From NCBI GenBank assembly GCA_963677925.2, contig CAXXYH010000004.1, positions 1,600,001-1,664,000 on the forward strand: DNA of 64,000 nt. The letters are read 5' to 3'. The DNA comes from Spirochaetia bacterium (GTDB lineage Bacteria > Spirochaetota > Spirochaetia > UBA9216). The notes under the pieces are model-generated. The model was not told where the DNA came from. It did not search any database and saw nothing but the letters and a program-made list of their open reading frames with translations. The translations under genes and the position numbers were made by a program. Each line of letters starts with the position of its first letter. Within the stretch, counting starts at the first letter, position 1. Shown one piece after another: positions 1 to 64,000 of the stretch.

Positions 1-27
1 CTTGCGAAGGTCATAGGCTGATAACTA

Positions 28-687
28 ATGGCAGAGAGACAGAAACTGGGCGACAAAGTATATGAACAGATCTCCGAGATGATTCTCAGGCAGGATATTG
101 CCTGCGGTGAGCGTATTTCGGTAGATGCGCTGTCAAAAAAGCTTGGTGTCAGCCGTACACCGGTAACCGAGGCGATTCAGAGGCTTGCAAAGGAGGGAAT
201 TGTGAATCTTTCCCTTCACCGAAGTGCCGAAGTATGTACATTCGGCAGAAAAGAGATCTCAGACCTCGGCTTTACCCGAATTGCACTTGATACAGTTGCG
301 GTTCAGCTTGCAGTCCGTCACGGGAGCAATGCCGACTTTGACGAACTGAGGCTTATTGCCCAGCAATGTCTGGAAACTGCCAAGTCCGGGGATATATATA
401 ACTGGATCAGGCTTGAATGTGATTTCCATCTGAGTCTGGCAAAGATCGGAAAGAACGACAATCTTGTTAAAATTATTGAAGAGCTTTATCTCAAGATAAG
501 ACTGCTCCAGTTTGTTATCTATAAAAATACCGAAATCAGTCTGAAGATGATCGAACTTCATTTTGATATGGTTGATAAGCTCAAAGAGCGTGATGTTGAA
601 GGTGTGATCAAGCTTATACACAGACATCTTGCCTATTTTTATGATCTTGATGATCACAGCATCAGAACAATGATAATTGACTTTTAG
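28..687 (+). CDS. GntR-family transcriptional regulator (wHTH + FCD domain)
   Basis: N-terminal GERIS...LSKKLGVSRTPVTEAIQRL HTH; C-terminal DFHLSLA...H...H FCD pattern. Confidence 0.9.
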   Translation: MAERQKLGDKVYEQISEMILRQDIACGERISVDALSKKLGVSRTPVTEAIQRLAKEGIVNLSLHRSAEVCTFGRKEISDLGFTRIALDTVAVQLAVRHGSNADFDELRLIAQQCLETAKSGDIYNWIRLECDFHLSLAKIGKNDNLVKIIEELYLKIRLLQFVIYKNTEISLKMIELHFDMVDKLKERDVEGVIKLIHRHLAYFYDLDDHSIRTMIIDF

Positions 688-697
688 GAGAACCAAT

Positions 698-2158
698 ATG
701 GCATTAATGACAGGAAAAGAGTACAGAGAGAGCCTTAGAAACAGACGGCCTCTTAACGTTTACATGGCAGGGGAGAAAATTGATAACCCCTATGATCACC
801 CTATTATCGCTGCATCAATAAATTCAATAGCACTCACCTATGAACTGGCCGAAGACCCTAAATACCGGGACGATATGACCGCCACATCGGCACTGACAGG
901 AAAGACCATCAACCGTTTCTGTCACCTCCACCAGAGTCCTGAAGACCTCTATAAAAAGGTTGGAATGCAGAGACTTCTCGGTCAGAAATGCGGTACCTGT
1001 TTTCAGCGCTGTGTCGGCATGGATGCATTTAACGCTACGTTCTCGACTACATATGAAATGGATGAAAAATATGGAACAAACTACCATGAGCGGTTTAAGA
1101 AATACATGCTTGAGGTTGAAGAGAGAGACCTGGTTGTAGACGGATGTATGACAGACCCCAAGGGTGATCGCGGTAAGAGACCAAGTCAGCTTTCAGATCC
1201 TGATCTCTATGTTCATGTAGTTGAAAGAAGGGAAGACGGTATTGTTATAAAGGGCGCAAAGGCCCATCAGACAGGCTGCATCAACTCTCATCATGCCCTT
1301 GTAATGCCCACTATTACGATGACTGAAGAGGATAAGGAATGGGCTGTATGCTGTGCGGTTGAATCCGATGATCCGGGAATCACATACATCTACGGCCGCC
1401 AGTCATGCGATACAAGGCTGACTGAAGATCCGGACGGAGACAACATGGATGCCGGAAGTCCCCGATTCGGAGGACAGGAAGCACTTATGGTTTTTGACAA
1501 TGTATTTGTCCCCTGGGACAGGGTTTTCATGGATGGCGAATACGACTTCTCGGGAATGCTTGTTGAAAGATTTGCCGGATATCACCGCTCAAGCTACGCA
1601 TGCAAGACCGGTGTCGGTGATGTAGCAATCGGAGCCGCCCAGCTGATAGCAGAGTACAACGGCGCCGCAAAAGCCTCTCATGTAAAGGATAAAATTGTTG
1701 AGATGAATCATCTTAACGAAACTATATGGTCAAGCGCAGCTGCATGCGCATGGCTTGGAAAGAAGATGAAGGCGGGCAACTATCTTATCGACCTTCTTCT
1801 GGCAAACGTATGTAAGCAGAATGTAACCCGCTTTCCTTATGAGATAGCAAGGCTCCTTCAGGACATTGCCGGCGGTATCATGGTAACAATGCCCCATGCA
1901 AAGGACCTTAAGAATCCCGCCACCGCTGATCTGGTTAAAAAATACCTGGCAGGAGCGGAAGGTACCGATACAGTGGAAAGAATGAAGGTTCTCCGTCTTA
2001 TTGAGAACCTGACTATGGGAAGAGCCGCTGTTGGCTACCTCACCGAGTCAATGCACGGTGCAGGGTCTCCCCAGGCTCAGCGTATTATGATTGCAAGACA
2101 GGCTGATGTCCAGCGCAAAAAGGAATATGCCAAAAACCTTGCAGGAATAAAGGACTGA
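698..2158 (+). CDS. abfD: 4-hydroxybutyryl-CoA dehydratase (FAD, 4Fe-4S)
   Basis: TCFQRCVGMD (CX3C), MTDPKGDR, GAKAHQTG, YHRSSYACKTG, ESMHGAGSPQAQR; start moved to ATG 698, which follows an AGGAG SD. Confidence 0.92.
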   Translation: MALMTGKEYRESLRNRRPLNVYMAGEKIDNPYDHPIIAASINSIALTYELAEDPKYRDDMTATSALTGKTINRFCHLHQSPEDLYKKVGMQRLLGQKCGTCFQRCVGMDAFNATFSTTYEMDEKYGTNYHERFKKYMLEVEERDLVVDGCMTDPKGDRGKRPSQLSDPDLYVHVVERREDGIVIKGAKAHQTGCINSHHALVMPTITMTEEDKEWAVCCAVESDDPGITYIYGRQSCDTRLTEDPDGDNMDAGSPRFGGQEALMVFDNVFVPWDRVFMDGEYDFSGMLVERFAGYHRSSYACKTGVGDVAIGAAQLIAEYNGAAKASHVKDKIVEMNHLNETIWSSAAACAWLGKKMKAGNYLIDLLLANVCKQNVTRFPYEIARLLQDIAGGIMVTMPHAKDLKNPATADLVKKYLAGAEGTDTVERMKVLRLIENLTMGRAAVGYLTESMHGAGSPQAQRIMIARQADVQRKKEYAKNLAGIKD

Positions 2159-2166
2159 GGTGAGCT

Positions 2167-3459
2167 ATGAAGGACTTGAAAAGTCTGTATAAGCAGAAAC
2201 TGACGGATGCCGCCTCTGCGGTATCCGTTTCGGTGAAATCAGGGGACCAGGTTGTGCTGGGGCACTGTGCCGGCGTGCCGGTTGAACTCACTGCGGCTAT
2301 GACTGCGCAGGCTGAAAGACTGAATGACGTAAGGGTCTTCCACATGGTGCCCCTGCATGACTGCTCCTACTGCGCTCCTGAATACGAGGGAACCTTCCGG
2401 CATACGACAATATTTGCCGGAGGACCTACCAGGGGCTCGGTAAACGAGGGACGGGCGGACTTCATTCCCTGCTATTTCTCAGAGCTTCCCAGACGATTTA
2501 GAGAGAAGACGATCGACTGCGATGTCGCGATGATTATGGTATCGCCGCCTGATGAGCACGGTTTCATGAGCTACGGAATATCGGTTGATTACACGCTGCA
2601 GGCTGCGCAGTCCGCCCGTGTGGTTGTAGCAGAAGTTAACAGCAGGATGCCGCGGACCTTCGGTTCGTTCATTCATGTTTCGGAGATCGACTATCTTATT
2701 GAAACCGACTATGATCCCATTGAAATACCGCTCCCTAAAATTACCGAGGTTGAACAGAAGATAGGCAGCTACGTTGCAGAGCTTGTGCCAGACGGTGCGA
2801 ACCTTCAGCTGGGCATAGGCGCAATTCCCGATGCAGCCCTGCATTTTCTCACAGAGAAAAAAGATCTGGGAATCCACTCCGAGATGTTCTCCGACGGTGT
2901 TGTCGATCTTTATGAAAAGGGTGTTGTAACAAACCGCTTCAACAATCTCAATCCGGGGAAATTTGTGGCAACCTTTCTTATGGGCACAAAACGCCTTTAC
3001 AGCTTTGCCCACAACAACCCTGCCGTCATGATGAAACCGGTGGATTACACCAATAATGTACTTGTTGCCGGCCATTTGAAAAAACTGATTTCCATAAATT
3101 CTGCGATCGAGGTAGACCTTTACGGACAGGTATGTGCCGACATGATAGGGCCTAAGCAGTTTTCCGCGGTAGGCGGCCAGGTGGACTTTGTCCGGGCAGC
3201 CATGCATTCAGAAGGCGGAAAGTCGATAATTGCCTTCCCTTCAACTGGAAAGGGCGGACAGATCTCAAGGATTACTCCCTTATTGAAAGCAGGAGCCTGC
3301 GTGACTACCTCGCGTCATGATGTTGATTACATTGTAACAGAATATGGTATTGCAGCGCTCAAAGGCAAATCGAACTCACAGCGAGCACAGGAGCTTATTA
3401 ACATCGCCCATCCCGATTTCAGAGATGAGCTGAGCGCTGCACTGAAGAGGAATGACTGA
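2167..3459 (+). CDS. cat2: 4-hydroxybutyrate CoA-transferase (acetyl-CoA hydrolase/transferase family)
   Basis: LQLGIGAIPDA, LGIHSEMFSDG, GGQVDF, VDYIVTEYG; directly follows abfD. Confidence 0.85.
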   Translation: MKDLKSLYKQKLTDAASAVSVSVKSGDQVVLGHCAGVPVELTAAMTAQAERLNDVRVFHMVPLHDCSYCAPEYEGTFRHTTIFAGGPTRGSVNEGRADFIPCYFSELPRRFREKTIDCDVAMIMVSPPDEHGFMSYGISVDYTLQAAQSARVVVAEVNSRMPRTFGSFIHVSEIDYLIETDYDPIEIPLPKITEVEQKIGSYVAELVPDGANLQLGIGAIPDAALHFLTEKKDLGIHSEMFSDGVVDLYEKGVVTNRFNNLNPGKFVATFLMGTKRLYSFAHNNPAVMMKPVDYTNNVLVAGHLKKLISINSAIEVDLYGQVCADMIGPKQFSAVGGQVDFVRAAMHSEGGKSIIAFPSTGKGGQISRITPLLKAGACVTTSRHDVDYIVTEYGIAALKGKSNSQRAQELINIAHPDFRDELSAALKRND

Positions 3460-4259
3460 TGGAATATACCAAACTCAAACTTGAAATAGCCGGCGGCACT
3501 GCGGTTATCACTTTCTGCAGTCCGGAAACCCTGAATGCCCTTAACTCTCAGGCTCTGACTGAACTCGGCGACGCTGTAGCGGAAGTTAAGAAAGCCGCAG
3601 CGGCCGACAGAAGGCTTCGGGCGCTGATAATTACCGGTGAAGGCAAGGCCTTCGTTGCAGGTGCCGACATCAAAGAGATGAGCAGCATGGGCTCCGTTGA
3701 TGCCGCCGGTTTCTCGAGGTTCGGAAACAATGTTTTCGCTGCGATCGACAATCTGCCGATTCCGGTAATTGCGGCCGTGAACGGTTATGCCCTCGGAGGT
3801 GGGCTTGAACTCGTGCTTGCCTGTGATTTTGCCTACGCTGCGGAGACCGCTAAGCTTGGACTGCCCGAGACCACCCTCGGCATTATTCCCGGCTTCGGCG
3901 GCAGCAAGAGGCTTGCCGATCGGATAGGGAAGGCCGCCGCCAAGGAACTGGTATTCACCGGCAGAATGATCGATACCTCCGAAGCCCTGAGGCTGAGGAT
4001 TGTGAATCGGGTTGTTCCTGCGGAAAGCCTGCTCGACACAGTAAAAACGGTAGTGTCCGAGATTTCAAAATCGAGTCCCAATGCCGCATGTGAGGTTAAA
4101 GAGCTTCTGAATAAGTGTCAGGACAACAGCATTGAGGCAATGACTGCATTGGAATCAAATAAGTTCGGCCTTATTTTCGGTCATCCTGATTCAGCTGAAG
4201 GCCAGAAAGCCTTTATAGATAAACGGAAACCCGACTGGTACAAAGGAGATAAAAGTTGA
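3459..4259 (+). CDS. crt: Enoyl-CoA hydratase (crotonase)
   Basis: AFVAGADI, AVNGYALGGGLEL, GLPETTLGIIPGFGG; start overlaps the upstream stop. Confidence 0.88.
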   Translation: MEYTKLKLEIAGGTAVITFCSPETLNALNSQALTELGDAVAEVKKAAAADRRLRALIITGEGKAFVAGADIKEMSSMGSVDAAGFSRFGNNVFAAIDNLPIPVIAAVNGYALGGGLELVLACDFAYAAETAKLGLPETTLGIIPGFGGSKRLADRIGKAAAKELVFTGRMIDTSEALRLRIVNRVVPAESLLDTVKTVVSEISKSSPNAACEVKELLNKCQDNSIEAMTALESNKFGLIFGHPDSAEGQKAFIDKRKPDWYKGDKS

Positions 4260-5107
4260 ATATAGAAAAAGCAGGAATCTTCGGCGGCGGGACTATGGGA
4301 ACCGGAATAATTCAGGTTTTTGCTTCTGCCGGAATTAAAACACATCTTGTTTCAGTAGTGGAGGGTGAGGCGGCTCGCAGTCTTGCATCAATTACCCGGA
4401 ACCTTGATAAGCTTGTTCAGAAGGAAAAAATTACTGCTGAACGTAAGGATGAAATCCTCTCAAATATAAGCAGTTCCGCAGATGTACAGGATTTTGCGGA
4501 CTGCGGGATAGTCGTGGAAGCGGTTCTTGAAGACAGGGAACTGAAAAAAAACATATTCAGACAGGTTGAGGACGCTGTTTCTGAGCAGTGCATTATTGCC
4601 AGCAACACATCAACCATTTCTATCACCGAGCTCGCTTCTGCTGTTAAACTGCAGGAAAGGTTTATCGGGGTGCATTTTATGAATCCGGCACCTGTGATGC
4701 AGCTCATTGAGGTTATAACTGCTCTTCAAAGTTCGCAGGAGACAATAGATACAGTAATGGCTCTCTGTGAGAAGCTCGGAAAAACCGGAGTGCTTGTTAA
4801 GGATTCTCCGGGCTTTGTTCTTAATCGGATTCTGATTCCCCTTATCAACGAGGGGGCGGAATGTCTTGATAACGGTATCGCTGATGCTGAAGCGATCGAT
4901 TCAATAATGAAGCTGGGAGCTAATCATCCGATCGGACCGCTGGCACTCGGTGATCTTGTAGGTCTTGATGTCTGCCTCAAGATTATGGAAGTTTTATACA
5001 GTGATTTCGGCGATTCCAAATACCGGCCGTCACCGCTGCTTCGCAGAATGGTTGCTGCCGGATATCTCGGCAGAAAGACCGGACGCGGATTTTACACATA
5101 TAACTAA
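4256..5107 (+). CDS. hbd: 3-hydroxybutyryl-CoA dehydrogenase
   Basis: GGGTMGTGI Rossmann motif, ASNTSTISIT, GVHFMNP, GANHPIGPL, LGRKTGRGFY; TTG start. Confidence 0.9.
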   Translation: MNIEKAGIFGGGTMGTGIIQVFASAGIKTHLVSVVEGEAARSLASITRNLDKLVQKEKITAERKDEILSNISSSADVQDFADCGIVVEAVLEDRELKKNIFRQVEDAVSEQCIIASNTSTISITELASAVKLQERFIGVHFMNPAPVMQLIEVITALQSSQETIDTVMALCEKLGKTGVLVKDSPGFVLNRILIPLINEGAECLDNGIADAEAIDSIMKLGANHPIGPLALGDLVGLDVCLKIMEVLYSDFGDSKYRPSPLLRRMVAAGYLGRKTGRGFYTYN

Positions 5108-5118
5108 GGAGATAAATT

Positions 5119-6258
5119 ATGATGAACATATGGCCTGTTCCGCAGGTGAAAATCGGAGAGAATGCAATAGCAGAAATTCCGGCAGCTCTGGATGCTCTTA
5201 GTGCAGATACAGTAATGGTGGTTACCGACCAGGGGATAATCAAGGTCGGAATCTACGATAAGGTTAAAAAAATTCTCGAAAATGCCGGAAAGAAGATTGT
5301 TCTTGTCGATGATGTTCAGCCGGATCCGAGTATGCAGCTGGTGGACAGTATTGCTGAAAAGGCACGTCACAGCGGTGCTGAGGCGGTTATCGGACTGGGC
5401 GGCGGTTCTTCAATAGATTCAGCCAAGGTAGCTGCGGCCCTTGTCGGAAATGAAGGCAGTATAAAGCAGTATCTCGGTGTCGGAATCCTTCCGAAGCCCG
5501 GACTGCCCATTCTTGCCGTTCCGACGACTGCGGGAACCGGTTCGGAGGTGACCTACCTCTCAATTCTCTCTGATCTTGAAAACGAGACAAAAAAGGGTTT
5601 CGGTACACCCTTTATCATGCCTAAATACGCCTTTCTTGATCCTCTGCTGACAGTAGGTCTTCCCCCGCACATTACCGCGCCTACCGGCATGGATGCTTTA
5701 TGCCACTGCGTTGAGGCCTATACCTCGGCCAATGCCACCGATTTCAGCGATTCACTGGCTGTAAAGGCTATTGAACTTATCGGAACTAATATCAGAACAG
5801 CCTTCAGCAACGGGGGCGATGTAAAAGCACGTGAAAATATGCTGCTTGGAAGCCTTATGGCCGGAATTGCCTTTGCAAATGCCGGAGTAACCGCGGTCCA
5901 CGCCTTTGCCTATCCGCTGGGAGGCATGTTTCATGTCCCGCACGGCATGGCTAACAGCCTGATGCTGCCTGTAATTATCAAGTTCAACGCCTCCGCAAAG
6001 AAAGAACGCTTCGGTCATGTTGCTGAACTGCTTTCGGGTAAGGCCGGCGCCGACTGGCAGGACTGTATTACAGAGGTTGAAAGGCTCTGTGTTGATGTAA
6101 AACTGCCCCGGAACCTGAAGGCAATTGATATTCCTGAATCGGCAATCCAGCCGATGTCGGTCTCGGTAATGGATCAGACAAGACTTCTTGTAAATAACCC
6201 GAGGGAGGTTACACAGAAAGACGCCTTTGATATTTATACAGAGGCCTGGGGACGCTGA
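5119..6258 (+). CDS. Iron-containing alcohol dehydrogenase (candidate 4-hydroxybutyrate dehydrogenase)
   Basis: GLGGGSSIDSAK, PTTAGTGSEVT, DALCH, HAFAYPLGG..HVPHG; substrate inferred from operon context. Confidence 0.85.
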   Translation: MMNIWPVPQVKIGENAIAEIPAALDALSADTVMVVTDQGIIKVGIYDKVKKILENAGKKIVLVDDVQPDPSMQLVDSIAEKARHSGAEAVIGLGGGSSIDSAKVAAALVGNEGSIKQYLGVGILPKPGLPILAVPTTAGTGSEVTYLSILSDLENETKKGFGTPFIMPKYAFLDPLLTVGLPPHITAPTGMDALCHCVEAYTSANATDFSDSLAVKAIELIGTNIRTAFSNGGDVKARENMLLGSLMAGIAFANAGVTAVHAFAYPLGGMFHVPHGMANSLMLPVIIKFNASAKKERFGHVAELLSGKAGADWQDCITEVERLCVDVKLPRNLKAIDIPESAIQPMSVSVMDQTRLLVNNPREVTQKDAFDIYTEAWGR

Positions 6259-6343
6259 GGACTGCAAAACAGGAGACTGCAGTGCAGATAACCCAGCTGC
6301 AGAGGGCTGTGCTGCGTGCCGGGGCAGTAATCTTTGTTCCAAA

Positions 6344-6380
6344 AGTTGGCCGGAAATTCTCCGGTCAGCTCTTTTTTTCT
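6344..6380 (+). terminator. Intrinsic terminator after the 4-hydroxybutyrate operon
   Basis: AGTTGGCCGGA/TCCGGTCAGCT stem followed by a T-tract. Confidence 0.7.
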
Positions 6381-6539
6381 CTGATTTAAGTATCCTTGTC
6401 TTGATTCAAATCATGATTTTTATTACTTTTTATCTGCAGCCCGCGTCTTTAAAAAAAATTAAAACAGAAAAATCAATGAAAAGCCGAATTTAACCTTATA
6501 AGTGGAAGTTTGAATTTTAGTTTACTATAATGGAAGAGG

Positions 6540-8060
6540 ATGTCAGATAAGACCAGTATTACAACAAAAATGATTCACCGCATCATCAGCTCGTCGCTTG
6601 AATGGCTTCGTGAAGGAAGAAGTTTCTCTTCTCCGGTTATCGAATACCAGGGTAAGCGGGTGAACGGTCGCTTTTATATTAATATAACCAGGGTAAATGA
6701 GCATAACATCCATCTTCAGGAAATTCTTGTTGCAAATGACGGTGAAAACCGGATTTTCCGTAACTGGAGCTTTAAAAAAGACGGATACTGGCAGGTTCTG
6801 AGCCTCGAGCGCGAGGGCAGACATGTAATTCTTGTTAACCTGCTTGATGAACTTTCAGATCTTAATATCCGGATAGACAGCATCTACCGCAGACTTAATA
6901 ATTCCGGTTTCTACTATACCGAAGAGTTTATTGCAGCTGATTATGATTACAGTTTTGAGAAGCTTTCCCTCTCTAAAGGCAGAATCTCCCGTTTTTTCAG
7001 CGGAATTTACAACGAACTGGCCCTTCATCCGGCTGTTTTTGTTCCTATTTTGTCCCTCGCTGTTCTTGTTCTGGCCTTTTTTGTAGGAAGCTACTTTGTT
7101 CAGGTTAACCGGATACAGAAAGGCCTGGATGTAACTATCGACGAATATCTTCTTCAGATAGGCAATCAGATGAAGAATATCGATTCTTTCATGGCTGATG
7201 CGGGCGGCGAGCTCGAGGTTCTGAAAGAAAATATGGAGAAATCAAAGGCTGACTTTGATTTCAACCGCCATAATGCATATGTCAATGTCATGCGGCTGGC
7301 CGAGGAACTTACAAAGTATCTTCCCGCCCGAAAGGAAGCCTACCGCCTGATAGCTTCAAATATTCTTGAATCCGTTTCCTACGGTGAAATCATATATGAA
7401 ATGTCCCAGCTCCCGTCTGAAGAGTATCAGGCGAGAATTTTTCTGGCTACCGAGGAACAGAGGGTTAACCCCCTCAGCCGCTATGCACCTGTTTTCAGTG
7501 AGATGATATATCCTGTTGAGGTGGCAGGCCTTGATAATGACGGCCGCGGCTTCCGTATTACCGACGGCTATATGGAGAAGCGTGAAGATCCTCTCGGTTC
7601 AGGAGGAGTTTCTCCGCATTTTGCTGTTGATATCATCAATGTTGCCAATATTGATTTTATTTCCTATGCCGGTGAGATAGTCAGGGAAGGCATGCCGAAC
7701 GGTGATGTAGTAGCCTCTTTTGAAGGTGTTGTAAAGCGTACAGTAGAAAATGATTCGCGATATGGAAATACGGTAGAAATATCTCATGCTCTATCCCGCG
7801 AGATAAAGACCCTCTATCCGGATGCTGAGGCCTGGACAACTTTCTATGCCCATCTTTACGAAGATATTCCAGTTCAAAAAGATGACTGGGTAAATACCGG
7901 TGATACCATTGGACTCATAGGAAATACAGGCCGTTCTACCGGTCCTCATCTTCATTTTGAAGTTCGTATTTACCGTAAATCCGGTGCCTATGCAGATGAT
8001 GACGGAAACCGTTACGACAAGGTTAACCCATTCCCTCTCAGTAATAAAAAGAAAAGCTGA
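6540..8060 (+). CDS. Membrane-anchored M23-family metallopeptidase
   Basis: Single TM segment around aa 165-187, helical stalk, HFAVD (HxxxD), YAHL, GNTGRSTGPHLHFEVR. Confidence 0.85.
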   Translation: MSDKTSITTKMIHRIISSSLEWLREGRSFSSPVIEYQGKRVNGRFYINITRVNEHNIHLQEILVANDGENRIFRNWSFKKDGYWQVLSLEREGRHVILVNLLDELSDLNIRIDSIYRRLNNSGFYYTEEFIAADYDYSFEKLSLSKGRISRFFSGIYNELALHPAVFVPILSLAVLVLAFFVGSYFVQVNRIQKGLDVTIDEYLLQIGNQMKNIDSFMADAGGELEVLKENMEKSKADFDFNRHNAYVNVMRLAEELTKYLPARKEAYRLIASNILESVSYGEIIYEMSQLPSEEYQARIFLATEEQRVNPLSRYAPVFSEMIYPVEVAGLDNDGRGFRITDGYMEKREDPLGSGGVSPHFAVDIINVANIDFISYAGEIVREGMPNGDVVASFEGVVKRTVENDSRYGNTVEISHALSREIKTLYPDAEAWTTFYAHLYEDIPVQKDDWVNTGDTIGLIGNTGRSTGPHLHFEVRIYRKSGAYADDDGNRYDKVNPFPLSNKKKS

Positions 8061-8065
8061 AATTC

Positions 8066-9163
8066 TTGAAATACCGCTATGCAGCTGTGATTCCTGCAGC
8101 AGGTCTTTCTTCCCGGATGGGACAAACCAAGGCCCTGATGGAGATCGGCGGGCTTCCGGTCATTGTACGTCTAATCAGAATGATCAGGCTTGCAGGGCTG
8201 TCTGATATCATAGCTGTTACCGGACATGACTCCGAAAAGATATCTCCTGTCGCAGAAAATGCCGGTGCCCGAACAGTTTACAATCCTGATTATCCGGAAG
8301 GCATGTTAACTTCGGTCAAGGCAGGGATAAGAGCCGCAGATCCCGCCGATGCGGTATTTATGCTCCCTGTTGATATTCCGCTTGTGACTGCATTTACACT
8401 AATTTCAATGATTGAACGCTATGAAGAATCTCCCGGCAGGATTGTTTATCCGGTTTTTAATGGAAGACGGGGACATCCTCCGCTTATTCCCTCTGTAATT
8501 TTCAATGACATTTTATCATATTCGGGTAAGGGCGGATTGAGAAAGTTTCTTGAAGCGGATGAAAATCTGTCCTCTGAGCTTGATATAGATGACCCCGGAA
8601 TCCTTAGAGATATGGATACTTCTGATAACTATTCGCAGCTTGTTGATTTCTATGCTGAATGCCAGTGCCCAAAGCCTGATAAGTGTCTGAGTCTGCTGGA
8701 ATATTACAGGCTGCCTAAACCTGTTGTTAAACATAGCAAAAAGACTGCTGAACTGGCAGCAGATATAGGAAGCCGTTTGAATTCTGCCGGGCTGGAGCTT
8801 TCCATCCCCCTGCTGCGGACTTCCGGATTACTTCATGATATAGCAAAAACACGTCCTGACCATGCAGCCCGTGGTGCCGGACTGCTTCGAATCCACGGCC
8901 TTGATAAAGCAGCTGATATTACTGCAGTGCATATGGACCGGGAGTTTAAAGCCGGTGAAACTCTGTCCGAGGCTTCAATACTGTATCTTGCAGATAAACT
9001 TCTTTCGGGCTGTGAAATAAGAACCCTCGATGAGCGGAGGGCCGAGTCTCTTGCAAAAAAAGCTGCTTTACCCGAAATTATAGAGGCTGTAAACCGCCGT
9101 TTTGATGCGGCGGAGGCCATCAGGGATGAAGTAGAAAGAATACTGAAGCAGCCCCTGTTTTAA
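8066..9163 (+). CDS. MocA/MobA-like NTP transferase fused to an HD domain
   Basis: IPAAGLSSRMG..KAL, LPVDIP, GHPPLI, DMDT; C-terminal H...LLHDIAK...HMD...ADK; TTG start. Confidence 0.8.
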   Translation: MKYRYAAVIPAAGLSSRMGQTKALMEIGGLPVIVRLIRMIRLAGLSDIIAVTGHDSEKISPVAENAGARTVYNPDYPEGMLTSVKAGIRAADPADAVFMLPVDIPLVTAFTLISMIERYEESPGRIVYPVFNGRRGHPPLIPSVIFNDILSYSGKGGLRKFLEADENLSSELDIDDPGILRDMDTSDNYSQLVDFYAECQCPKPDKCLSLLEYYRLPKPVVKHSKKTAELAADIGSRLNSAGLELSIPLLRTSGLLHDIAKTRPDHAARGAGLLRIHGLDKAADITAVHMDREFKAGETLSEASILYLADKLLSGCEIRTLDERRAESLAKKAALPEIIEAVNRRFDAAEAIRDEVERILKQPLF

Positions 9164-10302
9164 CCTGATTTTTTAAGAACGCAGACTGTTTCCAGGTGAT
9201 AGGTTTGAGGGAACATATCAAGCGGCTGTATGAGTGCAGTCTCATATGCCTGCTCACTGAAATATTTTAGATCTCTTACAAGGTCCGGCGGTGAGCATGA
9301 AACGTAAATAACCAGCGGCACCTTGAGTTCTGCGATTGCCGCGGCATGCTTTTTGAGCCCCCTTCTTGGCGGGTCAATGATAAGGCAGTCTGATTTTTTT
9401 ATCTCACCCAGGATTCTGTTTATTGAGTGATCAATATTTCGTTCATGGTATTCAATTCTGCAGTTTGAGCTGCCTTTTAGTGCAGCCCCTTCATTCGCCT
9501 TCCTTATGGCATTTATTGAATAATCCCAGCCGTTAATCGATGATGCCCTGTCATGAAGCTGAAGTGACAGATTTCCGTCTCCGCAGAATAAGTCTGCTGC
9601 ATTGAACGCCCTGGTTCCGAAATGCTCTGTCACAGCATCAAATACAATTTTCTGCAGTTTTTCGTTCATCCGGCTGTTGACCTGGACGAAATCAGCGCCG
9701 GGATCTTTTTCACTGTAGCGGATAAGGGTGTTGGTACTCCCTGAATCGTCGAGCCAGGCATCAAGCCCTGCCGCATGGCCTTTAAACGGAGGAACTTCTG
9801 TACCATCAAGTCTTTTGTCAAGCAGCATGCACTCGCTGATTCTCATGAACTGATTGGAGGCACGTTTATAGAAACCCTTTTCAGTCCGTCCGCTGTGCCT
9901 GTTTTTATGCAGCTTGAATCTGGCTATGCGGCGGTAGTGAAACTCGTCATCTGAACCTGTAACCGGCTGTATCTTTGATGCCGCTTCATCCTGTCCGGTT
10001 TTCAGAAAAGCACTTCTAAGTTCCCGCTCCTTTTCAGCCAGCTGGGTATTGTAGCCGATATGCTGCCACTGGCAGCCTCCGCATGTTCCGAAATACTCGC
10101 ATGGAGCAGTCCGCCTGGATGCTGAGGGTTCTAATATTTTAACGATTTCAGCCTTTCGGTAGCTTTTTTCCTTTCGGGTTATCTTAACCTCAAGCAGATC
10201 GCCGGGGGCACTGAAGGGCACAAAGTAAACGATATTTTCATGACGTCCTATTCCGTCGCCGCCGTAGGCAAGCGTATCTATTCTTAATCTTAGAGTATCC
10301 AT
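9160..10302 (-). CDS. rlmD: RNA (uracil-C5)-methyltransferase with TRAM domain, RlmD-like
   Basis: TRAM N-terminus, CEYFGTCGGCQWQH, DLFCGDG, IDPPRRG, YVSCSP, DMFPQTYHLE. Confidence 0.8.
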   Translation of the reverse strand: MDTLRLRIDTLAYGGDGIGRHENIVYFVPFSAPGDLLEVKITRKEKSYRKAEIVKILEPSASRRTAPCEYFGTCGGCQWQHIGYNTQLAEKERELRSAFLKTGQDEAASKIQPVTGSDDEFHYRRIARFKLHKNRHSGRTEKGFYKRASNQFMRISECMLLDKRLDGTEVPPFKGHAAGLDAWLDDSGSTNTLIRYSEKDPGADFVQVNSRMNEKLQKIVFDAVTEHFGTRAFNAADLFCGDGNLSLQLHDRASSINGWDYSINAIRKANEGAALKGSSNCRIEYHERNIDHSINRILGEIKKSDCLIIDPPRRGLKKHAAAIAELKVPLVIYVSCSPPDLVRDLKYFSEQAYETALIQPLDMFPQTYHLETVCVLKKSG

Positions 10303-10321
10303 CGCTGCATAATAGCTTAGA

Positions 10322-11089
10322 TCAATATTTTACAGCAACGGTCGAAGCATCGATCCTGTGGATTCTCACTGTGATTCCGTAAAGCTCTGACAGTTTTTCT
10401 TCTGTAAAAAGCTCATGAAGGCTTCCGAATTCAATATTTCCTTTCTCCGGCATCATGATCAGGCTGTCTGCAATATCAGCTGCGGATTCCGGGGAGTGTG
10501 TTGTGAATATTACGGTACGGTTTTCATCTTTAAATGTCTTAATAATATCAAGCATCTGCCTGCGCCTTGAAGGGTCCAGGTGGTTTGACGGTTCATCCAA
10601 AAGCAGTATGTCCGGCTCCTGGGCAAGTGATCTTGCCATCAGCATTATCCTGGCTTCTCCTCCGCTGAGCGTCGGTATTTTCTGTTTTTCAAGATGTCTG
10701 CCGCTGACCCTCTCAAGAGCTGTTTTTACAGCTCTGTAATCAGTTCTGCCAGGCTGCTGAAGCGGCTGCAGGTATGGAGCCCTGCCAAGAAGCACATATT
10801 CCTGCACTGTATAATCAAAGCCCGGGTTTTCTGTCTGTGGAAGAAGGCTTATGGATCTTCCCCTTTCTGCATGACTGAGGACGGACAGCGGCCGGCCTCC
10901 AGTGAAAATTCGTCCGGAGTCAGGTTTCAGCCAGCCTAAAAGCAGATGCAGCAGTGTTGTTTTTCCTGAACCGTTCGGGCCGATTACTGCGCATATCTCA
11001 CCTTGAGGAATCTCCAATGTAAGATTATCAATAATTTTTTTTCCGCCGTATGAAAAACTGATATTTTCAAGTCTGTATGAGCAGTTCAT
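10322..11089 (-). CDS. Iron-chelate/cobalamin-type ABC transporter ATPase
   Basis: GPNGSGKTT, LSGGE, LLLDEPSNHLD. Confidence 0.9.
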   Translation of the reverse strand: MNCSYRLENISFSYGGKKIIDNLTLEIPQGEICAVIGPNGSGKTTLLHLLLGWLKPDSGRIFTGGRPLSVLSHAERGRSISLLPQTENPGFDYTVQEYVLLGRAPYLQPLQQPGRTDYRAVKTALERVSGRHLEKQKIPTLSGGEARIMLMARSLAQEPDILLLDEPSNHLDPSRRRQMLDIIKTFKDENRTVIFTTHSPESAADIADSLIMMPEKGNIEFGSLHELFTEEKLSELYGITVRIHRIDASTVAVKY

Positions 11090-12090
11090 CAGCCTGCAGC
11101 CTCCGTTTCGGGTCGGGTCATTATCAGGATGAACAATAGAACCCCTATGAGCGCTGTAAGAATCCCCAGCGGTATTTCTCCCGGAAGCAGAGCTCTTGAA
11201 ATATCATCGCATAACAGTCCGAATATACCTCCTGCAAGAGCAGCTCCCGGAAGAGCGTATCTGGCATCCGCTCCGAAGATTCTGCGTGAAAGATGGGGTA
11301 CTATAAGTCCCGCCCACTGGACGATTCCGGAAAGTGAAATCATTGCAGTGACCGGAATGACTGCCAGAAGCAGTACTGCCGCTCTTCCTGTTTTCGGGTT
11401 TATGCCAAGGCTGTATGCTGTCTGGTCTGAAGCTGCAAATATGTTTATCCGCCATCTGAACAGAATTAGAACAGTCATGGGGATAATAACCAGGGGCAGC
11501 ACTGTTATAACCTGTTTTGATGTTATCCCTGATAAGCCGCCCAGGAGCCAGAAGGTAAGCTCCGGAAGCTGGGTCAGGGGGTCGGCAAGTGTTTTTATAA
11601 GTCCCAGCCCGGCTGAGAAAAGGGCTGAAACAGCTATGCCTGCAAGAATAAGCCGCAGAAGCCAGCCTCCGAACCTTAGTTTATGGGCGATCAGATAACT
11701 AAGTACAAGGCCTGTAAGGCCGAATACTGCTGCCGAAGCCTGTGTCCACAGCATTGCCTGTCCCCCAAGCAGTATGGCAAGTCCCGCTCCGAATGCCGCT
11801 CCCTGGCTTACACCCAGGAATCCGGGTTCTACAAGCGGATTGGAGAATATGAGCTGAAAAACAAAGCCTCCGCAGCCAAGTGCAGCCCCCAGCAGGACCG
11901 CCGCCGTACAGCGCGGCAGACGGATTGAGACAAATATCTTTAATGCCATAGGGTCGTTTTTAAGTGTAGAAATACTGTTTATCCCTGGATTGGGGTAGCG
12001 GCCCAGCAGGAGCGAGAATGCGAAAATTAGTAGCAGTCCCGCTGAAAGCAGAACCAGACCGGTTCGCCCGGAAAGCCCCGGCCTTCTCAC
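11089..12090 (-). CDS. FecCD/BtuC-family ABC permease
   Basis: IRLPR, NPLVEPGFLGVSQGA, FWLLGGL, EIPLGILTALIG. Confidence 0.9.
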   Translation of the reverse strand: MRRPGLSGRTGLVLLSAGLLLIFAFSLLLGRYPNPGINSISTLKNDPMALKIFVSIRLPRCTAAVLLGAALGCGGFVFQLIFSNPLVEPGFLGVSQGAAFGAGLAILLGGQAMLWTQASAAVFGLTGLVLSYLIAHKLRFGGWLLRLILAGIAVSALFSAGLGLIKTLADPLTQLPELTFWLLGGLSGITSKQVITVLPLVIIPMTVLILFRWRINIFAASDQTAYSLGINPKTGRAAVLLLAVIPVTAMISLSGIVQWAGLIVPHLSRRIFGADARYALPGAALAGGIFGLLCDDISRALLPGEIPLGILTALIGVLLFILIMTRPETEAAG

Positions 12091-13109
12091 CTGTAATCTC
12101 CTGTGATTCTTGGAACGATTTCTGTCCGGGTTTTTTCACTGTTAAATCCGTAAACAGTGCTGTAAAAGCTGAAAAGTTTCTCATCAAGTCTCCCGGCGGG
12201 GAAAACATCGGGATGAAGCCGGTATCCAAGCCAGTTTAGGCCCAGTATCCATCTTGGATCTGGCTGATCCCAGCTTAAAAAATCTCCCGGAAAGGCAAGG
12301 ATTTCAGATTCAAGAAGCTTCCATACCGGATCTTTCTGCAGACTTGCAGTTACTGCAGCTGAATCATCATGATATGTAACAAGAAGTATTTTTTCAGGTT
12401 TCCATGCTGCTATCTGTTCAAATGAAACCGTCTGCCAGCTTTCCGAGGTAAGGCCTTCGGTCCACACCGGCTCACCTCCGGCCCATTGAACCATCCTTGT
12501 CTGTATCCAGTCAGCAGGAGGCACTTTCAATAATGTACTTCCGCCTTTTCGGCTGTAATAGAGAAATAGAACCCTGGATTTTGGGATTTCCGATCGCGAA
12601 ACAAGGGTCTGAGCTTCAATTCTTTCTTCTCTAAAATATGCTCTAAGATCTTCCGCCCTCAGGGGATTTCCGAAAAGATTTCCGAGAAGTTGAAGTTCAT
12701 CGTCATACTGTTCAGGCGACTCCATATTTATAAAAATCAGTGGTATTCCAAGCTTGTTCAGGCTCTCCGCTGCACTGCGCATATAGCTCTTAAGGACTAT
12801 TGCTGTAGGTTTATATGAGGCTGCTGTTTCGGGCTGAATTTCCATATCCAGAACAGCTTTTGTTTTAAATTCCGGGTCAACAAGCTGCTGAAAGCTGCCT
12901 CCGGCCTGGCTGGTACTTCCCATGGCAATCAGAGTATCGGGTGCTTCCGGAAACATGTAAAGCATATTCAATACAAGTGTATTTCCTCTTCCCCAGCATA
13001 TAATGCGCGGAGGTTCTGTAAGGTCAGAGGCTTCTGCGATAATCGGGGCTATTGATATTACTGCAAAAAGAAGAAAGAGGGCTTTTGATTTGATTTTTGA
13101 AATTTTCAT
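12087..13109 (-). CDS. Iron-chelate/cobalamin-type ABC substrate-binding protein
   Basis: Signal peptide from MKISKIKSK (start moved to 13109), VSFEQIAAWKPE, WDQPDPRWILG; operon context. Confidence 0.8.
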   Translation of the reverse strand: MKISKIKSKALFLLFAVISIAPIIAEASDLTEPPRIICWGRGNTLVLNMLYMFPEAPDTLIAMGSTSQAGGSFQQLVDPEFKTKAVLDMEIQPETAASYKPTAIVLKSYMRSAAESLNKLGIPLIFINMESPEQYDDELQLLGNLFGNPLRAEDLRAYFREERIEAQTLVSRSEIPKSRVLFLYYSRKGGSTLLKVPPADWIQTRMVQWAGGEPVWTEGLTSESWQTVSFEQIAAWKPEKILLVTYHDDSAAVTASLQKDPVWKLLESEILAFPGDFLSWDQPDPRWILGLNWLGYRLHPDVFPAGRLDEKLFSFYSTVYGFNSEKTRTEIVPRITGDYR

Positions 13110-13490
13110 AGCAGGATCCTGTAAATCTGAATGATATGAGCTTCTTGCAAAACTAACCGGGTTTTGCAGGAAGCTTATATATTTTGTCACAGGGGGAGGG
13201 TTCATGCAATTGATATTTTTTTCGAAATATGCTTTAATACAGCATCAGCGGTAATAAGGCGGGTATTTATTGATATTTGCGTAGTTGCTGACTGTTTTAA
13301 TGATAATTTATATTTTTATTCATGAATTATTAACATTCATGGTATAGTATATTATATATAAGAAAAAGAATTGTTTCAGATGACAGAACCCTGGTTACAT
13401 CGGCGGACAGAGGATCTTACGATTGAGGGTTTATCATCTGATTTTTTTTGCCCTGATAAAAACAGCGTTTATAAGAAGCTGACTTAATAT

Positions 13491-13530
13491 AAAAAAAAGA
13501 GGATGAAGCGCTAGGCTGCATCCTCTTTTT
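13491..13530 (-). terminator. Intrinsic (possibly bidirectional) terminator
   Basis: AAAAAGAGGATG...CATCCTCTTTTT inverted repeat flanked by A/T tracts, just downstream of 13547..14011. Confidence 0.75.
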
Positions 13531-13546
13531 ATAAATAATAAAAGAA

Positions 13547-14011
13547 TTAGATACCGATTTTGGTCTTGAGGCCGAAGGTTACAACTCCTCCGTCTGATAC
13601 ATTAAAAACTCCGCCGTTGGTTGCAAGCCAGTCTACAAATACACCCATTCCTGTGAAAAGACCGTCTTTTTTGGTGAAAAAGTCGTATTCAAGACCTGCA
13701 CCGAAAGCAACTATTGGACCTGCAGTTTCAGCACCGGTAAAAAGTGAAATATAGGCGTTGTCAACCGGACTGACAGCTACATTGACTGCAGCTACACTGG
13801 TACCGCCGATGTCGAAAAACTTGAATCCGCCGCTGAAAGTGTTGTTGAAGTTGTAATCAACTCCGTAAACCTGTGTTGCATCAATTGTGTCTGCGATCAT
13901 GTCGTAACCTGCGCCTGCTCCTAGTGTGAAACTGAAGTGATCAGGACCTTCTGCAAATGCGCCTGCTGCTGCAACTAAAGCCACCAGCATAATCAGTACT
14001 ATTTTTTTCAT
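13547..14011 (-). CDS. Secreted protein, probable small outer-membrane beta-barrel
   Basis: Signal peptide ending AFA, strong AAAGGAG SD, about 8 amphipathic aromatic/Gly-rich strands, terminal strand VTFGLKTKIGI. Confidence 0.65.
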   Translation of the reverse strand: MKKIVLIMLVALVAAAGAFAEGPDHFSFTLGAGAGYDMIADTIDATQVYGVDYNFNNTFSGGFKFFDIGGTSVAAVNVAVSPVDNAYISLFTGAETAGPIVAFGAGLEYDFFTKKDGLFTGMGVFVDWLATNGGVFNVSDGGVVTFGLKTKIGI

Positions 14012-14146
14012 TAAGTACTCCTTTAAATAGTTTTGAATACTAAGTTAATAAAATGATTCTTCAGGGTCAACAAATACTGTGGCTTACTTTGCTTTTTAGG
14101 GTAAAGCCCTATACTTCAGGCACCGTTCATCATCGAAGTGCCCTGA

Positions 14147-15463
14147 TTACGGCTGTTGCCAGGCAAGCGGCAGATGATCGTTTATCAAAGCGCTGCCGTT
14201 TTCGAACTCGGTATGGAGCGTACTTGTACCTACATTCCAGCCGGAAAGATTCTGATTAAAGAGTTTGGCGTCAAAGAACATCCAACTCATATTGGTAACA
14301 CTGCTGACATTCCATTTTGAGAGATCTGCATTAAATTTATAAGCAGTGTCAAACATTGATTCCATATCTGTAACATTACCAACATTCCATTGTGAGATAT
14401 CTCCATTAAATACATATGCACGGACGAACATGCAATACATGTTTTTGACTTTATCAACACTCCAGCCGGAGATTTCCTGATTGAAAGTAATGGTATTGGC
14501 GAACATCCAGCTCATATCTTCAACATTGCCTACTTCCCAGCCTGAGATGTCCTGGTTGAAGGATTCAGCTGCATAGAACATCCAGCTCATATCTTCAACG
14601 CTGCTGACATCCCAGTCGGATATGTCCTGGTTGAAGGATTTGGCATTGCTGAACATATGATTCATATCTTTAACATTACTCACATCCCAGCCTGAAATAT
14701 CCTGGTTGAAACTTGTAAAATTTAAAAACAAATTATTCATATCAGTTATACCGGAAGTATCTGCCATACTAACGTTTAGATTATTTAAAATCATGGTGTC
14801 AAGTTCGGATCTATCAACGGTAATAAGCAGATTAACATCATACTCGCGGGTGCTGCCATCCTCTGCGGTTATTTTAAATACCACTGTATAAGAAAAATCG
14901 TCGGCGGAAGAATCGGTTTCCTGTTCCACACCGTCTGCAATAACTGAAACTCCTGTAGTTGTATATGTTGGAATAAGTGAGCTTACTATGGTGCTGATAT
15001 CTGCTGAGTATGGAATCCTGAGGGTTATCGCATTACCATCAATTACTCCAATCAAATCCTCACTTAATTTTGGATTCTTTTCACTTAAAAACGAGAACGA
15101 TGTAATCTCTCTGGCAGGATTCAGGGCTGCAGTAACTGTAACGGCATAATCTGAGGTACTGCCGTCTTCGGCTGTTACTCTATACGTTACCGGGGAAGTG
15201 AAATCATTAGCTGTTTCTCCGCTTACCTGTTCAATGCCATTAACCGAGACGCTTATACCGGTTGTTGTAAAGCTTGCAACCAGACTGCTTAAGTCTGTTG
15301 CATATGGTACAGTAACCGCTATTGCTGACCCGGTAATCTCTGCAATTGCCGCGGGGCTGATATCATTAAAACTGAATTCTGTTAAATCTGAAGTGGAGTT
15401 TGAGCATCCTGATATTACGGCTGCTATGAAAAGCGCCGGAAGCAATTGTTTTAGTTTTTTCAT
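14147..15463 (-). CDS. Lipoprotein with two Ig-like repeats and DUF285/BspA-type 25-aa repeats
   Basis: Lipobox ISGC; two domains ending VTAEDGS/ITAEDGS; repeats of the form FNQDISxWdVsxVxDMxxMF. Confidence 0.85.
   Translation of the reverse strand: MKKLKQLLPALFIAAVISGCSNSTSDLTEFSFNDISPAAIAEITGSAIAVTVPYATDLSSLVASFTTTGISVSVNGIEQVSGETANDFTSPVTYRVTAEDGSTSDYAVTVTAALNPAREITSFSFLSEKNPKLSEDLIGVIDGNAITLRIPYSADISTIVSSLIPTYTTTGVSVIADGVEQETDSSADDFSYTVVFKITAEDGSTREYDVNLLITVDRSELDTMILNNLNVSMADTSGITDMNNLFLNFTSFNQDISGWDVSNVKDMNHMFSNAKSFNQDISDWDVSSVEDMSWMFYAAESFNQDISGWEVGNVEDMSWMFANTITFNQEISGWSVDKVKNMYCMFVRAYVFNGDISQWNVGNVTDMESMFDTAYKFNADLSKWNVSSVTNMSWMFFDAKLFNQNLSGWNVGTSTLHTEFENGSALINDHLPLAWQQP
14231..14710 (-). 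repeat. Coding tandem repeat, 75-bp period (about 7 units)
   Basis: FN codons begin at 14710, 14635, 14560, 14485, 14410, 14335 and 14260 (exact 75-bp spacing). Confidence 0.85.
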
Positions 15464-15513
15464 ATATTTCTCCTGTATCTATAAGAAATAATAAAGTGAA
15501 CGCCGGAATTAAT

Positions 15514-15537
15514 CGTACGGATTTATAAATCCGTACG
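15514..15537. promoter_or_regulatory. Perfect 24-bp palindrome in a divergent intergenic region
   Basis: CGTACGGATTTATAAATCCGTACG is its own reverse complement; function not established. Confidence 0.5.
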
Positions 15538-15637
15538 TTTTTTATTAATTTTTAATCCATAAAATTGATGAAATCATGATTCAATTTCTTATTGTGTTAT
15601 TTACCCACAGATTATAAAATGTCCTCCAGAGGTCCTT

Positions 15638-17152
15638 ATGAAAAAAAAATATGTCGGTGCAGTTGATCAGGGCACTACAAGTACAAGATTTATACTTTTT
15701 AATAAAAAAGGTCTGATAGAACATTCCTATCAGCTTGAACATAGGCAGATATTTCCAAAACCGGGCTGGGTTGAACATGACCCAATTGAAATATGGGAGA
15801 AAACCTGCACGGTTATTACAGAAACACTTAAAAGAAACAGTATCAGTCCTGATGAAATTGATTCCATCGGTATTACAAACCAGCGTGAAACAACGGTGGT
15901 CTGGGACCGCTATACGGGAAAACCTCTTCATAATGCCATTGTCTGGCAGGATACCAGAACCGGCGATATCATTGCACGTGCATCAGGCTCTGAAGGTCCG
16001 GATCGCTACCGTGAAAAGGTAGGCCTGCCTTTGAATACCTACTTTGCCGGGTCAAAAATGCAGTGGCTTTCGGAGAATTCTGAAGAGGTAAAATCGGCAG
16101 TAGAGAAGGGCCGCGCTGTATTTGGAACAATTGATTCATGGGTAGTATGGAACCTGACAGGCGGTGCAGACGGCGGTTCTTTTGTTACAGATGTTACCAA
16201 TGCCAGCAGAACTCTTCTGATGGATCTAAAAACACTGCAGTGGGATTCCGGGATGATGGAAGTTTTTAACGTTAATCCCGATTCTCTTCCCGAAATCCGG
16301 TCTTCCTCAGCTGCTGAACCCTATGGATTTACCAGGACGGATGGTCCTTTCGGTGCTTCCATACCTGTCTGCGGTATACTTGGGGATCAGCAGGCCGCCA
16401 TGTTCGGTCAGGCCTGTTTTAATCAGGGAAACAGCAAGAATACCTACGGAACCGGCTGTTTTATGCTGGCAAATACCGGTGAAGATATCGTTCATTCAAA
16501 ATACGGGCTTTTAACCACTGTCCTGTACAGAATAGGTAAGGAGAATCCCTGTTATGCCCTGGAAGGCTCAGTTGCCGTCGCAGGATCTCTTGTACAGTGG
16601 ATTCGGGATAATCTGGGGCTGATACAGAATTCCCCCGATATCGAGGAGCTTGCACTGAAGGTTGATGATAACGGCGGTGTGTATTTCGTTCCTGCTTTTT
16701 CGGGCTTATTTGCTCCCAGATGGCGTCCCGATGCAAGGGGGCTGATAATCGGCCTGACCGGCTACGCAAACTCATCCCACATAGCACGTGCCGTTCTGGA
16801 ATCCACCGCATTCCAAACACTTGAAATCTTCGATGCCATGGAAAAAGATGCCGGTATTGAGATTGATTCGCTGAAGGTTGACGGCGGTATGACTGCCAAT
16901 AACCTGCTTATGCAGTTTCAGGCTGATCTGCTTGATGTTCCGGTAATCAAACCCGTTGTTTCCGAAACCACAGCCCTTGGCGCCGCCTATGCCGCAGGAC
17001 TTGCTACAGGCTTCTGGGCTGACCGCAGGGAACTTTCTGAACACTGGGTTGAAGACAGACGATGGCTGCCGAAGATGAGCCAGAGTGAAAGGGAGTCGAG
17101 ATTTAAGGGCTGGAACCGCGCAGTGGAAAGAACATATAACTGGGAGACGTAA
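15638..17152 (+). CDS. glpK: Glycerol kinase
   Basis: [45 protein letters not shown]. Confidence 0.95.
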
Positions 17153-17156
17153 GTAA

Positions 17157-18626
17157 ATGACCCTGATTCCGTTTTTTGCGAGGTTTTCGCTCGGTTATTA
17201 TCTGAATATTGTGATGTATTTCATTGTTTTAGGTGTTACGATCCGAATTCTTCTTGATAACCGGAATCCAAGCTGGTCTATATCAATGCTTCTGATTCTG
17301 TATTTTATTCCGATACTAGGACTCTTTATCTATTTCTTCAACGGTGTCGACTGGAAAAAGCGTAAAATTGTAAAACATATTCCTGAACGCATTTTTAAAA
17401 AGAATTTAAGTGATCTTATAGAGAAACAGACAAGCTTTCTGGAGAATGTTCCTTCGGATTTTGAAAATGACAGCGTGAAGATTATCAGAATGCTCTTAAA
17501 CAGCAGCGGTTCGATCATGACTATGAATAATGCCTGTACAATTTACAGCTCCGGAGAGACGCTTTTTAAGGATCTTATAGAAAATCTGAAAACCGCTGAG
17601 CGCTCGATTCATATGGAGTATTTTATCTGGAGATCTGATGAACTTGGACAGCAGATCAAGGATATTCTTATCAGCAAGGTAAAGGCCGGGGTTGAGGTAA
17701 GGCTGCTTTTTGACGGTGTGGGATGTTTCCGTGCCATGAGCCTTAAATATAAACGTGAACTTAGAAAAGCCGGAGTTAAAATACGGTATTTTCTTGATCC
17801 TCTGAATCCTTTCACAGGCTGGCTTCTTAATTACTGTAATCACCGGAAGATTCTTGTTATTGACGGAAAAACCGGATTCACAGGTGGAATGAATATAGGC
17901 CGGGAATATATTGATGGGGGAAAACGCTTTGAGACCTGGCGTGATACCCATATGAAACTTGAGGGTGATACTGTAAACCTCCTGCAGGCGGTTTTTATGG
18001 CCGACTGGGAAAACAGCGGCGGAAAACTGGTCAGTGAAGAGAAATACATTATTCCATCCGACATGTATCATACGGATTTACCTATGCAGATAATTACAAG
18101 CGGCCCCGATTCTGACTGGCACAGCCTTAAAGAGCTGTTTTTTACCCTTATTTCAAATGCAAATGAGGAAGTTCTTATTGCGAGCCCGTATTTTGTAATT
18201 GATTCTGCAATTGAAGAGGCAATCATTACTGCAGCTCTTTCGGGAGTCAGGATAAAGATAATCATGTGCGGAGCCCCGCCGGACAAATGGATTCCATTCT
18301 GGGTCGCCCAGACTTATTATGAACGGCTGATAGCAGCCGGGGCTGAGATTTACCAGTATCAGAAGGGATTTTATCACAGTAAATTCATTGCAGTGGACTC
18401 CAAGATTGCGACAGTAGGTACCTGTAATATGGATATCCGGAGTTTTCAGCTGCATTACGAAATAAATGCTATGTTTTATGACTCTGCTAAAGCTGAACAG
18501 CTTAGGAATGTGTTTATGGAAGACCTGTCGGGCAGCCGGAAGGTTACGCTCGAAGACTGTGAGCGGCTCTCATTTCTGAGTAAACTTCGAAACTCTGTCT
18601 TCAGAATCTTTGCGCCTCTGCTCTGA
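17157..18626 (+). CDS. cls: Cardiolipin synthase
   Basis: Two N-terminal TM segments; two PLD motifs (NHRKILVIDG, YHSKFIAVD). Confidence 0.92.
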   Translation: MTLIPFFARFSLGYYLNIVMYFIVLGVTIRILLDNRNPSWSISMLLILYFIPILGLFIYFFNGVDWKKRKIVKHIPERIFKKNLSDLIEKQTSFLENVPSDFENDSVKIIRMLLNSSGSIMTMNNACTIYSSGETLFKDLIENLKTAERSIHMEYFIWRSDELGQQIKDILISKVKAGVEVRLLFDGVGCFRAMSLKYKRELRKAGVKIRYFLDPLNPFTGWLLNYCNHRKILVIDGKTGFTGGMNIGREYIDGGKRFETWRDTHMKLEGDTVNLLQAVFMADWENSGGKLVSEEKYIIPSDMYHTDLPMQIITSGPDSDWHSLKELFFTLISNANEEVLIASPYFVIDSAIEEAIITAALSGVRIKIIMCGAPPDKWIPFWVAQTYYERLIAAGAEIYQYQKGFYHSKFIAVDSKIATVGTCNMDIRSFQLHYEINAMFYDSAKAEQLRNVFMEDLSGSRKVTLEDCERLSFLSKLRNSVFRIFAPLL

Positions 18627-18644
18627 ACTGAAAAACACCGGGAT

Positions 18645-18674
18645 AAAAAAAGACTCCCGGGGGTTGCCCGGGAG
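18645..18674 (-). terminator. Terminator between the convergent cls and transaldolase-like genes
   Basis: CTCCCGGG/CCCGGGAG stem preceded by an A-tract on the + strand. Confidence 0.65.
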
Positions 18675-18699
18675 CGGAAGGTTTATTATTAGGCCGATA

Positions 18700-19776
18700 T
18701 CATAGATCCGGATTTGGAACCATAAAGTCTCTGATTACTGCCAGGAGATCAGCATAGCCTGCGAGAAAGCCACGCAGTGTCCGGGCTGTTGCTCCGAAGG
18801 TTTCAAATTCTTCATGTGTAAGACCATCCGGTTCATATGCTTTGATAAAATCAGGAAATTTCTTTTTAAGCTCATCAATAATTGCAGGATCAACAGGGTC
18901 ATCCATTCTTGGTTTAACCTCAACATCTGACTGGTTGAACTGTACCTGCCATTTGTATGGAATAGTAAGAACTACGTCACCGCCGATGAATTCACTCCAC
19001 TGAAGGTGGTTTCTGTATGCTGCAGCAAGAAGTCTTGTTCGGAATCCCTTCTCGTTGTAATACTTGTAGGCATTCTTGAAAACGGCAACACCTGCCCAGT
19101 CAAGGACACCGGGAGTAACCGCAATGTTTTCTTTTGCTGCAATTACTTTCAGCCAGTCGTCAATCCGGCCTACCATTATGGTGCAGACAGGAGTCATTTT
19201 AGATACATCCTTGCCTTCGGCTTCCCGTCTCTTAAGTCCTCTTTCAACGGCTTCTGCAACTGCCACAGCCTGCGGACATGAAAAACTTACTGTTGCATTG
19301 ATATTAACACCGGCATATGTTGCTTCTTCAATGGCTTTCACTCCGGCTGCGGTTACAGGCATTTTTACCATCATGTTTTCAGCAAGTGTGTTGAAGCCGA
19401 TGGCCTGATCAGCCATTTTTTTCCAGTCACGATAGTACTGTGCATTGGTCTGTATGCTGATGCGTCCTTTCATGCCGTCATATTTCTTGAAGACAGGCAT
19501 AAGAAGTTCTGCGCCTTTAACAGCCATTTCTTCGTTAAGTTTCCATGCGATATCGATCTCAGTAGCTTCAGGCATTTCCTTAACAAGCTCTTTGATCCTG
19601 TCTTTCCAAAGATGCATCTCCTTTTTCAGCACATTTCCAACAATAACGGGGTTTGTTGTAGCTCCTGTTGCACCGTTTTCGATTGAATATTTAAGCTCTT
19701 CGATAGAACATGAATCATTCCATACATCGGTTGCTGTTGTTTCAACAGTCTCGTGAAGCGGACTTTTGTATCCCAT
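18700..19776 (-). CDS. Transaldolase/fructose-6-phosphate aldolase family protein (atypical)
   Basis: WNDS, GATTNP, MVKMP (Schiff-base Lys), INATVSFS, MVGRIDD, LAAAYR. Confidence 0.85.
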   Translation of the reverse strand: MGYKSPLHETVETTATDVWNDSCSIEELKYSIENGATGATTNPVIVGNVLKKEMHLWKDRIKELVKEMPEATEIDIAWKLNEEMAVKGAELLMPVFKKYDGMKGRISIQTNAQYYRDWKKMADQAIGFNTLAENMMVKMPVTAAGVKAIEEATYAGVNINATVSFSCPQAVAVAEAVERGLKRREAEGKDVSKMTPVCTIMVGRIDDWLKVIAAKENIAVTPGVLDWAGVAVFKNAYKYYNEKGFRTRLLAAAYRNHLQWSEFIGGDVVLTIPYKWQVQFNQSDVEVKPRMDDPVDPAIIDELKKKFPDFIKAYEPDGLTHEEFETFGATARTLRGFLAGYADLLAVIRDFMVPNPDL

Positions 19777-19815
19777 AAATGTCTCCTTCTGGATTTGTTT
19801 GGTATCTATTTAGAT

Positions 19816-19844
19816 AGTTTAGAACTTTATTTTTGATTTGTCAA
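19816..19844 (-). promoter_or_regulatory. Sigma70-type promoter of the transaldolase-like gene
   Basis: TTGACA-17 nt-TAAACT on the minus strand. Confidence 0.65.
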
Positions 19845-19856
19845 TTGTCAGACAAT
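19844..19856. promoter_or_regulatory. Candidate GntR/FadR-type operator
   Basis: Palindrome ATTGTC-A-GACAAT abutting the -35 element. Confidence 0.5.
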
Positions 19857-19923
19857 ATGAAATTGTGATTTTATTACAATATGAGAATATTCATCGAATC
19901 TGTTCAAATAGATAAAAAATTAC

Positions 19924-19937
19924 TGCAAACGTTTGTA
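19924..19937. promoter_or_regulatory. Candidate LacI-family operator (distal)
   Basis: TGCAAACGTTTGTA, a LacI-like palindrome with central CG. Confidence 0.6.
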
Positions 19938-20079
19938 TGATAACGATAAAAAAATCACTTTATATTGAAAAACTGGACGAATGTTTTACATAATAAAAAT
20001 ATGTGCATTTTGGTTAAAAATGTCATAAATATTTATAGGTAAAAGAAATAAGCGAATTTTATTTAGATAAACTTTTCTG

Positions 20080-20108
20080 TTGACAAAGAAACAATCTAGA
20101 ATGATAAT
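20080..20108 (+). promoter_or_regulatory. Sigma70-type promoter of the inositol operon
   Basis: TTGACA-17 nt-GATAAT. Confidence 0.7.
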
Positions 20109-20117
20109 ATCAGTAAA

Positions 20118-20131
20118 TGACAACGTTTGCA
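20118..20131. promoter_or_regulatory. Candidate LacI-family operator (proximal)
   Basis: TGACAACGTTTGCA just downstream of the -10; similar to the site at 19924. Confidence 0.65.
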
Positions 20132-20168
20132 AAGAAAGCTAAAACAATTCATTAAGGAGGATTATTTA

Positions 20169-21110
20169 ATGAAGAAAGGTTTGTTAGTACTTGTTGTATT
20201 ACTGGCGATTGCAGGAACAGTTTTTGCCGGTGGTCAGCAGGATGCAAAGAGCGGTTTTGAAGTAGGTTATGTTTGTAACAATTTTAACGACACATTCCAG
20301 ACCTATGTTATGGATGCTGCGGAAGCTTATTTCAATGAAAACGCAGACATCACAATTACTCTTCAGGATGCACAGGAAGATGTTATCAAGCAGCAGGACC
20401 TTGTTAACATTTTTATCGCGCAGGGTGTAGATGCTCTCATAGTAGTACCGGTAGATACCAGTGCAATGGGACCAATCGTAACTGCAGCAAATGAAGCTGG
20501 AATACCTCTCTGCTTCGTAAACAGAAACCCCTACGGCCAGGATGACCCACCCGCAAATGTTTACTATGTAGGCTCACAGGAAATCATTGCAGGTCAGCAG
20601 CAGATGAATGCAATGGGTGAACTTCTCGGCGGAAAGGGCGGAGTTGCTATCCTTATGGGTAAACTTGACAACGAAGGCGCTCTTAAGAGAACCGAAGGTA
20701 ACGAACAGGTTATCAGTGAAAAATATCCCAACATTAAAATTCTTGCAAAAGAAACCGGAAACTGGCAGAGAGACCAGGGAATGGTACTTACAGAGAACTG
20801 GCTGACTGCATACGGCTCAGGTCTTAACGGTATCCTTGCCAACAATGATGAAATGGCTCTCGGTGCTGTGGAAGCTCTTAAGGCTGCAGGAAGACAGGAT
20901 GTTTTTGTAATGGGTGTTGATGCTATACCTGATGCAAAGGTCGCAGTAGGAAGCGGTGATCTTGCAGCAACAGTTCTTCAGGATGCTGTTGGTCAGGGTA
21001 GAGGAAGTGCCATGGTTATCCATGAAGCACTTAAAGGTTCTACACCGGACAAGATCACATGGATACCGTTCGTTCTTATTACAAAAGAAAATCTTGCTGA
21101 TTTTCAGTAG
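20169..21110 (+). CDS. Sugar (inositol) ABC substrate-binding protein
   Basis: AAGGAGG SD, signal peptide ending VFAGGQQ, RbsB-like ANNDEMALGA, GVDA, TVLQD. Confidence 0.88.
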   Translation: MKKGLLVLVVLLAIAGTVFAGGQQDAKSGFEVGYVCNNFNDTFQTYVMDAAEAYFNENADITITLQDAQEDVIKQQDLVNIFIAQGVDALIVVPVDTSAMGPIVTAANEAGIPLCFVNRNPYGQDDPPANVYYVGSQEIIAGQQQMNAMGELLGGKGGVAILMGKLDNEGALKRTEGNEQVISEKYPNIKILAKETGNWQRDQGMVLTENWLTAYGSGLNGILANNDEMALGAVEALKAAGRQDVFVMGVDAIPDAKVAVGSGDLAATVLQDAVGQGRGSAMVIHEALKGSTPDKITWIPFVLITKENLADFQ

Positions 21111-21125
21111 AAAGAACTGTTAGAC

Positions 21126-21159
21126 AAAAAGGGAAAAGAGCAGTCTTTTCCCTTTTTTT
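21126..21159 (+). terminator. Intra-operon stem-loop/terminator after the SBP gene
   Basis: AAAAAGGGAAAAGA-GCAG-TCTTTTCCCTTTTT. Confidence 0.7.
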
Positions 21160-21179
21160 AAACTGAAATGGAGTTTTAG

Positions 21180-22700
21180 ATGGACGAAGATAAGATTCTT
21201 CTGAAAATGTCGAATATTGTAAAAACTTTTCCGGGTGTACAGGCCCTGAAAGGTGTAGAGCTGATCGTTAGAAAAGGTGAGATTCATGCCCTCATGGGAG
21301 AAAACGGGGCTGGAAAATCAACCCTCGTAAAATGTTTAGCCGGTATTCACAGTCAGACTTCCGGAGAGATCCTTTTTGACGGAAAAATCCGGGAAAATTA
21401 TAACACGGCTCAGGCACTACGCATGGGTATCTCCATGATTCACCAGGAATTAAGCCCTGTACTTCACAGGACTATCATGGAGAACATATGGCTTGGCAGA
21501 GAGCCTCTTAATAAGTTCGGGCTGGTTGATCACAATAAAATGTATGAGATGACCAAAGATGTCCTTAAGCAGATTGATCTTAAAGAAGACCCCCGGACAC
21601 TGATGGTTAATCTGACTGTAGCGAAAATGCAGATGATTGAAATAGCCAAGGCTGTTTCCTATGATTCTAAACTTATCATTATGGATGAGCCCACATCGGC
21701 GCTTACAGATAAGGAAGTAAATCATCTTTTTGAGATCATGAGAAAGTTAAAGGCTCAGGGTAAGAGCATCATATATATTTCACACAAGCTTGATGAAATT
21801 TACGAGATAACGGATCAGGTAACAGTATACAGGGACGGTGATTATATCGGTTCCGAAAAAACCACTGAGCTGTCTGTAGATCGGATGATAAATATGATGG
21901 TCGGACGTAATGTCGATGAAATGTTTCCGAAAATTCCCTGCGAGATCGGTGATGTGAAGATGGAAGTAAAAAACCTTACACATCCGACATCTTTCAGTGA
22001 TGTTTCATTCACCGTTAGAAAGGGAGAGATCCTTGGTTTTGCCGGGCTGGTAGGCGCCGGACGGACAGAGGTAATTGAAACCATTTTCGGAATCAGAACA
22101 AGACAGTCAGGTGAAATCCTGATTGACGGTAAACCGGTCAAGATTGATTCTCCAAGGGATGCCATAAAGCTAAAATTAGCGCTTCTGACTGAAGACAGGC
22201 GTCTTTCGGGTATCTTTCCAATGCTTACAGTAAGACTGAATATGGCAATAGCCACCATTCCCAAATTTCTTAACCGGGCCGGTCTGCTGAAAACTAAAAA
22301 GCTCAAGGACACCTGTGACGAGTATGTAACAAAAATACAGGTTAAAACACCAAGTCTGATGCAGCGGATTGAAAACCTCAGCGGAGGAAACCAGCAGAAA
22401 GTACTGGTAGCTCGCTGGCTCATGACTAATCCGGAAATTCTCTTTCTGGACGAGCCTACAAGGGGAATTGATGTAGGTACCAAGGCTGAAATACACAAGC
22501 TGATAACCAAACTTGCAGGTGAGGGTAAATCAATAATAATGGTTTCCTCAGAGCTGCCGGAAGTCATGGGGATGAGCGACAGAATAGTAGTAATGCATGA
22601 GGGCCGGGTAACAGGAATTGTTGATAACGATGAATCACTTACACAGGAAGTATTGATGTCATACGCGACCAATACTCATTCCGGCAACAAGACGGCATAA
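21180..22700 (+). CDS. Sugar ABC ATPase (RbsA/MglA type)
   Basis: GENGAGKST, LSGGNQQK, DEPTRGIDVG. Confidence 0.93.
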   Translation: MDEDKILLKMSNIVKTFPGVQALKGVELIVRKGEIHALMGENGAGKSTLVKCLAGIHSQTSGEILFDGKIRENYNTAQALRMGISMIHQELSPVLHRTIMENIWLGREPLNKFGLVDHNKMYEMTKDVLKQIDLKEDPRTLMVNLTVAKMQMIEIAKAVSYDSKLIIMDEPTSALTDKEVNHLFEIMRKLKAQGKSIIYISHKLDEIYEITDQVTVYRDGDYIGSEKTTELSVDRMINMMVGRNVDEMFPKIPCEIGDVKMEVKNLTHPTSFSDVSFTVRKGEILGFAGLVGAGRTEVIETIFGIRTRQSGEILIDGKPVKIDSPRDAIKLKLALLTEDRRLSGIFPMLTVRLNMAIATIPKFLNRAGLLKTKKLKDTCDEYVTKIQVKTPSLMQRIENLSGGNQQKVLVARWLMTNPEILFLDEPTRGIDVGTKAEIHKLITKLAGEGKSIIMVSSELPEVMGMSDRIVVMHEGRVTGIVDNDESLTQEVLMSYATNTHSGNKTA

Positions 22701-22711
22701 GGAGGAAAAAA

Positions 22712-23713
22712 ATGAGCGATGTTAAATCGAGTTTTAATAATGCTGCTTTAAAGCAGACGCTTCAAAAATACGGAATTGTATTCGTACTTATTTTAATGAT
22801 TATCGGGTTGAGTATAGCCTCTCCGGCATTCCTGAGTCCGCATAATATTTTTAATGTTCTTACCCAGAGCGCAATCTTTGGAATTATGGCCCTGGGACTT
22901 ACATTTGTAATTATTGCAAAGGGAATTGACCTTTCAGTAGGTTCAGTTCTTGCTTTTTCAGGTGTTGTAGCCGCAAGTCTGGCTCAGGCTGCTACTGCAA
23001 CTACCAAATACTTTCCCAACCTTCCGGAACTTCCGGTTTTTGTTCCTATTCTGGCCGCACTTGCAATAGGCGCTCTCTGCGGCGGTATAAGCGGTGCGCT
23101 CATAGCGAAGACCAGGATCCCGGCATTTATTGCCACGCTCGGTATGATGACTGTTGCCAGAGGTTTTGCTCTTATCTACTCAGACGGTAAACCTGTAAGT
23201 ACACTCATTCCCGGAATGACTGCCCTTGGCGGAAAGCTGTTCGGCTTCCTCCCGATTCCGGTAATTATCTATGTGATAATGATAATCATCAGTTCAATCC
23301 TGCTGAACTACACGAGATTCGGAAAGAATACATATGCCATAGGCGGTAATATTACAGCAGCCGAGATTTCCGGTGTTAATGTCAGCAAGAACCTCATCGG
23401 AATATATGCATACAGCGGTCTTCTGGCAGGTCTTGCAGCTGTAGTTTTTGCCGGACGTGTAGGGTCTGTTCATCCCGGTGCTGCAACCGGTTATGAGCTT
23501 ACAGCAATCGCCGCAACAACAATCGGCGGAACCAGCCATTCAGGCGGTATCGGAACAATATGGGGAGCCTTTGTAGGTGCTCTGGTTCTGGCTGTTATGA
23601 GAAACGGTCTTACTCTTCTTGGTGTTGATGCCTACTGGCAGCAGGTTACTGAGGGTGCAATAATTGTAGTTGCAGTTATTATCGATATGCGTAAAAACGC
23701 TAAAAAGAAATAA
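22712..23713 (+). CDS. Sugar ABC permease
   Basis: [30 protein letters not shown]. Confidence 0.92.
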
Positions 23714-23724
23714 TCAGGATCGCA

Positions 23725-24738
23725 ATGAATACAGTAAGAATTGGGTCTGTAGGCCTGGGAAGGCTCGGTCTTGCCCATGCTGAGAATATTACAAACAGGA
23801 TTCAGGGAGCGCAGCTTACAGCGCTCTGTGATCTTGATGAAAAGAAACTCAATGAAACAGCTGACAGACTGGGTGTTAAAAACAGGTTCACAGCATTTGA
23901 TGACATGATTAAATCGGATGAAATTGATGCTGTTGTTCTTGTTTCTCCCTCAGCAATGCATACCGGGCAGATTGAAGCCGCGCTTGCTGCAGGAAAACAT
24001 GTGTTCTCTGAGAAACCGCTCGGAGTTACTGTTGATGAATGCCTGAAAGCCGAGAAGGCTGTAGAAAAATATTCCGACAAGGTTTTCATGCTGGGCTTTA
24101 TGCGGCGTTTTGATGAATCATACAAATATGCACATGACAAGGTTGCTGCTGGAGAAATCGGTACTCCGGTTCTGTTCAGATCCTACAGTCAGGACCCTGA
24201 GAAGTTTATCGATGGAGCAATAGCATTCGCCCCGCACAGCGGAGGTCAGTTTCTTGATATGGCTGTACATGATATAGACCTTGCCAGGTGGTTCCTCGAT
24301 GATGAGCCTGAAACTGTCTATGCAATAGGAGGCTGTTACGCTCATCCGGAATTTGCACAGTATCAGGATGGTGATAATGTTTCGGCTTTGATGAAGTTCA
24401 AAAAAGGCGCTATGGCCTTCCTGTTCGCAGGAAGAACTGCACCCCACGGTTATAATGTAGAAACCGAAATAATCGGTACGAAGGGTACTCTCCGAATCGC
24501 ATCGGTCCCCCAGAAAAACCTTGTTGAAATACTGGACCCATATGGTGTAAGAAGAGAATGCAGTGAAAACTTTCTGGAGAGGTTTGAATCGAGTTACGTC
24601 AATGAAATCCAGGAATTTGTAGACTGCATAATAAAAAATAAAAAACCCGGAGTTACCGTTTATGACGGAACGAGAGTTTCAGAGATAGCATACAAATGCA
24701 AAGAGGCTTTTGAGAAGGGCGAAATGTTGAGGTTTTAA
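23725..24738 (+). CDS. Gfo/Idh/MocA inositol dehydrogenase (IolG/IolX-like)
   Basis: GLGRLG, HVFSEKP, GFMRRFD, FLDMAVHDID. Confidence 0.85.
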   Translation: MNTVRIGSVGLGRLGLAHAENITNRIQGAQLTALCDLDEKKLNETADRLGVKNRFTAFDDMIKSDEIDAVVLVSPSAMHTGQIEAALAAGKHVFSEKPLGVTVDECLKAEKAVEKYSDKVFMLGFMRRFDESYKYAHDKVAAGEIGTPVLFRSYSQDPEKFIDGAIAFAPHSGGQFLDMAVHDIDLARWFLDDEPETVYAIGGCYAHPEFAQYQDGDNVSALMKFKKGAMAFLFAGRTAPHGYNVETEIIGTKGTLRIASVPQKNLVEILDPYGVRRECSENFLERFESSYVNEIQEFVDCIIKNKKPGVTVYDGTRVSEIAYKCKEAFEKGEMLRF

Positions 24739-25764
24739 GTGAAGCGATCCCAGGTTACGATCAAAGATATAGCTGAAATTGCAGGAGTAAGTTTTTCCAC
24801 TGTTTCCCGATGTCTGAACGACAGTTCCGTTGTTTCGCCGGAGACCAAGAAGAAGGTCTGCGATATTGCGGATAAAATGGGCTTTGAGTTCAATTCTTCA
24901 GCGCGGGGGCTGATTACTTCGACTGTTGGAACTGTCGGAATTATTCTTCCGGAACAGTTTACCGAGATTTCAGTTAACGTATACCACGGGATGCTTATGA
25001 ACAGCCTGCGGACAAGCCTTGAAAAGGCTGATGTGGATTTGATAGTTACTTATCAGAAGAACCATTTTACAGGCAAAAACAATATTATGAGGCTGGTAAC
25101 GCGGCGGAAAATAGACGGACTGATAATGCTGGTTGAGAATATTGAACAGGAAACCCTGGACTTTCTTGAAGCAAGATCTGTTCCCTTTGTCTGCACTCAT
25201 TATCCGCCTGCTGATAACATCAAAAATCAGGATGTTATCTATACGGATCACTATGCAGGCGGCAAACTGGTGGCTGAACATCTTATAGGAAAGGGCCGGA
25301 GCCGGTTTATGATTCTTGCTGTTGAGGATGTTCACCTGGAGTTTCAGCTTCGTGAAAAAGGCTTCACAAAGGTAGTTAAGGAAGCCGGGTTTGAAGTCGC
25401 AAGGTTTGAAACAAAGTCGGTATTCAATGCTGCTTATGAGACAACTAGGTCGATGATTGATGAGGTCAGAAAGTACGATGCAGTTTTCGCTCTTAATGAT
25501 CTCATGGCACTTGGAACCATAAAAGCGCTGCTTGAAGCGGGTATCCGGGTTCCTGAAGATGTTGCGGTAGTCGGATACGACGACAGTGAGTTCAGCCGCT
25601 ACAGTGTTCCTATGCTGACTTCAGTGCATCAGCCCAAGGAAGAACTTGCCATGTTTGCGTGTCAGCGGCTTTTTCATCAGATGGAAAAGAAAAAAGAGAA
25701 GCAGGAGTTTCTGAAGAAATTGATGAGTATTCAGCCTGTTCTTATAGAAAGAGATTCCACCTGA
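24739..25764 (+). CDS. LacI-family transcriptional regulator
   Basis: VTIKDIAEIAGVSFSTVSRCLN, NDLMALG, VVGYDD; GTG start. Confidence 0.92.
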   Translation: MKRSQVTIKDIAEIAGVSFSTVSRCLNDSSVVSPETKKKVCDIADKMGFEFNSSARGLITSTVGTVGIILPEQFTEISVNVYHGMLMNSLRTSLEKADVDLIVTYQKNHFTGKNNIMRLVTRRKIDGLIMLVENIEQETLDFLEARSVPFVCTHYPPADNIKNQDVIYTDHYAGGKLVAEHLIGKGRSRFMILAVEDVHLEFQLREKGFTKVVKEAGFEVARFETKSVFNAAYETTRSMIDEVRKYDAVFALNDLMALGTIKALLEAGIRVPEDVAVVGYDDSEFSRYSVPMLTSVHQPKEELAMFACQRLFHQMEKKKEKQEFLKKLMSIQPVLIERDST

Positions 25765-25798
25765 AACTTTTAAATTCTTTATTTAGAGAAGGTAAGTT

Positions 25799-26689
25799 AT
25801 GGATAAAAACAAAATTAAGCTGGGTATGGCCCCTATAGGCTGGACTAATGATGATCTTCCCGATCTGGGAAGTGAAAACTCTTTTCAGCAGTGTGTAAGT
25901 GAAATGGCTCTCGCCGGATTTACCGGTTCTGAGGTCGGTAATAAGTATCCCTCCGATGCTGCTGAGCTGAAACCCTATCTTGATATCAGGGGAATAAAGA
26001 TCTGCAATCAGTGGTTCAGTTCATTTCTCTGTTCACAGCCCTATGCCGAAGTTGAGAAGGCTTTCCGGGCGCAGCTTTCATTTCTGAAGGCTCTTGGAGC
26101 TGATGTTATCGGTCCTTCAGAGCAGACCAGATCGAGTCAGGGCCAGGCTGTTCCTGTATTTTCAGGAAAGGCTGTATTTGACACTGAAGAGTTCAAAAAG
26201 CTCACTGAGGGAATGAACAAGCTCGGAAAAATAGCAAAAGATGAAGGACTCAGGCTAGCCTTTCATCATCACATGGGTACAGGTGTACAGACTATAGAAG
26301 AAACTGAACGTTTTCTTAACGATACCGACCCGAATCTTGTCTATCTGCTTTTTGATTCAGGACATTTTGCCTATGCAGGTCAGGATCCGGTTGCCGCCCT
26401 GAAGAAGTTTATAAGCAGGGTCGGGCATGTACATCTTAAAGACATCAGAACTGATGTATATAAAGAAGTAACTGCCGCAGATTCATCCTTTCTTGATGCA
26501 GTACGGAAGGGTGTTTTTACAGTTCCGGGTGATGGAAGCATAGATTTTGATTCAATTTTCAGTCTGCTTGATGAAGCCGGATACGAGGGCTGGATGGTTG
26601 TTGAGGCTGAACAGGATCCTGCAAAAGCCAATCCATTTGAATATGCTTTGAAAGCAAGAAAATATATTCAGGAACACGCAGGGCTTTAA
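25799..26689 (+). CDS. iolE: Myo-inosose-2 dehydratase
   Basis: APIGWTNDD, HHHMGT, HVHLKD, VVEAEQDP. Confidence 0.95.
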   Translation: MDKNKIKLGMAPIGWTNDDLPDLGSENSFQQCVSEMALAGFTGSEVGNKYPSDAAELKPYLDIRGIKICNQWFSSFLCSQPYAEVEKAFRAQLSFLKALGADVIGPSEQTRSSQGQAVPVFSGKAVFDTEEFKKLTEGMNKLGKIAKDEGLRLAFHHHMGTGVQTIEETERFLNDTDPNLVYLLFDSGHFAYAGQDPVAALKKFISRVGHVHLKDIRTDVYKEVTAADSSFLDAVRKGVFTVPGDGSIDFDSIFSLLDEAGYEGWMVVEAEQDPAKANPFEYALKARKYIQEHAGL

Positions 26690-26709
26690 GCTCGTGTAAG
26701 GGAAGAGAA

Positions 26710-27723
26710 ATGAATAATAAAATTAAACTTGGAATTATCGGCGCAGGCCGTATAGCAAAGGTTCATGCCGAGAGTATTACATCGGCCATTGCAGCAGCTG
26801 AGATTAAAACTGTTGCCGATCCGTATATAAACGAAGAAACTGAAAAATGGTTCAGGGAAAAAGGCATACCCAATGTTACAAAGAATGCTGCAGATATCTT
26901 TAATGACAGTGAAATCGATGCTGTACTGATCTGTTCTTCAACAGATACACATGCGGAATTTACCAGAAAGGCGGCAGAATGCGGTAAGCATATCTTCTGT
27001 GAAAAGCCTCTTGATCTTGATATCGAACGAATCAAGGAAACCCTGAAAATTGTTGAAGCCGCAGGCGTTAAGTTCCAGATTGGTTTTAACAGACGCTTCG
27101 ATCACAACTTCAAGGCTGTAAGGGATGCAGTTGAAGCAGGTTCCGTGGGTGAACCTCATATTGTGAGAATAACCTCAAGAGACCCGGCGCCGCCTGACCC
27201 CAGATACATTGCTGTTTCCGGCGGTATATTCATGGATATGACTATTCATGATTTTGATATGGTCAGGTACTTAAGCGGCAGCGAAGTTGATGAGATTTAT
27301 GTTCAGGGTGCAGTTCTGGTAGATCCTGAAATTGGAAAGGCAGGCGATATTGATACCGCAGTGATTTCGATGAAACTTCAGAACGGAGCAATTGCAGTAA
27401 TCGACAACTCAAGAAAGGCTGCCTATGGATATGATCAGAGAGCAGAGGTTTTCGGAAGCAAGGGTGCTGTTGAAACCTCAAATGATGCTCCAAGCACTAT
27501 GGTTATGAGCAACGAAGCAGGTGTAACTGCTGAAAAACCACTGTACTTCTTTCTTGAAAGATACATGGAGTCATTCTCACGTGAAGTAAGAATGTTTATT
27601 GATTCAGTAAAGAACGGAACCGAAACACCGGTTGGGGCTCTTGATGCCCTGCGTCCTGTTCAGATAGCAAAGGCTGCACGTGAATCCCTTGATACCGGCA
27701 AGCCTGTAAAAGTTAACTACTAG
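26710..27723 (+). CDS. iolG: Inositol 2-dehydrogenase
   Basis: GAGRIA, FCEKP, GFNRRFD, TSRDP, DMTIHDFD, YGYDQRAE. Confidence 0.93.
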   Translation: MNNKIKLGIIGAGRIAKVHAESITSAIAAAEIKTVADPYINEETEKWFREKGIPNVTKNAADIFNDSEIDAVLICSSTDTHAEFTRKAAECGKHIFCEKPLDLDIERIKETLKIVEAAGVKFQIGFNRRFDHNFKAVRDAVEAGSVGEPHIVRITSRDPAPPDPRYIAVSGGIFMDMTIHDFDMVRYLSGSEVDEIYVQGAVLVDPEIGKAGDIDTAVISMKLQNGAIAVIDNSRKAAYGYDQRAEVFGSKGAVETSNDAPSTMVMSNEAGVTAEKPLYFFLERYMESFSREVRMFIDSVKNGTETPVGALDALRPVQIAKAARESLDTGKPVKVNY

Positions 27724-27744
27724 TTTTCCAATAAGGGAGTTTAT

Positions 27745-28557
27745 ATGATTGCAAGAAAAGAAAAACCTTTTACGAAAGGCTATAATTCAATAACCGAGCA
27801 GCATGGGAAACATCCTGAAATGCTGCTTGATTTCGGAATACTGATGCTTGAGAGCGGTGAGGTTCATGAAGATTCTCAGAATAAGGAAAGAGCCTGGCTG
27901 CTTATTAAGGGTGAACTTTCCTTTGAATGGGAAGGTAAAACCGCCTCCGGTAAACGGATTTCATGCTTTGATGAAAATCCGGTAGTTCTTCATGTTCCGG
28001 CAGGTGTTGCTGTTAAAATTACCGCTGCGGCAGACTGTGAGATTGCAGTTGAAGCCTGCGATAATTCAAACAGTTTTAATGCCAGGTTTTACGCTCAGGA
28101 AGATATCAGGTGCGATATTTTCGGTGCCGGTACTCTTAACGAGGCTTCAACCAGGACTGTACGGACTGTATTTGACGGTGAAATTGAGCCGGCTTCAAAT
28201 ATGGTAATGGGCGAGGTTATAAATCATCCGGGAAAGTGGTCGAGCTTTCCTCCCCATGATCATCCGCATCCTGAAATTTATCATTACCGCTTTTTCCCGA
28301 AGCAGGGCTTCGGTGTTTCACTTCTTGAAGAGGATGCCTATGTGGTCAAGGACGGAGATTCAAGTCTGATTTTTCCTGACAAGACACATTCCCAGGTTGC
28401 TTCAGCCGGTTACGCAATGTACTACATCTGGATGATTGCCCACCTTCCCGGCGATAAATGGCTTCCCACAACAAGGTTCTTCAGAAAGGACCATGAATGG
28501 CTTAAGGAAAAGGATGCCAAAATCTGGCCTGAACTTAAGTATTCGGAAGCTGAATAG
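27745..28557 (+). CDS. iolB: 5-deoxy-glucuronate isomerase
   Basis: GEV...[21 protein letters not shown] cupin motif; iol context. Confidence 0.88.
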
Positions 28558-28573
28558 GAGAACGGGAGAGAAA

Positions 28574-30508
28574 ATGAAAACAGTAAGATTAACAGTAGCC
28601 CAGGCACTTGTCCGTTTCCTCGATAACCAGTGGATTGAGTTCGATGGAAAGCAGAATAAGATGTTCAGAGGGGTTTTTACAATTTTCGGTCACGGAAACG
28701 TAGTCGGTCTTGGACAGGCGCTGGAAGAGGATGCCGGCGAACTCATCGTTCACCAGGGAAAGAATGAGCAGGGTATGGGACATGCCGCCATGGGATTTGC
28801 CAAGCAGATGCTCAGGAAGCAGATCTATGTCTGTACCTCATCTGTCGGACCCGGAGCAGCCAATATGGTTACAGCAGCCGCCAATGCCACGGCAAACAGA
28901 ATTCCTGTACTTTTTCTGCCGGGCGATACCTATGCTACAAGACAGCCGGATCCTGTTCTGCAGCAGGTTGAGAGATTCAGCGACTATACGGTAACCGTAA
29001 ACGATTCATTCAAGGCTGTAAGCCAGTACTGGGACAGGGTAAACCGTCCTGAACAGCTTATGACCGCTATGATAAATGCGGTGAGAGTGCTTACCGATCC
29101 TGCTGACACCGGCGCAGTAACTGTTGCGCTTCCGCAGGATGTTGAGGGAGAGGCATATGATTACCCTGAATCATTTTTTGATAAGCGTGTACATAGAATA
29201 GAAAGAAGACCGCCGACTGATGCTATGATAGCCGATGCGGTTAAGGCGGTTAAGGCTGCCAAAAAGCCGATGCTGATTTGCGGAGGGGGTGTACGCTACT
29301 CTGAGGCTGCCGAAGAATTCAGGAAATTTGCCGAGGAATTCAATATTCCCTTCGGTGAAACCCAGGCAGGCAAGTCCGCAATTGTATGGGATCATGAACT
29401 GAATCTCGGCGGTGTCGGAACAACCGGCAACCTCGCTGCAAATCTTATTGCTCCGGAAGCCGATCTTGTAATCGGAGTGGGTACAAGATATACCGACTTC
29501 ACAACAGCATCTAAATGGCTCTATCAGAATGAAGATGTCAAGTTTGTTAATATAAACGTAGCGCCTTTTGACAGCTACAAGATGGACGCTGTCAGGGTAA
29601 CTGCCGATGCGGGTGCAGCATTATCAAAGCTGACTGATGCACTTAAGGCTGATGGTTATAAGAGCAGCTGGAAGAACGAGATTGCAGACGCCCGGGCCAA
29701 ATGGGCAGCTGAACTGCAGAGGCTCTATGAAATTGATTTTACAGGTGAAGGCTTTGTTCCCGAGGTTGATGGTCAGCGTGATGAGATTCTTCCTGAATTC
29801 TACAGTCAGTTCGGTGCTGCACTCACTCAGACCAAGGTTTTAGGATTGCTTGATGCCAACCTTGCCGATGATTCAATTGTTGTAGGTGCTGCAGGGTCAC
29901 TCCCTGGAGATCTCCAGAGGGTCTGGCGGGCTAAAAGGCCTGAAACATACCATATGGAATACGGTTTTTCATGTATGGGTTATGAAATAAATGCTGCACT
30001 TGGTGTTAAGCTGGCCTGTCCTGAACAGGAAGTATATGCACTGGTCGGAGACGGTTCCTACATGATGCTTCATTCCGAACTGGTTACCGCCGTTCAGGAA
30101 GGCCGGAAGATAAATGTAATTCTTCTGGATAATGCCTCCTTCGGCTGTATCAATAATCTTCAGATGGAGCACGGTCAGGGCAGCTTCGGTACTGAAACCA
30201 GGCATAGAAATCCTGAAACCGGTAAACTTGACGGACCTTTTATCAATATCGATTATGCAATGAGCGCGGCAGCCTACGGCTGTAAAACCTATACTGCCAA
30301 AACAGAGGACGAACTTGTTGCCGCATTGGAAGATGCGAAGAAGCAGACTGTATCAACTCTAATCGACATCAAGGTTCTTCCCAAAACCATGACTCACGGT
30401 TATGAGGCTTTCTGGAGGGTCGGCAGTGCTGAAGTTGCTAAGAATCCCGAGATCGTCAACCTGAACAGGAATATGAAGGAAGAGCTTAAGAAAGCCAGAA
30501 AGTATTAA
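28574..30508 (+). CDS. iolD: THcHDO acylhydrolase (ThDP-dependent)
   Basis: [12 protein letters not shown] (start moved to 28574), [27 protein letters not shown]...N. Confidence 0.95.
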
Positions 30509-30555
30509 AAATATCTCGCAAAATATTTAATAATTGTTTTATAATCATGATAACC

Positions 30556-30588
30556 GGGGCAGACAAGCTTATTGTTCTGCCCTTTTTA
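30556..30588 (+). terminator. Probable terminator after iolD
   Basis: GGGCAGACAA/TTGTTCTGCCC stem followed by a T-tract. Confidence 0.55.
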
Positions 30589-30604
30589 TTACCGTGGAGT
30601 CTTT

Positions 30605-31534
30605 GTGGAAGTGAAACTGTCAAACAAAAAAATGATAGGATGGTCAGTTGTTATTACTCTCTGTGCATTGTCCTGGGGAGGTATTCATCCCTCACTTAAA
30701 AGTGTACTAAATTCGGGCATGGCTCCTTTTCTGGCTGCCTTTCTTCGGTTTTTTATTGCCTCACTGACAACCCTGCCTTTCTGTTTAAAAAAATCAGAGG
30801 GCCGGAAGATGCTTGTTTTCAGGGATGCTGCAGTTATGGCAGTTCTGGGCCTCTACGGCGTAGGTTTCTTCTCACTGCTTTTAAGCTTCGGGCTCAGCTA
30901 CACGAATGCAACGAGCAGTTCGATTCTTATCAATTCCCAGCCTGTTTTCACTGTGTTTCTGGCGGCAGTGCTTCTTAAAGATAAAATAAAGACCCGGCCT
31001 CTGCTTGGTCTGATTCTCGGATGCTTCGGAATTATAATGGTTGTGACAAGGGGAGACTTTACCTCGCTTTCATTTGCCGATGATTATCTGATAGGTAACC
31101 TTATGTGTCTTGCTGGAGCTTTTTTTATCAGTCTGCATTATGTCTACCTGAAAAAATATATAAATATCTACGGATCAACTATTCCAAGTCTGATAACTTC
31201 AGTTTCGGGTGCAATAGTACTGCTTTTTGCCGCAATTGCGGGCGGCGCTGATTTTCGAAGCCTTGCAGATGTAAGTCCTGTCTCATGGCTGCAGATGCTT
31301 TATATAGGGGTTATTGCAACGGGATTATCCAATATTATTTTCAACAAGGCTCTGCATGTAATCGGTATCACAAAGGCTATCGGATTCAAGTTTCTTGTTC
31401 CGGTATTCGGAGTGGTTCTCTCCATTATACTTCTGGGTGAAAGAGCCAATCTCTGGGTTTATCTGGGTATTGCCGTTGTTCTTGCAGCAATAATGTTTAT
31501 ACAGATTCCCGGTAAAGCTAAAAAAAACGGCTGA
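30605..31534 (+). CDS. DMT/EamA-family transporter
   Basis: About 10 TM segments in two EamA halves; GTG at 30605 follows GGAG (start uncertain). Confidence 0.85.
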   Translation: MEVKLSNKKMIGWSVVITLCALSWGGIHPSLKSVLNSGMAPFLAAFLRFFIASLTTLPFCLKKSEGRKMLVFRDAAVMAVLGLYGVGFFSLLLSFGLSYTNATSSSILINSQPVFTVFLAAVLLKDKIKTRPLLGLILGCFGIIMVVTRGDFTSLSFADDYLIGNLMCLAGAFFISLHYVYLKKYINIYGSTIPSLITSVSGAIVLLFAAIAGGADFRSLADVSPVSWLQMLYIGVIATGLSNIIFNKALHVIGITKAIGFKFLVPVFGVVLSIILLGERANLWVYLGIAVVLAAIMFIQIPGKAKKNG

Positions 31535-31578
31535 TTTAGTACTATCAGCCGTTTTCGGTGATCCTCTGAGCTTTTCTA

Positions 31579-31962
31579 TCAGCTTACTTTCTTGTCAATC
31601 TCTCTGAGTTTTTTTGTTGTCTCATTAATTCTGTATTCAATTGAATTAAGCATCCAGAAGATAAAGTGATTATATTTGTGCTGTGAATGTATCATCCATA
31701 CAATTTTGATTGATACAAGCAGGATTGATACTTCGATTGAGATATTACTTGGAAGCCAGTGTGTTGTAACTTCAAGTATGAAAAAAGTGAGAATCAGAAA
31801 GAGAAAGGCAATGTTTATAATATTGTCTCTTTTTGAATATGTCTGTCCCCCGATGCCTCCGATGAGGGTTTTTATTCTTTCTTTTTCCTTGTTGAATTCT
31901 GCTATCTCTTCCTGCAGCTGGAGCTGCTCTTCCTTAAGTTTTTCAAGATGTTCATTGTCCAT
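31579..31962 (-). CDS. Hypothetical membrane protein (coiled coil + 2 TM)
   Basis: GGAGG SD, Glu/Lys-rich helix, two hydrophobic segments. Confidence 0.7.
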   Translation of the reverse strand: MDNEHLEKLKEEQLQLQEEIAEFNKEKERIKTLIGGIGGQTYSKRDNIINIAFLFLILTFFILEVTTHWLPSNISIEVSILLVSIKIVWMIHSQHKYNHFIFWMLNSIEYRINETTKKLREIDKKVS

Positions 31963-32048
31963 TTTATGCGCCTCCGTGAGTGGAATTATACCAGTATACT
32001 AACGTTAAGTAAAATATACATTGAGAAATTATTAGGCTGTGATTCTGA

Positions 32049-32810
32049 TTATTTTCTATATCCCATATTAAGTGATATCTCTTCAGCTGCGGATTTCACT
32101 TCCTGTGATATCTCGGGGATTCTTTCAGCGGTAAATGTAATAACTGTCGAGGTTATCCCGACTGCACCGATGCAATTTCCTTCACTATTGAAAATCGGTG
32201 CTGCACAGCATCTGATATCATCTGCAAATTCAAGTTCATCAAGGGAAAATCCCTGTTCGCGGATTTTTTCTGTTTCCTTTCTCATCTGCTGAGGTGTCAC
32301 TATTGTGTGTTCTGTTCTGGCAGGCATGCTGTTGCCGGTCAGGTATTCATCAAGAGTGAAATTGCTTTCCATTGCAAGAAATATCTTCCCATGGGATGTG
32401 CAGTAGAGCGGAAAGAGGCTTCCGACCGGTGAAGAGAAACGAATAGGATGAGTGGTCAGTACCACATCCAGTATCATTGACTGCATGCCGACCGGTACTG
32501 CCAGATGTGCGGTTTCACCTGTTTTTTCCATTAATTTAATAAGGTATGGATTCACTACAGCCTTCAAATCTCTTCTCGACAGTGTCTGAAGCCCGTAATG
32601 AATGAGCATGCTGCCTAGAAAATATCTGTCACCCCGTTTTTCTATAATCAGCTCTTTTTCAAGTGTGAATAAAATTTTATAGACTGTTGTCTTCGCTATA
32701 CCGCTTTTTTTTACCAGATCGCTGAGTGTAAGCCCTTCATCATGCTCGGAGATATATTTTATTACATTAAAAGTTTTTTCCAGTACCGGAACATTATAAC
32801 TTGCTGCCAT
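32049..32810 (-). CDS. IclR-family regulator (KdgR-like role)
   Basis: HTH GIAKTTVYKILFTL, GETAHL, PLYCTSHGK, CCAAPI. Confidence 0.92.
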   Translation of the reverse strand: MAASYNVPVLEKTFNVIKYISEHDEGLTLSDLVKKSGIAKTTVYKILFTLEKELIIEKRGDRYFLGSMLIHYGLQTLSRRDLKAVVNPYLIKLMEKTGETAHLAVPVGMQSMILDVVLTTHPIRFSSPVGSLFPLYCTSHGKIFLAMESNFTLDEYLTGNSMPARTEHTIVTPQQMRKETEKIREQGFSLDELEFADDIRCCAAPIFNSEGNCIGAVGITSTVITFTAERIPEISQEVKSAAEEISLNMGYRK

Positions 32811-32876
32811 GCTTACCTGCCTGTTGATAATACAGAATAATGATAATTCTGCATAGGGCAGGGCGCCGGCTATCCC

Positions 32877-33638
32877 CTAACGGGAAAGCCAGCCTCCGTC
32901 TACTGCTATTGTAAAACCGTTTATATAGTCGGATGCTGCCGACGACAGAAAGACCGCTGTTCCTGCCAGGTCGGATGGGTTTCCCCAGCGTCCGGCAGGT
33001 ATCCTTGCAAGGATTTCATTATACCTTTTTTTATCGGAACGCAGTGCTTCGGTATTGTTTGTGATCATATAACCCGGAGCAATTGCATTCACATTAATAT
33101 TATGCGCAGCCCATTCATTAGCAAGCAGGCGGGTTAATCCGAGAACTCCGCTTTTGCTGGAGGTGTAGGATGCTACCCTTATGCCGCCCTGGAAAGAAAG
33201 CATTGAAGCAATATTTATTATTTTCCCTCCGCGGTTTTGTTTTATCATCTGCTTCCCCGCCGCCTGTGACAGGAAGAATAAAGATTTAAGGTTGATATTC
33301 ATTACATCATCCCAGTCTTTTTCACTGAATTCTACTGCATCCTCCCGTCTGATTATCCCTGCATTATTAACAAGGATATCAATAGAACCGAAGGCTTCAA
33401 GGGTTTCACTGATTATCCTGTCAACCGGTTCCGTGCTGATCAGATCAGCTTCAATCCATTCAAATTGTCCGCCTGACTTTTTAATTTTCCCGGAGGTTTC
33501 CTCGGGCCTGGTTTTGCCGATTCCAGCAATATTTGCACCAGCTTCCGCAAGCCCGCAGCAGATTGCCTGACCGAGGCCGGTTGAGCTGCCAGTTACGATA
33601 GCGGTTTTCCCCTTGAGCGAAAACTGATCAAGAATCAT
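32877..33638 (-). CDS. kduD: 2-dehydro-3-deoxy-D-gluconate 5-dehydrogenase
   Basis: TGSSTGLG, NNAGIIRR, ASMLSFQGGIRV, YTSSK, VDGGWL. Confidence 0.93.
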   Translation of the reverse strand: MILDQFSLKGKTAIVTGSSTGLGQAICCGLAEAGANIAGIGKTRPEETSGKIKKSGGQFEWIEADLISTEPVDRIISETLEAFGSIDILVNNAGIIRREDAVEFSEKDWDDVMNINLKSLFFLSQAAGKQMIKQNRGGKIINIASMLSFQGGIRVASYTSSKSGVLGLTRLLANEWAAHNINVNAIAPGYMITNNTEALRSDKKRYNEILARIPAGRWGNPSDLAGTAVFLSSAASDYINGFTIAVDGGWLSR

Positions 33639-34465
33639 TTCAGTTCCTCCATCGGAACACCGTCCATATCAGTAAATGTCTGGTTTTCACCTACCATTCC
33701 CCAAATGAAAGTGTAGTTTTTTGTTCCTGCCCCTGAGTGTATAGACCAGCTTGGGGAAATTACTGCTTCTTCGTTTCGTACAACAATGTGCCTTGTTTCA
33801 TCAGGCGTTCCCATCAGATGAAATACGACAGTATCCTTCTCCATGTCAAAATAAAAATACACTTCCATTCGTCGTTCATGTGTATGTACAGGCATTGTGT
33901 TCCATATACAGTTCGGTTCAAGTATAGTCATACCCATGCAGAGCTGGCAGGTCTCTAAGACCGCAGGATGCAGATACTGATGAATAGTCCTCTTGTTTGA
34001 TTCCTCCAGGGACCCGAGTTTTACCTGTTTTGTTTCTGAAAGCGGAATCCATTTTGAAGGGTAGGCTGCATGGGCCGGACCTGAGAGCATGTAGAATTTA
34101 GCCGGCTCCTTCTGATTTTCACTGGTGAATGAAATCTCCCTGGTCCCCATACCAATATAGAAACCGTCGCTTTTCTCCATAATATAGCTTTTACCGTCTA
34201 TATTAAGGCTGCCTTTACCTCCGACATTTATAATGCCGCCCTCTCTTCTTTCAAAGAAGAAATCGCTGGCAAGTTCGGTTCCGGCCTCAAGTTTCAGGGG
34301 TTTTCCTGCAGGCATGATGCCTGAAGTTATGATTCGATCGAAATGGCTGTAAATAAGACTTATACTGTTTTCGACGAACAGGCTGCTGATAAGAAATTCA
34401 TCCCTCAGTTCAGTTGTTTCCATTTTTTTAGCATGGTCCGGATGTACCGGATAACGAATATCCAT
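33635..34465 (-). CDS. kduI: 5-dehydro-4-deoxy-D-glucuronate isomerase
   Basis: YSHFDR, WNTMPVHTHERRMEVY, SPSWSIHSG, WGMVGENQ. Confidence 0.95.
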   Translation of the reverse strand: MDIRYPVHPDHAKKMETTELRDEFLISSLFVENSISLIYSHFDRIITSGIMPAGKPLKLEAGTELASDFFFERREGGIINVGGKGSLNIDGKSYIMEKSDGFYIGMGTREISFTSENQKEPAKFYMLSGPAHAAYPSKWIPLSETKQVKLGSLEESNKRTIHQYLHPAVLETCQLCMGMTILEPNCIWNTMPVHTHERRMEVYFYFDMEKDTVVFHLMGTPDETRHIVVRNEEAVISPSWSIHSGAGTKNYTFIWGMVGENQTFTDMDGVPMEELK

Positions 34466-34480
34466 TTAGAACTCCTTGGA

Positions 34481-35755
34481 TTACATTAGTATTGACGGCA
34501 GCCATAAGGTAAGCTGCGGTATAAAAGTGATGACAACCAGGGTTGTCAGATTTGCAGTGAGAAATGGCAGTGCCGATTTGAAGATTGTTCCTATTTCAAG
34601 TCCGGAAAGTGAAGATGCCACATTCAGGCACATTCCGACCGGGGGGGTAACAAGACCCACCGCAAGACCTGATATAAGTATTACACCGAACTGTACAGCA
34701 TTAATGCCCAGAATTGAAGCAATAGGCAGAAAAACGGGGGTAAGAAGAAGTATGGCCGGGGTAACATCAAGAAAAGTTCCTGCCAGCAGGATGATTACAT
34801 CAATTATCAGAAGAACAACAAAGGGCGGAATATCAAGGCCTGATACAAACATACCGAGGGTTTCAGGAACTCTCTCGATGGCAAGAATCCAGATATACAG
34901 TTTTGATAGTGCTATAATAATCATAACTCTGGCACTTGTAAAAGCGGCATCTCTGATCAGCGGAGGCAGGTCCCTGAGTTTAAGGCTTTTGAAAACAAAC
35001 ATCCCGATTATCAATGCATACAGTACTCCAATACCTGCCGATTCAGTAGCAGTGGCTATTCCCAGAACCACTGAGCCGATAACAAAAAGCGGCATTATGA
35101 GAGCCAGCACCGAACGCTGAATGGTTATTGCAGTTTCAGCAGCTCCCGGTTTTACTTCTTCTCGCGGATGCTGTTTTATGTAGCTTATAAGCAGTGTTAC
35201 GGCAAGCATTATCAGCCCGATCATTATTCCGGGTATTGCGCTCCCCAGAAATAGTCTTCCAACTGATTCCTCGGCTGCCATTGCATAGACAACCATCGGT
35301 ACACTCGGCGGAATAATCATACCCATTGTCGAAGATGCGACCGTTATGCCGCTTGCGTATTCCAGCGAATAGCCCTTTTTATTCATTTCGGGGATTAGTA
35401 TGGCTCCAACTGAAGCCGTGTCTGATACTGACGAACCGGATATCCCGCCGAAAATCATGCTTGCAAAAACGTTGACAAGACCCAAACCGCCGCGAAGTCT
35501 TCCTACAAAGAGCTGGCAGAACTCGATAAGCCTTCCGGTAATTCCGCTGGAGTTCATAAGGGAGCCCATAAGACAGAACAGCGGCAGAGCTATCATTGAA
35601 TATGACTGCATTCCGGCAAACAGCCGCTGGGGCAATATTGATATCAGTTCGGGCTGGAGAATGGTGAAATATAGAAAGCCGGAGATTCCAAGCGAGTATG
35701 CGATTGGGATTCCTAGAATCAATAAAATTGTAAGACTGATTAACAGTAATGCCAT
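34481..35755 (-). CDS. dctM: TRAP transporter large permease
   Basis: FGGISGSSVSD, IIPPSVP, TATESA, TPPVG. Confidence 0.92.
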   Translation of the reverse strand: MALLLISLTILLILGIPIAYSLGISGFLYFTILQPELISILPQRLFAGMQSYSMIALPLFCLMGSLMNSSGITGRLIEFCQLFVGRLRGGLGLVNVFASMIFGGISGSSVSDTASVGAILIPEMNKKGYSLEYASGITVASSTMGMIIPPSVPMVVYAMAAEESVGRLFLGSAIPGIMIGLIMLAVTLLISYIKQHPREEVKPGAAETAITIQRSVLALIMPLFVIGSVVLGIATATESAGIGVLYALIIGMFVFKSLKLRDLPPLIRDAAFTSARVMIIIALSKLYIWILAIERVPETLGMFVSGLDIPPFVVLLIIDVIILLAGTFLDVTPAILLLTPVFLPIASILGINAVQFGVILISGLAVGLVTPPVGMCLNVASSLSGLEIGTIFKSALPFLTANLTTLVVITFIPQLTLWLPSILM

Positions 35756-36228
35756 TACCTTTGCGCTCCTCTGATTCTGATCTTAAATATGTTGAAAAAG
35801 CAATAGAGTATTGACATTCCGCAGCTCAGGGGTACGCTCATCTGGATGTATTTCATGGGGATTCTAAGCACAGGAGATTCAGATGTACCTACCTTGGAAA
35901 TCCATGGAAGGCTGTATTTAATAAAGACAATATTCAGAACAGCAATCAGAACAATTCCAATAATTTCAACAGCAGCTTTTGCCGGTACTGGAAGGTTGTC
36001 GGTAAACACTCCGATTCGTATATGTTCATGTGTGCCTATTGATACTGCAGCCCCTATCGCTGTTGTATAAAGAAACAGGAATTCAAGCATTTCATTTCCG
36101 CCTGTAATTCCTGTGTTGAATACATATCTGAGAATTACCAGAAGAATTGTCAGAATCACTATTATCGAAAAGAGTACAGTTAATACGGCGGAAAAAATCC
36201 TGTTCAGTATAGTTTCAAATTTCATCAT
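35755..36228 (-). CDS. dctQ: TRAP transporter small permease
   Basis: 4 TM segments, LRYVFN, HIRI, SPVLRIP. Confidence 0.88.
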   Translation of the reverse strand: MMKFETILNRIFSAVLTVLFSIIVILTILLVILRYVFNTGITGGNEMLEFLFLYTTAIGAAVSIGTHEHIRIGVFTDNLPVPAKAAVEIIGIVLIAVLNIVFIKYSLPWISKVGTSESPVLRIPMKYIQMSVPLSCGMSILYCFFNIFKIRIRGAQR

Positions 36229-36284
36229 CTTGAAAAAGTCTCCTGAAGGGATAGTCCGGCAGGACCAGGCCTGCCGGCTGATAT

Positions 36285-37310
36285 CTATTTTGCTGCATTA
36301 AGAATGCTGTTTATCTCATCCCATGTGAAATATCCGTCATCTACATATCCCTGCCATACCGGTTTAACTGCATTGACGAATTCTGCATGAGCAGAAGATG
36401 AAAGCTCGTTTACATCAAGGTTGTCCTTTAAGGTATAAAAATAATCCTTTTCTGATCCCAGCCATACTTCATTGGAATACTTCATTGTTGATTCCGCAAC
36501 TGAATCAAATACAGCTTTAAGATCATCCGGAAGACTCCGGTACCAGTCCGGATTAACATAGAAAGGATCCGGATGAATCTGCCAGTTGACGACTGAAAGG
36601 TATTTCTGTGCTTCATAGAATTTCATATCTACAGTATTAGAGAAGGGATTTTCCTGGCCGTCTACTACACCTGTTTTAAGAGCCATGTATGTTTCTGTAT
36701 ATGCTACCTGCTGGGGGTTAGCCCCGATGGCTTTGAAAGTTTTAATTGTCATATCAATCGGCGGGGTTCTCATTTTGATACCCTTCAGATCTGCAACACT
36801 GGTTATCGGGCGTACATTATTTGTAATGTTTCTGAATCCGCCAGCTACTCCGCATGCCGGAACATATATACCGTTTTCAAGAGCTCCCTGGTTTATCCCT
36901 GCTCCTATTGCTCCGAACATTATATCCTGTACCTGGTCGGTCGTATTGAACATGAACGGCAGTGTGTAGATAAGATATTTTTTATTAACTCTTTCAAATA
37001 GTCCGCCTCTTGATCCCTGGATATTTCCAATCTTGACCATATCAAGGACTTCCGCCTCGGTGCCCAGCACTCCGTTAAAATAAAGTTCAACGGATATTCT
37101 TCCGTTGCTCGCTTTTTCCAGCTGCTCCTTAAAGAAGTCCATTGATTTACTTCTTGGATGGGTCGGAGACTGGGTATGTGCGTATTTAAACACAAAGCTC
37201 TGTGCAGGTTCAGCTGCACCTGTTTCCGGGGCTGATTCCTTCTGTCCTTCTGCAAAGGCAGCTCCTAGAATGACCACAGCAGTTAAAAGGATTGCTGTCA
37301 GTTTTTTCAT
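36285..37310 (-). CDS. dctP: TRAP substrate-binding protein
   Basis: Start moved to 37310 after AGGAGG; DLKGIKMRT, LKTGVVDGQENP. Confidence 0.92.
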   Translation of the reverse strand: MKKLTAILLTAVVILGAAFAEGQKESAPETGAAEPAQSFVFKYAHTQSPTHPRSKSMDFFKEQLEKASNGRISVELYFNGVLGTEAEVLDMVKIGNIQGSRGGLFERVNKKYLIYTLPFMFNTTDQVQDIMFGAIGAGINQGALENGIYVPACGVAGGFRNITNNVRPITSVADLKGIKMRTPPIDMTIKTFKAIGANPQQVAYTETYMALKTGVVDGQENPFSNTVDMKFYEAQKYLSVVNWQIHPDPFYVNPDWYRSLPDDLKAVFDSVAESTMKYSNEVWLGSEKDYFYTLKDNLDVNELSSSAHAEFVNAVKPVWQGYVDDGYFTWDEINSILNAAK

Positions 37311-37326
37311 AATAAACACCTCCTGT

Positions 37327-37367
37327 ACAGTGTTCCCTATTATAAACACTGTTCCTGAATGTGAACA
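37327..37367. promoter_or_regulatory. Candidate IclR operator overlapping the -10 of the TRAP-kdu operon
   Basis: ACAGTGTT-N10-AACACTGT enclosing a minus-strand TATAAT (37339-37344); two tandem TGTTC-N8-RAACA units. Confidence 0.6.
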
Positions 37368-37410
37368 TATTAACATCATCAAAATATGCTGTCAAATTTT
37401 TTTCTGAATT

Positions 37411-38277
37411 TTAATTACGATATTCGGTAGGAGAGAGCCCTGTTATCTTTTTAAATTGGCGGCTGAGGTAGTTGCTGTCTGTGTAGCCTGTTTCATAGGC
37501 TATCTCAGTAATGCTCATATCGGTAGTTTTCAGCAGCCTGCGAACCTGCTGAATGCGCATCCTGCTGTGGTATTCAATAGGACTTAATCCGGTATTTTTC
37601 TTGAACAGCCGAAGAAGGCTGCTTTCAGACATTCCGGCAATTCCAAGTATTTCAGCAATATTTACAAAACGGCTGGAATTCTGCTCAAGATAATTGAGAA
37701 TACTGCTTATTCTGGACAGTTCCTTCATCTCAGGGACATCACTTGATTCATAATGTCTGCTCAGGTATGCGGCAAGCTGCATGAATAGCGAGATGCTCAT
37801 GAAACGGTATCCGGGGTGTTTCAATTCAAGTTCTGTTTCGATCAGTTTTATATAATCAAGTGCTTCAGCTAGATCCTTTCGTTTGAGTCTCAAACGGCTT
37901 TTAAACTTCAGCTCACTTCGCAGCCTCGGTTCCCAGGTGAAAAGAGCGTGGTAGCCTTTAATGTCGAAAAGATCCATACCGGGCAGATAGAGGTTCTCAC
38001 GGTCAAACAGGATGTTTACGAGTTTAAGATCATCAATTTCACGGTAGCCGTGTGCTCTGTCTCCATGCAGCACAAAAACATCACCGCGTTTTACTGTGTA
38101 TTCCTCATCCTCGGTAAAATGCACCCCCTTTCCATTATATACAATAACCAGCTCTGAAAAATCATGTGTATGACTGGGAAAGGGTATCTGCGGAGCGCGG
38201 TTTAGCACGGTAAGATGAAGATCCGGGTTGGGGAAAACATCGCTGTGTTTAAGGTGGCTTTTAATAGATTCCGGCAT
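37411..38277 (-). CDS. AraC-family activator, RhaR/RhaS-like
   Basis: HTHDFSELVIV cupin sensor, LVNILF, C-terminal GYTDSNYLSRQFKK; divergent from rhaA. Confidence 0.9.
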   Translation of the reverse strand: MPESIKSHLKHSDVFPNPDLHLTVLNRAPQIPFPSHTHDFSELVIVYNGKGVHFTEDEEYTVKRGDVFVLHGDRAHGYREIDDLKLVNILFDRENLYLPGMDLFDIKGYHALFTWEPRLRSELKFKSRLRLKRKDLAEALDYIKLIETELELKHPGYRFMSISLFMQLAAYLSRHYESSDVPEMKELSRISSILNYLEQNSSRFVNIAEILGIAGMSESSLLRLFKKNTGLSPIEYHSRMRIQQVRRLLKTTDMSITEIAYETGYTDSNYLSRQFKKITGLSPTEYRN

Positions 38278-38478
38278 ATGACGGAATTGTGCTAAAAATA
38301 GACTGTTTAGTCAAGGCGGATTTTCCACACCCGTTTTACACTGAATAAACACCGCACCGTAATGTGCTGTGTATGTCTTGAAGTTGCCGGGAAGAGCTTT
38401 GAAAGCTTCACAATGCAACTTCATGTTTTCACTTGCCATCAGGGCAGGATTTTATGAAAATTAACTAAGGAGTGTTTT

Positions 38479-39744
38479 ATGAAAGAGAACTTAGCTAAAT
38501 CTTATGAGCTGGCAAAAGAGCAGTATGCCGAGCTTGGAGTTGATACACAGAAAGCAATGGAGAATCTTAAGAAGGTTCCTCTGTCCATACACTGCTGGCA
38601 GGGTGATGATGTAGGCGGATTCGAAACTCCCGATTCTTCGCTGTCAGGCGGCGGAATTCAGGTTACCGGAAATTATCCCGGAAAGGCGGGAAGCGTTGAA
38701 GAGCTGCGCAAAGATCTTGATAAGGTCTATTCAATGATTCCCGGAAATCACCGGCTCAATCTTCATGCAATCTACGGAGAGTTCGGCGGCAAAGTAGTAG
38801 ACCGCGATGAAATTGAACCTTCCCATTTCGAAGGCTGGATGAAATGGTCCTCAGATAACAAGATTCCGATGGATTTTAACGGAAGCTTTTTTTCTCATCC
38901 AAAGGCAGATGCGGGATTTACCCTGTCAAGCAAAGATCCTGATATCAGAAAGTTCTGGATCGAACATGCAAAACGAGTAAGGACTATATCTGCTGAATTC
39001 GGCAGGAATCAGGGTTCTCCCTGTATTGAAAACCTCTGGATTCCCGACGGCCACAAAGATATCCCTGTTGACAGAATTGGTTACCGCAGAATTCTTAAGG
39101 ATGCACTTGATGAGGTTTTCAGTGAAGACCTTCCTTCCGAATATATGAAAGATGCGGTTGAGACCAAACTTTTCGGTATCGGAAGCGAGGCCTTCGTTGT
39201 CGGTTCTCATGAATTTTATATGGGCTATGCCCTTCAGAATAATAAAATGCCCTGTTTTGATTTAGGTCACTTTCATCCGACTGAACTTATCGCGGATAAA
39301 ATATCATCAGCTCTGCTTTTTTCAGATGAGCTTCTGCTTCATGTAAGCCGGCCGATGAGATGGGACAGTGACCATGTGGTTATTTTCAATGATGACATAA
39401 GATACCTCACAGAGGAACTTGTCCGATCAAAGATGATAGACAGGGTTCACATCGGCCTTGATTTCTTCGATGCTACCCTCAACAGGATTGGAGCATGGAC
39501 AACTGGAGCAAGAGCCACCCTCAAGGGCCTGCTTGCCGCAATGCTTGAACCTACTGAAACTCTTATAAAGTATGAAGCCGAAGGGAATTACTACGGAAGA
39601 ATTGCCCTTCTAGAAAGGCTGAAAACAATGCCGGTAGGAGCTGTCTGGGATTATTACTGTGCCTCCGAGGGGGTTCCGACCGAAGCTGAAATCTTTACTG
39701 CTGTCAGTGAATATGAATCTTCCATTCTAAAAGGAAGGGCATAA
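38479..39744 (+). CDS. rhaA: L-rhamnose isomerase
   Basis: SIHCWQGDDVGGFE, RLNLHAIY, KLFGIGSE, DLGHFHPTE, RWDSDHV. Confidence 0.96.
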   Translation: MKENLAKSYELAKEQYAELGVDTQKAMENLKKVPLSIHCWQGDDVGGFETPDSSLSGGGIQVTGNYPGKAGSVEELRKDLDKVYSMIPGNHRLNLHAIYGEFGGKVVDRDEIEPSHFEGWMKWSSDNKIPMDFNGSFFSHPKADAGFTLSSKDPDIRKFWIEHAKRVRTISAEFGRNQGSPCIENLWIPDGHKDIPVDRIGYRRILKDALDEVFSEDLPSEYMKDAVETKLFGIGSEAFVVGSHEFYMGYALQNNKMPCFDLGHFHPTELIADKISSALLFSDELLLHVSRPMRWDSDHVVIFNDDIRYLTEELVRSKMIDRVHIGLDFFDATLNRIGAWTTGARATLKGLLAAMLEPTETLIKYEAEGNYYGRIALLERLKTMPVGAVWDYYCASEGVPTEAEIFTAVSEYESSILKGRA

Positions 39745-40862
39745 TGTTTAATGAGCTGCAGACAATAATTGATCTTTCAAGAAGTTACGGAAGCAATCCT
39801 GATTATGTTCTTGCAGGAGGAGGAAATACCTCGCTCAAGCATGATGGCACCCTCTATGTGAAGGCTTCAGGCTATCCCCTGGCAACTATAGGGGAGGAAG
39901 GTTTTGTAAAAATGAGCATGGATTCCCTGAATGCCATCTGGAACAAAAACTATCCGGATGAGGTAAAAGCGAGGGAGGCTGAGGTTCTTGCCGATATGAT
40001 GGCCGCAAGGCTTGAAGGTGAAACTGCACGGCCGAGTGTTGAGGCTCTGCTTCATTCGCTTATTAAGGGCAAATATGTCGTACACACCCATCCCGGTCTT
40101 ATAAACGGGCTGACCTGCGGGAAGGCCGGTGAAGCAATGACTGCTGAAATATTCGGAGACAGGGCGGTATGGGTTCCTTCCGTTAACCCGGGGTATATTC
40201 TTGCAAAGGAAATCCGTGACAGGATTGAGGCGGCTGTCTCGGCAGGAAAAGCCTATCCAGCAATACTAGTCCTGCAGAATCACGGCCTTTTTATATCCGG
40301 TGAATCAAAAGAACAGATAGACAGCATCCACAGTGAGGTTACAGCTGAGCTGAAGGCGAGACTGAAACGGACACCTGTAAGTCTTTCCGACACTGCAGAG
40401 ATAGCGGATGCGGCTCTTGTCGGTGCTTTTAAATCGGAGGCCGAAGCCGCGCTCGGCGGGGAGCTTTTTATAAAAACAGCGGTTAACCGCGATATTCTTG
40501 CTTTTGCCGAATCAGAAACAGCTTTTGATCCTCTCAGGCTTCCTTTCAATCCGGATCAAATCGTTTATTCCGGTCCAGGCCCGCTTAGGCTTGATAAGGT
40601 TACCGACTTCGGCTCTGTATATAAAAAATATATGGAGCGATGGAACCGTAAACCAGGGGGGGCGCTTGTTGCCGGAGAGGGGCTTTTTGCTTTCGATGTA
40701 ACTGAAAAAAAAGCCGAGTCTGCTCGATCTCTTGTTCTTGATTCTGCTGCAATTGCCGTCTATTCGGAATCCTTCGGAGGGCCTAAGCCCATGACCGAAG
40801 AACAGATAATTTTCATACGTGACTGGGAAGTTGAAAGCTACCGGGCCTCGGTTCAGAAATAA
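39744..40862 (+). CDS. Class II aldolase (rhamnulose-1-phosphate aldolase-like)
   Basis: GGGNTSLK, KASG, RPSVEALLH, HTHP, NPG, LQNHG. Confidence 0.82.
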   Translation: MFNELQTIIDLSRSYGSNPDYVLAGGGNTSLKHDGTLYVKASGYPLATIGEEGFVKMSMDSLNAIWNKNYPDEVKAREAEVLADMMAARLEGETARPSVEALLHSLIKGKYVVHTHPGLINGLTCGKAGEAMTAEIFGDRAVWVPSVNPGYILAKEIRDRIEAAVSAGKAYPAILVLQNHGLFISGESKEQIDSIHSEVTAELKARLKRTPVSLSDTAEIADAALVGAFKSEAEAALGGELFIKTAVNRDILAFAESETAFDPLRLPFNPDQIVYSGPGPLRLDKVTDFGSVYKKYMERWNRKPGGALVAGEGLFAFDVTEKKAESARSLVLDSAAIAVYSESFGGPKPMTEEQIIFIRDWEVESYRASVQK

Positions 40863-40879
40863 CAGGCCGTTCAAAAGCA

Positions 40880-40908
40880 GCTGCGGAAATATTTTCAGTT
40901 TCCGCAGC
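40880..40908 (+). terminator. Stem-loop after the aldolase gene
   Basis: GCTGCGGAAA/TTTCCGCAGC stem; no clear T-tract. Confidence 0.45.
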
Positions 40909-40969
40909 AGCTCATACTCATATAAATTATTGTTGCAGAGCCGAATATAACACAGTATGATCGAAATTA

Positions 40970-42883
40970 ATGAAAATCCGATATAAGCTCAGTATCCTGA
41001 TGGTACTCTATGTCGCAGGTATTGTTTCCTTTGCTATTCTTTCAGTATACAGCTGGAACCGGAATATGCAGATACAGGATTCGATAAACCTTGGTGTAGA
41101 GCTTCAGAAGGAGTCCCGGGAAGTAAAGAGTCTTATGAAAGATATTGTTTTCGATCTCTTTACTCCGAAGGTCTATGGACAGGTCCGATCACTGACTTAT
41201 TCTCCGCGTTCCGCTGTGACACTGAAGCAATGGCAGGAAGCTGTTCTCAAGTATAAAAAAACCTTCTCGGATTTCATGGGGCTTTCTGATCTGGTTAAAT
41301 CGGATGATGAGGTAATACGCGATCAGTATTTTACCGCTCTCATGATGAATGACAAGGCAATGGAGATGCTTGATAAGATGGAAAGCACTCTTTTCATTCT
41401 CCGTGAAAAATACCGGACCTCAGACAATCTTTACAATGAAATGCAGAAGAATGATTCACTCAATTCATTTTTCAGGGAATTTCAGGAAACCTCATATTAT
41501 TTTACCAACAGCTTTGAGAGTTTTATGAATTACTTCATTAAAACCCTTGAAGAGGAGGGGGCCCGTCTAAGGCGGGGGCTTACTACTTTTTTTATTGTCT
41601 CGGCTGTGCTGATCCTCTGTGTTTCCGTATTTCTGACACTATATATTGCAAGAGATCTGAGTCGAAAGCTGCTGAAGGTAGAGCAGTCGTTCCGGCAGGT
41701 TTCCCACGGAAACTTTTCAGTTCGTATAGATATCAGTTCCAAAGATGAGTTCGGGGCGTTTGCAACCACTTTTACCAATCTTGTCACGGATCTCAAAGAA
41801 AATGTAGACAGTATTCTTAATCTGACCAGAGATATAGGAGCCTTTATTACCGACGGCTCCGATCTTACAAATCTTCTTGATATTGTAGCCCAGGCTGTTA
41901 TTCAGGACACAACTGCAGATGCAGTTGTAATTTACCGTTTTGACCATGACGGAGCAGCAAGCCTTGATCTAAGCAAGGGGGCAGAGCAGAATGAAAAAGA
42001 TCTGGAGAAGATGCTTGGAATAATAAACCGGAGAATTATAAGACCCAACAGTCATTTTCTGTACAGGTCTGCAGCCGCACAGGTTTTCGATGACAGGTCT
42101 GTTCTTGATATGGAACTGGTAACCTCATTTCTTGCGGTACCGCTTGTTGTTCAGGGGCGGACTTTCGGGCTGCTGGTTTCTGTTAAGAATTCCGAGGATG
42201 ACCCGTTTTCCGATCTTGGTATCACAAGGCTTATGACATTTGCCGAATATGCCTCCCTGTCTATTGAAAATTTTCTTACATACAACGAGCTGCTTGAAAG
42301 ACGCGAGGCTCAGTACCAGGCCTTAAGCTCACAGGTTCAGCCGCATTTTATCTACAATGTCATGAGCGGGATTCTCGGGCTGAACAGCCGGGGTGATCGT
42401 GAGGCCATCCGCCGTACCATTGAAGCTCTTAAAGGGATGCTTCGCTACATACAGTCGGGCAACAGCTGGACATCTCTTGAGGAGGAGATTGATTTTATAA
42501 GACAGTATCTGCTTCTTCAGAAGATACGCTTCGGCGAGCGTCTTGATTTTGAGATTGATATAGATGATGAAATCAGGCATCTTCAGCTTCCCAGGCTTCT
42601 TCTTCAGCCTGTTGTTGAGAACGCGGTAATCCATGGCATTGAACCGCTTGAAGAGGGAGGTAAGCTTTTCATATATGCAAAAGCCGTCCGTCGCCGCGGT
42701 GAAATGCGGGCTGATATTACTATCAGTGATAACGGTACAGGCTTTATGGTGGAAAATCTTGAAACCGGAGCGAATATCGGTATAAGCAATGTAAGGCAGC
42801 GGCTCAATGTTGTTTTTCCTGAAGGCACATTCAGAATTCAAAGCAGTCCGGGGGCGGGAACTTCAGTGGAGCTGAAGATATGA
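40970..42883 (+). CDS. YesM/LytS-like sensor histidine kinase (2 TM, HAMP, GAF-like domain)
   Basis: DEFG HAMP motif, SFLAVPL..QGRTFG GAF-like segment, QVQPHFIYN, QPVVENAVIHG, DNGTG, IGISNV. Confidence 0.9.
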   Translation: MKIRYKLSILMVLYVAGIVSFAILSVYSWNRNMQIQDSINLGVELQKESREVKSLMKDIVFDLFTPKVYGQVRSLTYSPRSAVTLKQWQEAVLKYKKTFSDFMGLSDLVKSDDEVIRDQYFTALMMNDKAMEMLDKMESTLFILREKYRTSDNLYNEMQKNDSLNSFFREFQETSYYFTNSFESFMNYFIKTLEEEGARLRRGLTTFFIVSAVLILCVSVFLTLYIARDLSRKLLKVEQSFRQVSHGNFSVRIDISSKDEFGAFATTFTNLVTDLKENVDSILNLTRDIGAFITDGSDLTNLLDIVAQAVIQDTTADAVVIYRFDHDGAASLDLSKGAEQNEKDLEKMLGIINRRIIRPNSHFLYRSAAAQVFDDRSVLDMELVTSFLAVPLVVQGRTFGLLVSVKNSEDDPFSDLGITRLMTFAEYASLSIENFLTYNELLERREAQYQALSSQVQPHFIYNVMSGILGLNSRGDREAIRRTIEALKGMLRYIQSGNSWTSLEEEIDFIRQYLLLQKIRFGERLDFEIDIDDEIRHLQLPRLLLQPVVENAVIHGIEPLEEGGKLFIYAKAVRRRGEMRADITISDNGTGFMVENLETGANIGISNVRQRLNVVFPEGTFRIQSSPGAGTSVELKI

Positions 42884-44097
42884 AAATACTCATAGCTGAT
42901 GATGAAGAGCTTGTAAGGCTTGATATCAGAAATCAGCTTCTTGAAATTGAACCCGGATATGAAATTCATGAGGCTGTAAACGGGCGGGAGCTGATTCGCC
43001 TTGTAGATGAAATAAACCCCGATCTTTGCTTCGTCGATATCAGGATGCCCGGGATCTCGGGACTTGAAGCCATCGAGACCATCAGTGCGCAAAAGAAGGA
43101 TATCCTCTGGATAATACTCAGCGGATATTCAGAGTTTCAGTATGCAAGAAAAGCCATAAACCTGGGGGTTATGGATTATCTGCTTAAACCCGCGGCTGCA
43201 TCGGAATTGAAAGCTGTTATGATCAGAGCCGGGGAGAGGATAGAGCAGATTAAGGCAACACGGCTGCAGCTTTTTGAACAGAAGGTTTCCGCCGTCCTTA
43301 ATAATACACTTTCTGAAGAATTCGATACCTACTTTAACGGCACCGGTAGATTTTCCGGAATGGTTTTCTGCCTGTCCGCTTCCGATCAGCAGCCTTCGGC
43401 GGAAATATTCAACATGAAATTTTCAGAACTTAGAAGCGATATTTATAAAATTGATCACAGGCACCTCATTGCTGTAGTTGTGCTCCAGGATGGCAGTCCG
43501 GCTCTTATAACAAGCGGTGCTGATCCTGAAAGGCTTGTAAAAACAATTGCCGGAAAGCTGGAGGATACGGACGCATTTTTCCATTCCATGGTTTTAATTC
43601 CGGAAAACGAATCACTTGCAGGCCTGATTGCCGACATCGAAAAGATTGATGATTACTCCTCAGTAGAGGTGCTGCTCAGCGGACAGAGAATCTATTCTCT
43701 CGGTGAACTTATTTATGCCGGAGAGTCAAAACCTTCCGTATCGGCTGCTCCGGCGGATACTGCCGAAATAAGCGACAGATCGGTCCGCCTGGTCAGGCAG
43801 GCTGAGGTTCTTGTACGTGAGAAGTATATGGAAGCTGTCGGTGTAGCTCAAATTGCAGATCTTTTGAATGTGACACCCAACTATTTAAGCTCGATATTTA
43901 AAAAACACAAGGCCATGCCGTTTACCAGGTTTATAACCGACATCCGTCTGGAAGAGGCTTCCAGAAAGCTCAGCGAACCGGGAGTTACTGTAAAAGAAGT
44001 CGCAACCGGTCTGGGATATCAGTCAAGCAGGCATTTCGCGCGGCTGTTTAAGGAAAAATACGGGAAATCTCCGTCTGATTTTATTGCAGGATCGTAG
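42880..44097 (+). CDS. YesN-like response regulator (REC + AraC HTH)
   Basis: ILIADDE, VDIRMP, DYLLKP; C-terminal GYQSSRHFARLFK. Confidence 0.9.
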   Translation: MKILIADDEELVRLDIRNQLLEIEPGYEIHEAVNGRELIRLVDEINPDLCFVDIRMPGISGLEAIETISAQKKDILWIILSGYSEFQYARKAINLGVMDYLLKPAAASELKAVMIRAGERIEQIKATRLQLFEQKVSAVLNNTLSEEFDTYFNGTGRFSGMVFCLSASDQQPSAEIFNMKFSELRSDIYKIDHRHLIAVVVLQDGSPALITSGADPERLVKTIAGKLEDTDAFFHSMVLIPENESLAGLIADIEKIDDYSSVEVLLSGQRIYSLGELIYAGESKPSVSAAPADTAEISDRSVRLVRQAEVLVREKYMEAVGVAQIADLLNVTPNYLSSIFKKHKAMPFTRFITDIRLEEASRKLSEPGVTVKEVATGLGYQSSRHFARLFKEKYGKSPSDFIAGS

Positions 44098-44157
44098 ATT
44101 TAGATCCCTTTTCGTAGATTACCGTCCTAACACATACACGATCATCAGGTTTAAAAT
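44092..44157 (+). promoter_or_regulatory. Activator-dependent promoter of the rhamnose ABC operon
   Basis: TCGTAGATT-N4-TCC at 44092 and 44112 (20-bp period); TAAAAT -10 at 44152; no consensus -35. Confidence 0.6.
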
Positions 44158-44194
44158 TATTAATAAATACTTATAGAGGTTAAAGGAGAGTATT

Positions 44195-45211
44195 ATGAAA
44201 AAACTGCTTGTACTTTTGACAGTTTTTGCTCTGGTGAGCGGTCTTGCCTTCGCAGGCGGACAGAAAGAAGCAGCTGCCGGCGGCGAACAGCTTAAGCTTG
44301 TTCTGCTTGTTAAGAGTCTTGGAAACGGATTCTTCGAAGCATGTGCAGACGGCGGAAAGGAAGCCGCAGCAGAACTCGGAAATGTTGAATCAATTTATAT
44401 GGGACCAAGTTCAGCTACTGCTGAAGGCCAGATTGATATTATTGAAACCCTGATTGCTCAGAAGGTTGACGGTATAGCTATCTCAGCTAATGATGCTGAT
44501 GCGCTCATTCCTGTTGCAAAAAAAGCAATGAAAGCAGGAATCAAGGTTATTTCTTTTGACTCCGGTATCAATCCCGGCGGAAGAATTGCAGACCTCGTAC
44601 CTTCAGTTACAGAACTCATCGGAAGACAGCAGGTTAAACTTATTGCTGAACTCTGTGATTACAAGGGTGACATAGGTATAGTTTCAGCTACCTCACAGGC
44701 TACAAACCAGAATGCATGGATTGAATGGATGTACGAAGAAGTCAAAAAACCGGAATACAAAGACATGAAAATTGTTGAAGTAGTGTACGGTGATGATGCT
44801 GCAGATAAGAGCTACAGAGAAGCTGTAGGCCTCATGCAGAAATATCCCAACCTTGCAGGTATAATTTCTCCGACAACCGTTGGTGTTCTTGCATCAGCAA
44901 AGGCTATTGAAGATGAAGGAAAGCAGGGCAAGGTTCAGCTTACCGGTCTTGGTCTTCCTTCAGAAATGCAGCACTACGTAGAAAACGGAACCTGCGGTCA
45001 GATGGCTCTCTGGAATCCGGTAGATCTCGGTTATACATCAACCTATATTCTTGAAGCTCTTGCTACCGGCAAGATTGAGGGTAACCCCGGTGATGTAGTT
45101 AAGGCCGGAAGAATGGGTGACATAACAATCGGTGAAAACGGTGTTACAGTTATGGGCGAACCCTTCGTATTCAACAAGGACAACATAGCCACATATGCGG
45201 CAATGTTCTAA
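44195..45211 (+). CDS. rhaS: L-rhamnose ABC substrate-binding protein
   Basis: LVKSLGNGFF, ATNQNAW, YGDDAADKSY, IISPTTVG, LWNPVDLG (rhizobial-type RhaS SBP). Confidence 0.88.
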   Translation: MKKLLVLLTVFALVSGLAFAGGQKEAAAGGEQLKLVLLVKSLGNGFFEACADGGKEAAAELGNVESIYMGPSSATAEGQIDIIETLIAQKVDGIAISANDADALIPVAKKAMKAGIKVISFDSGINPGGRIADLVPSVTELIGRQQVKLIAELCDYKGDIGIVSATSQATNQNAWIEWMYEEVKKPEYKDMKIVEVVYGDDAADKSYREAVGLMQKYPNLAGIISPTTVGVLASAKAIEDEGKQGKVQLTGLGLPSEMQHYVENGTCGQMALWNPVDLGYTSTYILEALATGKIEGNPGDVVKAGRMGDITIGENGVTVMGEPFVFNKDNIATYAAMF

Positions 45212-45230
45212 ACACAATCAATAATTTAAT

Positions 45231-45262
45231 GAAGCAGACCTTAAAAGGGTCTGCTTCTTTTT
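45231..45262 (+). terminator. Intra-operon stem-loop after the SBP gene
   Basis: GAAGCAGACC/GGTCTGCTTC stem followed by a T-tract. Confidence 0.65.
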
Positions 45263-45276
45263 CTAAGGAGTTTCAG

Positions 45277-46788
45277 TTGGGTGAATCTATTTTAGAACTC
45301 AGAAACATCACAAAATATTTTCCCGGAATCAAAGCGCTGGACGGTGTTAATCTTAATATACGTCCCGGAGAGGTTCATGCACTTATCGGAGAGAACGGTG
45401 CAGGCAAATCCACCCTTGTAAAGATTCTGACAGGAGTCTATTCTCCGACATCCGGAGATATTATCTACAAAGGCGAACCCGCTGCTTTTAAAAATGCAAT
45501 TGAAGCTCAGGAAGCAGGCATTACCGCCATTCATCAGGAAGCCTCAATGTTTTCAGAACTTTCCGTTACAGAAAACATCTATATGGGGCATCATTTACGG
45601 GGCAGGGGCATCGGAAAGATAAACTGGTCCGCAATGAAGAAGAATACCAAGGCCCTTCTGGATCGGATGGAGCTTAATATAAATCCTGACACACTCGTAA
45701 AGAATCTGGGAACTGCTCAGAGGCATATGGTTGAAATAGCAAAGGCGCTGTCAATCGATGCTGAAGTCGTTATCATGGATGAACCAACTTCAGCACTGAC
45801 CCTCAGAGAAGTTGAAGACCTTTACAAGATTGTCAGGCAGCTTAAGGCCGACGGGAAGGCAATAATTTTTATTTCCCACAAGTTTGAAGAGATTTTTGAT
45901 GTCTGTGATTATTTTACTGTTCTGCGGGACGGGCGCTATATCGGTGAAGGTAAGGTTTCGGAGCACACAGTAGATGATATTGTAAAGATGATGGTCGGTC
46001 GAAGCCTTGATCAGATGTTTCCGAAGAAGGATGTTGAACCCGGTGAAGAGGTTCTCAAGGTTGACGGGCTCTCAAATGAGGGTGTTTTCAAAGATATTTC
46101 GTTCAGCCTCAGGAAGGGAGAAATCCTCGGCTTTTTCGGTCTTGTCGGCGCAGGCCGGACCGAAGTAATGCGGGCCATTTTCGGTATCGATAAAAAGACA
46201 GGCGGAGAAATTACCCTGTTCGGTCAGAAATTCAATCCCGGTTCAGCCGGTGACGCAATGAAGAAAAAAATAGCCTATGTACCGGAAGACCGTCAGACTC
46301 AGGGTGTTATCCTTGAGATGAGCATAGGCAAGAATATAACACTTCCCCAGATAGATATGATAAGCACTCTCGGCTACCTCAAATCTTCGACAGAAAAGCA
46401 GATAACACAGGAATACGGCAGCATGATGGAAATAAAGGCAGCCGGATGGAATGTGGATGCTGATACTCTCTCCGGAGGAAACCAGCAGAAGGTTGTTCTT
46501 GCCAAATGGCTTGCAACAAAACCGCAGATTCTTATCCTCGATGAACCTACAAAGGGTATTGATGTGGCCACGAAAGCTGCCGTGCATAAATTTGTGTCCG
46601 AGCTGGCAGCTGAGGGACTGGCGGTAATCATGGTTTCATCGGAACTTCCGGAGGTCCTCGGTATGTCGGACAGGATTATCGTCATGCATGAGGGTGAAAT
46701 GACCGCCGAGTTTAAACGTGATGAAGCTGATTCCGACAACATAATCAAGGCCGCTACCGGTCATATTGAAGCCGGAGGAGAGAAATGA
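45277..46788 (+). CDS. Rhamnose ABC ATPase
   Basis: GENGAGKST, LSGGNQQK, DEPTKGIDV; TTG start after AAGGAG. Confidence 0.92.
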   Translation: MGESILELRNITKYFPGIKALDGVNLNIRPGEVHALIGENGAGKSTLVKILTGVYSPTSGDIIYKGEPAAFKNAIEAQEAGITAIHQEASMFSELSVTENIYMGHHLRGRGIGKINWSAMKKNTKALLDRMELNINPDTLVKNLGTAQRHMVEIAKALSIDAEVVIMDEPTSALTLREVEDLYKIVRQLKADGKAIIFISHKFEEIFDVCDYFTVLRDGRYIGEGKVSEHTVDDIVKMMVGRSLDQMFPKKDVEPGEEVLKVDGLSNEGVFKDISFSLRKGEILGFFGLVGAGRTEVMRAIFGIDKKTGGEITLFGQKFNPGSAGDAMKKKIAYVPEDRQTQGVILEMSIGKNITLPQIDMISTLGYLKSSTEKQITQEYGSMMEIKAAGWNVDADTLSGGNQQKVVLAKWLATKPQILILDEPTKGIDVATKAAVHKFVSELAAEGLAVIMVSSELPEVLGMSDRIIVMHEGEMTAEFKRDEADSDNIIKAATGHIEAGGEK

Positions 46789-47768
46789 CAAAGATTAAAC
46801 AGCTGGCAGCCAGGCGTGAAGCCACTCTGATCGTTCTGATTGTGCTGCTCACTATTATCGTAACAGCCAGGGCCCCAGGATTTATCAAGGGCGAGAATAT
46901 AAACAGGATTATCAATGATACCTCGATCCTGATCATGGTTGCCATAGGTCAGTTTTTTGTAATACTTACAGGCGGTATCGATCTTTCAGTAGGGTCAATA
47001 ATTGCCTTTGCAGGTATGGCAGCTTCCATGCTCAACCAGTATTACCCGGCCGTCCCGGTTTTTGTCGTACTGCTTTTCGGAACAGTAATAGGACTGGGAC
47101 TCGGCGCAATCAACGGAGCAGTAGTTACCTTCGGCAAGGTTCCGCCAATTATTGCAACCCTGGGCACAATGAGTATATACCGCGGATTCACTTTTGTTCT
47201 CAGCCGCGGCCAGTGGGTTACAGCCCATGAGATGTCTGAAAACTACATGGCTCTTCCTCACGGAAGCTTTCTGGGTATTACCAACCTGATATGGTCCGCA
47301 ATTATTGTAGTCGCCATTACATATTACTTCAGCAGATACTCACGCTCAGGCCGCGAAATATATGCAATCGGCGGAAACAAGACCGCTGCAAAGTTTGTCG
47401 GTGTAAGCGTGAAAAAGGTGAACATGATCATTTTCTCCATCAGCGGCCTTCTCTGCGGGCTTGCCGGGGTAATGTGGACGTCAAGATATGCCGCGGCTGT
47501 GAATGAAACTGCAAGCGGTTTTGAGCTTCAGACTGTAGCCGCCTGTGTTCTCGGCGGTGTAAATATTGCCGGAGGCGCCGGCGCCATTCCCGGAGTTGTT
47601 CTCGGTGCTCTTTTCCTGGGAATTATCAACAATGCGCTTCCGGTAGTTAACCTGTCGCCTTTCTTTCAGATGTTGATACAGGGTGTTGTTGTTCTTGCTG
47701 CAATGCTTATCAATACTTTAATGGACCAGAAGCAGGATAAGGCAGCATTGAAAAGGAGAGCAAGCTGA
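46785..47768 (+). CDS. Rhamnose ABC permease 1
   Basis: [30 protein letters not shown]. Confidence 0.9.
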   Translation: MTKIKQLAARREATLIVLIVLLTIIVTARAPGFIKGENINRIINDTSILIMVAIGQFFVILTGGIDLSVGSIIAFAGMAASMLNQYYPAVPVFVVLLFGTVIGLGLGAINGAVVTFGKVPPIIATLGTMSIYRGFTFVLSRGQWVTAHEMSENYMALPHGSFLGITNLIWSAIIVVAITYYFSRYSRSGREIYAIGGNKTAAKFVGVSVKKVNMIIFSISGLLCGLAGVMWTSRYAAAVNETASGFELQTVAACVLGGVNIAGGAGAIPGVVLGALFLGIINNALPVVNLSPFFQMLIQGVVVLAAMLINTLMDQKQDKAALKRRAS

Positions 47769-48808
47769 TGAGTGACAGAAACAGCCTTGTAGACGGCTCA
47801 AGATTAATTAACGAAAACAGCCTTAAAAGCCGTCTCGGCAATCTTATAGTACAGTGGGAATTTATACTGGTTATAATGTTTATAGCTGAAGTTATCCTCT
47901 TCAGCAGTATAACCCCATATTTTCTTGATTATTTCAACCTGATGAATGCCACATTCACTTTTATGGAAAAAGCAATTCTGGCGCTTCCGATGATCTTTGT
48001 AATTATGTCAGGTGATATTGATATTTCGGTTGCAGCCATCATAGCCCTGTGTTCTTTTGCAATGGGCTTCGGAGCCGACGCAGGGATGAGTGCCGGAACA
48101 ATAACTGTTATCGGTCTTCTTGTAGGTGCTCTTTCCGGAGCCTTCAACGGCTTTTTCATCACAAGATTCGGAATGCCGGCGATTGCGGTAACCCTTGCAA
48201 CATCCTCGCTTTTCAGGGGGATCTCGCAGGCAATACTGGAAGACAAAGCTTACACTGTATACCCCGAATCCTTCGCATACTTCGGACAGGGCTATGTAGG
48301 CGACAGTCTGGTCCCCTTTGAGCTGCTTCTATTTATAATTCTCGCCGCAGTAATGGGTTATGTTCTTCATAAGACTACCTACGGTAGAAAGCTGTACGCG
48401 ATTGGAAACTCAAGTTCAGCCGCCAGGTTTTCAGGCATAAAGGTAAACCGGATTCGTTTTATCAATTTTACACTCAACGGACTTTTTGCAGGAATTTCTG
48501 CTGTTCTTCTTACTTCGAGAATAGGCAGTACAAGGCCAAATATCGCCACCGGTTTTGAGCTGGAGGCAATTGCCCTTGTAGTTCTGGGCGGTGTTGCAAT
48601 TACCGGAGGAAAGGGAAATATCTTCGGTGTTATAGTGGCCACCTTCTTTATCGGATACCTGAAGTTCGGTATGGGGCTGCTGAATCTTTCGGCCAAGGTG
48701 ATGATAATTACAACCGGTCTCCTGCTGATTATTGCTGTACTTCTTCCCGGAGTTCTTGATGCAATTAAGAGCAGAAGGAAGCTTCTGCGACAGCAGAAGG
48801 AGGACTGA
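47768..48808 (+). CDS. Rhamnose ABC permease 2
   Basis: DIDISVA, YAIGN, FELEAIA.VVLGGV. Confidence 0.9.
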
Positions 48809-48809
48809 T

Positions 48810-49127
48810 TTGACTGAAAGGCTTGCCTTTAAAATGAAACTGAAGCCGGGGATGGCGGAGGAGTATAAGGCTCGGCATGATGCAATCTGGCCGGAACTGG
48901 TCGGGCTGCTCAAGGATGCGGGAGTCTCTGATTATTCTATATTCCTGGATGAGGAGACTAGTACGCTCTTTGCTGTCCAGAAATCCTCCGGTGAAGGCGG
49001 CAGTCAGGACCTTGGTGCAAATCCTGTTGTTCACCGATGGTGGGAATATATGGCCGATATTATGGATACAAATCCGGACAATTCACCGGTAAGTATTCCG
49101 CTTAAGGAAGTTTTTTATCTGGAGTAG
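48810..49127 (+). CDS. rhaM: L-rhamnose mutarotase
   Basis: [35 protein letters not shown]; TTG start after AGGAGG. Confidence 0.93.
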
Positions 49128-49167
49128 CCGCCGGATGCATGCTGCGGCAGTCCCCGATTTAATGGCG

Positions 49168-49202
49168 CTCAATACGGCTGTATTTAACTCAGCCGTATTG
49201 AG
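49168..49202. terminator. Hairpin between the convergent rhaM and PqqD genes
   Basis: Perfect 13-bp stem CTCAATACGGCTG/CAGCCGTATTGAG. Confidence 0.6.
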
Positions 49203-49217
49203 TGGAGCCCCATTGGT

Positions 49218-49499
49218 TTAGTAGTCGATTAGTTTTTTGGATCTGCAGTCTTCAAGAAACAGCTTAAGATCGTTTACAAGTACTTCTTCTTCAATACCGT
49301 AATCTTTCATGAGCCCGGAAATGATTCCATCAGTATCCAGACCTTTAGTCAGCATCTTCCATATCTCCATGCCTGTTTCCCTGAATGTGTGAATTTCATC
49401 ACTGCCGGCAATTACAACTACTACTTCATCACCCAGGTCTCTTTCGCTCAGGTTGGGGGCTATATTCACTTTTCGGGGAAGTATATTTTCAGTGTTCAT
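49218..49499 (-). CDS. PqqD-family protein (RiPP recognition element)
   Basis: 93 aa; three strands (ERDLGDEVVVV...IHTF), then TGMEIWKML...LMKDY...DLKLFL..KLI helices; AGGAG SD. Confidence 0.85.
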   Translation of the reverse strand: MNTENILPRKVNIAPNLSERDLGDEVVVVIAGSDEIHTFRETGMEIWKMLTKGLDTDGIISGLMKDYGIEEEVLVNDLKLFLEDCRSKKLIDY

Positions 49500-49520
49500 T
49501 TTTAATCTCCTGTTATCAGC

Positions 49521-50363
49521 TCAGTCTGAAATCCGTTCAATCACTTTCCAGAATCCGGGATCCTTTCTGAAGCTCAGCTCGTATACCGGAACCCTTCGGC
49601 ATAATTCAGAGGCAATATCTATCTGCTTAAGGTAATCCTCGCTCTGCATAAAATCACCAACACCTACCGGCGGAATCAGCTGGGATGCAATTAGCTTGAT
49701 CGGGGTCGCACCGCTTACCGGAACAATGCCGTGCTCAGCTGCTTTTTTCAGAATGAAAATACCTGCAAGCGGGGCACTGCCGGACTCCTTGATTCTATAT
49801 AATCCATTGAAGGGGGTTGAAACAAGTTCGGGTTCAGAGTTGCTGAGGTCGGCGATGCATATTTCGTCATTTATAATTTTATAATCGGAAGAAAGGGCCG
49901 CTGCGGTTGATTTGCCGGCCTCAGATGCTCCGACAAACAGATAGCCCCGGCTGTCCTTTATAACGCCGCTGGAATGTACAAGCGGCATTGAGCCGTACGA
50001 TTCTCCGCAGGCAGTCACATAGGCCTGATAGATAATCTGCTCAAACACTCTTGAGGCGGAAGTTTCAACAAGTACAGGGTGGATCAGAAGTTCTGCAGTT
50101 TTTCTTTCGGGAGTGTACTTGCCCGACATCATGCCGCCTTCGATAGTGAATCCGTCACCATCCCGGCGTTTTGAATGAAACAGAGAATCGGGGACAATAT
50201 CAATTTCAGTACTGCGGTCCATCAGCCTTATTTTCAGCCGGACATCAGGAGCAGCATCGCTGTTTTGTCCCATAAAGTACTCAAGCATGTTATCTCTGAG
50301 CCATCGATTTCTGAAATCAAGACAGACTGTTTTTCCGCCTGCCTTAAGGTTGAATTTAAACAC
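49521..50363 (-). CDS. HPr kinase-related P-loop protein
   Basis: VHSSGV...YLFVGASEAGKST...INDE...STPFNG; GTG start. Confidence 0.75.
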   Translation of the reverse strand: MFKFNLKAGGKTVCLDFRNRWLRDNMLEYFMGQNSDAAPDVRLKIRLMDRSTEIDIVPDSLFHSKRRDGDGFTIEGGMMSGKYTPERKTAELLIHPVLVETSASRVFEQIIYQAYVTACGESYGSMPLVHSSGVIKDSRGYLFVGASEAGKSTAAALSSDYKIINDEICIADLSNSEPELVSTPFNGLYRIKESGSAPLAGIFILKKAAEHGIVPVSGATPIKLIASQLIPPVGVGDFMQSEDYLKQIDIASELCRRVPVYELSFRKDPGFWKVIERISD

Positions 50364-50811
50364 CTTTTATTATCCTTTTTAAAACAGCTTTGAAATCCCT
50401 CATTACGGTCAGGATTTGTGTTTTTACAAACCGGCGCCGGGCCTGTCCTGCTGTCCATTTCTTATCATCATATTCCGATATCCCGTCCTGACCGCTTCGT
50501 CTGCCGGATGTCACCCTTCCGATAATCCGGCTTACTGAAATCCACGAACCGTCAGTATTGCCGTCGCCCTTCTGGTATATCCTTCCTGAAAATATATTGA
50601 TAAAAAGTATACGGTGAAAGTAAATAATTCCGTTCTCATAAAAAACTGCAATCATTCCGGGTTTAAGTTCTGATTCAGCTTCTGTCCGGTCAAGAATCAG
50701 AATCTCAACCTCATCACCGGGCAGAAAACCGGGAGCCATGCTGCCGGAAAGTACCGGAACCCAGGCGCGCTCGCCGGGTTTCATTGAAAGAAGATTTACA
50801 GCTTCCGCCAT
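50356..50811 (-). CDS. S24/S26-family peptidase without a TM anchor
   Basis: VLSGSMAP..GD, FHRI, KGDGN, IIGRV. Confidence 0.8.
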   Translation of the reverse strand: MAEAVNLLSMKPGERAWVPVLSGSMAPGFLPGDEVEILILDRTEAESELKPGMIAVFYENGIIYFHRILFINIFSGRIYQKGDGNTDGSWISVSRIIGRVTSGRRSGQDGISEYDDKKWTAGQARRRFVKTQILTVMRDFKAVLKRIIKGV

Positions 50812-52004
50812 CAGATTGAGCCTCTGAAAAAGCGTTTTACCGGCGGTTTGAAGATCCGGTGTATGATGAAGATGCTTTTCAGTTTGTTTTTTAACTGTCC
50901 ACCGTATACGAAGGGCAGGAGTATGCTGTACAGAACCGTGTATGTCCGCTTTGATTCAGTCATTGAGTGAAGACAGCCGTGCTGGATTAGTCTGAAAATA
51001 CGTTCGCTTTTTCTAAGCCTGGTTTTAAGTGTCATGATAACTTTTTCCGGTACTGTGCCTGGAAAGAAGTACTCAAGCATTTCAAGTGAAAAGAGTGAAA
51101 AGCCTGCAGTGACGGTTATCTCTGCAGTTGAAAGAAAGTCTTCCCAGTCAAAACCGGGCTGTGAACACAGATGTTTCATATCAAGGGTATACCGGAGTGT
51201 AAACTTATATTTTACAACCGAACGCCTGAAAGCGTTATGCATACAGATAAGCCAGAGGTTGTCGGATGGTGTCAGTATTCTGCAGCCTAAATCTTCAGAG
51301 TAAACAGATCGTTCAAGAAGCTTGTCGCTGTGCAGCCATAGTTTATCAAGGTTGAAACTGTAGACCCTGCTCCTTTCGAAGGGGTGGGTATGAATTTCAG
51401 TCAGCAGATCGTCTTTTTCCGAGAGGTATTCGAACTGGTTAGTCCAGCTCTTAAGTGAGTCTATGTTTCCGTCCAGGTCTTCGCTTTTCAGATAAAGTTT
51501 TCTCGCATCACCTTTGTAGGTGAATCCGTTTTTAAGCATAATCCGATGGACTTCTGCTATGTCATTCTCTTTTATCAGGAGGTCCAGATCGTTCACATCC
51601 CTCGGGATCTCGGAGCTGCCAAGGCTGAAACCTTTTAAGAGACAGAGTTCAATACCGGCCTTTTCAAGAAGTGATTTTATAAGTTCAAGTTTTTCAAAAT
51701 ATATCGTTTTTTCCAGAGCGGCAAGTTTATCAATCCGCTGCAGAGTGGAGACTGTTCCTTCAGGCAGTCTGCTTTCCGGCCGAGGATGGGGCTTATCTCT
51801 CTGTTCATCCAATATCAGGTATGCAAAACTCCTAAGCAGTTTATGAGTTTGAAGAAGTCTGAAAATAAAATTCCAGTCAAGGCCGGCGGTATTTATTCCG
51901 GAGACGGCGGCCGGGTATTTTCGGTCTGTAAAGAAACTGAGTATGAACTTCTCTTCCTCTGACAGTCTTGAATTTAATTTCATTTTACAGAAAGACTTTA
52001 TCAC
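50811..52004 (-). CDS. Nucleotidyltransferase family protein (NTP_transf_5-like)
   Basis: LDW...H, CLLKG, RDVNDLDLLI, EIH, H...LDM, DW. Confidence 0.8.
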   Translation of the reverse strand: MIKSFCKMKLNSRLSEEEKFILSFFTDRKYPAAVSGINTAGLDWNFIFRLLQTHKLLRSFAYLILDEQRDKPHPRPESRLPEGTVSTLQRIDKLAALEKTIYFEKLELIKSLLEKAGIELCLLKGFSLGSSEIPRDVNDLDLLIKENDIAEVHRIMLKNGFTYKGDARKLYLKSEDLDGNIDSLKSWTNQFEYLSEKDDLLTEIHTHPFERSRVYSFNLDKLWLHSDKLLERSVYSEDLGCRILTPSDNLWLICMHNAFRRSVVKYKFTLRYTLDMKHLCSQPGFDWEDFLSTAEITVTAGFSLFSLEMLEYFFPGTVPEKVIMTLKTRLRKSERIFRLIQHGCLHSMTESKRTYTVLYSILLPFVYGGQLKNKLKSIFIIHRIFKPPVKRFFRGSI

Positions 52005-52055
52005 ATTTATGCATTATGAAAAACTGCAGATTCAGCTAATCACCAACTCCAGTCT

Positions 52056-52262
52056 TCAGCCTGATGTTGACGCTCCGGAGGTGTCGTCAGGTTCGGAGGT
52101 ATCTGAATCTGTGCTATCGCTGTCGGTGTCAGTATCCGGATAATCCTGTTCCGTGTCTGTATCGGTCGTATCTGTTCCTGCACCGGGATCGGGATTACAT
52201 GCTGAAAGGGAAAAAGCAGTTATAAGTATTAATATTAGTAATACGGCTGAGATTTTTTTCAT
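52056..52262 (-). CDS. Small acidic Ser/Thr/Asp-rich lipoprotein (68 aa), candidate modified substrate
   Basis: MKKISAVLLILILITAFSLSA-C lipoprotein signal plus a 46-aa low-complexity tail; start moved to ATG 52262. Confidence 0.7.
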   Translation of the reverse strand: MKKISAVLLILILITAFSLSACNPDPGAGTDTTDTDTEQDYPDTDTDSDSTDSDTSEPDDTSGASTSG

Positions 52263-52493
52263 ATGATTCCAAATATATACCAGAAAAACAATCCCTACAA
52301 TAAACAACCGTCTCTTCTTGACTATACCGGCCGGAGTAATTAAATTGAGATAATCAGGTCGACTGGTTCAGCGGCCATGATGTGCAGAATTTAAATCATA
52401 TCTTATCAATTGGTTCAGACTTGATCTGGGGAGGACAGGTACTAATGAACAAATTCAGTAATCACCAAATTTTAAATTTACACATAAAGCATA

Positions 52494-53285
52494 ATGAAAA
52501 AGGGAAGGGCGATGGTTCTTGCAGTTGATATAGGCAGCACTGTAATCTTCGGCGGAGTTCTCAAGGAAGGAAAGCTTCTGGCCGATTTCAGAAAGAGTAC
52601 AGCCGCGGCTTTAACGGAGGATGAGCTTGGACTCTTCTTTCTAAGCTGGCTGACGGCCAACGGAAAAAGCCGTGAAGATGTAGACGCTGCAGTCTTCTGC
52701 TCGGTTGTTCCCGAGCTTAATGCGGTTATGAACGGCTGTATCCGGAAATATTTCGGTATTGAAGCCCTGAGTCTGAAGGCCGGCGTTAAAAGCGGGCTTA
52801 AGCTGCGGTATTCAAATCCCCGTGAGCTTGGCGCTGATTTGATAGCAAATGCTGTGGCGGCATCCAAACTGTATCCGGATGAAAACCTGATTATCGTTGA
52901 CTTCGGAACTGCAACAAGTCTCTGCGCGGTCAGTTCGGCGGGTGAATATCTCGGGGGTACCCTGATTCCCGGGCTATCCGTTGCGATGGAAGCCCTGTCG
53001 GCGCGGACTGCAGGACTGCCTGTGGTGGAAATACAGCCTGTTGATAAGGTCTGTGCCCGGGATGTGTCCGGCGGAATCCAGAGCGGACTGTATTACGGTA
53101 CTCTTGGAATGCTGAAGGAACTTACCGGCCGTATGGAGGATGAGTGTTTTTCCTCCGAAGGCTGCAGGATTATCTCTACCGGGATGTATGCTGATCTCTA
53201 TTCAGGCTTCGGCCTATTCGACAAAAATGTTCCCGAACTTGTCCTCCTCGGACTCGAACAGATTCATCTGTATAATCTGAACTGA
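52494..53285 (+). CDS. coaX: Type III pantothenate kinase
   Basis: LAVDIGST, CSVVP, ELGAD, IVDFGTAT, YLGG..IPG; true start may be ATG 52512. Confidence 0.9.
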   Translation: MKKGRAMVLAVDIGSTVIFGGVLKEGKLLADFRKSTAAALTEDELGLFFLSWLTANGKSREDVDAAVFCSVVPELNAVMNGCIRKYFGIEALSLKAGVKSGLKLRYSNPRELGADLIANAVAASKLYPDENLIIVDFGTATSLCAVSSAGEYLGGTLIPGLSVAMEALSARTAGLPVVEIQPVDKVCARDVSGGIQSGLYYGTLGMLKELTGRMEDECFSSEGCRIISTGMYADLYSGFGLFDKNVPELVLLGLEQIHLYNLN

Positions 53286-53303
53286 TCTTCATCGGAGGAT
53301 TAG

Positions 53304-54194
53304 ATGAACGAAAAACAGAATGCGACATGGAAACTTAAGGTAGGCCTTGCCGAGATGCTTAAGGGCGGGGTGATTATGGATGTAGTCACCGAAGAACATG
53401 CTAAAATTGCCGAAGACGCAGGCGCTTCGGCGGTTATGGCTCTGGAGCGTGTTCCGGCCGATATACGCGCTTCGGGAGGGGTTGCCAGAATGAGTGATCC
53501 CGATTTGATTCAGCGGATTCAGGAAGCGGTTTCAATTCCGGTAATGGCTAAATGCAGAATCGGGCATGTTATGGAAGCCCGGATGCTTGAAGCAATGAAG
53601 ATTGACTTTATCGACGAATCGGAGGTTCTTACTCCTGCTGATGACCGCTACCATGTCTACAAACATGATTTCACAGTGCCCTTCGTCTGCGGCTGCCGTA
53701 ATCTCGGCGAAGCTCTGAGGCGTATTTCTGAGGGGGCTGCCCTTATCAGGACTAAGGGTGAGGCCGGAACCGGCGATATAGTAGAGGCTGTACGTCACAT
53801 GCGTACACTGAAAGAGGATATCGCTCAGCTTGCCTCTCTGCCGCGGGAAACCCTGGTGTCAAAGGCCAAGGAGCTTGGGGCTCCTGCAGAGCTGGTTATT
53901 CTGACGGCAGAGGCGGGGCGTCTTCCAGTGCCGAACTTTTCCGCGGGCGGCGTGGCTACTCCAGCCGATGCCGCTTTGATGATGTATCTGGGGGCGGAGT
54001 CAGTATTTGTCGGTTCAGGAATCTTTAAATCAGCCGACCCTGCCAAAAGAGCATCGGCAATAGTTGAGGCTGTGAGTCACTATGAAGATGCGGACAGACT
54101 TGTTTCCGTATCGAGAAATCTCGGAGCGCCTATGACCGGAATAAATATGGATGAACTGCTTCCGGAACAGCGCATAGCTGTCAGAGGATGGTGA
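53304..54194 (+). CDS. pdxS: PLP synthase lyase subunit
   Basis: [47 protein letters not shown]. Confidence 0.96.
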
Positions 54195-54195
54195 A

Positions 54196-54780
54196 ATGAC
54201 AATAGGTGTGCTTGCTCTGCAGGGCGGATTTTCCGCCCACCTGGGCATTCTTGAAAAAATGGGTACCGAGATATCTGAGGTCCGTACAGCAGAAGAGCTT
54301 GCTGCAGCGGATGCTCTTGTTATTCCCGGCGGTGAGAGCTCTGTGATTGCCGATCTGCTTGTACGTAACTGCATGTTTGAACCGCTAAAAGAAAAGATTG
54401 ATGCCGGATTTCCGGTCTTCGGTACCTGTGCCGGAATGATCATGCTGTCTAAATCAGCTTCCGGCGGAAAAGCCGTAAAGACGCTTGATGTGATGGATAT
54501 CGATGTTGAACGAAACGCATACGGAACCCAGGCCGACAGCTTTGAAGCACCGCTTAAGTGGGAGTCCGGCCCGATGCGTGGCGGCTATTTTGTCGGTATT
54601 TTTATCAGGGCGCCGAGGGTAGTCAGGTTTGGAGGCGGCGTAGATGTTCTTTCATCATGGCGTGACAGTCCGGTCCTTCTTCGGCAGGGCAGTATTCTTG
54701 CTTCCTGTTTTCATCCCGAGCTTGCCGGCAATTCCGGAGTTCATGAATATTTTGTAAATCATATAGTGAAGAAAGCATAG
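54196..54780 (+). CDS. pdxT: PLP synthase glutaminase subunit
   Basis: GVLALQG, PGGES, GTCAG, FIRAP, FHPEL. Confidence 0.95.
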   Translation: MTIGVLALQGGFSAHLGILEKMGTEISEVRTAEELAAADALVIPGGESSVIADLLVRNCMFEPLKEKIDAGFPVFGTCAGMIMLSKSASGGKAVKTLDVMDIDVERNAYGTQADSFEAPLKWESGPMRGGYFVGIFIRAPRVVRFGGGVDVLSSWRDSPVLLRQGSILASCFHPELAGNSGVHEYFVNHIVKKA

Positions 54781-54848
54781 TGAGGCTTTTAATCAATCTG
54801 TCGTGCGGCTGCCGGGGCTCTTGTCCCTGCAGTCTTCTGCTGCTTTGT

Positions 54849-56441
54849 TCAGGCCTTCGGAAGGCTCAGGACAAAGCGGCAGCCTCCTGATTCCCGGTTC
54901 TCTATGCTGCAGCTTCCGTTGTAATAATCGGTGATTGCCTGCACAATGGATAATCCCAGGCCGGAATGATTTTTCCGATCTTCATCACTGCGATCGGAAT
55001 AGAACCGTCTGAATACTTCCTGTTCTGTGCCTGCCGGAACTCCAGGCCCTGCATCTGATATTTCAATCCAGCATGCGTCCTCATCTTCGAACAGCCTCAC
55101 TTCCACTTCAGAACCTTCCGAACTGAAAGACAGAGCATTATCCACAGGGTTGGTTACGGCCTGAACAAGGCGGTCTATGTTTATTCTGATGCCGCATTCT
55201 TTGCCTGTCAGGTCGGTGAATTTTATCCGGCTGTATCTGGAAAGGATGACCGGAAGGACTTCGGAAAGATTAACATCTTCCTTTTTTTCGATTTCAAACA
55301 TATTTTCAAGGCTGCTGATTTCACGAAGTTCACCAAGCTGTCTCTCCATCCGTTTCTCTTCATCAAGAATCTGGTTCAGCAGGATCGAGAGGTCCGGGTC
55401 TTCGGAAAGCTTTGCAGCTTTTTTAGAGGCAATTTCGGCAGAGGCTTTGATTGCAGAGAGCGGGTTTTTAAGTTCGTGCAGCATGTCAGAAGTAAATCTG
55501 TCTATGAACTCCATCTTGTTTTCAAGATCTCCGCTGAGTTTTGTCAGTGAGCGTGAAAGCTCGCCTATCTCATCACCCCGTTTAAATCCGGTGAAATGGT
55601 TGCGGAAGTTGCCGGAGCTGTCAAGGATTGTTCCGGCTTCGTTTTTAAGTTTCACCACCGGAATTGTTATGCTGCGGGCAAGGATGATCGAGAGAAGTAC
55701 CGAGATCGCCAGAAAAAGCAGGAAGATCCGGATTATATCAAGACGAAGTTCATACAGGTAGCTGAGGATCTGGTAGGTTGACCGTGAAACAAGGACCGCC
55801 CCGCAGACCTTGAACTGCTGTTCATCGGAATATACCGGGAGCGCCGAGTACAGGTTGATTGAGCGCTGACCGCCTGTGGAAAGCCGGGTTGCTGCCCCGT
55901 ACCGGCCGCTGAGCGCCGCTTTGATTTCGTCGCCGTCCAGCACTGTTTTACCGCTGTAGTATTCACCGCTTCCCATGTCAGGCGATGGAGGAAATATCAG
56001 CTTCTCAAGTGCATTCAACGGATAGACTGCAATTCTGTATAGCAGGGTATCCTGTGCGGCTGTAATCTCTTCCGGGTAGTTTTCAAAAGAATCAGCTGAT
56101 ACTCTTTTGGATATTGTCCATTCGTCAGCTATGGATTCAGTATTGTCCTCCTGACGTGCCGAATCTGCAAGAAGCATCCCCTGTTCATCTACTATTCTGA
56201 TTCTTGAATCAACCCTCTGTCGGAGATCGCCAATTATCCGCCGGGCATCCGCCTGCAGATTCGCGGAGGCGTTCAGCGCAGCGCTCAGCATCCGCCCCTG
56301 CTGAATCATTGAGTTTTCCTGAGCCTTCAGCAGCTGGCTCTCGTATGTGTCAAGATAAAGTATGCTTGCCATAGGCAGAGAAAGAAGCAGTATATTGAAA
56401 GCCAGCAGCTTTACCGATATTTTTCGAAGCCCGAACTTCAT
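54849..56441 (-). CDS. Sensor histidine kinase, ChvG/CreC-like
   Basis: LLAFNILLLSLPMASILYLD TM1, RIRIVDEQGMLLADS, DEIGELS HAMP, HELKNPL, DAGPG, HSGLGL. Confidence 0.88.
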   Translation of the reverse strand: MKFGLRKISVKLLAFNILLLSLPMASILYLDTYESQLLKAQENSMIQQGRMLSAALNASANLQADARRIIGDLRQRVDSRIRIVDEQGMLLADSARQEDNTESIADEWTISKRVSADSFENYPEEITAAQDTLLYRIAVYPLNALEKLIFPPSPDMGSGEYYSGKTVLDGDEIKAALSGRYGAATRLSTGGQRSINLYSALPVYSDEQQFKVCGAVLVSRSTYQILSYLYELRLDIIRIFLLFLAISVLLSIILARSITIPVVKLKNEAGTILDSSGNFRNHFTGFKRGDEIGELSRSLTKLSGDLENKMEFIDRFTSDMLHELKNPLSAIKASAEIASKKAAKLSEDPDLSILLNQILDEEKRMERQLGELREISSLENMFEIEKKEDVNLSEVLPVILSRYSRIKFTDLTGKECGIRINIDRLVQAVTNPVDNALSFSSEGSEVEVRLFEDEDACWIEISDAGPGVPAGTEQEVFRRFYSDRSDEDRKNHSGLGLSIVQAITDYYNGSCSIENRESGGCRFVLSLPKA

Positions 56442-57130
56442 TCGTCAATCCTCAAGCGGTATCCAAAGCCGTAAACGGCTTCAAATACCTCTGCGTCAGA
56501 ATCATAATCCTTGATCTTCTTCCTGATTCTCTTTATATGGCTGTCGGCAGCCCTGTCGTTTACGTATAAATCCTCAGGGAAGGCTGCTGACATCAGCTGT
56601 TCCCTGGTTTTAACGGTGCCGGGAGCTGCTGCTAACGATTCAAGTATTCTGAACTCTGTAACCGAAAGTTTCACCTGCTGTGCTTTCCACCGGCATATCA
56701 GCTCTGATGAGCACATCTGAAGCGGTCCTGTTTCAATGTTCCATGTACTGCACGCCGGAACTGCTGCACCGATCCGCCTTACAGCCGCCCGTATGCGTGC
56801 CGTAAGCTCCATCATGCTGAACGGCTTGCACACGTAGTCATCCGCTCCGGTTTCAAGGCCGAGAACCCTGTCGTATTCATCATCCCGTGATGATAGAAAA
56901 ATTACCGGAACAGCACTGTCTATGCTTCTTATTCTGCGGCAGAGCTCAAGACCGTTAATCCGCGGCATCATTATATCAAGTATGATGACATCCGGCCTCT
57001 GTTCCTTGAAATCGGCCCAGGCCGTTTCTCCGTTGGAATATTCGCTTACTTCAAAGCCCTCCTCCCGGAGCGCCAGCGTTATGAGATTTCTGATTCCCTT
57101 TTCATCGTCAACAACGGCAACCCTATGCAT
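56438..57130 (-). CDS. OmpR-family response regulator, ChvI-like
   Basis: VVDDE, LDIMMP, KPFS; wHTH LSVTEFRIL...VKTREQLM...DSHIKRIRKK...YGFGY; start moved to 57130. Confidence 0.88.
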   Translation of the reverse strand: MHRVAVVDDEKGIRNLITLALREEGFEVSEYSNGETAWADFKEQRPDVIILDIMMPRINGLELCRRIRSIDSAVPVIFLSSRDDEYDRVLGLETGADDYVCKPFSMMELTARIRAAVRRIGAAVPACSTWNIETGPLQMCSSELICRWKAQQVKLSVTEFRILESLAAAPGTVKTREQLMSAAFPEDLYVNDRAADSHIKRIRKKIKDYDSDAEVFEAVYGFGYRLRIDE

Positions 57131-57190
57131 ATTCAATAAAATACCATAATTATATCGAACTGTAATCATGACTTTTGCTTCCTTGGTTAA

Positions 57191-57228
57191 CTGCCTTAAT
57201 TCTGCCTTTTTTCTGCCGCGATAGCGCC
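57191..57228 (+). promoter_or_regulatory. Phased direct repeats upstream of creD (candidate response-regulator boxes)
   Basis: GCC at 57193, 57204, 57215 and 57226 (11-bp period; first three are CTGCC). Confidence 0.6.
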
Positions 57229-57274
57229 TGCAGCCGGGTATAAGCTTGGAATCAAATTATGAAGGAGCAATACT

Positions 57275-58627
57275 ATGACACAAAGGCAGAGAATACTGTC
57301 GCATATAACCGGAACTCAGGGATTCAAGGCTGCAGTTCTGGTTGTCCTGACACTGATAATGCTTATACCGCTTTCAATGGTAAGATCGCTTATAAACGAG
57401 CGCCTTTACAGGGCTTATGAGGTTAAAAGCGAAATATCCTCTGCTGCCGGCGGAGAATTAAGCTTTGCCGGCCCTGTGCTTAAGATTCCGGGAACCAGAA
57501 GAATTGAACGTGTAATTACTGATGAGAACGGACATAAAAGCAGGGAGTATTATGAAGAGTCCTTTTCGATGTGGTACAGCCCTGAGACTCTTGATGTAAG
57601 TGTTGTGCTTGATACTGAAAACAAATTCAGGGGCATTTTCTACACTCCGGTTTTTACAGGAAGTATAGAAATGAAGGGCAGTTTTAATTTAACGGAGTTA
57701 GAAGCTGATTCTGTAGAAAATGAGGTTCTGTACCCCGAAGAAGCTGAAATAATCATTCCGTTCTTCAATCAGAAGGGAATCAGGGGTGTTTCCGAAGCAG
57801 ACTGGAACGAAACTACACTCAGTTTAAAACCCGGGAGCAGGGGGCTTTCTATCGGAAACGGCGGAATCTACTCGGAGGCTCCTTTGGATGCTGCGTCACT
57901 TGAAAACTCCTGGTTCCATTTCAGTATTCTTGCTGCAGGAGCAGAAAATATAAGGATTCTGCCGCTGGCTTCATCCTCTGAAATCAGTATAGCCGCTGAC
58001 TGGCCGTCACCTTCTTTCAGCGGCTTTTCTCTTCCTGCAGAACATAACATCAGTGACGCCGGCTTTACTGCCGTCTGGAACTGCAGCAGTCTTTCAAGTG
58101 GCTTGCCGGTGAAATGGGATGACAGAAGAAGCTTTGATGAGTATCAGCTGTATGATGCCGGAATTAATACGGGGCTGATAAATATCCATGACCACTATGA
58201 GCAGAACGAAAGAGCGGCAAAATATGCTGTACTGTTTATTCTGATACCCTTCATCACACTGTTTCTGTTCGAGCATTTTTTTAAGCGCCGGATTCATGTT
58301 ATTCAGTACATACTCGCCGGGATCGCGAATATAATATTCTATCTTTTATTGCTCTCGATGTCCGAGCATATCAGCTTTAATCTCTCCTACCTTGTATCCG
58401 CAGCCTCGGTTACCATCATGCTGTGTCTGTACACCTTTTCAGTTCTGAAAGGCGATAAAAAGGCATGGTATATGGCACCGGTAATGACTGCTGTTTACCT
58501 GTTTCTTTTTATTGCACTTCAGTCGGAAGACTGGTCGCTTCTCATCGGTTCGGTCGGTGTTTTTGCAATCACGGGCTTTCTCATGTTTATTACCCGTAAA
58601 ATCGACTTCTATAAGTCCGGGGAATAA
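57275..58627 (+). CDS. creD: Inner membrane protein CreD
   Basis: LIPL...LINER, GPVL, RGIF, WPSPSFSG..LP, ERAAKYA, HVIQY, LLLSMSEH, LMFITR. Confidence 0.9.
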   Translation: MTQRQRILSHITGTQGFKAAVLVVLTLIMLIPLSMVRSLINERLYRAYEVKSEISSAAGGELSFAGPVLKIPGTRRIERVITDENGHKSREYYEESFSMWYSPETLDVSVVLDTENKFRGIFYTPVFTGSIEMKGSFNLTELEADSVENEVLYPEEAEIIIPFFNQKGIRGVSEADWNETTLSLKPGSRGLSIGNGGIYSEAPLDAASLENSWFHFSILAAGAENIRILPLASSSEISIAADWPSPSFSGFSLPAEHNISDAGFTAVWNCSSLSSGLPVKWDDRRSFDEYQLYDAGINTGLINIHDHYEQNERAAKYAVLFILIPFITLFLFEHFFKRRIHVIQYILAGIANIIFYLLLLSMSEHISFNLSYLVSAASVTIMLCLYTFSVLKGDKKAWYMAPVMTAVYLFLFIALQSEDWSLLIGSVGVFAITGFLMFITRKIDFYKSGE

Positions 58628-58678
58628 CCGGCTACGGCAGGCCCCCTCCAGCCTGTTTGACATATCCTCTCTATCTTT

Positions 58679-58722
58679 GCAGGTTCGGTTTCAGCTGAAA
58701 GCCGGGCCTGCTTCTTTTTTTT
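58679..58722 (+). terminator. Intrinsic terminator after creD
   Basis: GCAGGTTCGG.../...CCGGGCCTGC stem followed by T8. Confidence 0.7.
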
Positions 58723-58854
58723 GAGGCTCTGTTATAGCTCTAATTAATTCTTGATAAATTTCTAATAAATCGACATTTTTTATCTTTACTCAGCTGAAAT
58801 TACTGTGTATTGTCTATTGATTTCTACAAAAACCAGAATTGGGGGTACTTCAAT

Positions 58855-60114
58855 ATGAATCTTGATACATACGAAATGTATGAAAGCAATGTAAGATCTT
58901 ATTGCCGCAAATTCCCGACTGTGTTCAACACAGCAAAGAATGCTTTCCTGATCGATGAACAGGGAAAGAAATACATAGATTTCCTCTCAGGTGCCGGAAG
59001 TCTGAATTATGGTCATAATAATGACGCAATCAAGGACCGGGTTATAGAATACCTGCAGAGAGACGGAATTATTCATGGTCTGGATATGTTCTCTACGGCT
59101 AAAGGCGAGTTTATTGAATATCTTGAAGAGAAAATTCTAAAACCCCGCGGTCTGGAATATAAGATCCTCTTTCCCGGTCCTACCGGAACCAATTCCGTTG
59201 AGGTAGCATTAAAGCTTGCCAGAAAGATTAAAAAACGGACAAATATATTCGCACTTATGGGCGGGTTTCACGGAATGACACTCGGTTCGCTCAGCCTCTG
59301 CACCGAGAGGGCTGCAAGGGATGCCGCCGGTGTTCCTCTAGGAAATGTTACGCATATTCCGGCTCCCGGTATGTTTGAAAATTTCGACACAATCCATTAT
59401 ATGGAAACCCTTCTGACAAACGATCACAGCGGAGTCGATAAGCCGGCAGCACTAATCGTTGAGGCCGTTCAGGGTGAGGGCGGGGTGAATGTTATTCCTT
59501 CGGAATGGCTCAAAGCTGCAAGGGATTTCTGTGACAGACACGATATCCTGCTTATTCTCGATGAAATTCAGATGGGATGTGCCAGAACCGGCCGGTTCTT
59601 CTCTTTTGAAAGGGCAGGAATTGTTCCTGATATTGTTGTTCTTGCCAAATCAATTGGCGGCGGCATAGGCATGCCGTTCGCGCTTACTCTGCTTAAGCCG
59701 GAACTCGATGTTTTCTCACCTGGAGAGCATAACGGAACTTTCCGCGGTTTTCAGCTTGCTATGGTGGCAGGCAAGGCCGGTCTGGAGTTCGCCCTTGAAA
59801 ACAACATTGAAGATGAGACGGAGCGAAAAGGGGCGATGGTTGAAGCTTTTCTGAAAGAGACTGTTCCAACCCTCAGCCGGAAACTGGATTATCGGGGAAT
59901 CGGTCTTATCTGGGGTATTAACTTTGATAAATATCCCTCAGGCACAGCCAAGCTTGCAAGCCGGGCATGTTTTGAGCGCGGTCTTATTATTGAGCTTGCA
60001 GGAACCGATGACTGTGTGCTTAAAATAATGCCGCCGCTCACAATTGAAGACGAGACATTAATGCAGGGGCTTGAGATTGTGAAAGAGGGGATAGCCTCGC
60101 TGAATCTTGATTAA
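58855..60114 (+). CDS. ectB: Diaminobutyrate--2-oxoglutarate transaminase (class III PLP)
   Basis: ESNVRSYCR, DFLSGAGSLNYGHN, GPTGTN, QGEGG, DEIQ, AKS, PGEHNGTFRG; start moved to ATG 58855. Confidence 0.85.
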   Translation: MNLDTYEMYESNVRSYCRKFPTVFNTAKNAFLIDEQGKKYIDFLSGAGSLNYGHNNDAIKDRVIEYLQRDGIIHGLDMFSTAKGEFIEYLEEKILKPRGLEYKILFPGPTGTNSVEVALKLARKIKKRTNIFALMGGFHGMTLGSLSLCTERAARDAAGVPLGNVTHIPAPGMFENFDTIHYMETLLTNDHSGVDKPAALIVEAVQGEGGVNVIPSEWLKAARDFCDRHDILLILDEIQMGCARTGRFFSFERAGIVPDIVVLAKSIGGGIGMPFALTLLKPELDVFSPGEHNGTFRGFQLAMVAGKAGLEFALENNIEDETERKGAMVEAFLKETVPTLSRKLDYRGIGLIWGINFDKYPSGTAKLASRACFERGLIIELAGTDDCVLKIMPPLTIEDETLMQGLEIVKEGIASLNLD

Positions 60115-60148
60115 CAGCCTTTTTTGAACTTTAATATTAGCTAATTGC

Positions 60149-60188
60149 AAAAGCCGCATATCTGAAGAAGATCCGCGGCTTTTTTTTT
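60149..60188. terminator. Bidirectional terminator between ectB and the nitroreductase gene
   Basis: AAAAGCCGC...GCGGCTTTT with flanking A/T tracts. Confidence 0.7.
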
Positions 60189-60190
60189 AA

Positions 60191-60715
60191 TTATTCAGGT
60201 TTTACGGTGAACACTTTTGAATAGTCAAGGTCGGCTGGTGTATATGCACGCGGTCTTTCGGCTTCGTATCCTATAGCGATAACCGAATCAATCATCAGAT
60301 CCGCCGGGATTCCCAGAAGGTCTTTCAGCCACTGGTCAGTGGATTTGCCGTCTTCAGCTACCCGATCTCTTCCGTGAATCCAGCAGGAGCCCAGGCCGAG
60401 ACTGTCCGCCTCAAGCTGAAGGATTGTTGCTGCTATTGCAGCGTTTTCAATCCATACATCACCGACTGAAATGTCGGATGTAATGACCACTGCAAGGCTT
60501 GCTGTATCAAGCGCCAGAGTTCCTGCCTGCCGGCATCCCTTCAGCTTTTTTACATCATCCTGTCCATGAACAAAGAAAAATCTGCATGGCTTTTTATTCC
60601 TTGATGTAGGAGCCAGTAAAAGGGCCTGCTGTAATAATTCAATTTTTTCAGGCTCAATTTCAGTATTAGTAAACTTTCTGACGCTTCTTCGTTTATAGAG
60701 TAAATCGATCATCAT
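60191..60715 (-). CDS. Nitroreductase family protein
   Basis: RRSVRKF, LAPTSRN, LGLGSCW, IAIGY. Confidence 0.9.
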   Translation of the reverse strand: MMIDLLYKRRSVRKFTNTEIEPEKIELLQQALLLAPTSRNKKPCRFFFVHGQDDVKKLKGCRQAGTLALDTASLAVVITSDISVGDVWIENAAIAATILQLEADSLGLGSCWIHGRDRVAEDGKSTDQWLKDLLGIPADLMIDSVIAIGYEAERPRAYTPADLDYSKVFTVKPE

Positions 60716-60873
60716 TTTCTCCGCTAAATGTTGTTTGTATATTGCTATTTTAACATATTCCGCAATTTCTAACAGATATTATTGTAGATCGATTTGAGAT
60801 TTATTGATAAAATAGCTGTTTGTTATAAAGGATATGTTTAACGTATTCAATTAAATAAATGGAGGCATTTATA

Positions 60874-62016
60874 ATGAAGAAAATCAGCGTACTTCTTCTT
60901 GTTGCTGTACTTATCAGTGCAGTTGGACTTCCCGTTTTTGCCGGTGGTCAGCAGGATTCAGCCGGAAGCAGCGCACCTATTAAAATCGGTGTTGCAGGCG
61001 CTCACTCAGGTGACCTTGCTTCTTACGGTATTCCTTCAGTTAAGGCTGCAGAACTCGTAGTTGCAGAATGGAATGCAAAGGGCGGCGTGCTCGGCAGACA
61101 GATTGAACTTGTTGTTGAAGACGACCAGTGTAAACCCGAAGTTGCAACAAATACTGCTGCAAAACTTGTAGGCGAAGGCGTAGTTGCCGTTATCGGACAT
61201 ATCTGTTCAGGTGCTACAAAAGCTGCTCTTGGAATCTACAAAGATGAGAACATCATCTGTATCTCACCTTCAGCTACAAATCCGCCTCTTACACAGAGCG
61301 GCGATTATCCTAACTTCTACAGAACTATTGCTCCGGATGATGCCCAGGCCAGACTTGAGGTTGATTTCGCTGCTGATACTCTCGGAATCAAGAAAATTGC
61401 AGTTCTACATGACAAGGGTGACTACGGTAAGGGTCTTGCAGAGTTCGCAAAAGCAATGATCGAATCAGACGGAAAGATGGAAGTCGTTCTTTATGAAGGT
61501 ATCACTGTTGGTGCTGTTGACTACTCAGCTGTAATCAATAAAATCAAGAACTCAGGCGCAGAAGCAATCATCTTCGGCGGTTACCATCCTGAAGCTTCAA
61601 AGCTTATCAGCCAGATCAAAAAGAAAGGTATGGATACTATCTTCATCTCTGATGACGGTGTAAAAGACGATACCTTTATCAAGGTTGCAGGTGAATTTGC
61701 AGAAGGCGTTTACGCAACAGGTCCTATGGATACATCTACAAATGCGCTTACAATGGCTGCTGAAGAAGCTCACAGAACACAGTATGGTGAAGATCCCGGT
61801 GCTTTCTTCCTCAATGCATATGCTGCAACTACTGCAATCCTCAATGCAATTGAAAAAGCCGGTTCAACTGACTATGAAGCAGTTTCAAAAGCTCTTAAGA
61901 GCAATTACGTAGACACAACTCTCGGAAGCATCAGCTTCGACGAGAAGGGTGATGCAATTGGCGTTGGTTTCTCTGTATTCCAGGTACAGAACGGCTCTTA
62001 TGTCGAACTCAAATAG
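60874..62016 (+). CDS. livK: Branched-chain amino acid ABC substrate-binding protein
   Basis: EDDQCKP, VIGHICSGAT, SATNP, HDKGDYGKGLA; start MKKIS after GGAGG. Confidence 0.88.
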   Translation: MKKISVLLLVAVLISAVGLPVFAGGQQDSAGSSAPIKIGVAGAHSGDLASYGIPSVKAAELVVAEWNAKGGVLGRQIELVVEDDQCKPEVATNTAAKLVGEGVVAVIGHICSGATKAALGIYKDENIICISPSATNPPLTQSGDYPNFYRTIAPDDAQARLEVDFAADTLGIKKIAVLHDKGDYGKGLAEFAKAMIESDGKMEVVLYEGITVGAVDYSAVINKIKNSGAEAIIFGGYHPEASKLISQIKKKGMDTIFISDDGVKDDTFIKVAGEFAEGVYATGPMDTSTNALTMAAEEAHRTQYGEDPGAFFLNAYAATTAILNAIEKAGSTDYEAVSKALKSNYVDTTLGSISFDEKGDAIGVGFSVFQVQNGSYVELK

Positions 62017-62024
62017 TTAATCAC

Positions 62025-62048
62025 AGGCGGGCCACCCGGCCCGCTTTT
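62025..62048 (+). terminator. Stem-loop after livK
   Basis: GCGGGCC/GGCCCGC stem followed by TTTT. Confidence 0.6.
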
Positions 62049-62144
62049 ATTTGCAATTATAAAATGTCCTATCCGGATTTCAGAGGATTCGTTGATACCC
62101 TCGACATGAATCCAGCCTCAAATACTTAGAGGAGTAATTCTGTA

Positions 62145-63050
62145 ATGAATACTTATTTTATTGAGCTTTTTCTTGGAGGGCTGACAAGAGGAAGTATTTA
62201 CGCACTGATCGCCCTGGGCTACACAATGGTCTACGGTATTATTCAGCTTATTAACTTTGCCCACGGCGAGATTTACATGATAGGAGCTTTCACTGCCCTT
62301 ATTGTTTCAGGTGCTCTCGCGTTTACAGGACTCCCTCCTGTACTCATTTTTCTAATTGCCGCGGTTGTTGCTATAGTTTATTCAGCAGGCTACGGTATTA
62401 CAATGGAAAAGATAGCTTATAAACCGCTCAGAAACGCACCGCGTCTTTCTGCTCTTATAAGCGCCATCGGAATGTCAATGTTCCTTCAGAACTATGTGCT
62501 TCTTGCCCAGACTTCAGACTTTCAGCCCTTTCCAATCCTTATTCCGGATTTTGGATTCCTGAAACCGATTGAAAATATCATGAATACCACACAGTTCATT
62601 ATCCTCGTGACATCAACTGTAGTAATGATTCTTTTTACATTACTCATTAAATATACAAGAATCGGTAAGGCTATGCGTGCTACTGCGCAGGATAAGGTCA
62701 TGGCTCAGCTTGTAGGTGTCAACATCAATAACGTTATCATGGTTACCTTCCTTCTCGGCTCTGCAACCGCTGCTATCGGCGGTGTTCTGATCAGTTCTCA
62801 TGTAGGACAGATTAACTTCTATATCGGCTTTATTGCCGGTATCAAGGCCTTTGTTGCTGCGGTACTCGGCGGAATCGGAAGTATTCCCGGAGCAGTGCTT
62901 GGAAGTTTTGTTCTTGGTCTGACTGAAAGTTTCGGAACCGGATATATTTCAAGTGACTATGAAGATGTTTTCGCCTTTATCATCCTGATTGTCATCCTCA
63001 TCTTCAGACCTTCCGGACTTCTCGGCAAGGCTCCGAGTAAAAAGGTTTAG
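62145..63050 (+). CDS. livH: Branched-chain amino acid ABC permease
   Basis: YALIALGYTMVYG..INFAHG, GKAMRA, AAVLGGIGS, RPSGL. Confidence 0.93.
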   Translation: MNTYFIELFLGGLTRGSIYALIALGYTMVYGIIQLINFAHGEIYMIGAFTALIVSGALAFTGLPPVLIFLIAAVVAIVYSAGYGITMEKIAYKPLRNAPRLSALISAIGMSMFLQNYVLLAQTSDFQPFPILIPDFGFLKPIENIMNTTQFIILVTSTVVMILFTLLIKYTRIGKAMRATAQDKVMAQLVGVNINNVIMVTFLLGSATAAIGGVLISSHVGQINFYIGFIAGIKAFVAAVLGGIGSIPGAVLGSFVLGLTESFGTGYISSDYEDVFAFIILIVILIFRPSGLLGKAPSKKV

Positions 63051-63059
63051 GGGGATTAT

Positions 63060-64000
63060 ATGTCTGATACTATTAAAGATAACAGCTATAAACTTCTGAC
63101 ACCTGCGGATATTAAGCGTTCGGCAATACTTGCTGTATGGTTTATGTTCCTGACCTTTCCTATTATGGTTATTAAGGTCAATACTGTAACCGATACAGTA
63201 GAGTGGCGATGGGAAAACATGATAATTGTAGGTTTCGCCTCCTTTGTCCTTTCACATGTATGGAAGCTTCTGATCGACCGCAAGAACGGTCTTATCGGGA
63301 AAAAACCTTCTGCGGACAAGGCTGAAACTGTAACCCTCCGGGAACGGATTGGACAGAAGCCTGTGATAGTACGAACCGGAAGCCTTGTGATTCTTGCTTT
63401 TGCGGCAGTTTTTCCATTTATAACCGGCATGTACCAGACCAGTATCATGACCACAGCCCTGCTTTACGTAGTGCTTGCTCTGGGTCTGAATATCGTTGTA
63501 GGTCTTGGCGGTCTGCTTAACCTCTGCTACATAGTTTTCTACGGTGTAGGAGCATACACATATGCGCTTTTAAACCTCCATTTCGGGGTTAATTTCTGGC
63601 TTGCACTGCCTCTAGGCGGTATCTTTGCAGCATTATTCGGAACAATTATAGCAATTCCGGTACTCCGGCTTCGCGGGGACTATCTTGCAATTGTTACACT
63701 GGCTTTCGGTGAGATATTCAGGATTGTTATGGAAAACTGGAATGCTTTCAGTTTCGGTCCCAGTGGAATTGCAAATATCCCCAGGCCATCGCTCCCCGGT
63801 TTTGATTTCGGTCTGAAGCAGTCAACAAACCTCACTTACTACATCATTCTTGTTTTTGTAATCGTAACTATTTTTGTTGTAAGAAGGCTTGAAGATTCAA
63901 GACTGGGCCGAAGCTGGGTTGCTATGCGTGAAGATGAAATTGCAAGTGAGTCAATGGGAATTGATATTGCCAAGGCAAAGCTTGCCGCCTTCGCTCTCGG
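63060..64000 (+). CDS. livM: Branched-chain amino acid ABC permease (runs off the window end)
   Basis: Not in the ORF track because it has no stop in the window; own translation from ATG 63060 gives LGLNIVVGLGGLLNL, LRLRGDYLAIVTLAFGEI, GRSWVAMREDEIA. Confidence 0.9.
   Translation, partial: MSDTIKDNSYKLLTPADIKRSAILAVWFMFLTFPIMVIKVNTVTDTVEWRWENMIIVGFASFVLSHVWKLLIDRKNGLIGKKPSADKAETVTLRERIGQKPVIVRTGSLVILAFAAVFPFITGMYQTSIMTTALLYVVLALGLNIVVGLGGLLNLCYIVFYGVGAYTYALLNLHFGVNFWLALPLGGIFAALFGTIIAIPVLRLRGDYLAIVTLAFGEIFRIVMENWNAFSFGPSGIANIPRPSLPGFDFGLKQSTNLTYYIILVFVIVTIFVVRRLEDSRLGRSWVAMREDEIASESMGIDIAKAKLAAFAL

Follow-up and report, generated by a model that had tools for sequence, protein, structure and literature searches.

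A transaldolase-like gene beside a spirochaete inositol operon and its possible role in place of IolC and IolJ

Genes and regulatory features of the locus

The DNA analyzed here (the window, 64,000 nucleotides from a Spirochaetia bacterium whose genome, G000, is 5.04 Mb and 99.6% complete) carries a predicted operon for the uptake and breakdown of inositol, a plant sugar alcohol. The preliminary description had listed uptake genes, two dehydrogenases, iolE, iolD, and iolB, all of which we recovered in place, and had noted a transaldolase-family gene divergent from the iol operon, which lies at 18700-19776 on the minus strand. The features of the locus are as follows.

18653-18675, minus strand: terminator-like hairpin 3' of the transaldolase gene (9-pair stem with 7 GC pairs, then a T run)
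18700-19776, minus strand: transaldolase-family gene of a Gln-type long subfamily, 358 aa (P0001; PF00923, 148.6 bits)
19924-19937, unstranded: O1, LacI-type operator-like palindrome TGCAAACGTTTGTA, located 148 nt 5' of the start codon of the transaldolase gene
20080-20108, plus strand: iol operon promoter-like site (TTGACA, 17 nt, GATAAT; 11/12 matches)
20118-20131, unstranded: O2, operator-like palindrome TGACAACGTTTGCA, just 3' of the -10 hexamer
20169-21110, plus strand: periplasmic substrate-binding protein of a sugar ABC importer, with a signal peptide and its start at ATG 20169 (PF13407, 194.5 bits)
21180-22700, plus strand: ABC ATPase with two ATP-binding domains (profile matches)
22712-23713, plus strand: ABC permease (PF02653, 136.6 bits)
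23725-24738, plus strand: IolG copy 1, inositol 2-dehydrogenase (TIGR04380, 376.7 bits versus a cut-off of 355)
24739-25764, plus strand: LacI-family repressor, within the operon (PF00356 and PF13377)
25799-26689, plus strand: IolE, inosose dehydratase (TIGR04379, 409.4 bits versus 290)
26710-27723, plus strand: IolG copy 2, inositol 2-dehydrogenase (TIGR04380, 472.6 bits versus 355)
27745-28557, plus strand: divergent IolB-type isomerase, "IolB2" (PF04962, KduI/IolB, 183.8 bits; TIGR04378, 102.8 bits)
28574-30508, plus strand: IolD, ring-opening thiamine-diphosphate hydrolase (TIGR04377, 963.9 bits versus 715)
30572-31534, plus strand: EamA/DMT-family transporter, 3' of iolD (PF00892, 119.9 bits)

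Both copies of IolG, IolE, and IolD (which we start at ATG 28574 rather than at TTG 28436) exceed the curated NCBIfam cut-offs of the upper pathway. The window IolB falls below that of TIGR04378 (102.8 versus 205), which is nonetheless its sole NCBIfam match, and is 28% identical to a canonical IolB; from its position in the operon, we propose that it acts as IolB and would convert 5-deoxy-glucuronate to 2-deoxy-5-keto-D-gluconate (DKG). The LacI-family regulator gene was absent from the earlier gene list. Whether the EamA/DMT transporter is part of the inositol pathway is uncertain; it has no counterpart in 80 related loci.

The transaldolase gene looks monocistronic from its sequence context. 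O1 and O2 are 194 nt apart, and a comparable pair, about 150 nt apart, precedes iolG in a transketolase-type iol operon of another genome (G150, locus L113). No operator-like sites were found at transaldolase loci without an iol operon. The operator pair is thus a feature of the iol promoter, and gives no sign that the transaldolase gene is coregulated with the operon or induced by inositol.

Uptake, IolG, IolE, and IolD are clear family members of the canonical myo-inositol pathway of Bacillus subtilis and Salmonella, and the isomerase is of the IolB type. Unlike that pathway, the one encoded here has a divergent IolB, has a transaldolase-family gene alongside, and is without IolC, the class II aldolase IolJ, and IolA. 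The preliminary description had reported no iolA in the cluster and had proposed a whole-genome search for iolC and iolJ; none of the three turned up. No IolC passes the cut-off anywhere in the genome (TIGR04382; best score 127.8 versus 300), and the best tblastn match to an IolC from a spirochaete of the same family is only 27% identical. IolJ is likewise absent genome-wide, the best match to a spirochaete IolJ (28% identical) being a housekeeping class II aldolase that scores 324 bits; the genome has only two PF01116 genes, both outside its two iol clusters and without an adjoining PfkB match. For MMSDH/IolA, the best score in the genome is 323.5 versus a cut-off of 448.5. The second cluster, with iolB-like and iolD genes (contig C4, about 1046900-1054850), is also without iolC, and profile searches of both clusters brought up no alternative enzyme for the DKG step. 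The genome does encode many PfkB and FGGY kinases, a PPi-dependent phosphofructokinase, and a dihydroxyacetone kinase; six aldehyde:ferredoxin oxidoreductases, along with generic aldehyde dehydrogenases, are candidate consumers of malonate semialdehyde.

Family and active site of the transaldolase-like protein

The window protein clears the PF00923 gathering score of 27 (148.6 bits) and is therefore a member of the transaldolase/FSA superfamily. As a classical transaldolase it was rejected by all 10 NCBIfam models, the best score being 116.9 versus a cut-off of 367, the value obtained with the actinobacterial-type model. In an alignment with Escherichia coli TalB and FsaA, K138, D21, N42, and T162 align with K132, D17, N35, and T156 of TalB (residue numbers that we take to be those in standard use) and with K85, D6, N28, and T109 of FsaA. 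This Schiff-base Lys and the active-site Asp, Asn, and Thr are invariant in all 50 aligned subfamily members, and both anion-binding arginines of TalB are retained (R204 and R255). Two positions set the subfamily apart: Gln109 occupies the place of the catalytic Glu96 of TalB and Gln59 of FsaA, and Met201 that of TalB Phe178 and FsaA Tyr131; both residues are again invariant (50/50). The active site thus has no equivalent of Glu96 or Phe178, unlike classical transaldolases of the TalB, actinobacterial, and short types.

The closest solved relative is the Corynebacterium glutamicum transaldolase 3R5E (E = 8e-16, residues 27-249), which shares the insertion after the eighth-strand region but has Glu (SIEV) where the subfamily has Gln (SIQT), and Phe in place of Met. 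FsaA shares the Gln together with the Lys, Asp, Asn, and Thr, with residue roles as given in PMC13259622, but its proton-shuttle Tyr131 is Met201 here, it has 220 aa as opposed to 358, and identity is 23%; the protein also scores 43.9 versus 245.95 against TIGR00875, and we rejected an assignment as FSA. The sulfofructose transaldolase 8BC3 (226 aa) belongs to another clade and gives a weak, partial match over about 70 residues (28.5 bits); as the neighboring genes are those of iol rather than sulfoquinovose metabolism, this assignment was rejected too.

Only two PF00923 genes are present in G000, both of the unusual Gln type. The window copy lies two genes from a glycerol kinase gene, and its protein groups in a quick tree with proteins from Anoxynatronum (SH-aLRT 89). 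The second copy is grouped with genes for a gluconate-5-dehydrogenase-like enzyme and for a tartronate-semialdehyde reductase.

Neighborhoods and co-occurrence across phyla

The subfamily is conserved across phyla at 58-99% identity, and we compared 80 loci bearing its gene, from 79 genomes. IolB, IolD, IolE, or IolA is encoded within 10 kb of the gene in 37 of them, often in the same operon, which supports the co-occurrence with iolBDE that the preliminary description had proposed to test. IolB is found in 24 of the 80 loci, IolD in 20 (median gap 35 nt; same strand in 18/19), and IolA in 13 (median gap 65 nt), all counted within 10 kb. IolJ-like genes occur in none of the 80 and IolC-like genes in two; genome-wide, 62 of the genomes are IolD-positive, and 7 of these have an IolC above the cut-off. 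Neither pentose-phosphate genes nor any kinase family are among the conserved neighbors, and the gene is adjoined by an SDR dehydrogenase in 13/80 loci and by an aldehyde:ferredoxin oxidoreductase in 8/80. Outside the spirochaetes, most carriers have an ordinary transaldolase as well, which makes the gene an extra, specialized copy there.

Two cultured Anoxynatronum species have the transaldolase gene inside the operon (IolG-SBP-ABC-Perm-IolG-IolD-IolE-TAL-x-IolB), the other genes of which are 49-76% identical to those of the window, and an Anaerolineaceae operon reads LacI-IolB-TAL-IolD-IolG. An IolB2-type isomerase adjoins the gene in six loci (L108, L106, L042, L036, L056, and L044), and in dual-module genomes the divergent IolB goes with the transaldolase gene and a canonical IolB with IolC/IolJ. 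In Chloroflexota and Acidobacteriota, the gene is paired with IolA and with a canonical IolB that passes its cut-off at 299 bits. Sister operons of the G150 type are nearly identical to that of the window (IolG 79%, IolE 74%, IolB 66% identity) and have neither the Gln-type transaldolase gene nor IolC, with a split transketolase alongside.

The preliminary description had also proposed to test whether the subfamily anticorrelates with iolC, which it does in a Chloroflexota class sample but not in Spirochaetia. Among 34 IolD-positive genomes of the Chloroflexota class sample, 21 have IolC only, 7 the transaldolase gene only, none both, and 6 neither; IolC is thus present in 0/7 genomes with the gene versus 21/27 without it (Fisher P = 0.0003, uncorrected for kinship), and in 5 of the 7 no more than about 2.5 kb separates the gene from IolD. 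Spirochaetia genomes with IolD carry the gene more often than those without it (30/48 versus 26/153), and among the IolD-positive genomes IolC occurs in 7/30 with the gene versus 4/18 without it, the former rising to 11/30 when near-cut-off matches beside IolD are included. IolC and the transaldolase gene share one neighborhood in G167, G261, G212, G144, and L039. Among the 26 IolD-negative carriers in Spirochaetia are the nearest relatives from beyond the genus (G170/L024 and G263/L025; 85% and 84% identity), in which the gene sits among unrelated genes.

A proposed route and its alternatives

We propose, with a probability of about 0.6, that the transaldolase-like enzyme cleaves unphosphorylated DKG. 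By homology, the cluster would import an inositol and run the known upper pathway: IolG would oxidize inositol to inosose, IolE would dehydrate it, IolD would open the ring to give 5-deoxy-glucuronate, and the divergent isomerase would form the ketose acid DKG. Judging from textbook structures, DKG is a ketose with the same D-threo layout as fructose. The transaldolase-like enzyme would then bind DKG directly, replacing both the IolC kinase and the IolJ aldolase; Lys138 would form a Schiff base with the C5 keto group, and cleavage of the C3-C4 bond would release malonate semialdehyde. In a transaldolase mode, the bound dihydroxyacetone unit would pass to glyceraldehyde-3-phosphate, giving fructose-6-phosphate. 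An aldolase mode, in which the three-carbon unit would be freed as dihydroxyacetone, is conceivable because Gln109 is FSA-like. The genome could provide for both, given its PPi-phosphofructokinase, the glycerol kinase two genes away, and its dihydroxyacetone kinase.

The chemistry put forward in the preliminary description is sound, and sulfo-TAL is a real precedent: according to PMC9594981, its C3 unit is handed to glyceraldehyde-3-phosphate with no prior phosphorylation. The proposed reaction would resemble those of sulfo-TAL, and of SqwGH of sulfo-TK, in cleaving an unphosphorylated ketose with a distal nonphosphate anion, although the predicted substrate here is a carboxylate and not a sulfonate. 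We found no paper describing a transaldolase-type inositol route that acts on an unphosphorylated intermediate.

The gene might instead encode a housekeeping or general sugar-rearranging transaldolase that lies beside the iol operon by history, with DKG handled by something unrecognized. Because G000 and its close relatives (G001-G004, G006, and G008) have no ordinary transaldolase, a housekeeping role may be conceivable in these organisms; relatives with 83-85% identity keep the order GlpK-Cls-TAL with no adjacent iol operon (L024, L025, and L027), and the carriage of the gene by IolD-negative Spirochaetia and the lack of operators at iol-less loci point the same way. We nevertheless consider this reading unlikely: in all 50 aligned members the catalytic Glu is replaced by Gln and the next key position holds a residue other than Phe or Tyr, pentose-phosphate genes are missing from the conserved neighbors, the window protein groups with proteins encoded in the Anoxynatronum iol operons, and neither iol cluster offers another candidate for the DKG step.

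It is still less probable that the enzyme replaces IolJ alone, as a class I aldolase cleaving DKG-6-phosphate made by an unrecognized kinase. To our knowledge, the donors of transaldolases and FSA have a free hydroxymethyl beside the keto group, the very position that carries the phosphate in DKG-6-phosphate, and the transketolase of the sister operons needs the same free hydroxymethyl. FSA itself uses dihydroxyacetone, according to PMC13259622. The abundance of PfkB and FGGY kinases in G000 suits such a scheme, as do the clusters in which IolC and the gene occur together: G167 (L106) has IolB-IolC and no IolJ within the 19.5 kb fetched, and in G212 an IolC-like gene adjoins the transaldolase gene, as does a truncated piece of IolJ that is fused to a different domain. 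No kinase family is conserved nearby across the loci, though, and just two of the 80 have an IolC-like gene. A role elsewhere in inositol catabolism, for instance on another product of IolB2, on an intermediate from another inositol isomer, or in a partly overlapping polyol or keto-acid route, would fit the divergence of the window IolB, its pairing with the gene in dual-module genomes, and the adjoining SDR and aldehyde:ferredoxin oxidoreductase genes. This, too, seems improbable to us, given that in Chloroflexota and Acidobacteriota the partners of the gene are a canonical IolB and IolA, which acts on malonate semialdehyde, the predicted product of DKG cleavage.

Returning to cleavage of unphosphorylated DKG, transketolase, like transaldolase, requires the C1 hydroxyl of its ketose substrate to be free. 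The IolC/IolJ, transaldolase, and transketolase variants of inositol breakdown would mirror sulfo-EMP, sulfo-TAL, and sulfo-TK, kinase-plus-aldolase, transaldolase, and transketolase variants that PMC9594981 describes side by side. A broader and more tentative idea, which we rate as possible but short of probable, is that three interchangeable endings follow IolB as in sulfoglycolysis (IolC/IolJ, a Gln-type transaldolase, or a split transketolase), and that Gln-type long transaldolases are general cleavers of unphosphorylated keto sugar acids; the window copy would take DKG to malonate semialdehyde, and its paralogue 5-keto-gluconate to tartronate semialdehyde.

The preliminary description called the route ATP-sparing, which is not automatic: fructose-6-phosphate or dihydroxyacetone needs one phosphorylation. 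ATP would be saved only if the PPi-phosphofructokinase that the genome encodes carries it out.

Inositol genes around TAL and in the whole genome

The window's transaldolase-family gene (TAL) and an inositol (iol) gene train diverge from a shared intergenic region.

Features of the divergent arrangement (window positions)
18700-31534, (-)/(+): divergent gene arrangement spanning TAL to an EamA transporter
18700-19776, (-): TAL, 358 aa, with a strong terminator-like hairpin 3' of it

TAL looks monocistronic, and an AT-rich gap of 390 nt separates it from the plus-strand genes, which encode, in order, a sugar-binding protein (true start ATG 20169), an ABC ATPase, a permease, IolG, a LacI-family regulator, IolE, a further IolG, an IolB-type isomerase, IolD (true start ATG 28574), and an EamA-family transporter. 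IolG, IolE, and IolD scored above their curated NCBIfam thresholds. The isomerase is a divergent IolB type (102.8 bits vs a cut-off of 205), with IolB still its sole NCBIfam match. The TAL protein passed Pfam (148.6 bits) but fell well short of the cut-offs of all ten NCBIfam transaldolase and fructose-6-phosphate aldolase (FSA) models (best 116.9 vs 367).

Glycerol kinase and cardiolipin synthase genes converge on TAL (15638-18626), in an order kept in three related loci (L023, L025, and L027). The glycerol kinase (15638-17152, 712 bits), two genes from TAL, is the sole one in the genome to pass its cut-off, and upstream of its gene lies a 438-aa protein with DUF285 repeats (14147-15463, 218.9 bits); this family was originally described from Mycoplasma. 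Beyond the iol train is an unsaturated-uronate module (32049-37382: IclR regulator, KduD at 411 bits, KduI at 434.8 bits, and a DctPQM TRAP transporter), which in L027 adjoins an IolB-like gene. A probable rhamnose module follows at 37411-40862, made up of genes for an AraC regulator, L-rhamnose isomerase (623 bits), and a class II aldolase-like protein of 372 aa.

In the usual route, 2-deoxy-5-keto-D-gluconate (DKG) is processed by the kinase IolC and the aldolase IolJ, and the preliminary description had noted that the cluster holds neither. This absence extends to the entire genome (G000, 5.04 Mb, 99.6% complete), in which the window spans C4:1600001-1664000. No protein passed the IolC cut-off (best 127.8 vs 300), and IolC and IolJ queries from a spirochaete of the same family (L110; their assignment is borne out by 382 bits with TIGR04382 and 258.7 bits with PF01116) found best matches of 27% and 28% identity, the latter a housekeeping aldolase (324 bits). 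IolA/MMSDH was likewise not found over its cut-off in this genome (323.5 vs 448.5). The only two PF00923 genes are TAL and a 39% identical paralogue, P0002. A second inositol-type cluster lies outside the window (G000:C4:1046887-1054851; L021 4887-12851) and contains a chiro-inositol-type IolG, three xylose-isomerase-like barrels, a regulator, an IolB-like gene, and IolD, also with no kinase and no aldolase; its divergent promoter region carries an operator similar to those beside TAL.

These operators, O1 and O2, were read by eye, the inverted-repeat tool having given no match in the intergenic region. Allowing 2 mismatches at most, the genome has 16 copies of their 14-base palindrome, close to the chance expectation, and the meaningful sites are only the two between TAL and the iol train and one before the second iol cluster. 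With two sites within 350 nt vs 16 genome-wide, the two LacI-type palindromes of the intergenic region are real. The genome-wide palindrome regulon pointed to no gene that would handle malonate semialdehyde. O2 directly follows the -10 hexamer of a promoter match (11/12), and O1 precedes the most promoter-like site of TAL by ~80 nt. We dropped O1 as evidence of TAL co-regulation: a similar pair precedes iolG in another spirochaete, G150 (spacing ~150 nt; 194 nt in the window), and no pair was found in TAL loci lacking iol genes, so the pair is part of the iol promoter. Co-regulation of TAL with the iol operon is possible.

The TAL active site and a paralogue in the same genome

The closest solved structure is a long transaldolase from Corynebacterium glutamicum (3R5E, E = 8e-16). 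Aligned with Escherichia coli TalB and FsaA, both from the K-12 record, the TAL protein keeps the Schiff-base lysine (K138), D21, N42, and T162. It also keeps both arginines, R204 and R255, which align with the phosphate-binding Arg181 and Arg228 of TalB. The catalytic Glu96 of TalB is replaced by Gln109, as in FsaA (Gln59), and the position of TalB Phe178 and the FsaA proton-shuttle Tyr131 is occupied by Met201. The FsaA residue set, including Gln59, is confirmed in a published account (PMC13259622). Q109, M201, K138, R204, and R255 are invariant in a 50-sequence subfamily alignment that includes P0002. Because the Lys, Asp, Asn, Thr, and Arg residues are kept while Glu has become Gln and Phe/Tyr has become Met, invariantly so, the sequences define a strongly conserved clade predicted to be catalytically distinct, neither classical transaldolase nor FSA. 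In a quick tree, six spirochaete proteins, the window's among them, form a well-supported group that is sister to the Anoxynatronum proteins (SH-aLRT 89); the iol genes of Anoxynatronum also resemble those of the window most closely (49-76% identity).

P0002 (G000:C4:274777-275757), outside the window, has Gln and Met at both key positions. It belongs to a gene set at G000:C4:274777-279622 (L022 9760-14622).

Neighbors of P0002
SDR dehydrogenase: best model gluconate 5-dehydrogenase, 308.6 vs 369
GntR regulator
MFS transporter
2-hydroxy-3-oxopropionate (tartronate semialdehyde) reductase: 474.2 vs 397

By a like cleavage, P0002 would convert 5-keto-gluconate to tartronate semialdehyde, and the set may constitute a kinase-free 5-keto-gluconate route. 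It recurs in one of three genomes checked (G142; paralogue and reductase each 60% identical) and was not found in G091 or G275. We regard P0002 as a lead consistent with the proposed scheme and not as proof of it.

Association of TAL with inositol genes across phyla

We scanned one genome per species and obtained 80 TAL loci (proteins 58-99% identical) from Spirochaetota, Chloroflexota, Acidobacteriota, Omnitrophota, Rhodothermales, and Bacillota. In 23 of them, tblastn with the window's proteins located a homologue of IolD no more than 10 kb away. For an unbiased count, all ORFs of the 80 loci were clustered and the representatives named by NCBIfam.

Conserved neighbors of TAL among 80 loci
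LacI regulator: 32/80
IolG type: 25/80
IolB: 24/80; representative 299 bits, over cut-off; median 93 nt from TAL
IolD: 20/80; median 35 nt from TAL; same strand in 18/19
IolE: 17/80
IolA/MMSDH: 13/80; 553 bits; median 65 nt from TAL
SDR dehydrogenase: 13/80
Aldehyde:ferredoxin oxidoreductase: 8/80

Typical gene orders
IolG-SBP-ABC-Perm-IolG-IolD-IolE-TAL-x-IolB: Anoxynatronum buryatiense and A. sibiricum (cultured)
LacI-IolB-TAL-IolD-IolG: Anaerolineaceae
TAL-IolA-IolB-IolD-IolE: further typical order
LacI-IolD-TAL-IolA: further typical order

At least one of IolB, IolD, IolE, and IolA was present in 37 of the 80 loci; many of the remainder are short contigs, and five Acidobacteriota genomes have IolD 12-15 kb off, just beyond the flank. 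No locus held an IolJ-like gene, two held IolC-like genes (25-29% identity), and no kinase family appeared among the conserved neighbors of the 80 loci. Outside the genus, the closest relatives of the window's TAL (83-85% identity) retain the GlpK-cardiolipin synthase-TAL order with no iol operon alongside, and two of them (L024 in G002 and L025 in G003) lack IolD altogether; either the operon was lost from these relatives or it was inserted in the window's lineage.

Among the 79 genomes behind these loci, IolD was found in 62 (26/40 and 36/39 at E <= 1e-100) and IolC over cut-off in 7 (5/40 and 2/39), all IolD-positive, so that IolC is missing from 55 of the 62; because the genomes were chosen by their TAL gene, these figures are no test of association. 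We therefore turn to two even samples. The first comprised 201 genomes from the Chloroflexota class of G010, with 34 IolD-positive genomes besides G010 itself. IolC passed its cut-off in 21 of these, a TAL orthologue (55-65% identical) was present in 7, none had both, and 6 had neither (Fisher P = 0.0003, kinship uncorrected); in five of the seven TAL genomes the gene lies within ~2.5 kb of IolD. The second comprised 201 Spirochaetia genomes, G000 included, in which IolD occurred in 48 and a TAL orthologue of at least 50% identity in 56 (four partial or with in-frame stops; the fragment in G235 left out). Thirty had IolD and TAL, 18 IolD only, 26 TAL only, and 127 neither (odds ratio 8.1). The co-occurrence of this subfamily with iolBDE, which the preliminary description proposed to check, is borne out by the neighborhood counts and, for IolD, by this ratio. 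The anticorrelation with iolC named alongside it stands in the Chloroflexota class sample and not at the genome level in Spirochaetia, where IolC passed its cut-off in 7 of the 30 genomes with IolD and TAL vs 4 of the 18 with IolD only; four matches of 282-300 bits adjoining IolD raise the former to 11 of 30.

Spirochaetia differ from Chloroflexota because some of their genomes hold two modules and because those lacking both IolC and TAL mostly have a split transketolase. One genome (G144) encodes IolG-IolD-IolE-IolC-IolB-IolJ and, 10 kb on, a separate TAL-IolB-IolA operon whose IolB is of the window's divergent type; in two others (G167 and G261) IolB-IolC-IolD-IolA stands back to back with TAL-IolB(divergent)-IolG-IolE-ABC. 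From these dual modules it follows that TAL moves with its own IolB. Upstream of the TAL-IolB-IolA operon of G144 we observed an ORF (L108 2395-4050) whose 551-aa product carries a thiol-activated (cholesterol-dependent) cytolysin domain (143 bits). A cluster in G212 that holds TAL and an IolC-like gene also contains a 339-aa ORF (L105 10933-11952) whose first half is an IolJ-type class II aldolase and whose second half is a xylose-isomerase-like barrel; it appears to be the outcome of a deletion that eliminated IolJ.

Fourteen IolD-positive Spirochaetia had neither IolC nor TAL. Four of these (G161, G184, G206, and G226), all from one family, have IolD-like genes over the family cut-off and were set aside in describing alternatives; in G161, the one examined (L114, a 67% GC locus), no other iol gene lies near, and the IolD-like genes of this family probably have another function. 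Nine of the remaining ten carry a split transketolase orthologue (at least 54% identical). In G150, its N-terminal (286 aa) and C-terminal (319 aa) parts (L113 15283-17099 on G150:C1) lie directly upstream of an operon that closely resembles the window's, the order being TktN-TktC-IolG-LacI-IolB-IolD-IolE-IolG, with IolG, IolE, and IolB 79%, 74%, and 66% identical to the window's. The transketolase is within 20 kb of IolD in G123, G150, G173, G174, and G216, and immediately adjoins IolD in G215, which also has IolC. Beside an iol operon it may provide a transketolase-type ending of inositol breakdown. It is not exclusive, since eleven TAL-positive genomes carry orthologues (55-62% identity; three with in-frame stops). 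Nor is the transketolase module general: in five of the six Chloroflexota lacking IolC and TAL (G435 left out), the split transketolases are only ~40% identical and none lies near IolD.

Proposed cleavage of unphosphorylated DKG

The ketose donors of both transaldolases and transketolases have the D-threo configuration and an unsubstituted hydroxymethyl adjoining the keto carbon. Reasoning from the configuration of gluconate, we find precisely these features in DKG when it is viewed from the keto end; DKG-6-phosphate does not share them, because the phosphate occupies that hydroxymethyl. A transaldolase-type enzyme would take the place of kinase and aldolase by cleaving unphosphorylated DKG, yielding malonate semialdehyde, the substrate of the IolA often encoded beside TAL. 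Because TAL replaces kinase and aldolase in several phyla, a transketolase adjoins sister spirochaete operons, and no conserved kinase goes with either replacement, we favor this reaction for the window's enzyme, with a probability of roughly 0.6. Alternatively, TAL may have a housekeeping role, alone or besides DKG cleavage, a less likely reading that fits the absence of an ordinary transaldolase from this genome.

If DKG is cleaved, the three-carbon unit would be either transferred to glyceraldehyde-3-phosphate or released as dihydroxyacetone. The FSA-like Gln argues for possible release, and the missing Tyr argues for neither mode. The genome could be equipped for both outcomes, having a PPi-dependent phosphofructokinase (868.6 bits vs 588), glycerol kinase, and a fused dihydroxyacetone kinase; the glycerol kinase beside TAL could phosphorylate released dihydroxyacetone. 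The earlier suggestion that the route spares ATP holds only via the PPi-dependent phosphofructokinase; otherwise phosphorylation is merely postponed.

The proposed use of TAL or transketolase in place of kinase and aldolase matches the known pattern for sulfofructose, which different bacteria cleave by a kinase with an aldolase, by a transaldolase, or by a transketolase (PMC9594981). We found no description of a transaldolase- or transketolase-type inositol ending in open-access full text or bioRxiv. In Dysosmobacter, another class II aldolase is proposed for the missing IolJ (PMC13311982); we rejected this case as a parallel because that organism keeps the phosphorylated route.

The idea is directly testable because two cultured Anoxynatronum species hold TAL inside an iol operon. 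If true, it would supply a new carbon-carbon bond-forming enzyme for biocatalysis. Phytate-derived inositol ranks among the major carbon sources of plant origin in guts, soils, and sediments, and the route of its breakdown counts as textbook knowledge; with a kinase-free ending, genomes would have to be scored differently for inositol use, as surveys keyed to iolC would miss such organisms. Carboxylate ketoses would become a new substrate class for the transaldolase family, and the EMP, transaldolase, and transketolase triad of sulfoglycolysis would represent a general solution for ketoses bearing a non-phosphate anion.

Follow-up and report, generated by a model that had tools for sequence, protein, structure and literature searches.

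The closest described relatives of the locus studied here are the linear polyphosphorylated peptides (LPP) of Bacillota, matured by LppA/K/B/S/D/N (Popov et al., Nat Commun, May 2026, PMC13381572). According to that article, the kinase phosphorylates Ser3 of the core, where polyphosphorylation takes place, and the leader is removed by an SpI-like peptidase in an RRE-dependent manner. It also reports that LppK left an S3Y variant unphosphorylated and that LppN was inactive in the heterologous system used, and it describes the clusters as confined to Bacillota. Supplementary Data 2 reports, around 126 SpI genes, the families TIGR02228 (126), NTP_transf_5 (140), TIGR04249 (67) and TIGR04352 (65).

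Some of these proteins have counterparts in tailored lasso peptide pathways (paeninodin, pseudomycoidin, Bsf). PsmN, which has a nucleotidyltransferase fold, is needed to place a hexose on the phosphate of pseudomycoidin, PsmK being the kinase (PMC6993621), and BsfK is an HPrK-like kinase that acts on the precursor, aided by the RRE BsfB1 (PMC10368454). A third system, the SynChlorMet (SCM) cassette, consists of database models only (NCBIfam TIGR04249-TIGR04251), and our literature search found no paper on it. The names TIGR04249, TIGR04250, TIGR04251 and PF27840 did not occur in the literature searched, and the matches to ScmC and ScmE were unrelated. Among the matches listed, there was likewise no relevant paper pairing HPr kinase with RRE-Finder or with radical SAM/PqqD precursor systems; the main texts of RRE-Finder (PMC7470986) and of a 2025 RRE structure paper (PMC12710340) mention neither kinase, nucleotidyltransferase nor signal peptidase.

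We report here on a locus in a 64,000-nucleotide stretch of DNA from a Spirochaetia bacterium (the window), for which the original prediction proposed an undescribed RRE-dependent modification system. Clusters with the same enzyme families have been published (PMC13381572), so that the system can no longer be called undescribed. The genes at 49218-52004 probably form an LPP-type RiPP maturation cassette, whose substrate would be a 69-residue precursor encoded elsewhere in the genome, at G000:C4:841314-841523.

Layout and setting of the locus

The ORF layout bears out the five co-oriented minus-strand genes of the original prediction, which span 49218-52307, as well as the start/stop coupling of the middle three. 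The first ORF, 83 aa from a TTG (52056-52307), likely starts at the ATG at 52262 and then encodes a small Asp/Thr/Ser-rich lipoprotein (52056..52262). It is followed by genes for a 397-aa nucleotidyltransferase of PF14907 (NTP_transf_5), LppN/PsmN-like (50811..52004); a 151-aa soluble serine peptidase of the archaeal/ER S26 type (SipW/SEC11-like), LppS-like (50356..50811); a 280-aa P-loop kinase of PEPCK/HPr-kinase fold and ScmC family (PF27840), LppK-like (49521..50363); and a 93-aa stand-alone PqqD-type RiPP recognition element (RRE) of lasso B1 type, LppB-like (49218..49499). The stop codon of the nucleotidyltransferase gene and the start codon of the peptidase gene have base 50811 in common, and the peptidase end overlaps the kinase start by 8 nt. 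The PqqD gene, two genes downstream of the peptidase, starts 21 nt past the kinase stop and is preceded by GGAG. The nucleotidyltransferase more likely starts at the ATG at 51983.

In the gap that separates the PqqD stop from the converging rhaM gene, a hairpin to which no strand is assigned (49128..49217; −34.1 kcal/mol, z −3.2 against shuffles) likely marks the operon end. It lacks a T-run, and the terminator scan did not call it. Promoter and terminator sites were no more numerous than in shuffled sequences, and no RNA gene came up when the window was scanned with Rfam and for tRNAs. The cassette has rhaM and a sugar ABC transporter to one side of it and CoaX and PdxS/PdxT to the other, in agreement with the rhamnose and coaX loci named in the original prediction. 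The genome, 99.6% complete, holds a single PqqD and a single PF14907 gene.

The four-gene module, made of PF14907, S26, ScmC-family kinase and lasso-type RRE, recurs in Spirochaetota, Krumholzibacteriota and Fibrobacterota. Among the 25 loci of our set (the window and 24 related loci from these three phyla), an S26-like gene was present in 20, a PF14907 gene in 19 and a PqqD gene in 23, the remaining two loci ending at a contig edge. The peptidase-kinase-PqqD order is found again in related loci, and the gene grouping is therefore beyond chance.

The cassette proteins

The nucleotidyltransferase matched PF14907 above the Pfam cut-off (E 5.6e-24), and residues K117-G118, R128, D132-x-D134 and E196-x-H198 were invariant in 13 homologues. 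A sequence search of the PDB returned nothing for this protein. Its AlphaFold model (pLDDT 79.7) gave Foldseek matches to MenT1 (1.6e-4), ANT(2'')-Ia (5cfs/4xje), LnuA and FKRP.

In NCBIfam, the peptidase matched the model of archaeal-type signal peptidase I, TIGR02228 (8.6e-8, below cut-off). The protein aligned to SEC11A (7p2p) across the SGSM, HR and GD motifs (E 0.04), and G23-S24-M25-x-P27, H66-R67 and G82-D83 were invariant in 15 homologues. A profile search yielded 138 relatives at E<=1e-3; no named Bacillota protein was among the 120 matches listed. We predict this S26-type enzyme to be the leader peptidase of the cassette.

With the kinase, NCBIfam matches to TIGR04249 (ScmC; 1.7e-6, 27.6 bits against a cut-off of 125) and TIGR04352 (HprK-related kinase A; 0.014) were both below cut-off. 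The same holds for its relatives, 29 of 38 matching TIGR04249 and 16 of 38 TIGR04352, each time below cut-off. Neither peptidase nor kinase had a match in the local Pfam copy; in precomputed annotation, PF27840 (named ScmC) is assigned to 41 of 42 kinase homologues. H130, G150-K151-x-T153 and N165-D166-E167 were invariant across homologues. The kinase model (pLDDT 94.6) resembled PEPCK with a Z of 14.5 over 234 residues, and HPrK/P came at ranks 40 and 45 in Foldseek; a profile search of PDB sequences gave P-loop matches only.

The PqqD protein matched PF05402 (Pfam, E 5e-11). When a profile of 22 homologues was run against the PDB, lasso RREs came first (TbiB1 4e-18, 9x90_B 8e-13, TfuB1 6e-11, 9x8z_B 1.5e-10), compared with merely 2e-6 for PqqD itself. 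Judged by sequence, the cassette RRE is nearest to lasso B1 RREs. Of the HMM searches that had been proposed, those with PF05402 and PF14907 gave matches, and the S26 and HPrK-type models remained below cut-off. Searched against Pfam and NCBIfam, the cassette genes belonged neither to the Asn-synthase nor to the B2-protease family. The prediction of an RRE-dependent peptide-maturation set devoid of cyclase, YcaO, lanthipeptide or radical SAM enzyme is supported.

A precursor peptide encoded at a distance

Five small converging ORFs were used to build a precursor HMM, which detected their leader again beside 11 of the 24 related loci and gave a single match in the window genome (E 1.9e-6). This 69-residue precursor is the sole copy in the genome; its gene lies outside the window, about 808 kb from the cassette, with GGAGG 7 nt 5' of the ATG and, on its 3' side, a GC hairpin and T-run. 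Of the 70 codons of this gene, 17 differ synonymously and 6 nonsynonymously from those in a same-genus genome. Directly downstream is an exporter with ABC_membrane and ABC_tran domains, whose best NCBIfam match is MsbA; the cassette itself contains no exporter. In the other genomes having the cassette and no adjacent precursor, a precursor was found elsewhere in 4 of 5 cases.

The leader consensus is YxxPx(9)GVFGxYG, and Y5, P8, E13, G18, G21 and Y23 were invariant in 12 precursors. The family comprises 314 representative clusters at E<=1e-3. In the best 150 precursors, G[VAIL][FYWL]GxY was present 147 times, and in all but one of these 147 the spacing from the YxxP proline to the G was exactly 9 residues; the nearly invariant Tyr of GVFGxY lies exactly 18 residues past the YxxP tyrosine. 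Thirteen of the 147 predicted cores have no Ser or Thr beyond this Tyr, which makes Ser/Thr, the acceptors of the original prediction, doubtful as universal ones. The N-terminus matched the TfuA leader weakly (E 1.1). No NCBIfam model was found for 11 precursors at E<=0.01, nor any Pfam model for that of the window genome.

Of 401 Spirochaetota genomes, the same 7 had both the kinase (at E<=1e-15) and the precursor (at E<=1e-4), and the other 394 had neither; this was one sample of the phylum, in which the positive genomes are kin and some had fed the search profiles. Because the two loci lie so far apart in the window genome, it is from this co-occurrence that we infer their link. The small peptide encoded beside the exporter is most likely the substrate of the cassette.

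Scaffold enzymes and other substrates

Given that the precursor is encoded in trans, other partners could be as well. The cassette might then be a tailoring set only, serving a radical SAM or lasso cyclase scaffold enzyme located elsewhere, and type B loci, which join all the enzymes, speak for such a partnership. The genome search called for in the original prediction makes this improbable. The window genome has no close homologue of the cassette-type radical SAM/SPASM enzyme, its best matches being confined to the generic core at 25-27% identity. There was no match to PF13471, the lasso B2-type protease, in the genome. Genome-wide, a single strong Asn-synthase (PF00733) match came up, an open frame of 662 aa at C4:890 kb; the precursor is 49 kb and the cassette 759 kb away from it. 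The precursor core, moreover, has no Cys. The possibility that an AsnB-like gene near a related locus (L017) encodes a lasso cyclase was discarded: three rml genes stand between the two, and the protein shows strong GATase domains (E 1e-42).

The locus could also be a decayed SynChlorMet-type cassette, which lost its radical SAM/SPASM maturase and left the other genes idle. Indeed, a radical SAM/SPASM gene directly follows PqqD in 9 of the 24 related loci, and the kinase is of the ScmC family. However, 13 loci in addition to the window, distributed over the three phyla, have no radical SAM gene within the flanks examined, with all ORFs intact, and each of the three enzymes has invariant catalytic residues. 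The closest kinase relatives of the window (L003, L004 and L005) are all devoid of radical SAM, and the architectures are interleaved on the tree (10 changes, against a mean of 10.3 after shuffling). The cores differ too: a Cys pair (CC) was seen in 0 of 12 at loci lacking radical SAM, compared to 8 of 10 at loci having it, where all 10 had at least one Cys. Since these 13 loci also lack the enzyme, we consider it highly unlikely that the window cassette is a remnant. The original prediction had viewed it as one if homologous cassettes always carried a radical SAM or lasso cyclase gene; most have no radical SAM, so that this objection does not apply.

The lipoprotein read from the ATG at 52262 has a signal peptide with a predicted L-S-A-C lipobox and an Asp/Thr/Ser-rich tail; it matched no family above cut-off in Pfam or NCBIfam. 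That the cassette modifies this protein, or some other protein, rather than a leader-bearing peptide is hardly credible: its gene does lie upstream, on the strand of the cassette and some 50 nt away, and hydroxyl residues abound in its tail, but a homologue was found in only 1 of the 24 related loci (L003, a same-genus relative), it has no YxxP leader and no match to the precursor HMM, and it bears an export signal, while by eye neither signal peptide nor membrane segment is seen in the cassette enzymes. It is a lineage-specific neighbour outside the recurring module. In the neighbourhood comparison proposed earlier, the four enzymes recur across three phyla, and the small S/T/D-rich ORF suggested as their substrate recurs only in L003; the leader-bearing peptide family recurs instead.

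Discussion

The window cassette is a spirochaete version of the LPP toolkit. Judged from family models and the published data, the two share TIGR02228, NTP_transf_5, TIGR04249 and TIGR04352, although the window peptidase and kinase matched the curated models below cut-off throughout. Both have a discrete lasso-type RRE and a precursor that begins with a YxxP leader and ends in a hypervariable C-terminus, and neither has a cyclase or a B2 protease. The MsbA-like exporter gene of the LPP clusters has its counterpart here beside the trans-encoded precursor, outside the cassette. The peptidase residues S24/H66/D83 correspond to S29/H68/D93 of LppS. In PMC13381572, the LPP enzyme families are given the roles that the original prediction assigned to the S26 leader peptidase and to the kinase/PF14907 tailoring pair. 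Points that weigh against the LPP reading are the divergent leader consensus and the Tyr in place of Ser3, an exchange (S3Y) that LppK did not accept, as well as the distance between cassette and precursor. New here are the precursor family, with YxxPx(9)GVFGxYG in place of YxxPxVLxHQxIxFETxxS; a Tyr at the register of the phospho-Ser3 of LPP; a precursor and exporter encoded in trans; the radical SAM/SPASM enzyme added in many relatives; and the host phyla, Spirochaetota, Krumholzibacteriota and Fibrobacterota rather than Bacillota.

With the tailored lasso peptides, the cassette and its precursor locus share the lasso-type RRE, a YxxPxL-like leader, the ABC exporter, the HPrK-like kinase and the nucleotidyltransferase-fold enzyme. 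In contrast, locus and genome have neither macrolactam synthetase nor transglutaminase-like B2 protease, and as an S26-type serine peptidase stands in the B2 role, the product should be linear. The ScmC-family kinase adjoining a PqqD-type protein recalls SynChlorMet, as do type B and C loci with their one radical SAM/SPASM gene and Cys-containing peptide; the window cassette and genome lack ScmE/ScmF-like radical SAM proteins, the precursor is Cys-free, and an S26 peptidase and a PF14907 enzyme are found instead.

The gene set, the conserved catalytic residues, the folds, and the precursor family with its strict co-occurrence with the kinase were shown in this work; the acceptor residue, the cleavage site and the role of the nucleotidyltransferase are what we infer in the following pathway. 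The PqqD-type RRE would bind the YxxP motif of the leader. The ScmC/HPrK-type kinase, aided by the RRE, would phosphorylate a hydroxyl just past GVFG, for which the nearly invariant Tyr and any Ser/Thr close by are candidates. The PF14907 enzyme may then put a further group on the phosphate, for which the pseudomycoidin hexose is a precedent. The soluble Ser/His/Asp peptidase would cut at GVFG-x-Y or beside it to remove the leader, and the exporter would secrete a linear, Cys-free, Gly/Asn/His-rich peptide.

A more specific and quite tentative proposal is that of a Tyr-directed LPP branch, in which the kinase would phosphorylate the Tyr of GVFGxY, the PF14907 enzyme would build a phosphodiester-linked group on it, and the leader would serve as a shared handle for swapped radical SAM/SPASM and S26 plus nucleotidyltransferase modules. 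If this were true, linear Tyr-O-phospho(glyco)peptides would exist in diderm phyla.

With these results the LPP pathway, which had been published as limited to Bacillota, extends to three phyla of Gram-negative type, and a large, easily searchable precursor family of fixed-register leader becomes available. Cluster-based mining can overlook the substrate, since precursor and exporter may be encoded hundreds of kilobases away from the enzymes. The Tyr standing at the register of phospho-Ser and the exchange of modules on one leader are testable hypotheses on how RiPP pathways diversify.

Organisation and components of the cassette

All five ORFs of the cassette region are co-oriented on the minus strand in the ORF listing of the window. 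The nucleotidyltransferase ORF (50811-52004, 397 aa) overlaps that of the S26-type peptidase (50356-50811, 151 aa) by one base, at 50811, and the latter overlaps the kinase ORF (49521-50363, 280 aa) by eight bases, 50356-50363. The PqqD ORF (49218-49499, 93 aa) follows after a gap of 21 nt that contains a GGAG, and 3′ of this ORF RNA folding predicts a stable hairpin (-34.1 kcal/mol, z -3.2). The neighbouring genes are unrelated to the cassette: rhaM stands with a sugar ABC transporter at one flank, CoaX with PdxS and PdxT at the opposite one. The fifth ORF (52056-52307, 83 aa from a TTG) has an ATG at 52262, from which a small lipoprotein with a predicted signal peptide and an LSAC lipobox would be read. 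Its tail is extremely acidic and rich in Asp, Thr and Ser. The original prediction favoured this lipoprotein (52056-52262); among the 24 related loci described below, it was kept solely at the same-genus locus.

The 397-aa protein matches PF14907 in Pfam (5.6e-24), and its K-G, R, DxD and ExH positions are kept in 13 homologues. The structures nearest to its model (pLDDT 79.7) are MenT1, ANT(2″)-Ia (5cfs, 4xje), LnuA and FKRP; Zyubko et al. named 5cfs and 4xje for PsmN (PMC6993621). For the 151-aa protein, no match was obtained in the Pfam copy searched, and its NCBIfam match to TIGR02228, the archaeal-type signal peptidase I, is below cut-off (8.6e-8). It aligns with human SEC11A over the SGSM, HR and GD motifs, and an alignment of 15 homologues shows Ser24, His66 and Asp83 without variation. 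No membrane segment was seen in its sequence by eye.

The 280-aa protein matches TIGR04249 (ScmC, 1.7e-6) and TIGR04352 (0.014), both below the NCBIfam cut-off. At E<=1e-3, 42 kinase homologues were found; PF27840, which bears the name ScmC in the Atlas, is precomputed on 41 of the 42 in the database. His130, a GKxT P-loop and an N-D-E set are invariant in the homologue alignment. On the kinase model (pLDDT 94.6), PEP carboxykinase superposes over 234 residues (Z 14.5), and HPr kinase/phosphatase comes further down the Foldseek list, at ranks 40 and 45. Finally, the 93-aa protein is a PqqD (PF05402, 5e-11), whose profile, built on 22 homologues, has its best matches among lasso B1 RREs (TbiB1, 4e-18; PqqD proper just 2e-6). 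That these components form a physical complex is supported by two fusions: at L017, a related locus, the S26-like peptidase and the kinase share one 426-aa open frame (L017:7548-8828), and in the 267-aa protein P0234 an S26-like domain is joined to PqqD.

Recurrence of the four genes

A profile scan of species-representative genomes yielded 24 loci, in Spirochaetota, Krumholzibacteriota and Fibrobacteraceae. To score architectures, window included, a profile of each component was run on the six-frame translations. Type A (the window plus 13 loci) has nucleotidyltransferase, S26, kinase and PqqD and no radical SAM in the flanks examined; type B (4 loci) has a radical SAM/SPASM gene in addition to these four; and type C (5 loci) consists of kinase, PqqD and radical SAM/SPASM alone. 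At two more, the contig edge falls just past the kinase. In the neighbourhood comparison proposed by the original prediction, the four enzymes recur together at the 13 type-A and 4 type-B loci. The S26 and PF14907 genes travel together (both in 19, neither in 5, S26 alone in L012, over the window and 24 loci). The radical SAM/SPASM gene was confirmed by Pfam at 8 of 9 loci, that of L018 resting on the component profile. By Pfam, the neighbourhoods are otherwise unrelated; ABC-2 exporter pairs adjoin L004, L005, L014, L017 and L025. An IS110-family transposase gene (L023:12212-13324) lies a few kb from one Krumholzibacteria-type cassette.

On the kinase tree the architectures are interleaved (10 label changes; shuffled labels need 10.3 on average), and the closest relatives of the window, L003, L004 and L005, are all type A; the cassette is therefore not a recent remnant. 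The genome itself, 99.6% complete, encodes one PqqD and one PF14907 protein and has no PF13471. The best matches it offers to the cassette-type radical SAM/SPASM reach 25-27% identity and cover just the generic core, and its one strong Asn-synthase frame (662 aa) is far from cassette and precursor. The module is patchy: 3 of 41 relatives have it, as do 7 genomes in a sample of 401 from the phylum.

Rhamnose-related genes adjoin several spirochaete type-A loci: rhaM (48732-49127) and the sugar ABC transporter (45229-48808) in the window, rmlA/C/D-like genes directly upstream of the cassette at L017:3868-6169, and an rmlC-like gene at L005:2763-3404. LPP clusters, for their part, sit in polysaccharide loci (PMC13381572). 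Such neighbours could hint at the donor of the nucleotidyltransferase, or be a coincidence.

A probable precursor encoded in trans

At five loci a shared small, converging ORF follows the radical SAM gene, and a precursor HMM was built on these ORFs. This detected the leader beside 11 of the 24 loci, three of which (L004, L005, L017) have no radical SAM, and exactly once in the genome of the window (C4:841314-841553). The corresponding gene, the sole one of its family in the genome, occupies 841314-841523 of the same contig (L027:9315-9524, minus strand), outside the window, at a distance of ~808 kb from the cassette. A GGAGG stands 7 nt upstream of its ATG, a GC-rich hairpin and T-run lie downstream, and the gene is followed by an ABC_membrane+ABC_tran exporter gene (L027:7314-9191) whose best NCBIfam match is MsbA. 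Compared with a same-genus genome, 17 synonymous and 6 nonsynonymous codon differences were counted. This Shine-Dalgarno, the terminator-like hairpin, the exporter neighbour and the mostly synonymous changes all speak for a real gene, from which an MFS gene diverges.

Among five other genomes without a cassette-adjacent precursor, four encode one or two copies elsewhere. In the phylum sample the precursor is present in the same 7 of 401 genomes as the kinase and absent from the other 394, the genomes counted being kin and some having contributed to the profiles; in the other six of the 7, it lies within 2.5 kb of the kinase. The cassette is a real, conserved gene set that very probably acts on this precursor encoded in trans.

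Against 1.84 billion representatives, the family comprises 314 clusters (E<=1e-3). G[VAIL][FYWL]GxY is found in 147 of the best 150 of these, the remaining three having GSFGNY, GVFGCGY or no Tyr, and exactly 9 residues separate the YxxP proline from that G in 146 of the 147. Cores are hypervariable, a rough sort of the 147 giving 44 with a Cys pair, 45 aromatic and basic, 22 with acidic ends and 36 others; many representatives have Trp/Arg-rich or ...hxhHME-type tails. The Cys pair goes with radical SAM: CC occurs in 8 of 10 adjacent precursors at radical SAM loci (at least one Cys in 10 of 10) and in 0 of 12 at loci without it. The former (L006, L007, L008, L009, L010, L011, L014, L025, L038, L042) usually end in ...NP(L/F)FxxCC(S/G). 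As Ser/Thr is missing downstream of the conserved Tyr in 13 of the 147 cores, a universal acceptor, if any, would be that Tyr.

Relation to linear polyphosphorylated peptides

According to Popov et al. 2026 (PMC13381572), the LPPs of Bacillota are defined by an archaeal-type SpI (LppS), a discrete RRE (LppB) and an HprK-like kinase (LppK), together with an NTP transferase (LppN), an MsbA-like pump (LppD) and a precursor with a YxxPxVLxHQxIxFETxxS motif. LppK adds up to four phosphates to core Ser3 and refuses the S3T and S3Y variants; LppS (catalytic S29, H68, D93) requires LppB; in the expression system that they used, no effect of LppN was visible. Around 126 SpI genes, their Supplementary Data 2 counts TIGR02228 126, NTP_transf_5 140, TIGR04249 67 and TIGR04352 65 times, the very families matched by the window cassette. 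The original prediction of an undescribed system does not hold in this respect, the same enzyme families having been described in 2026.

Lasso peptides tailored by a kinase and a nucleotidyltransferase are a related precedent (PMC8498205), a hexose on the phosphate depending on PsmN (PMC6993621); the target of the RRE-assisted BsfK is core Ser3, the YxxPxL motif lying at -17 to -12 (PMC10368454). Counting from the YxxP Tyr, the LPP scissile bond follows position 16 and the phospho-Ser is at 19; in the present precursor family these positions are the F of GVFG and the conserved Tyr. The lasso register (Y at -17), if applied, would instead place cleavage after GVFG.

By analogy, the RRE would dock the YxxP leader, the kinase phosphorylate a hydroxyl just past GVFG, the nucleotidyltransferase extend the phosphate, the S26-type peptidase take off the leader, and the exporter adjoining the precursor gene secrete the linear peptide. 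We infer this order, the cleavage register and the Tyr acceptor alike from these comparisons. LPPs were stated to be restricted to Bacillota, and a term search of the main text and three text supplements of PMC13381572 returned none of Spirochaet, Fibrobacter, Krumholzibacteri or Treponema. The spirochaete cassette is a divergent, cross-phylum variant of the system first described in 2026.
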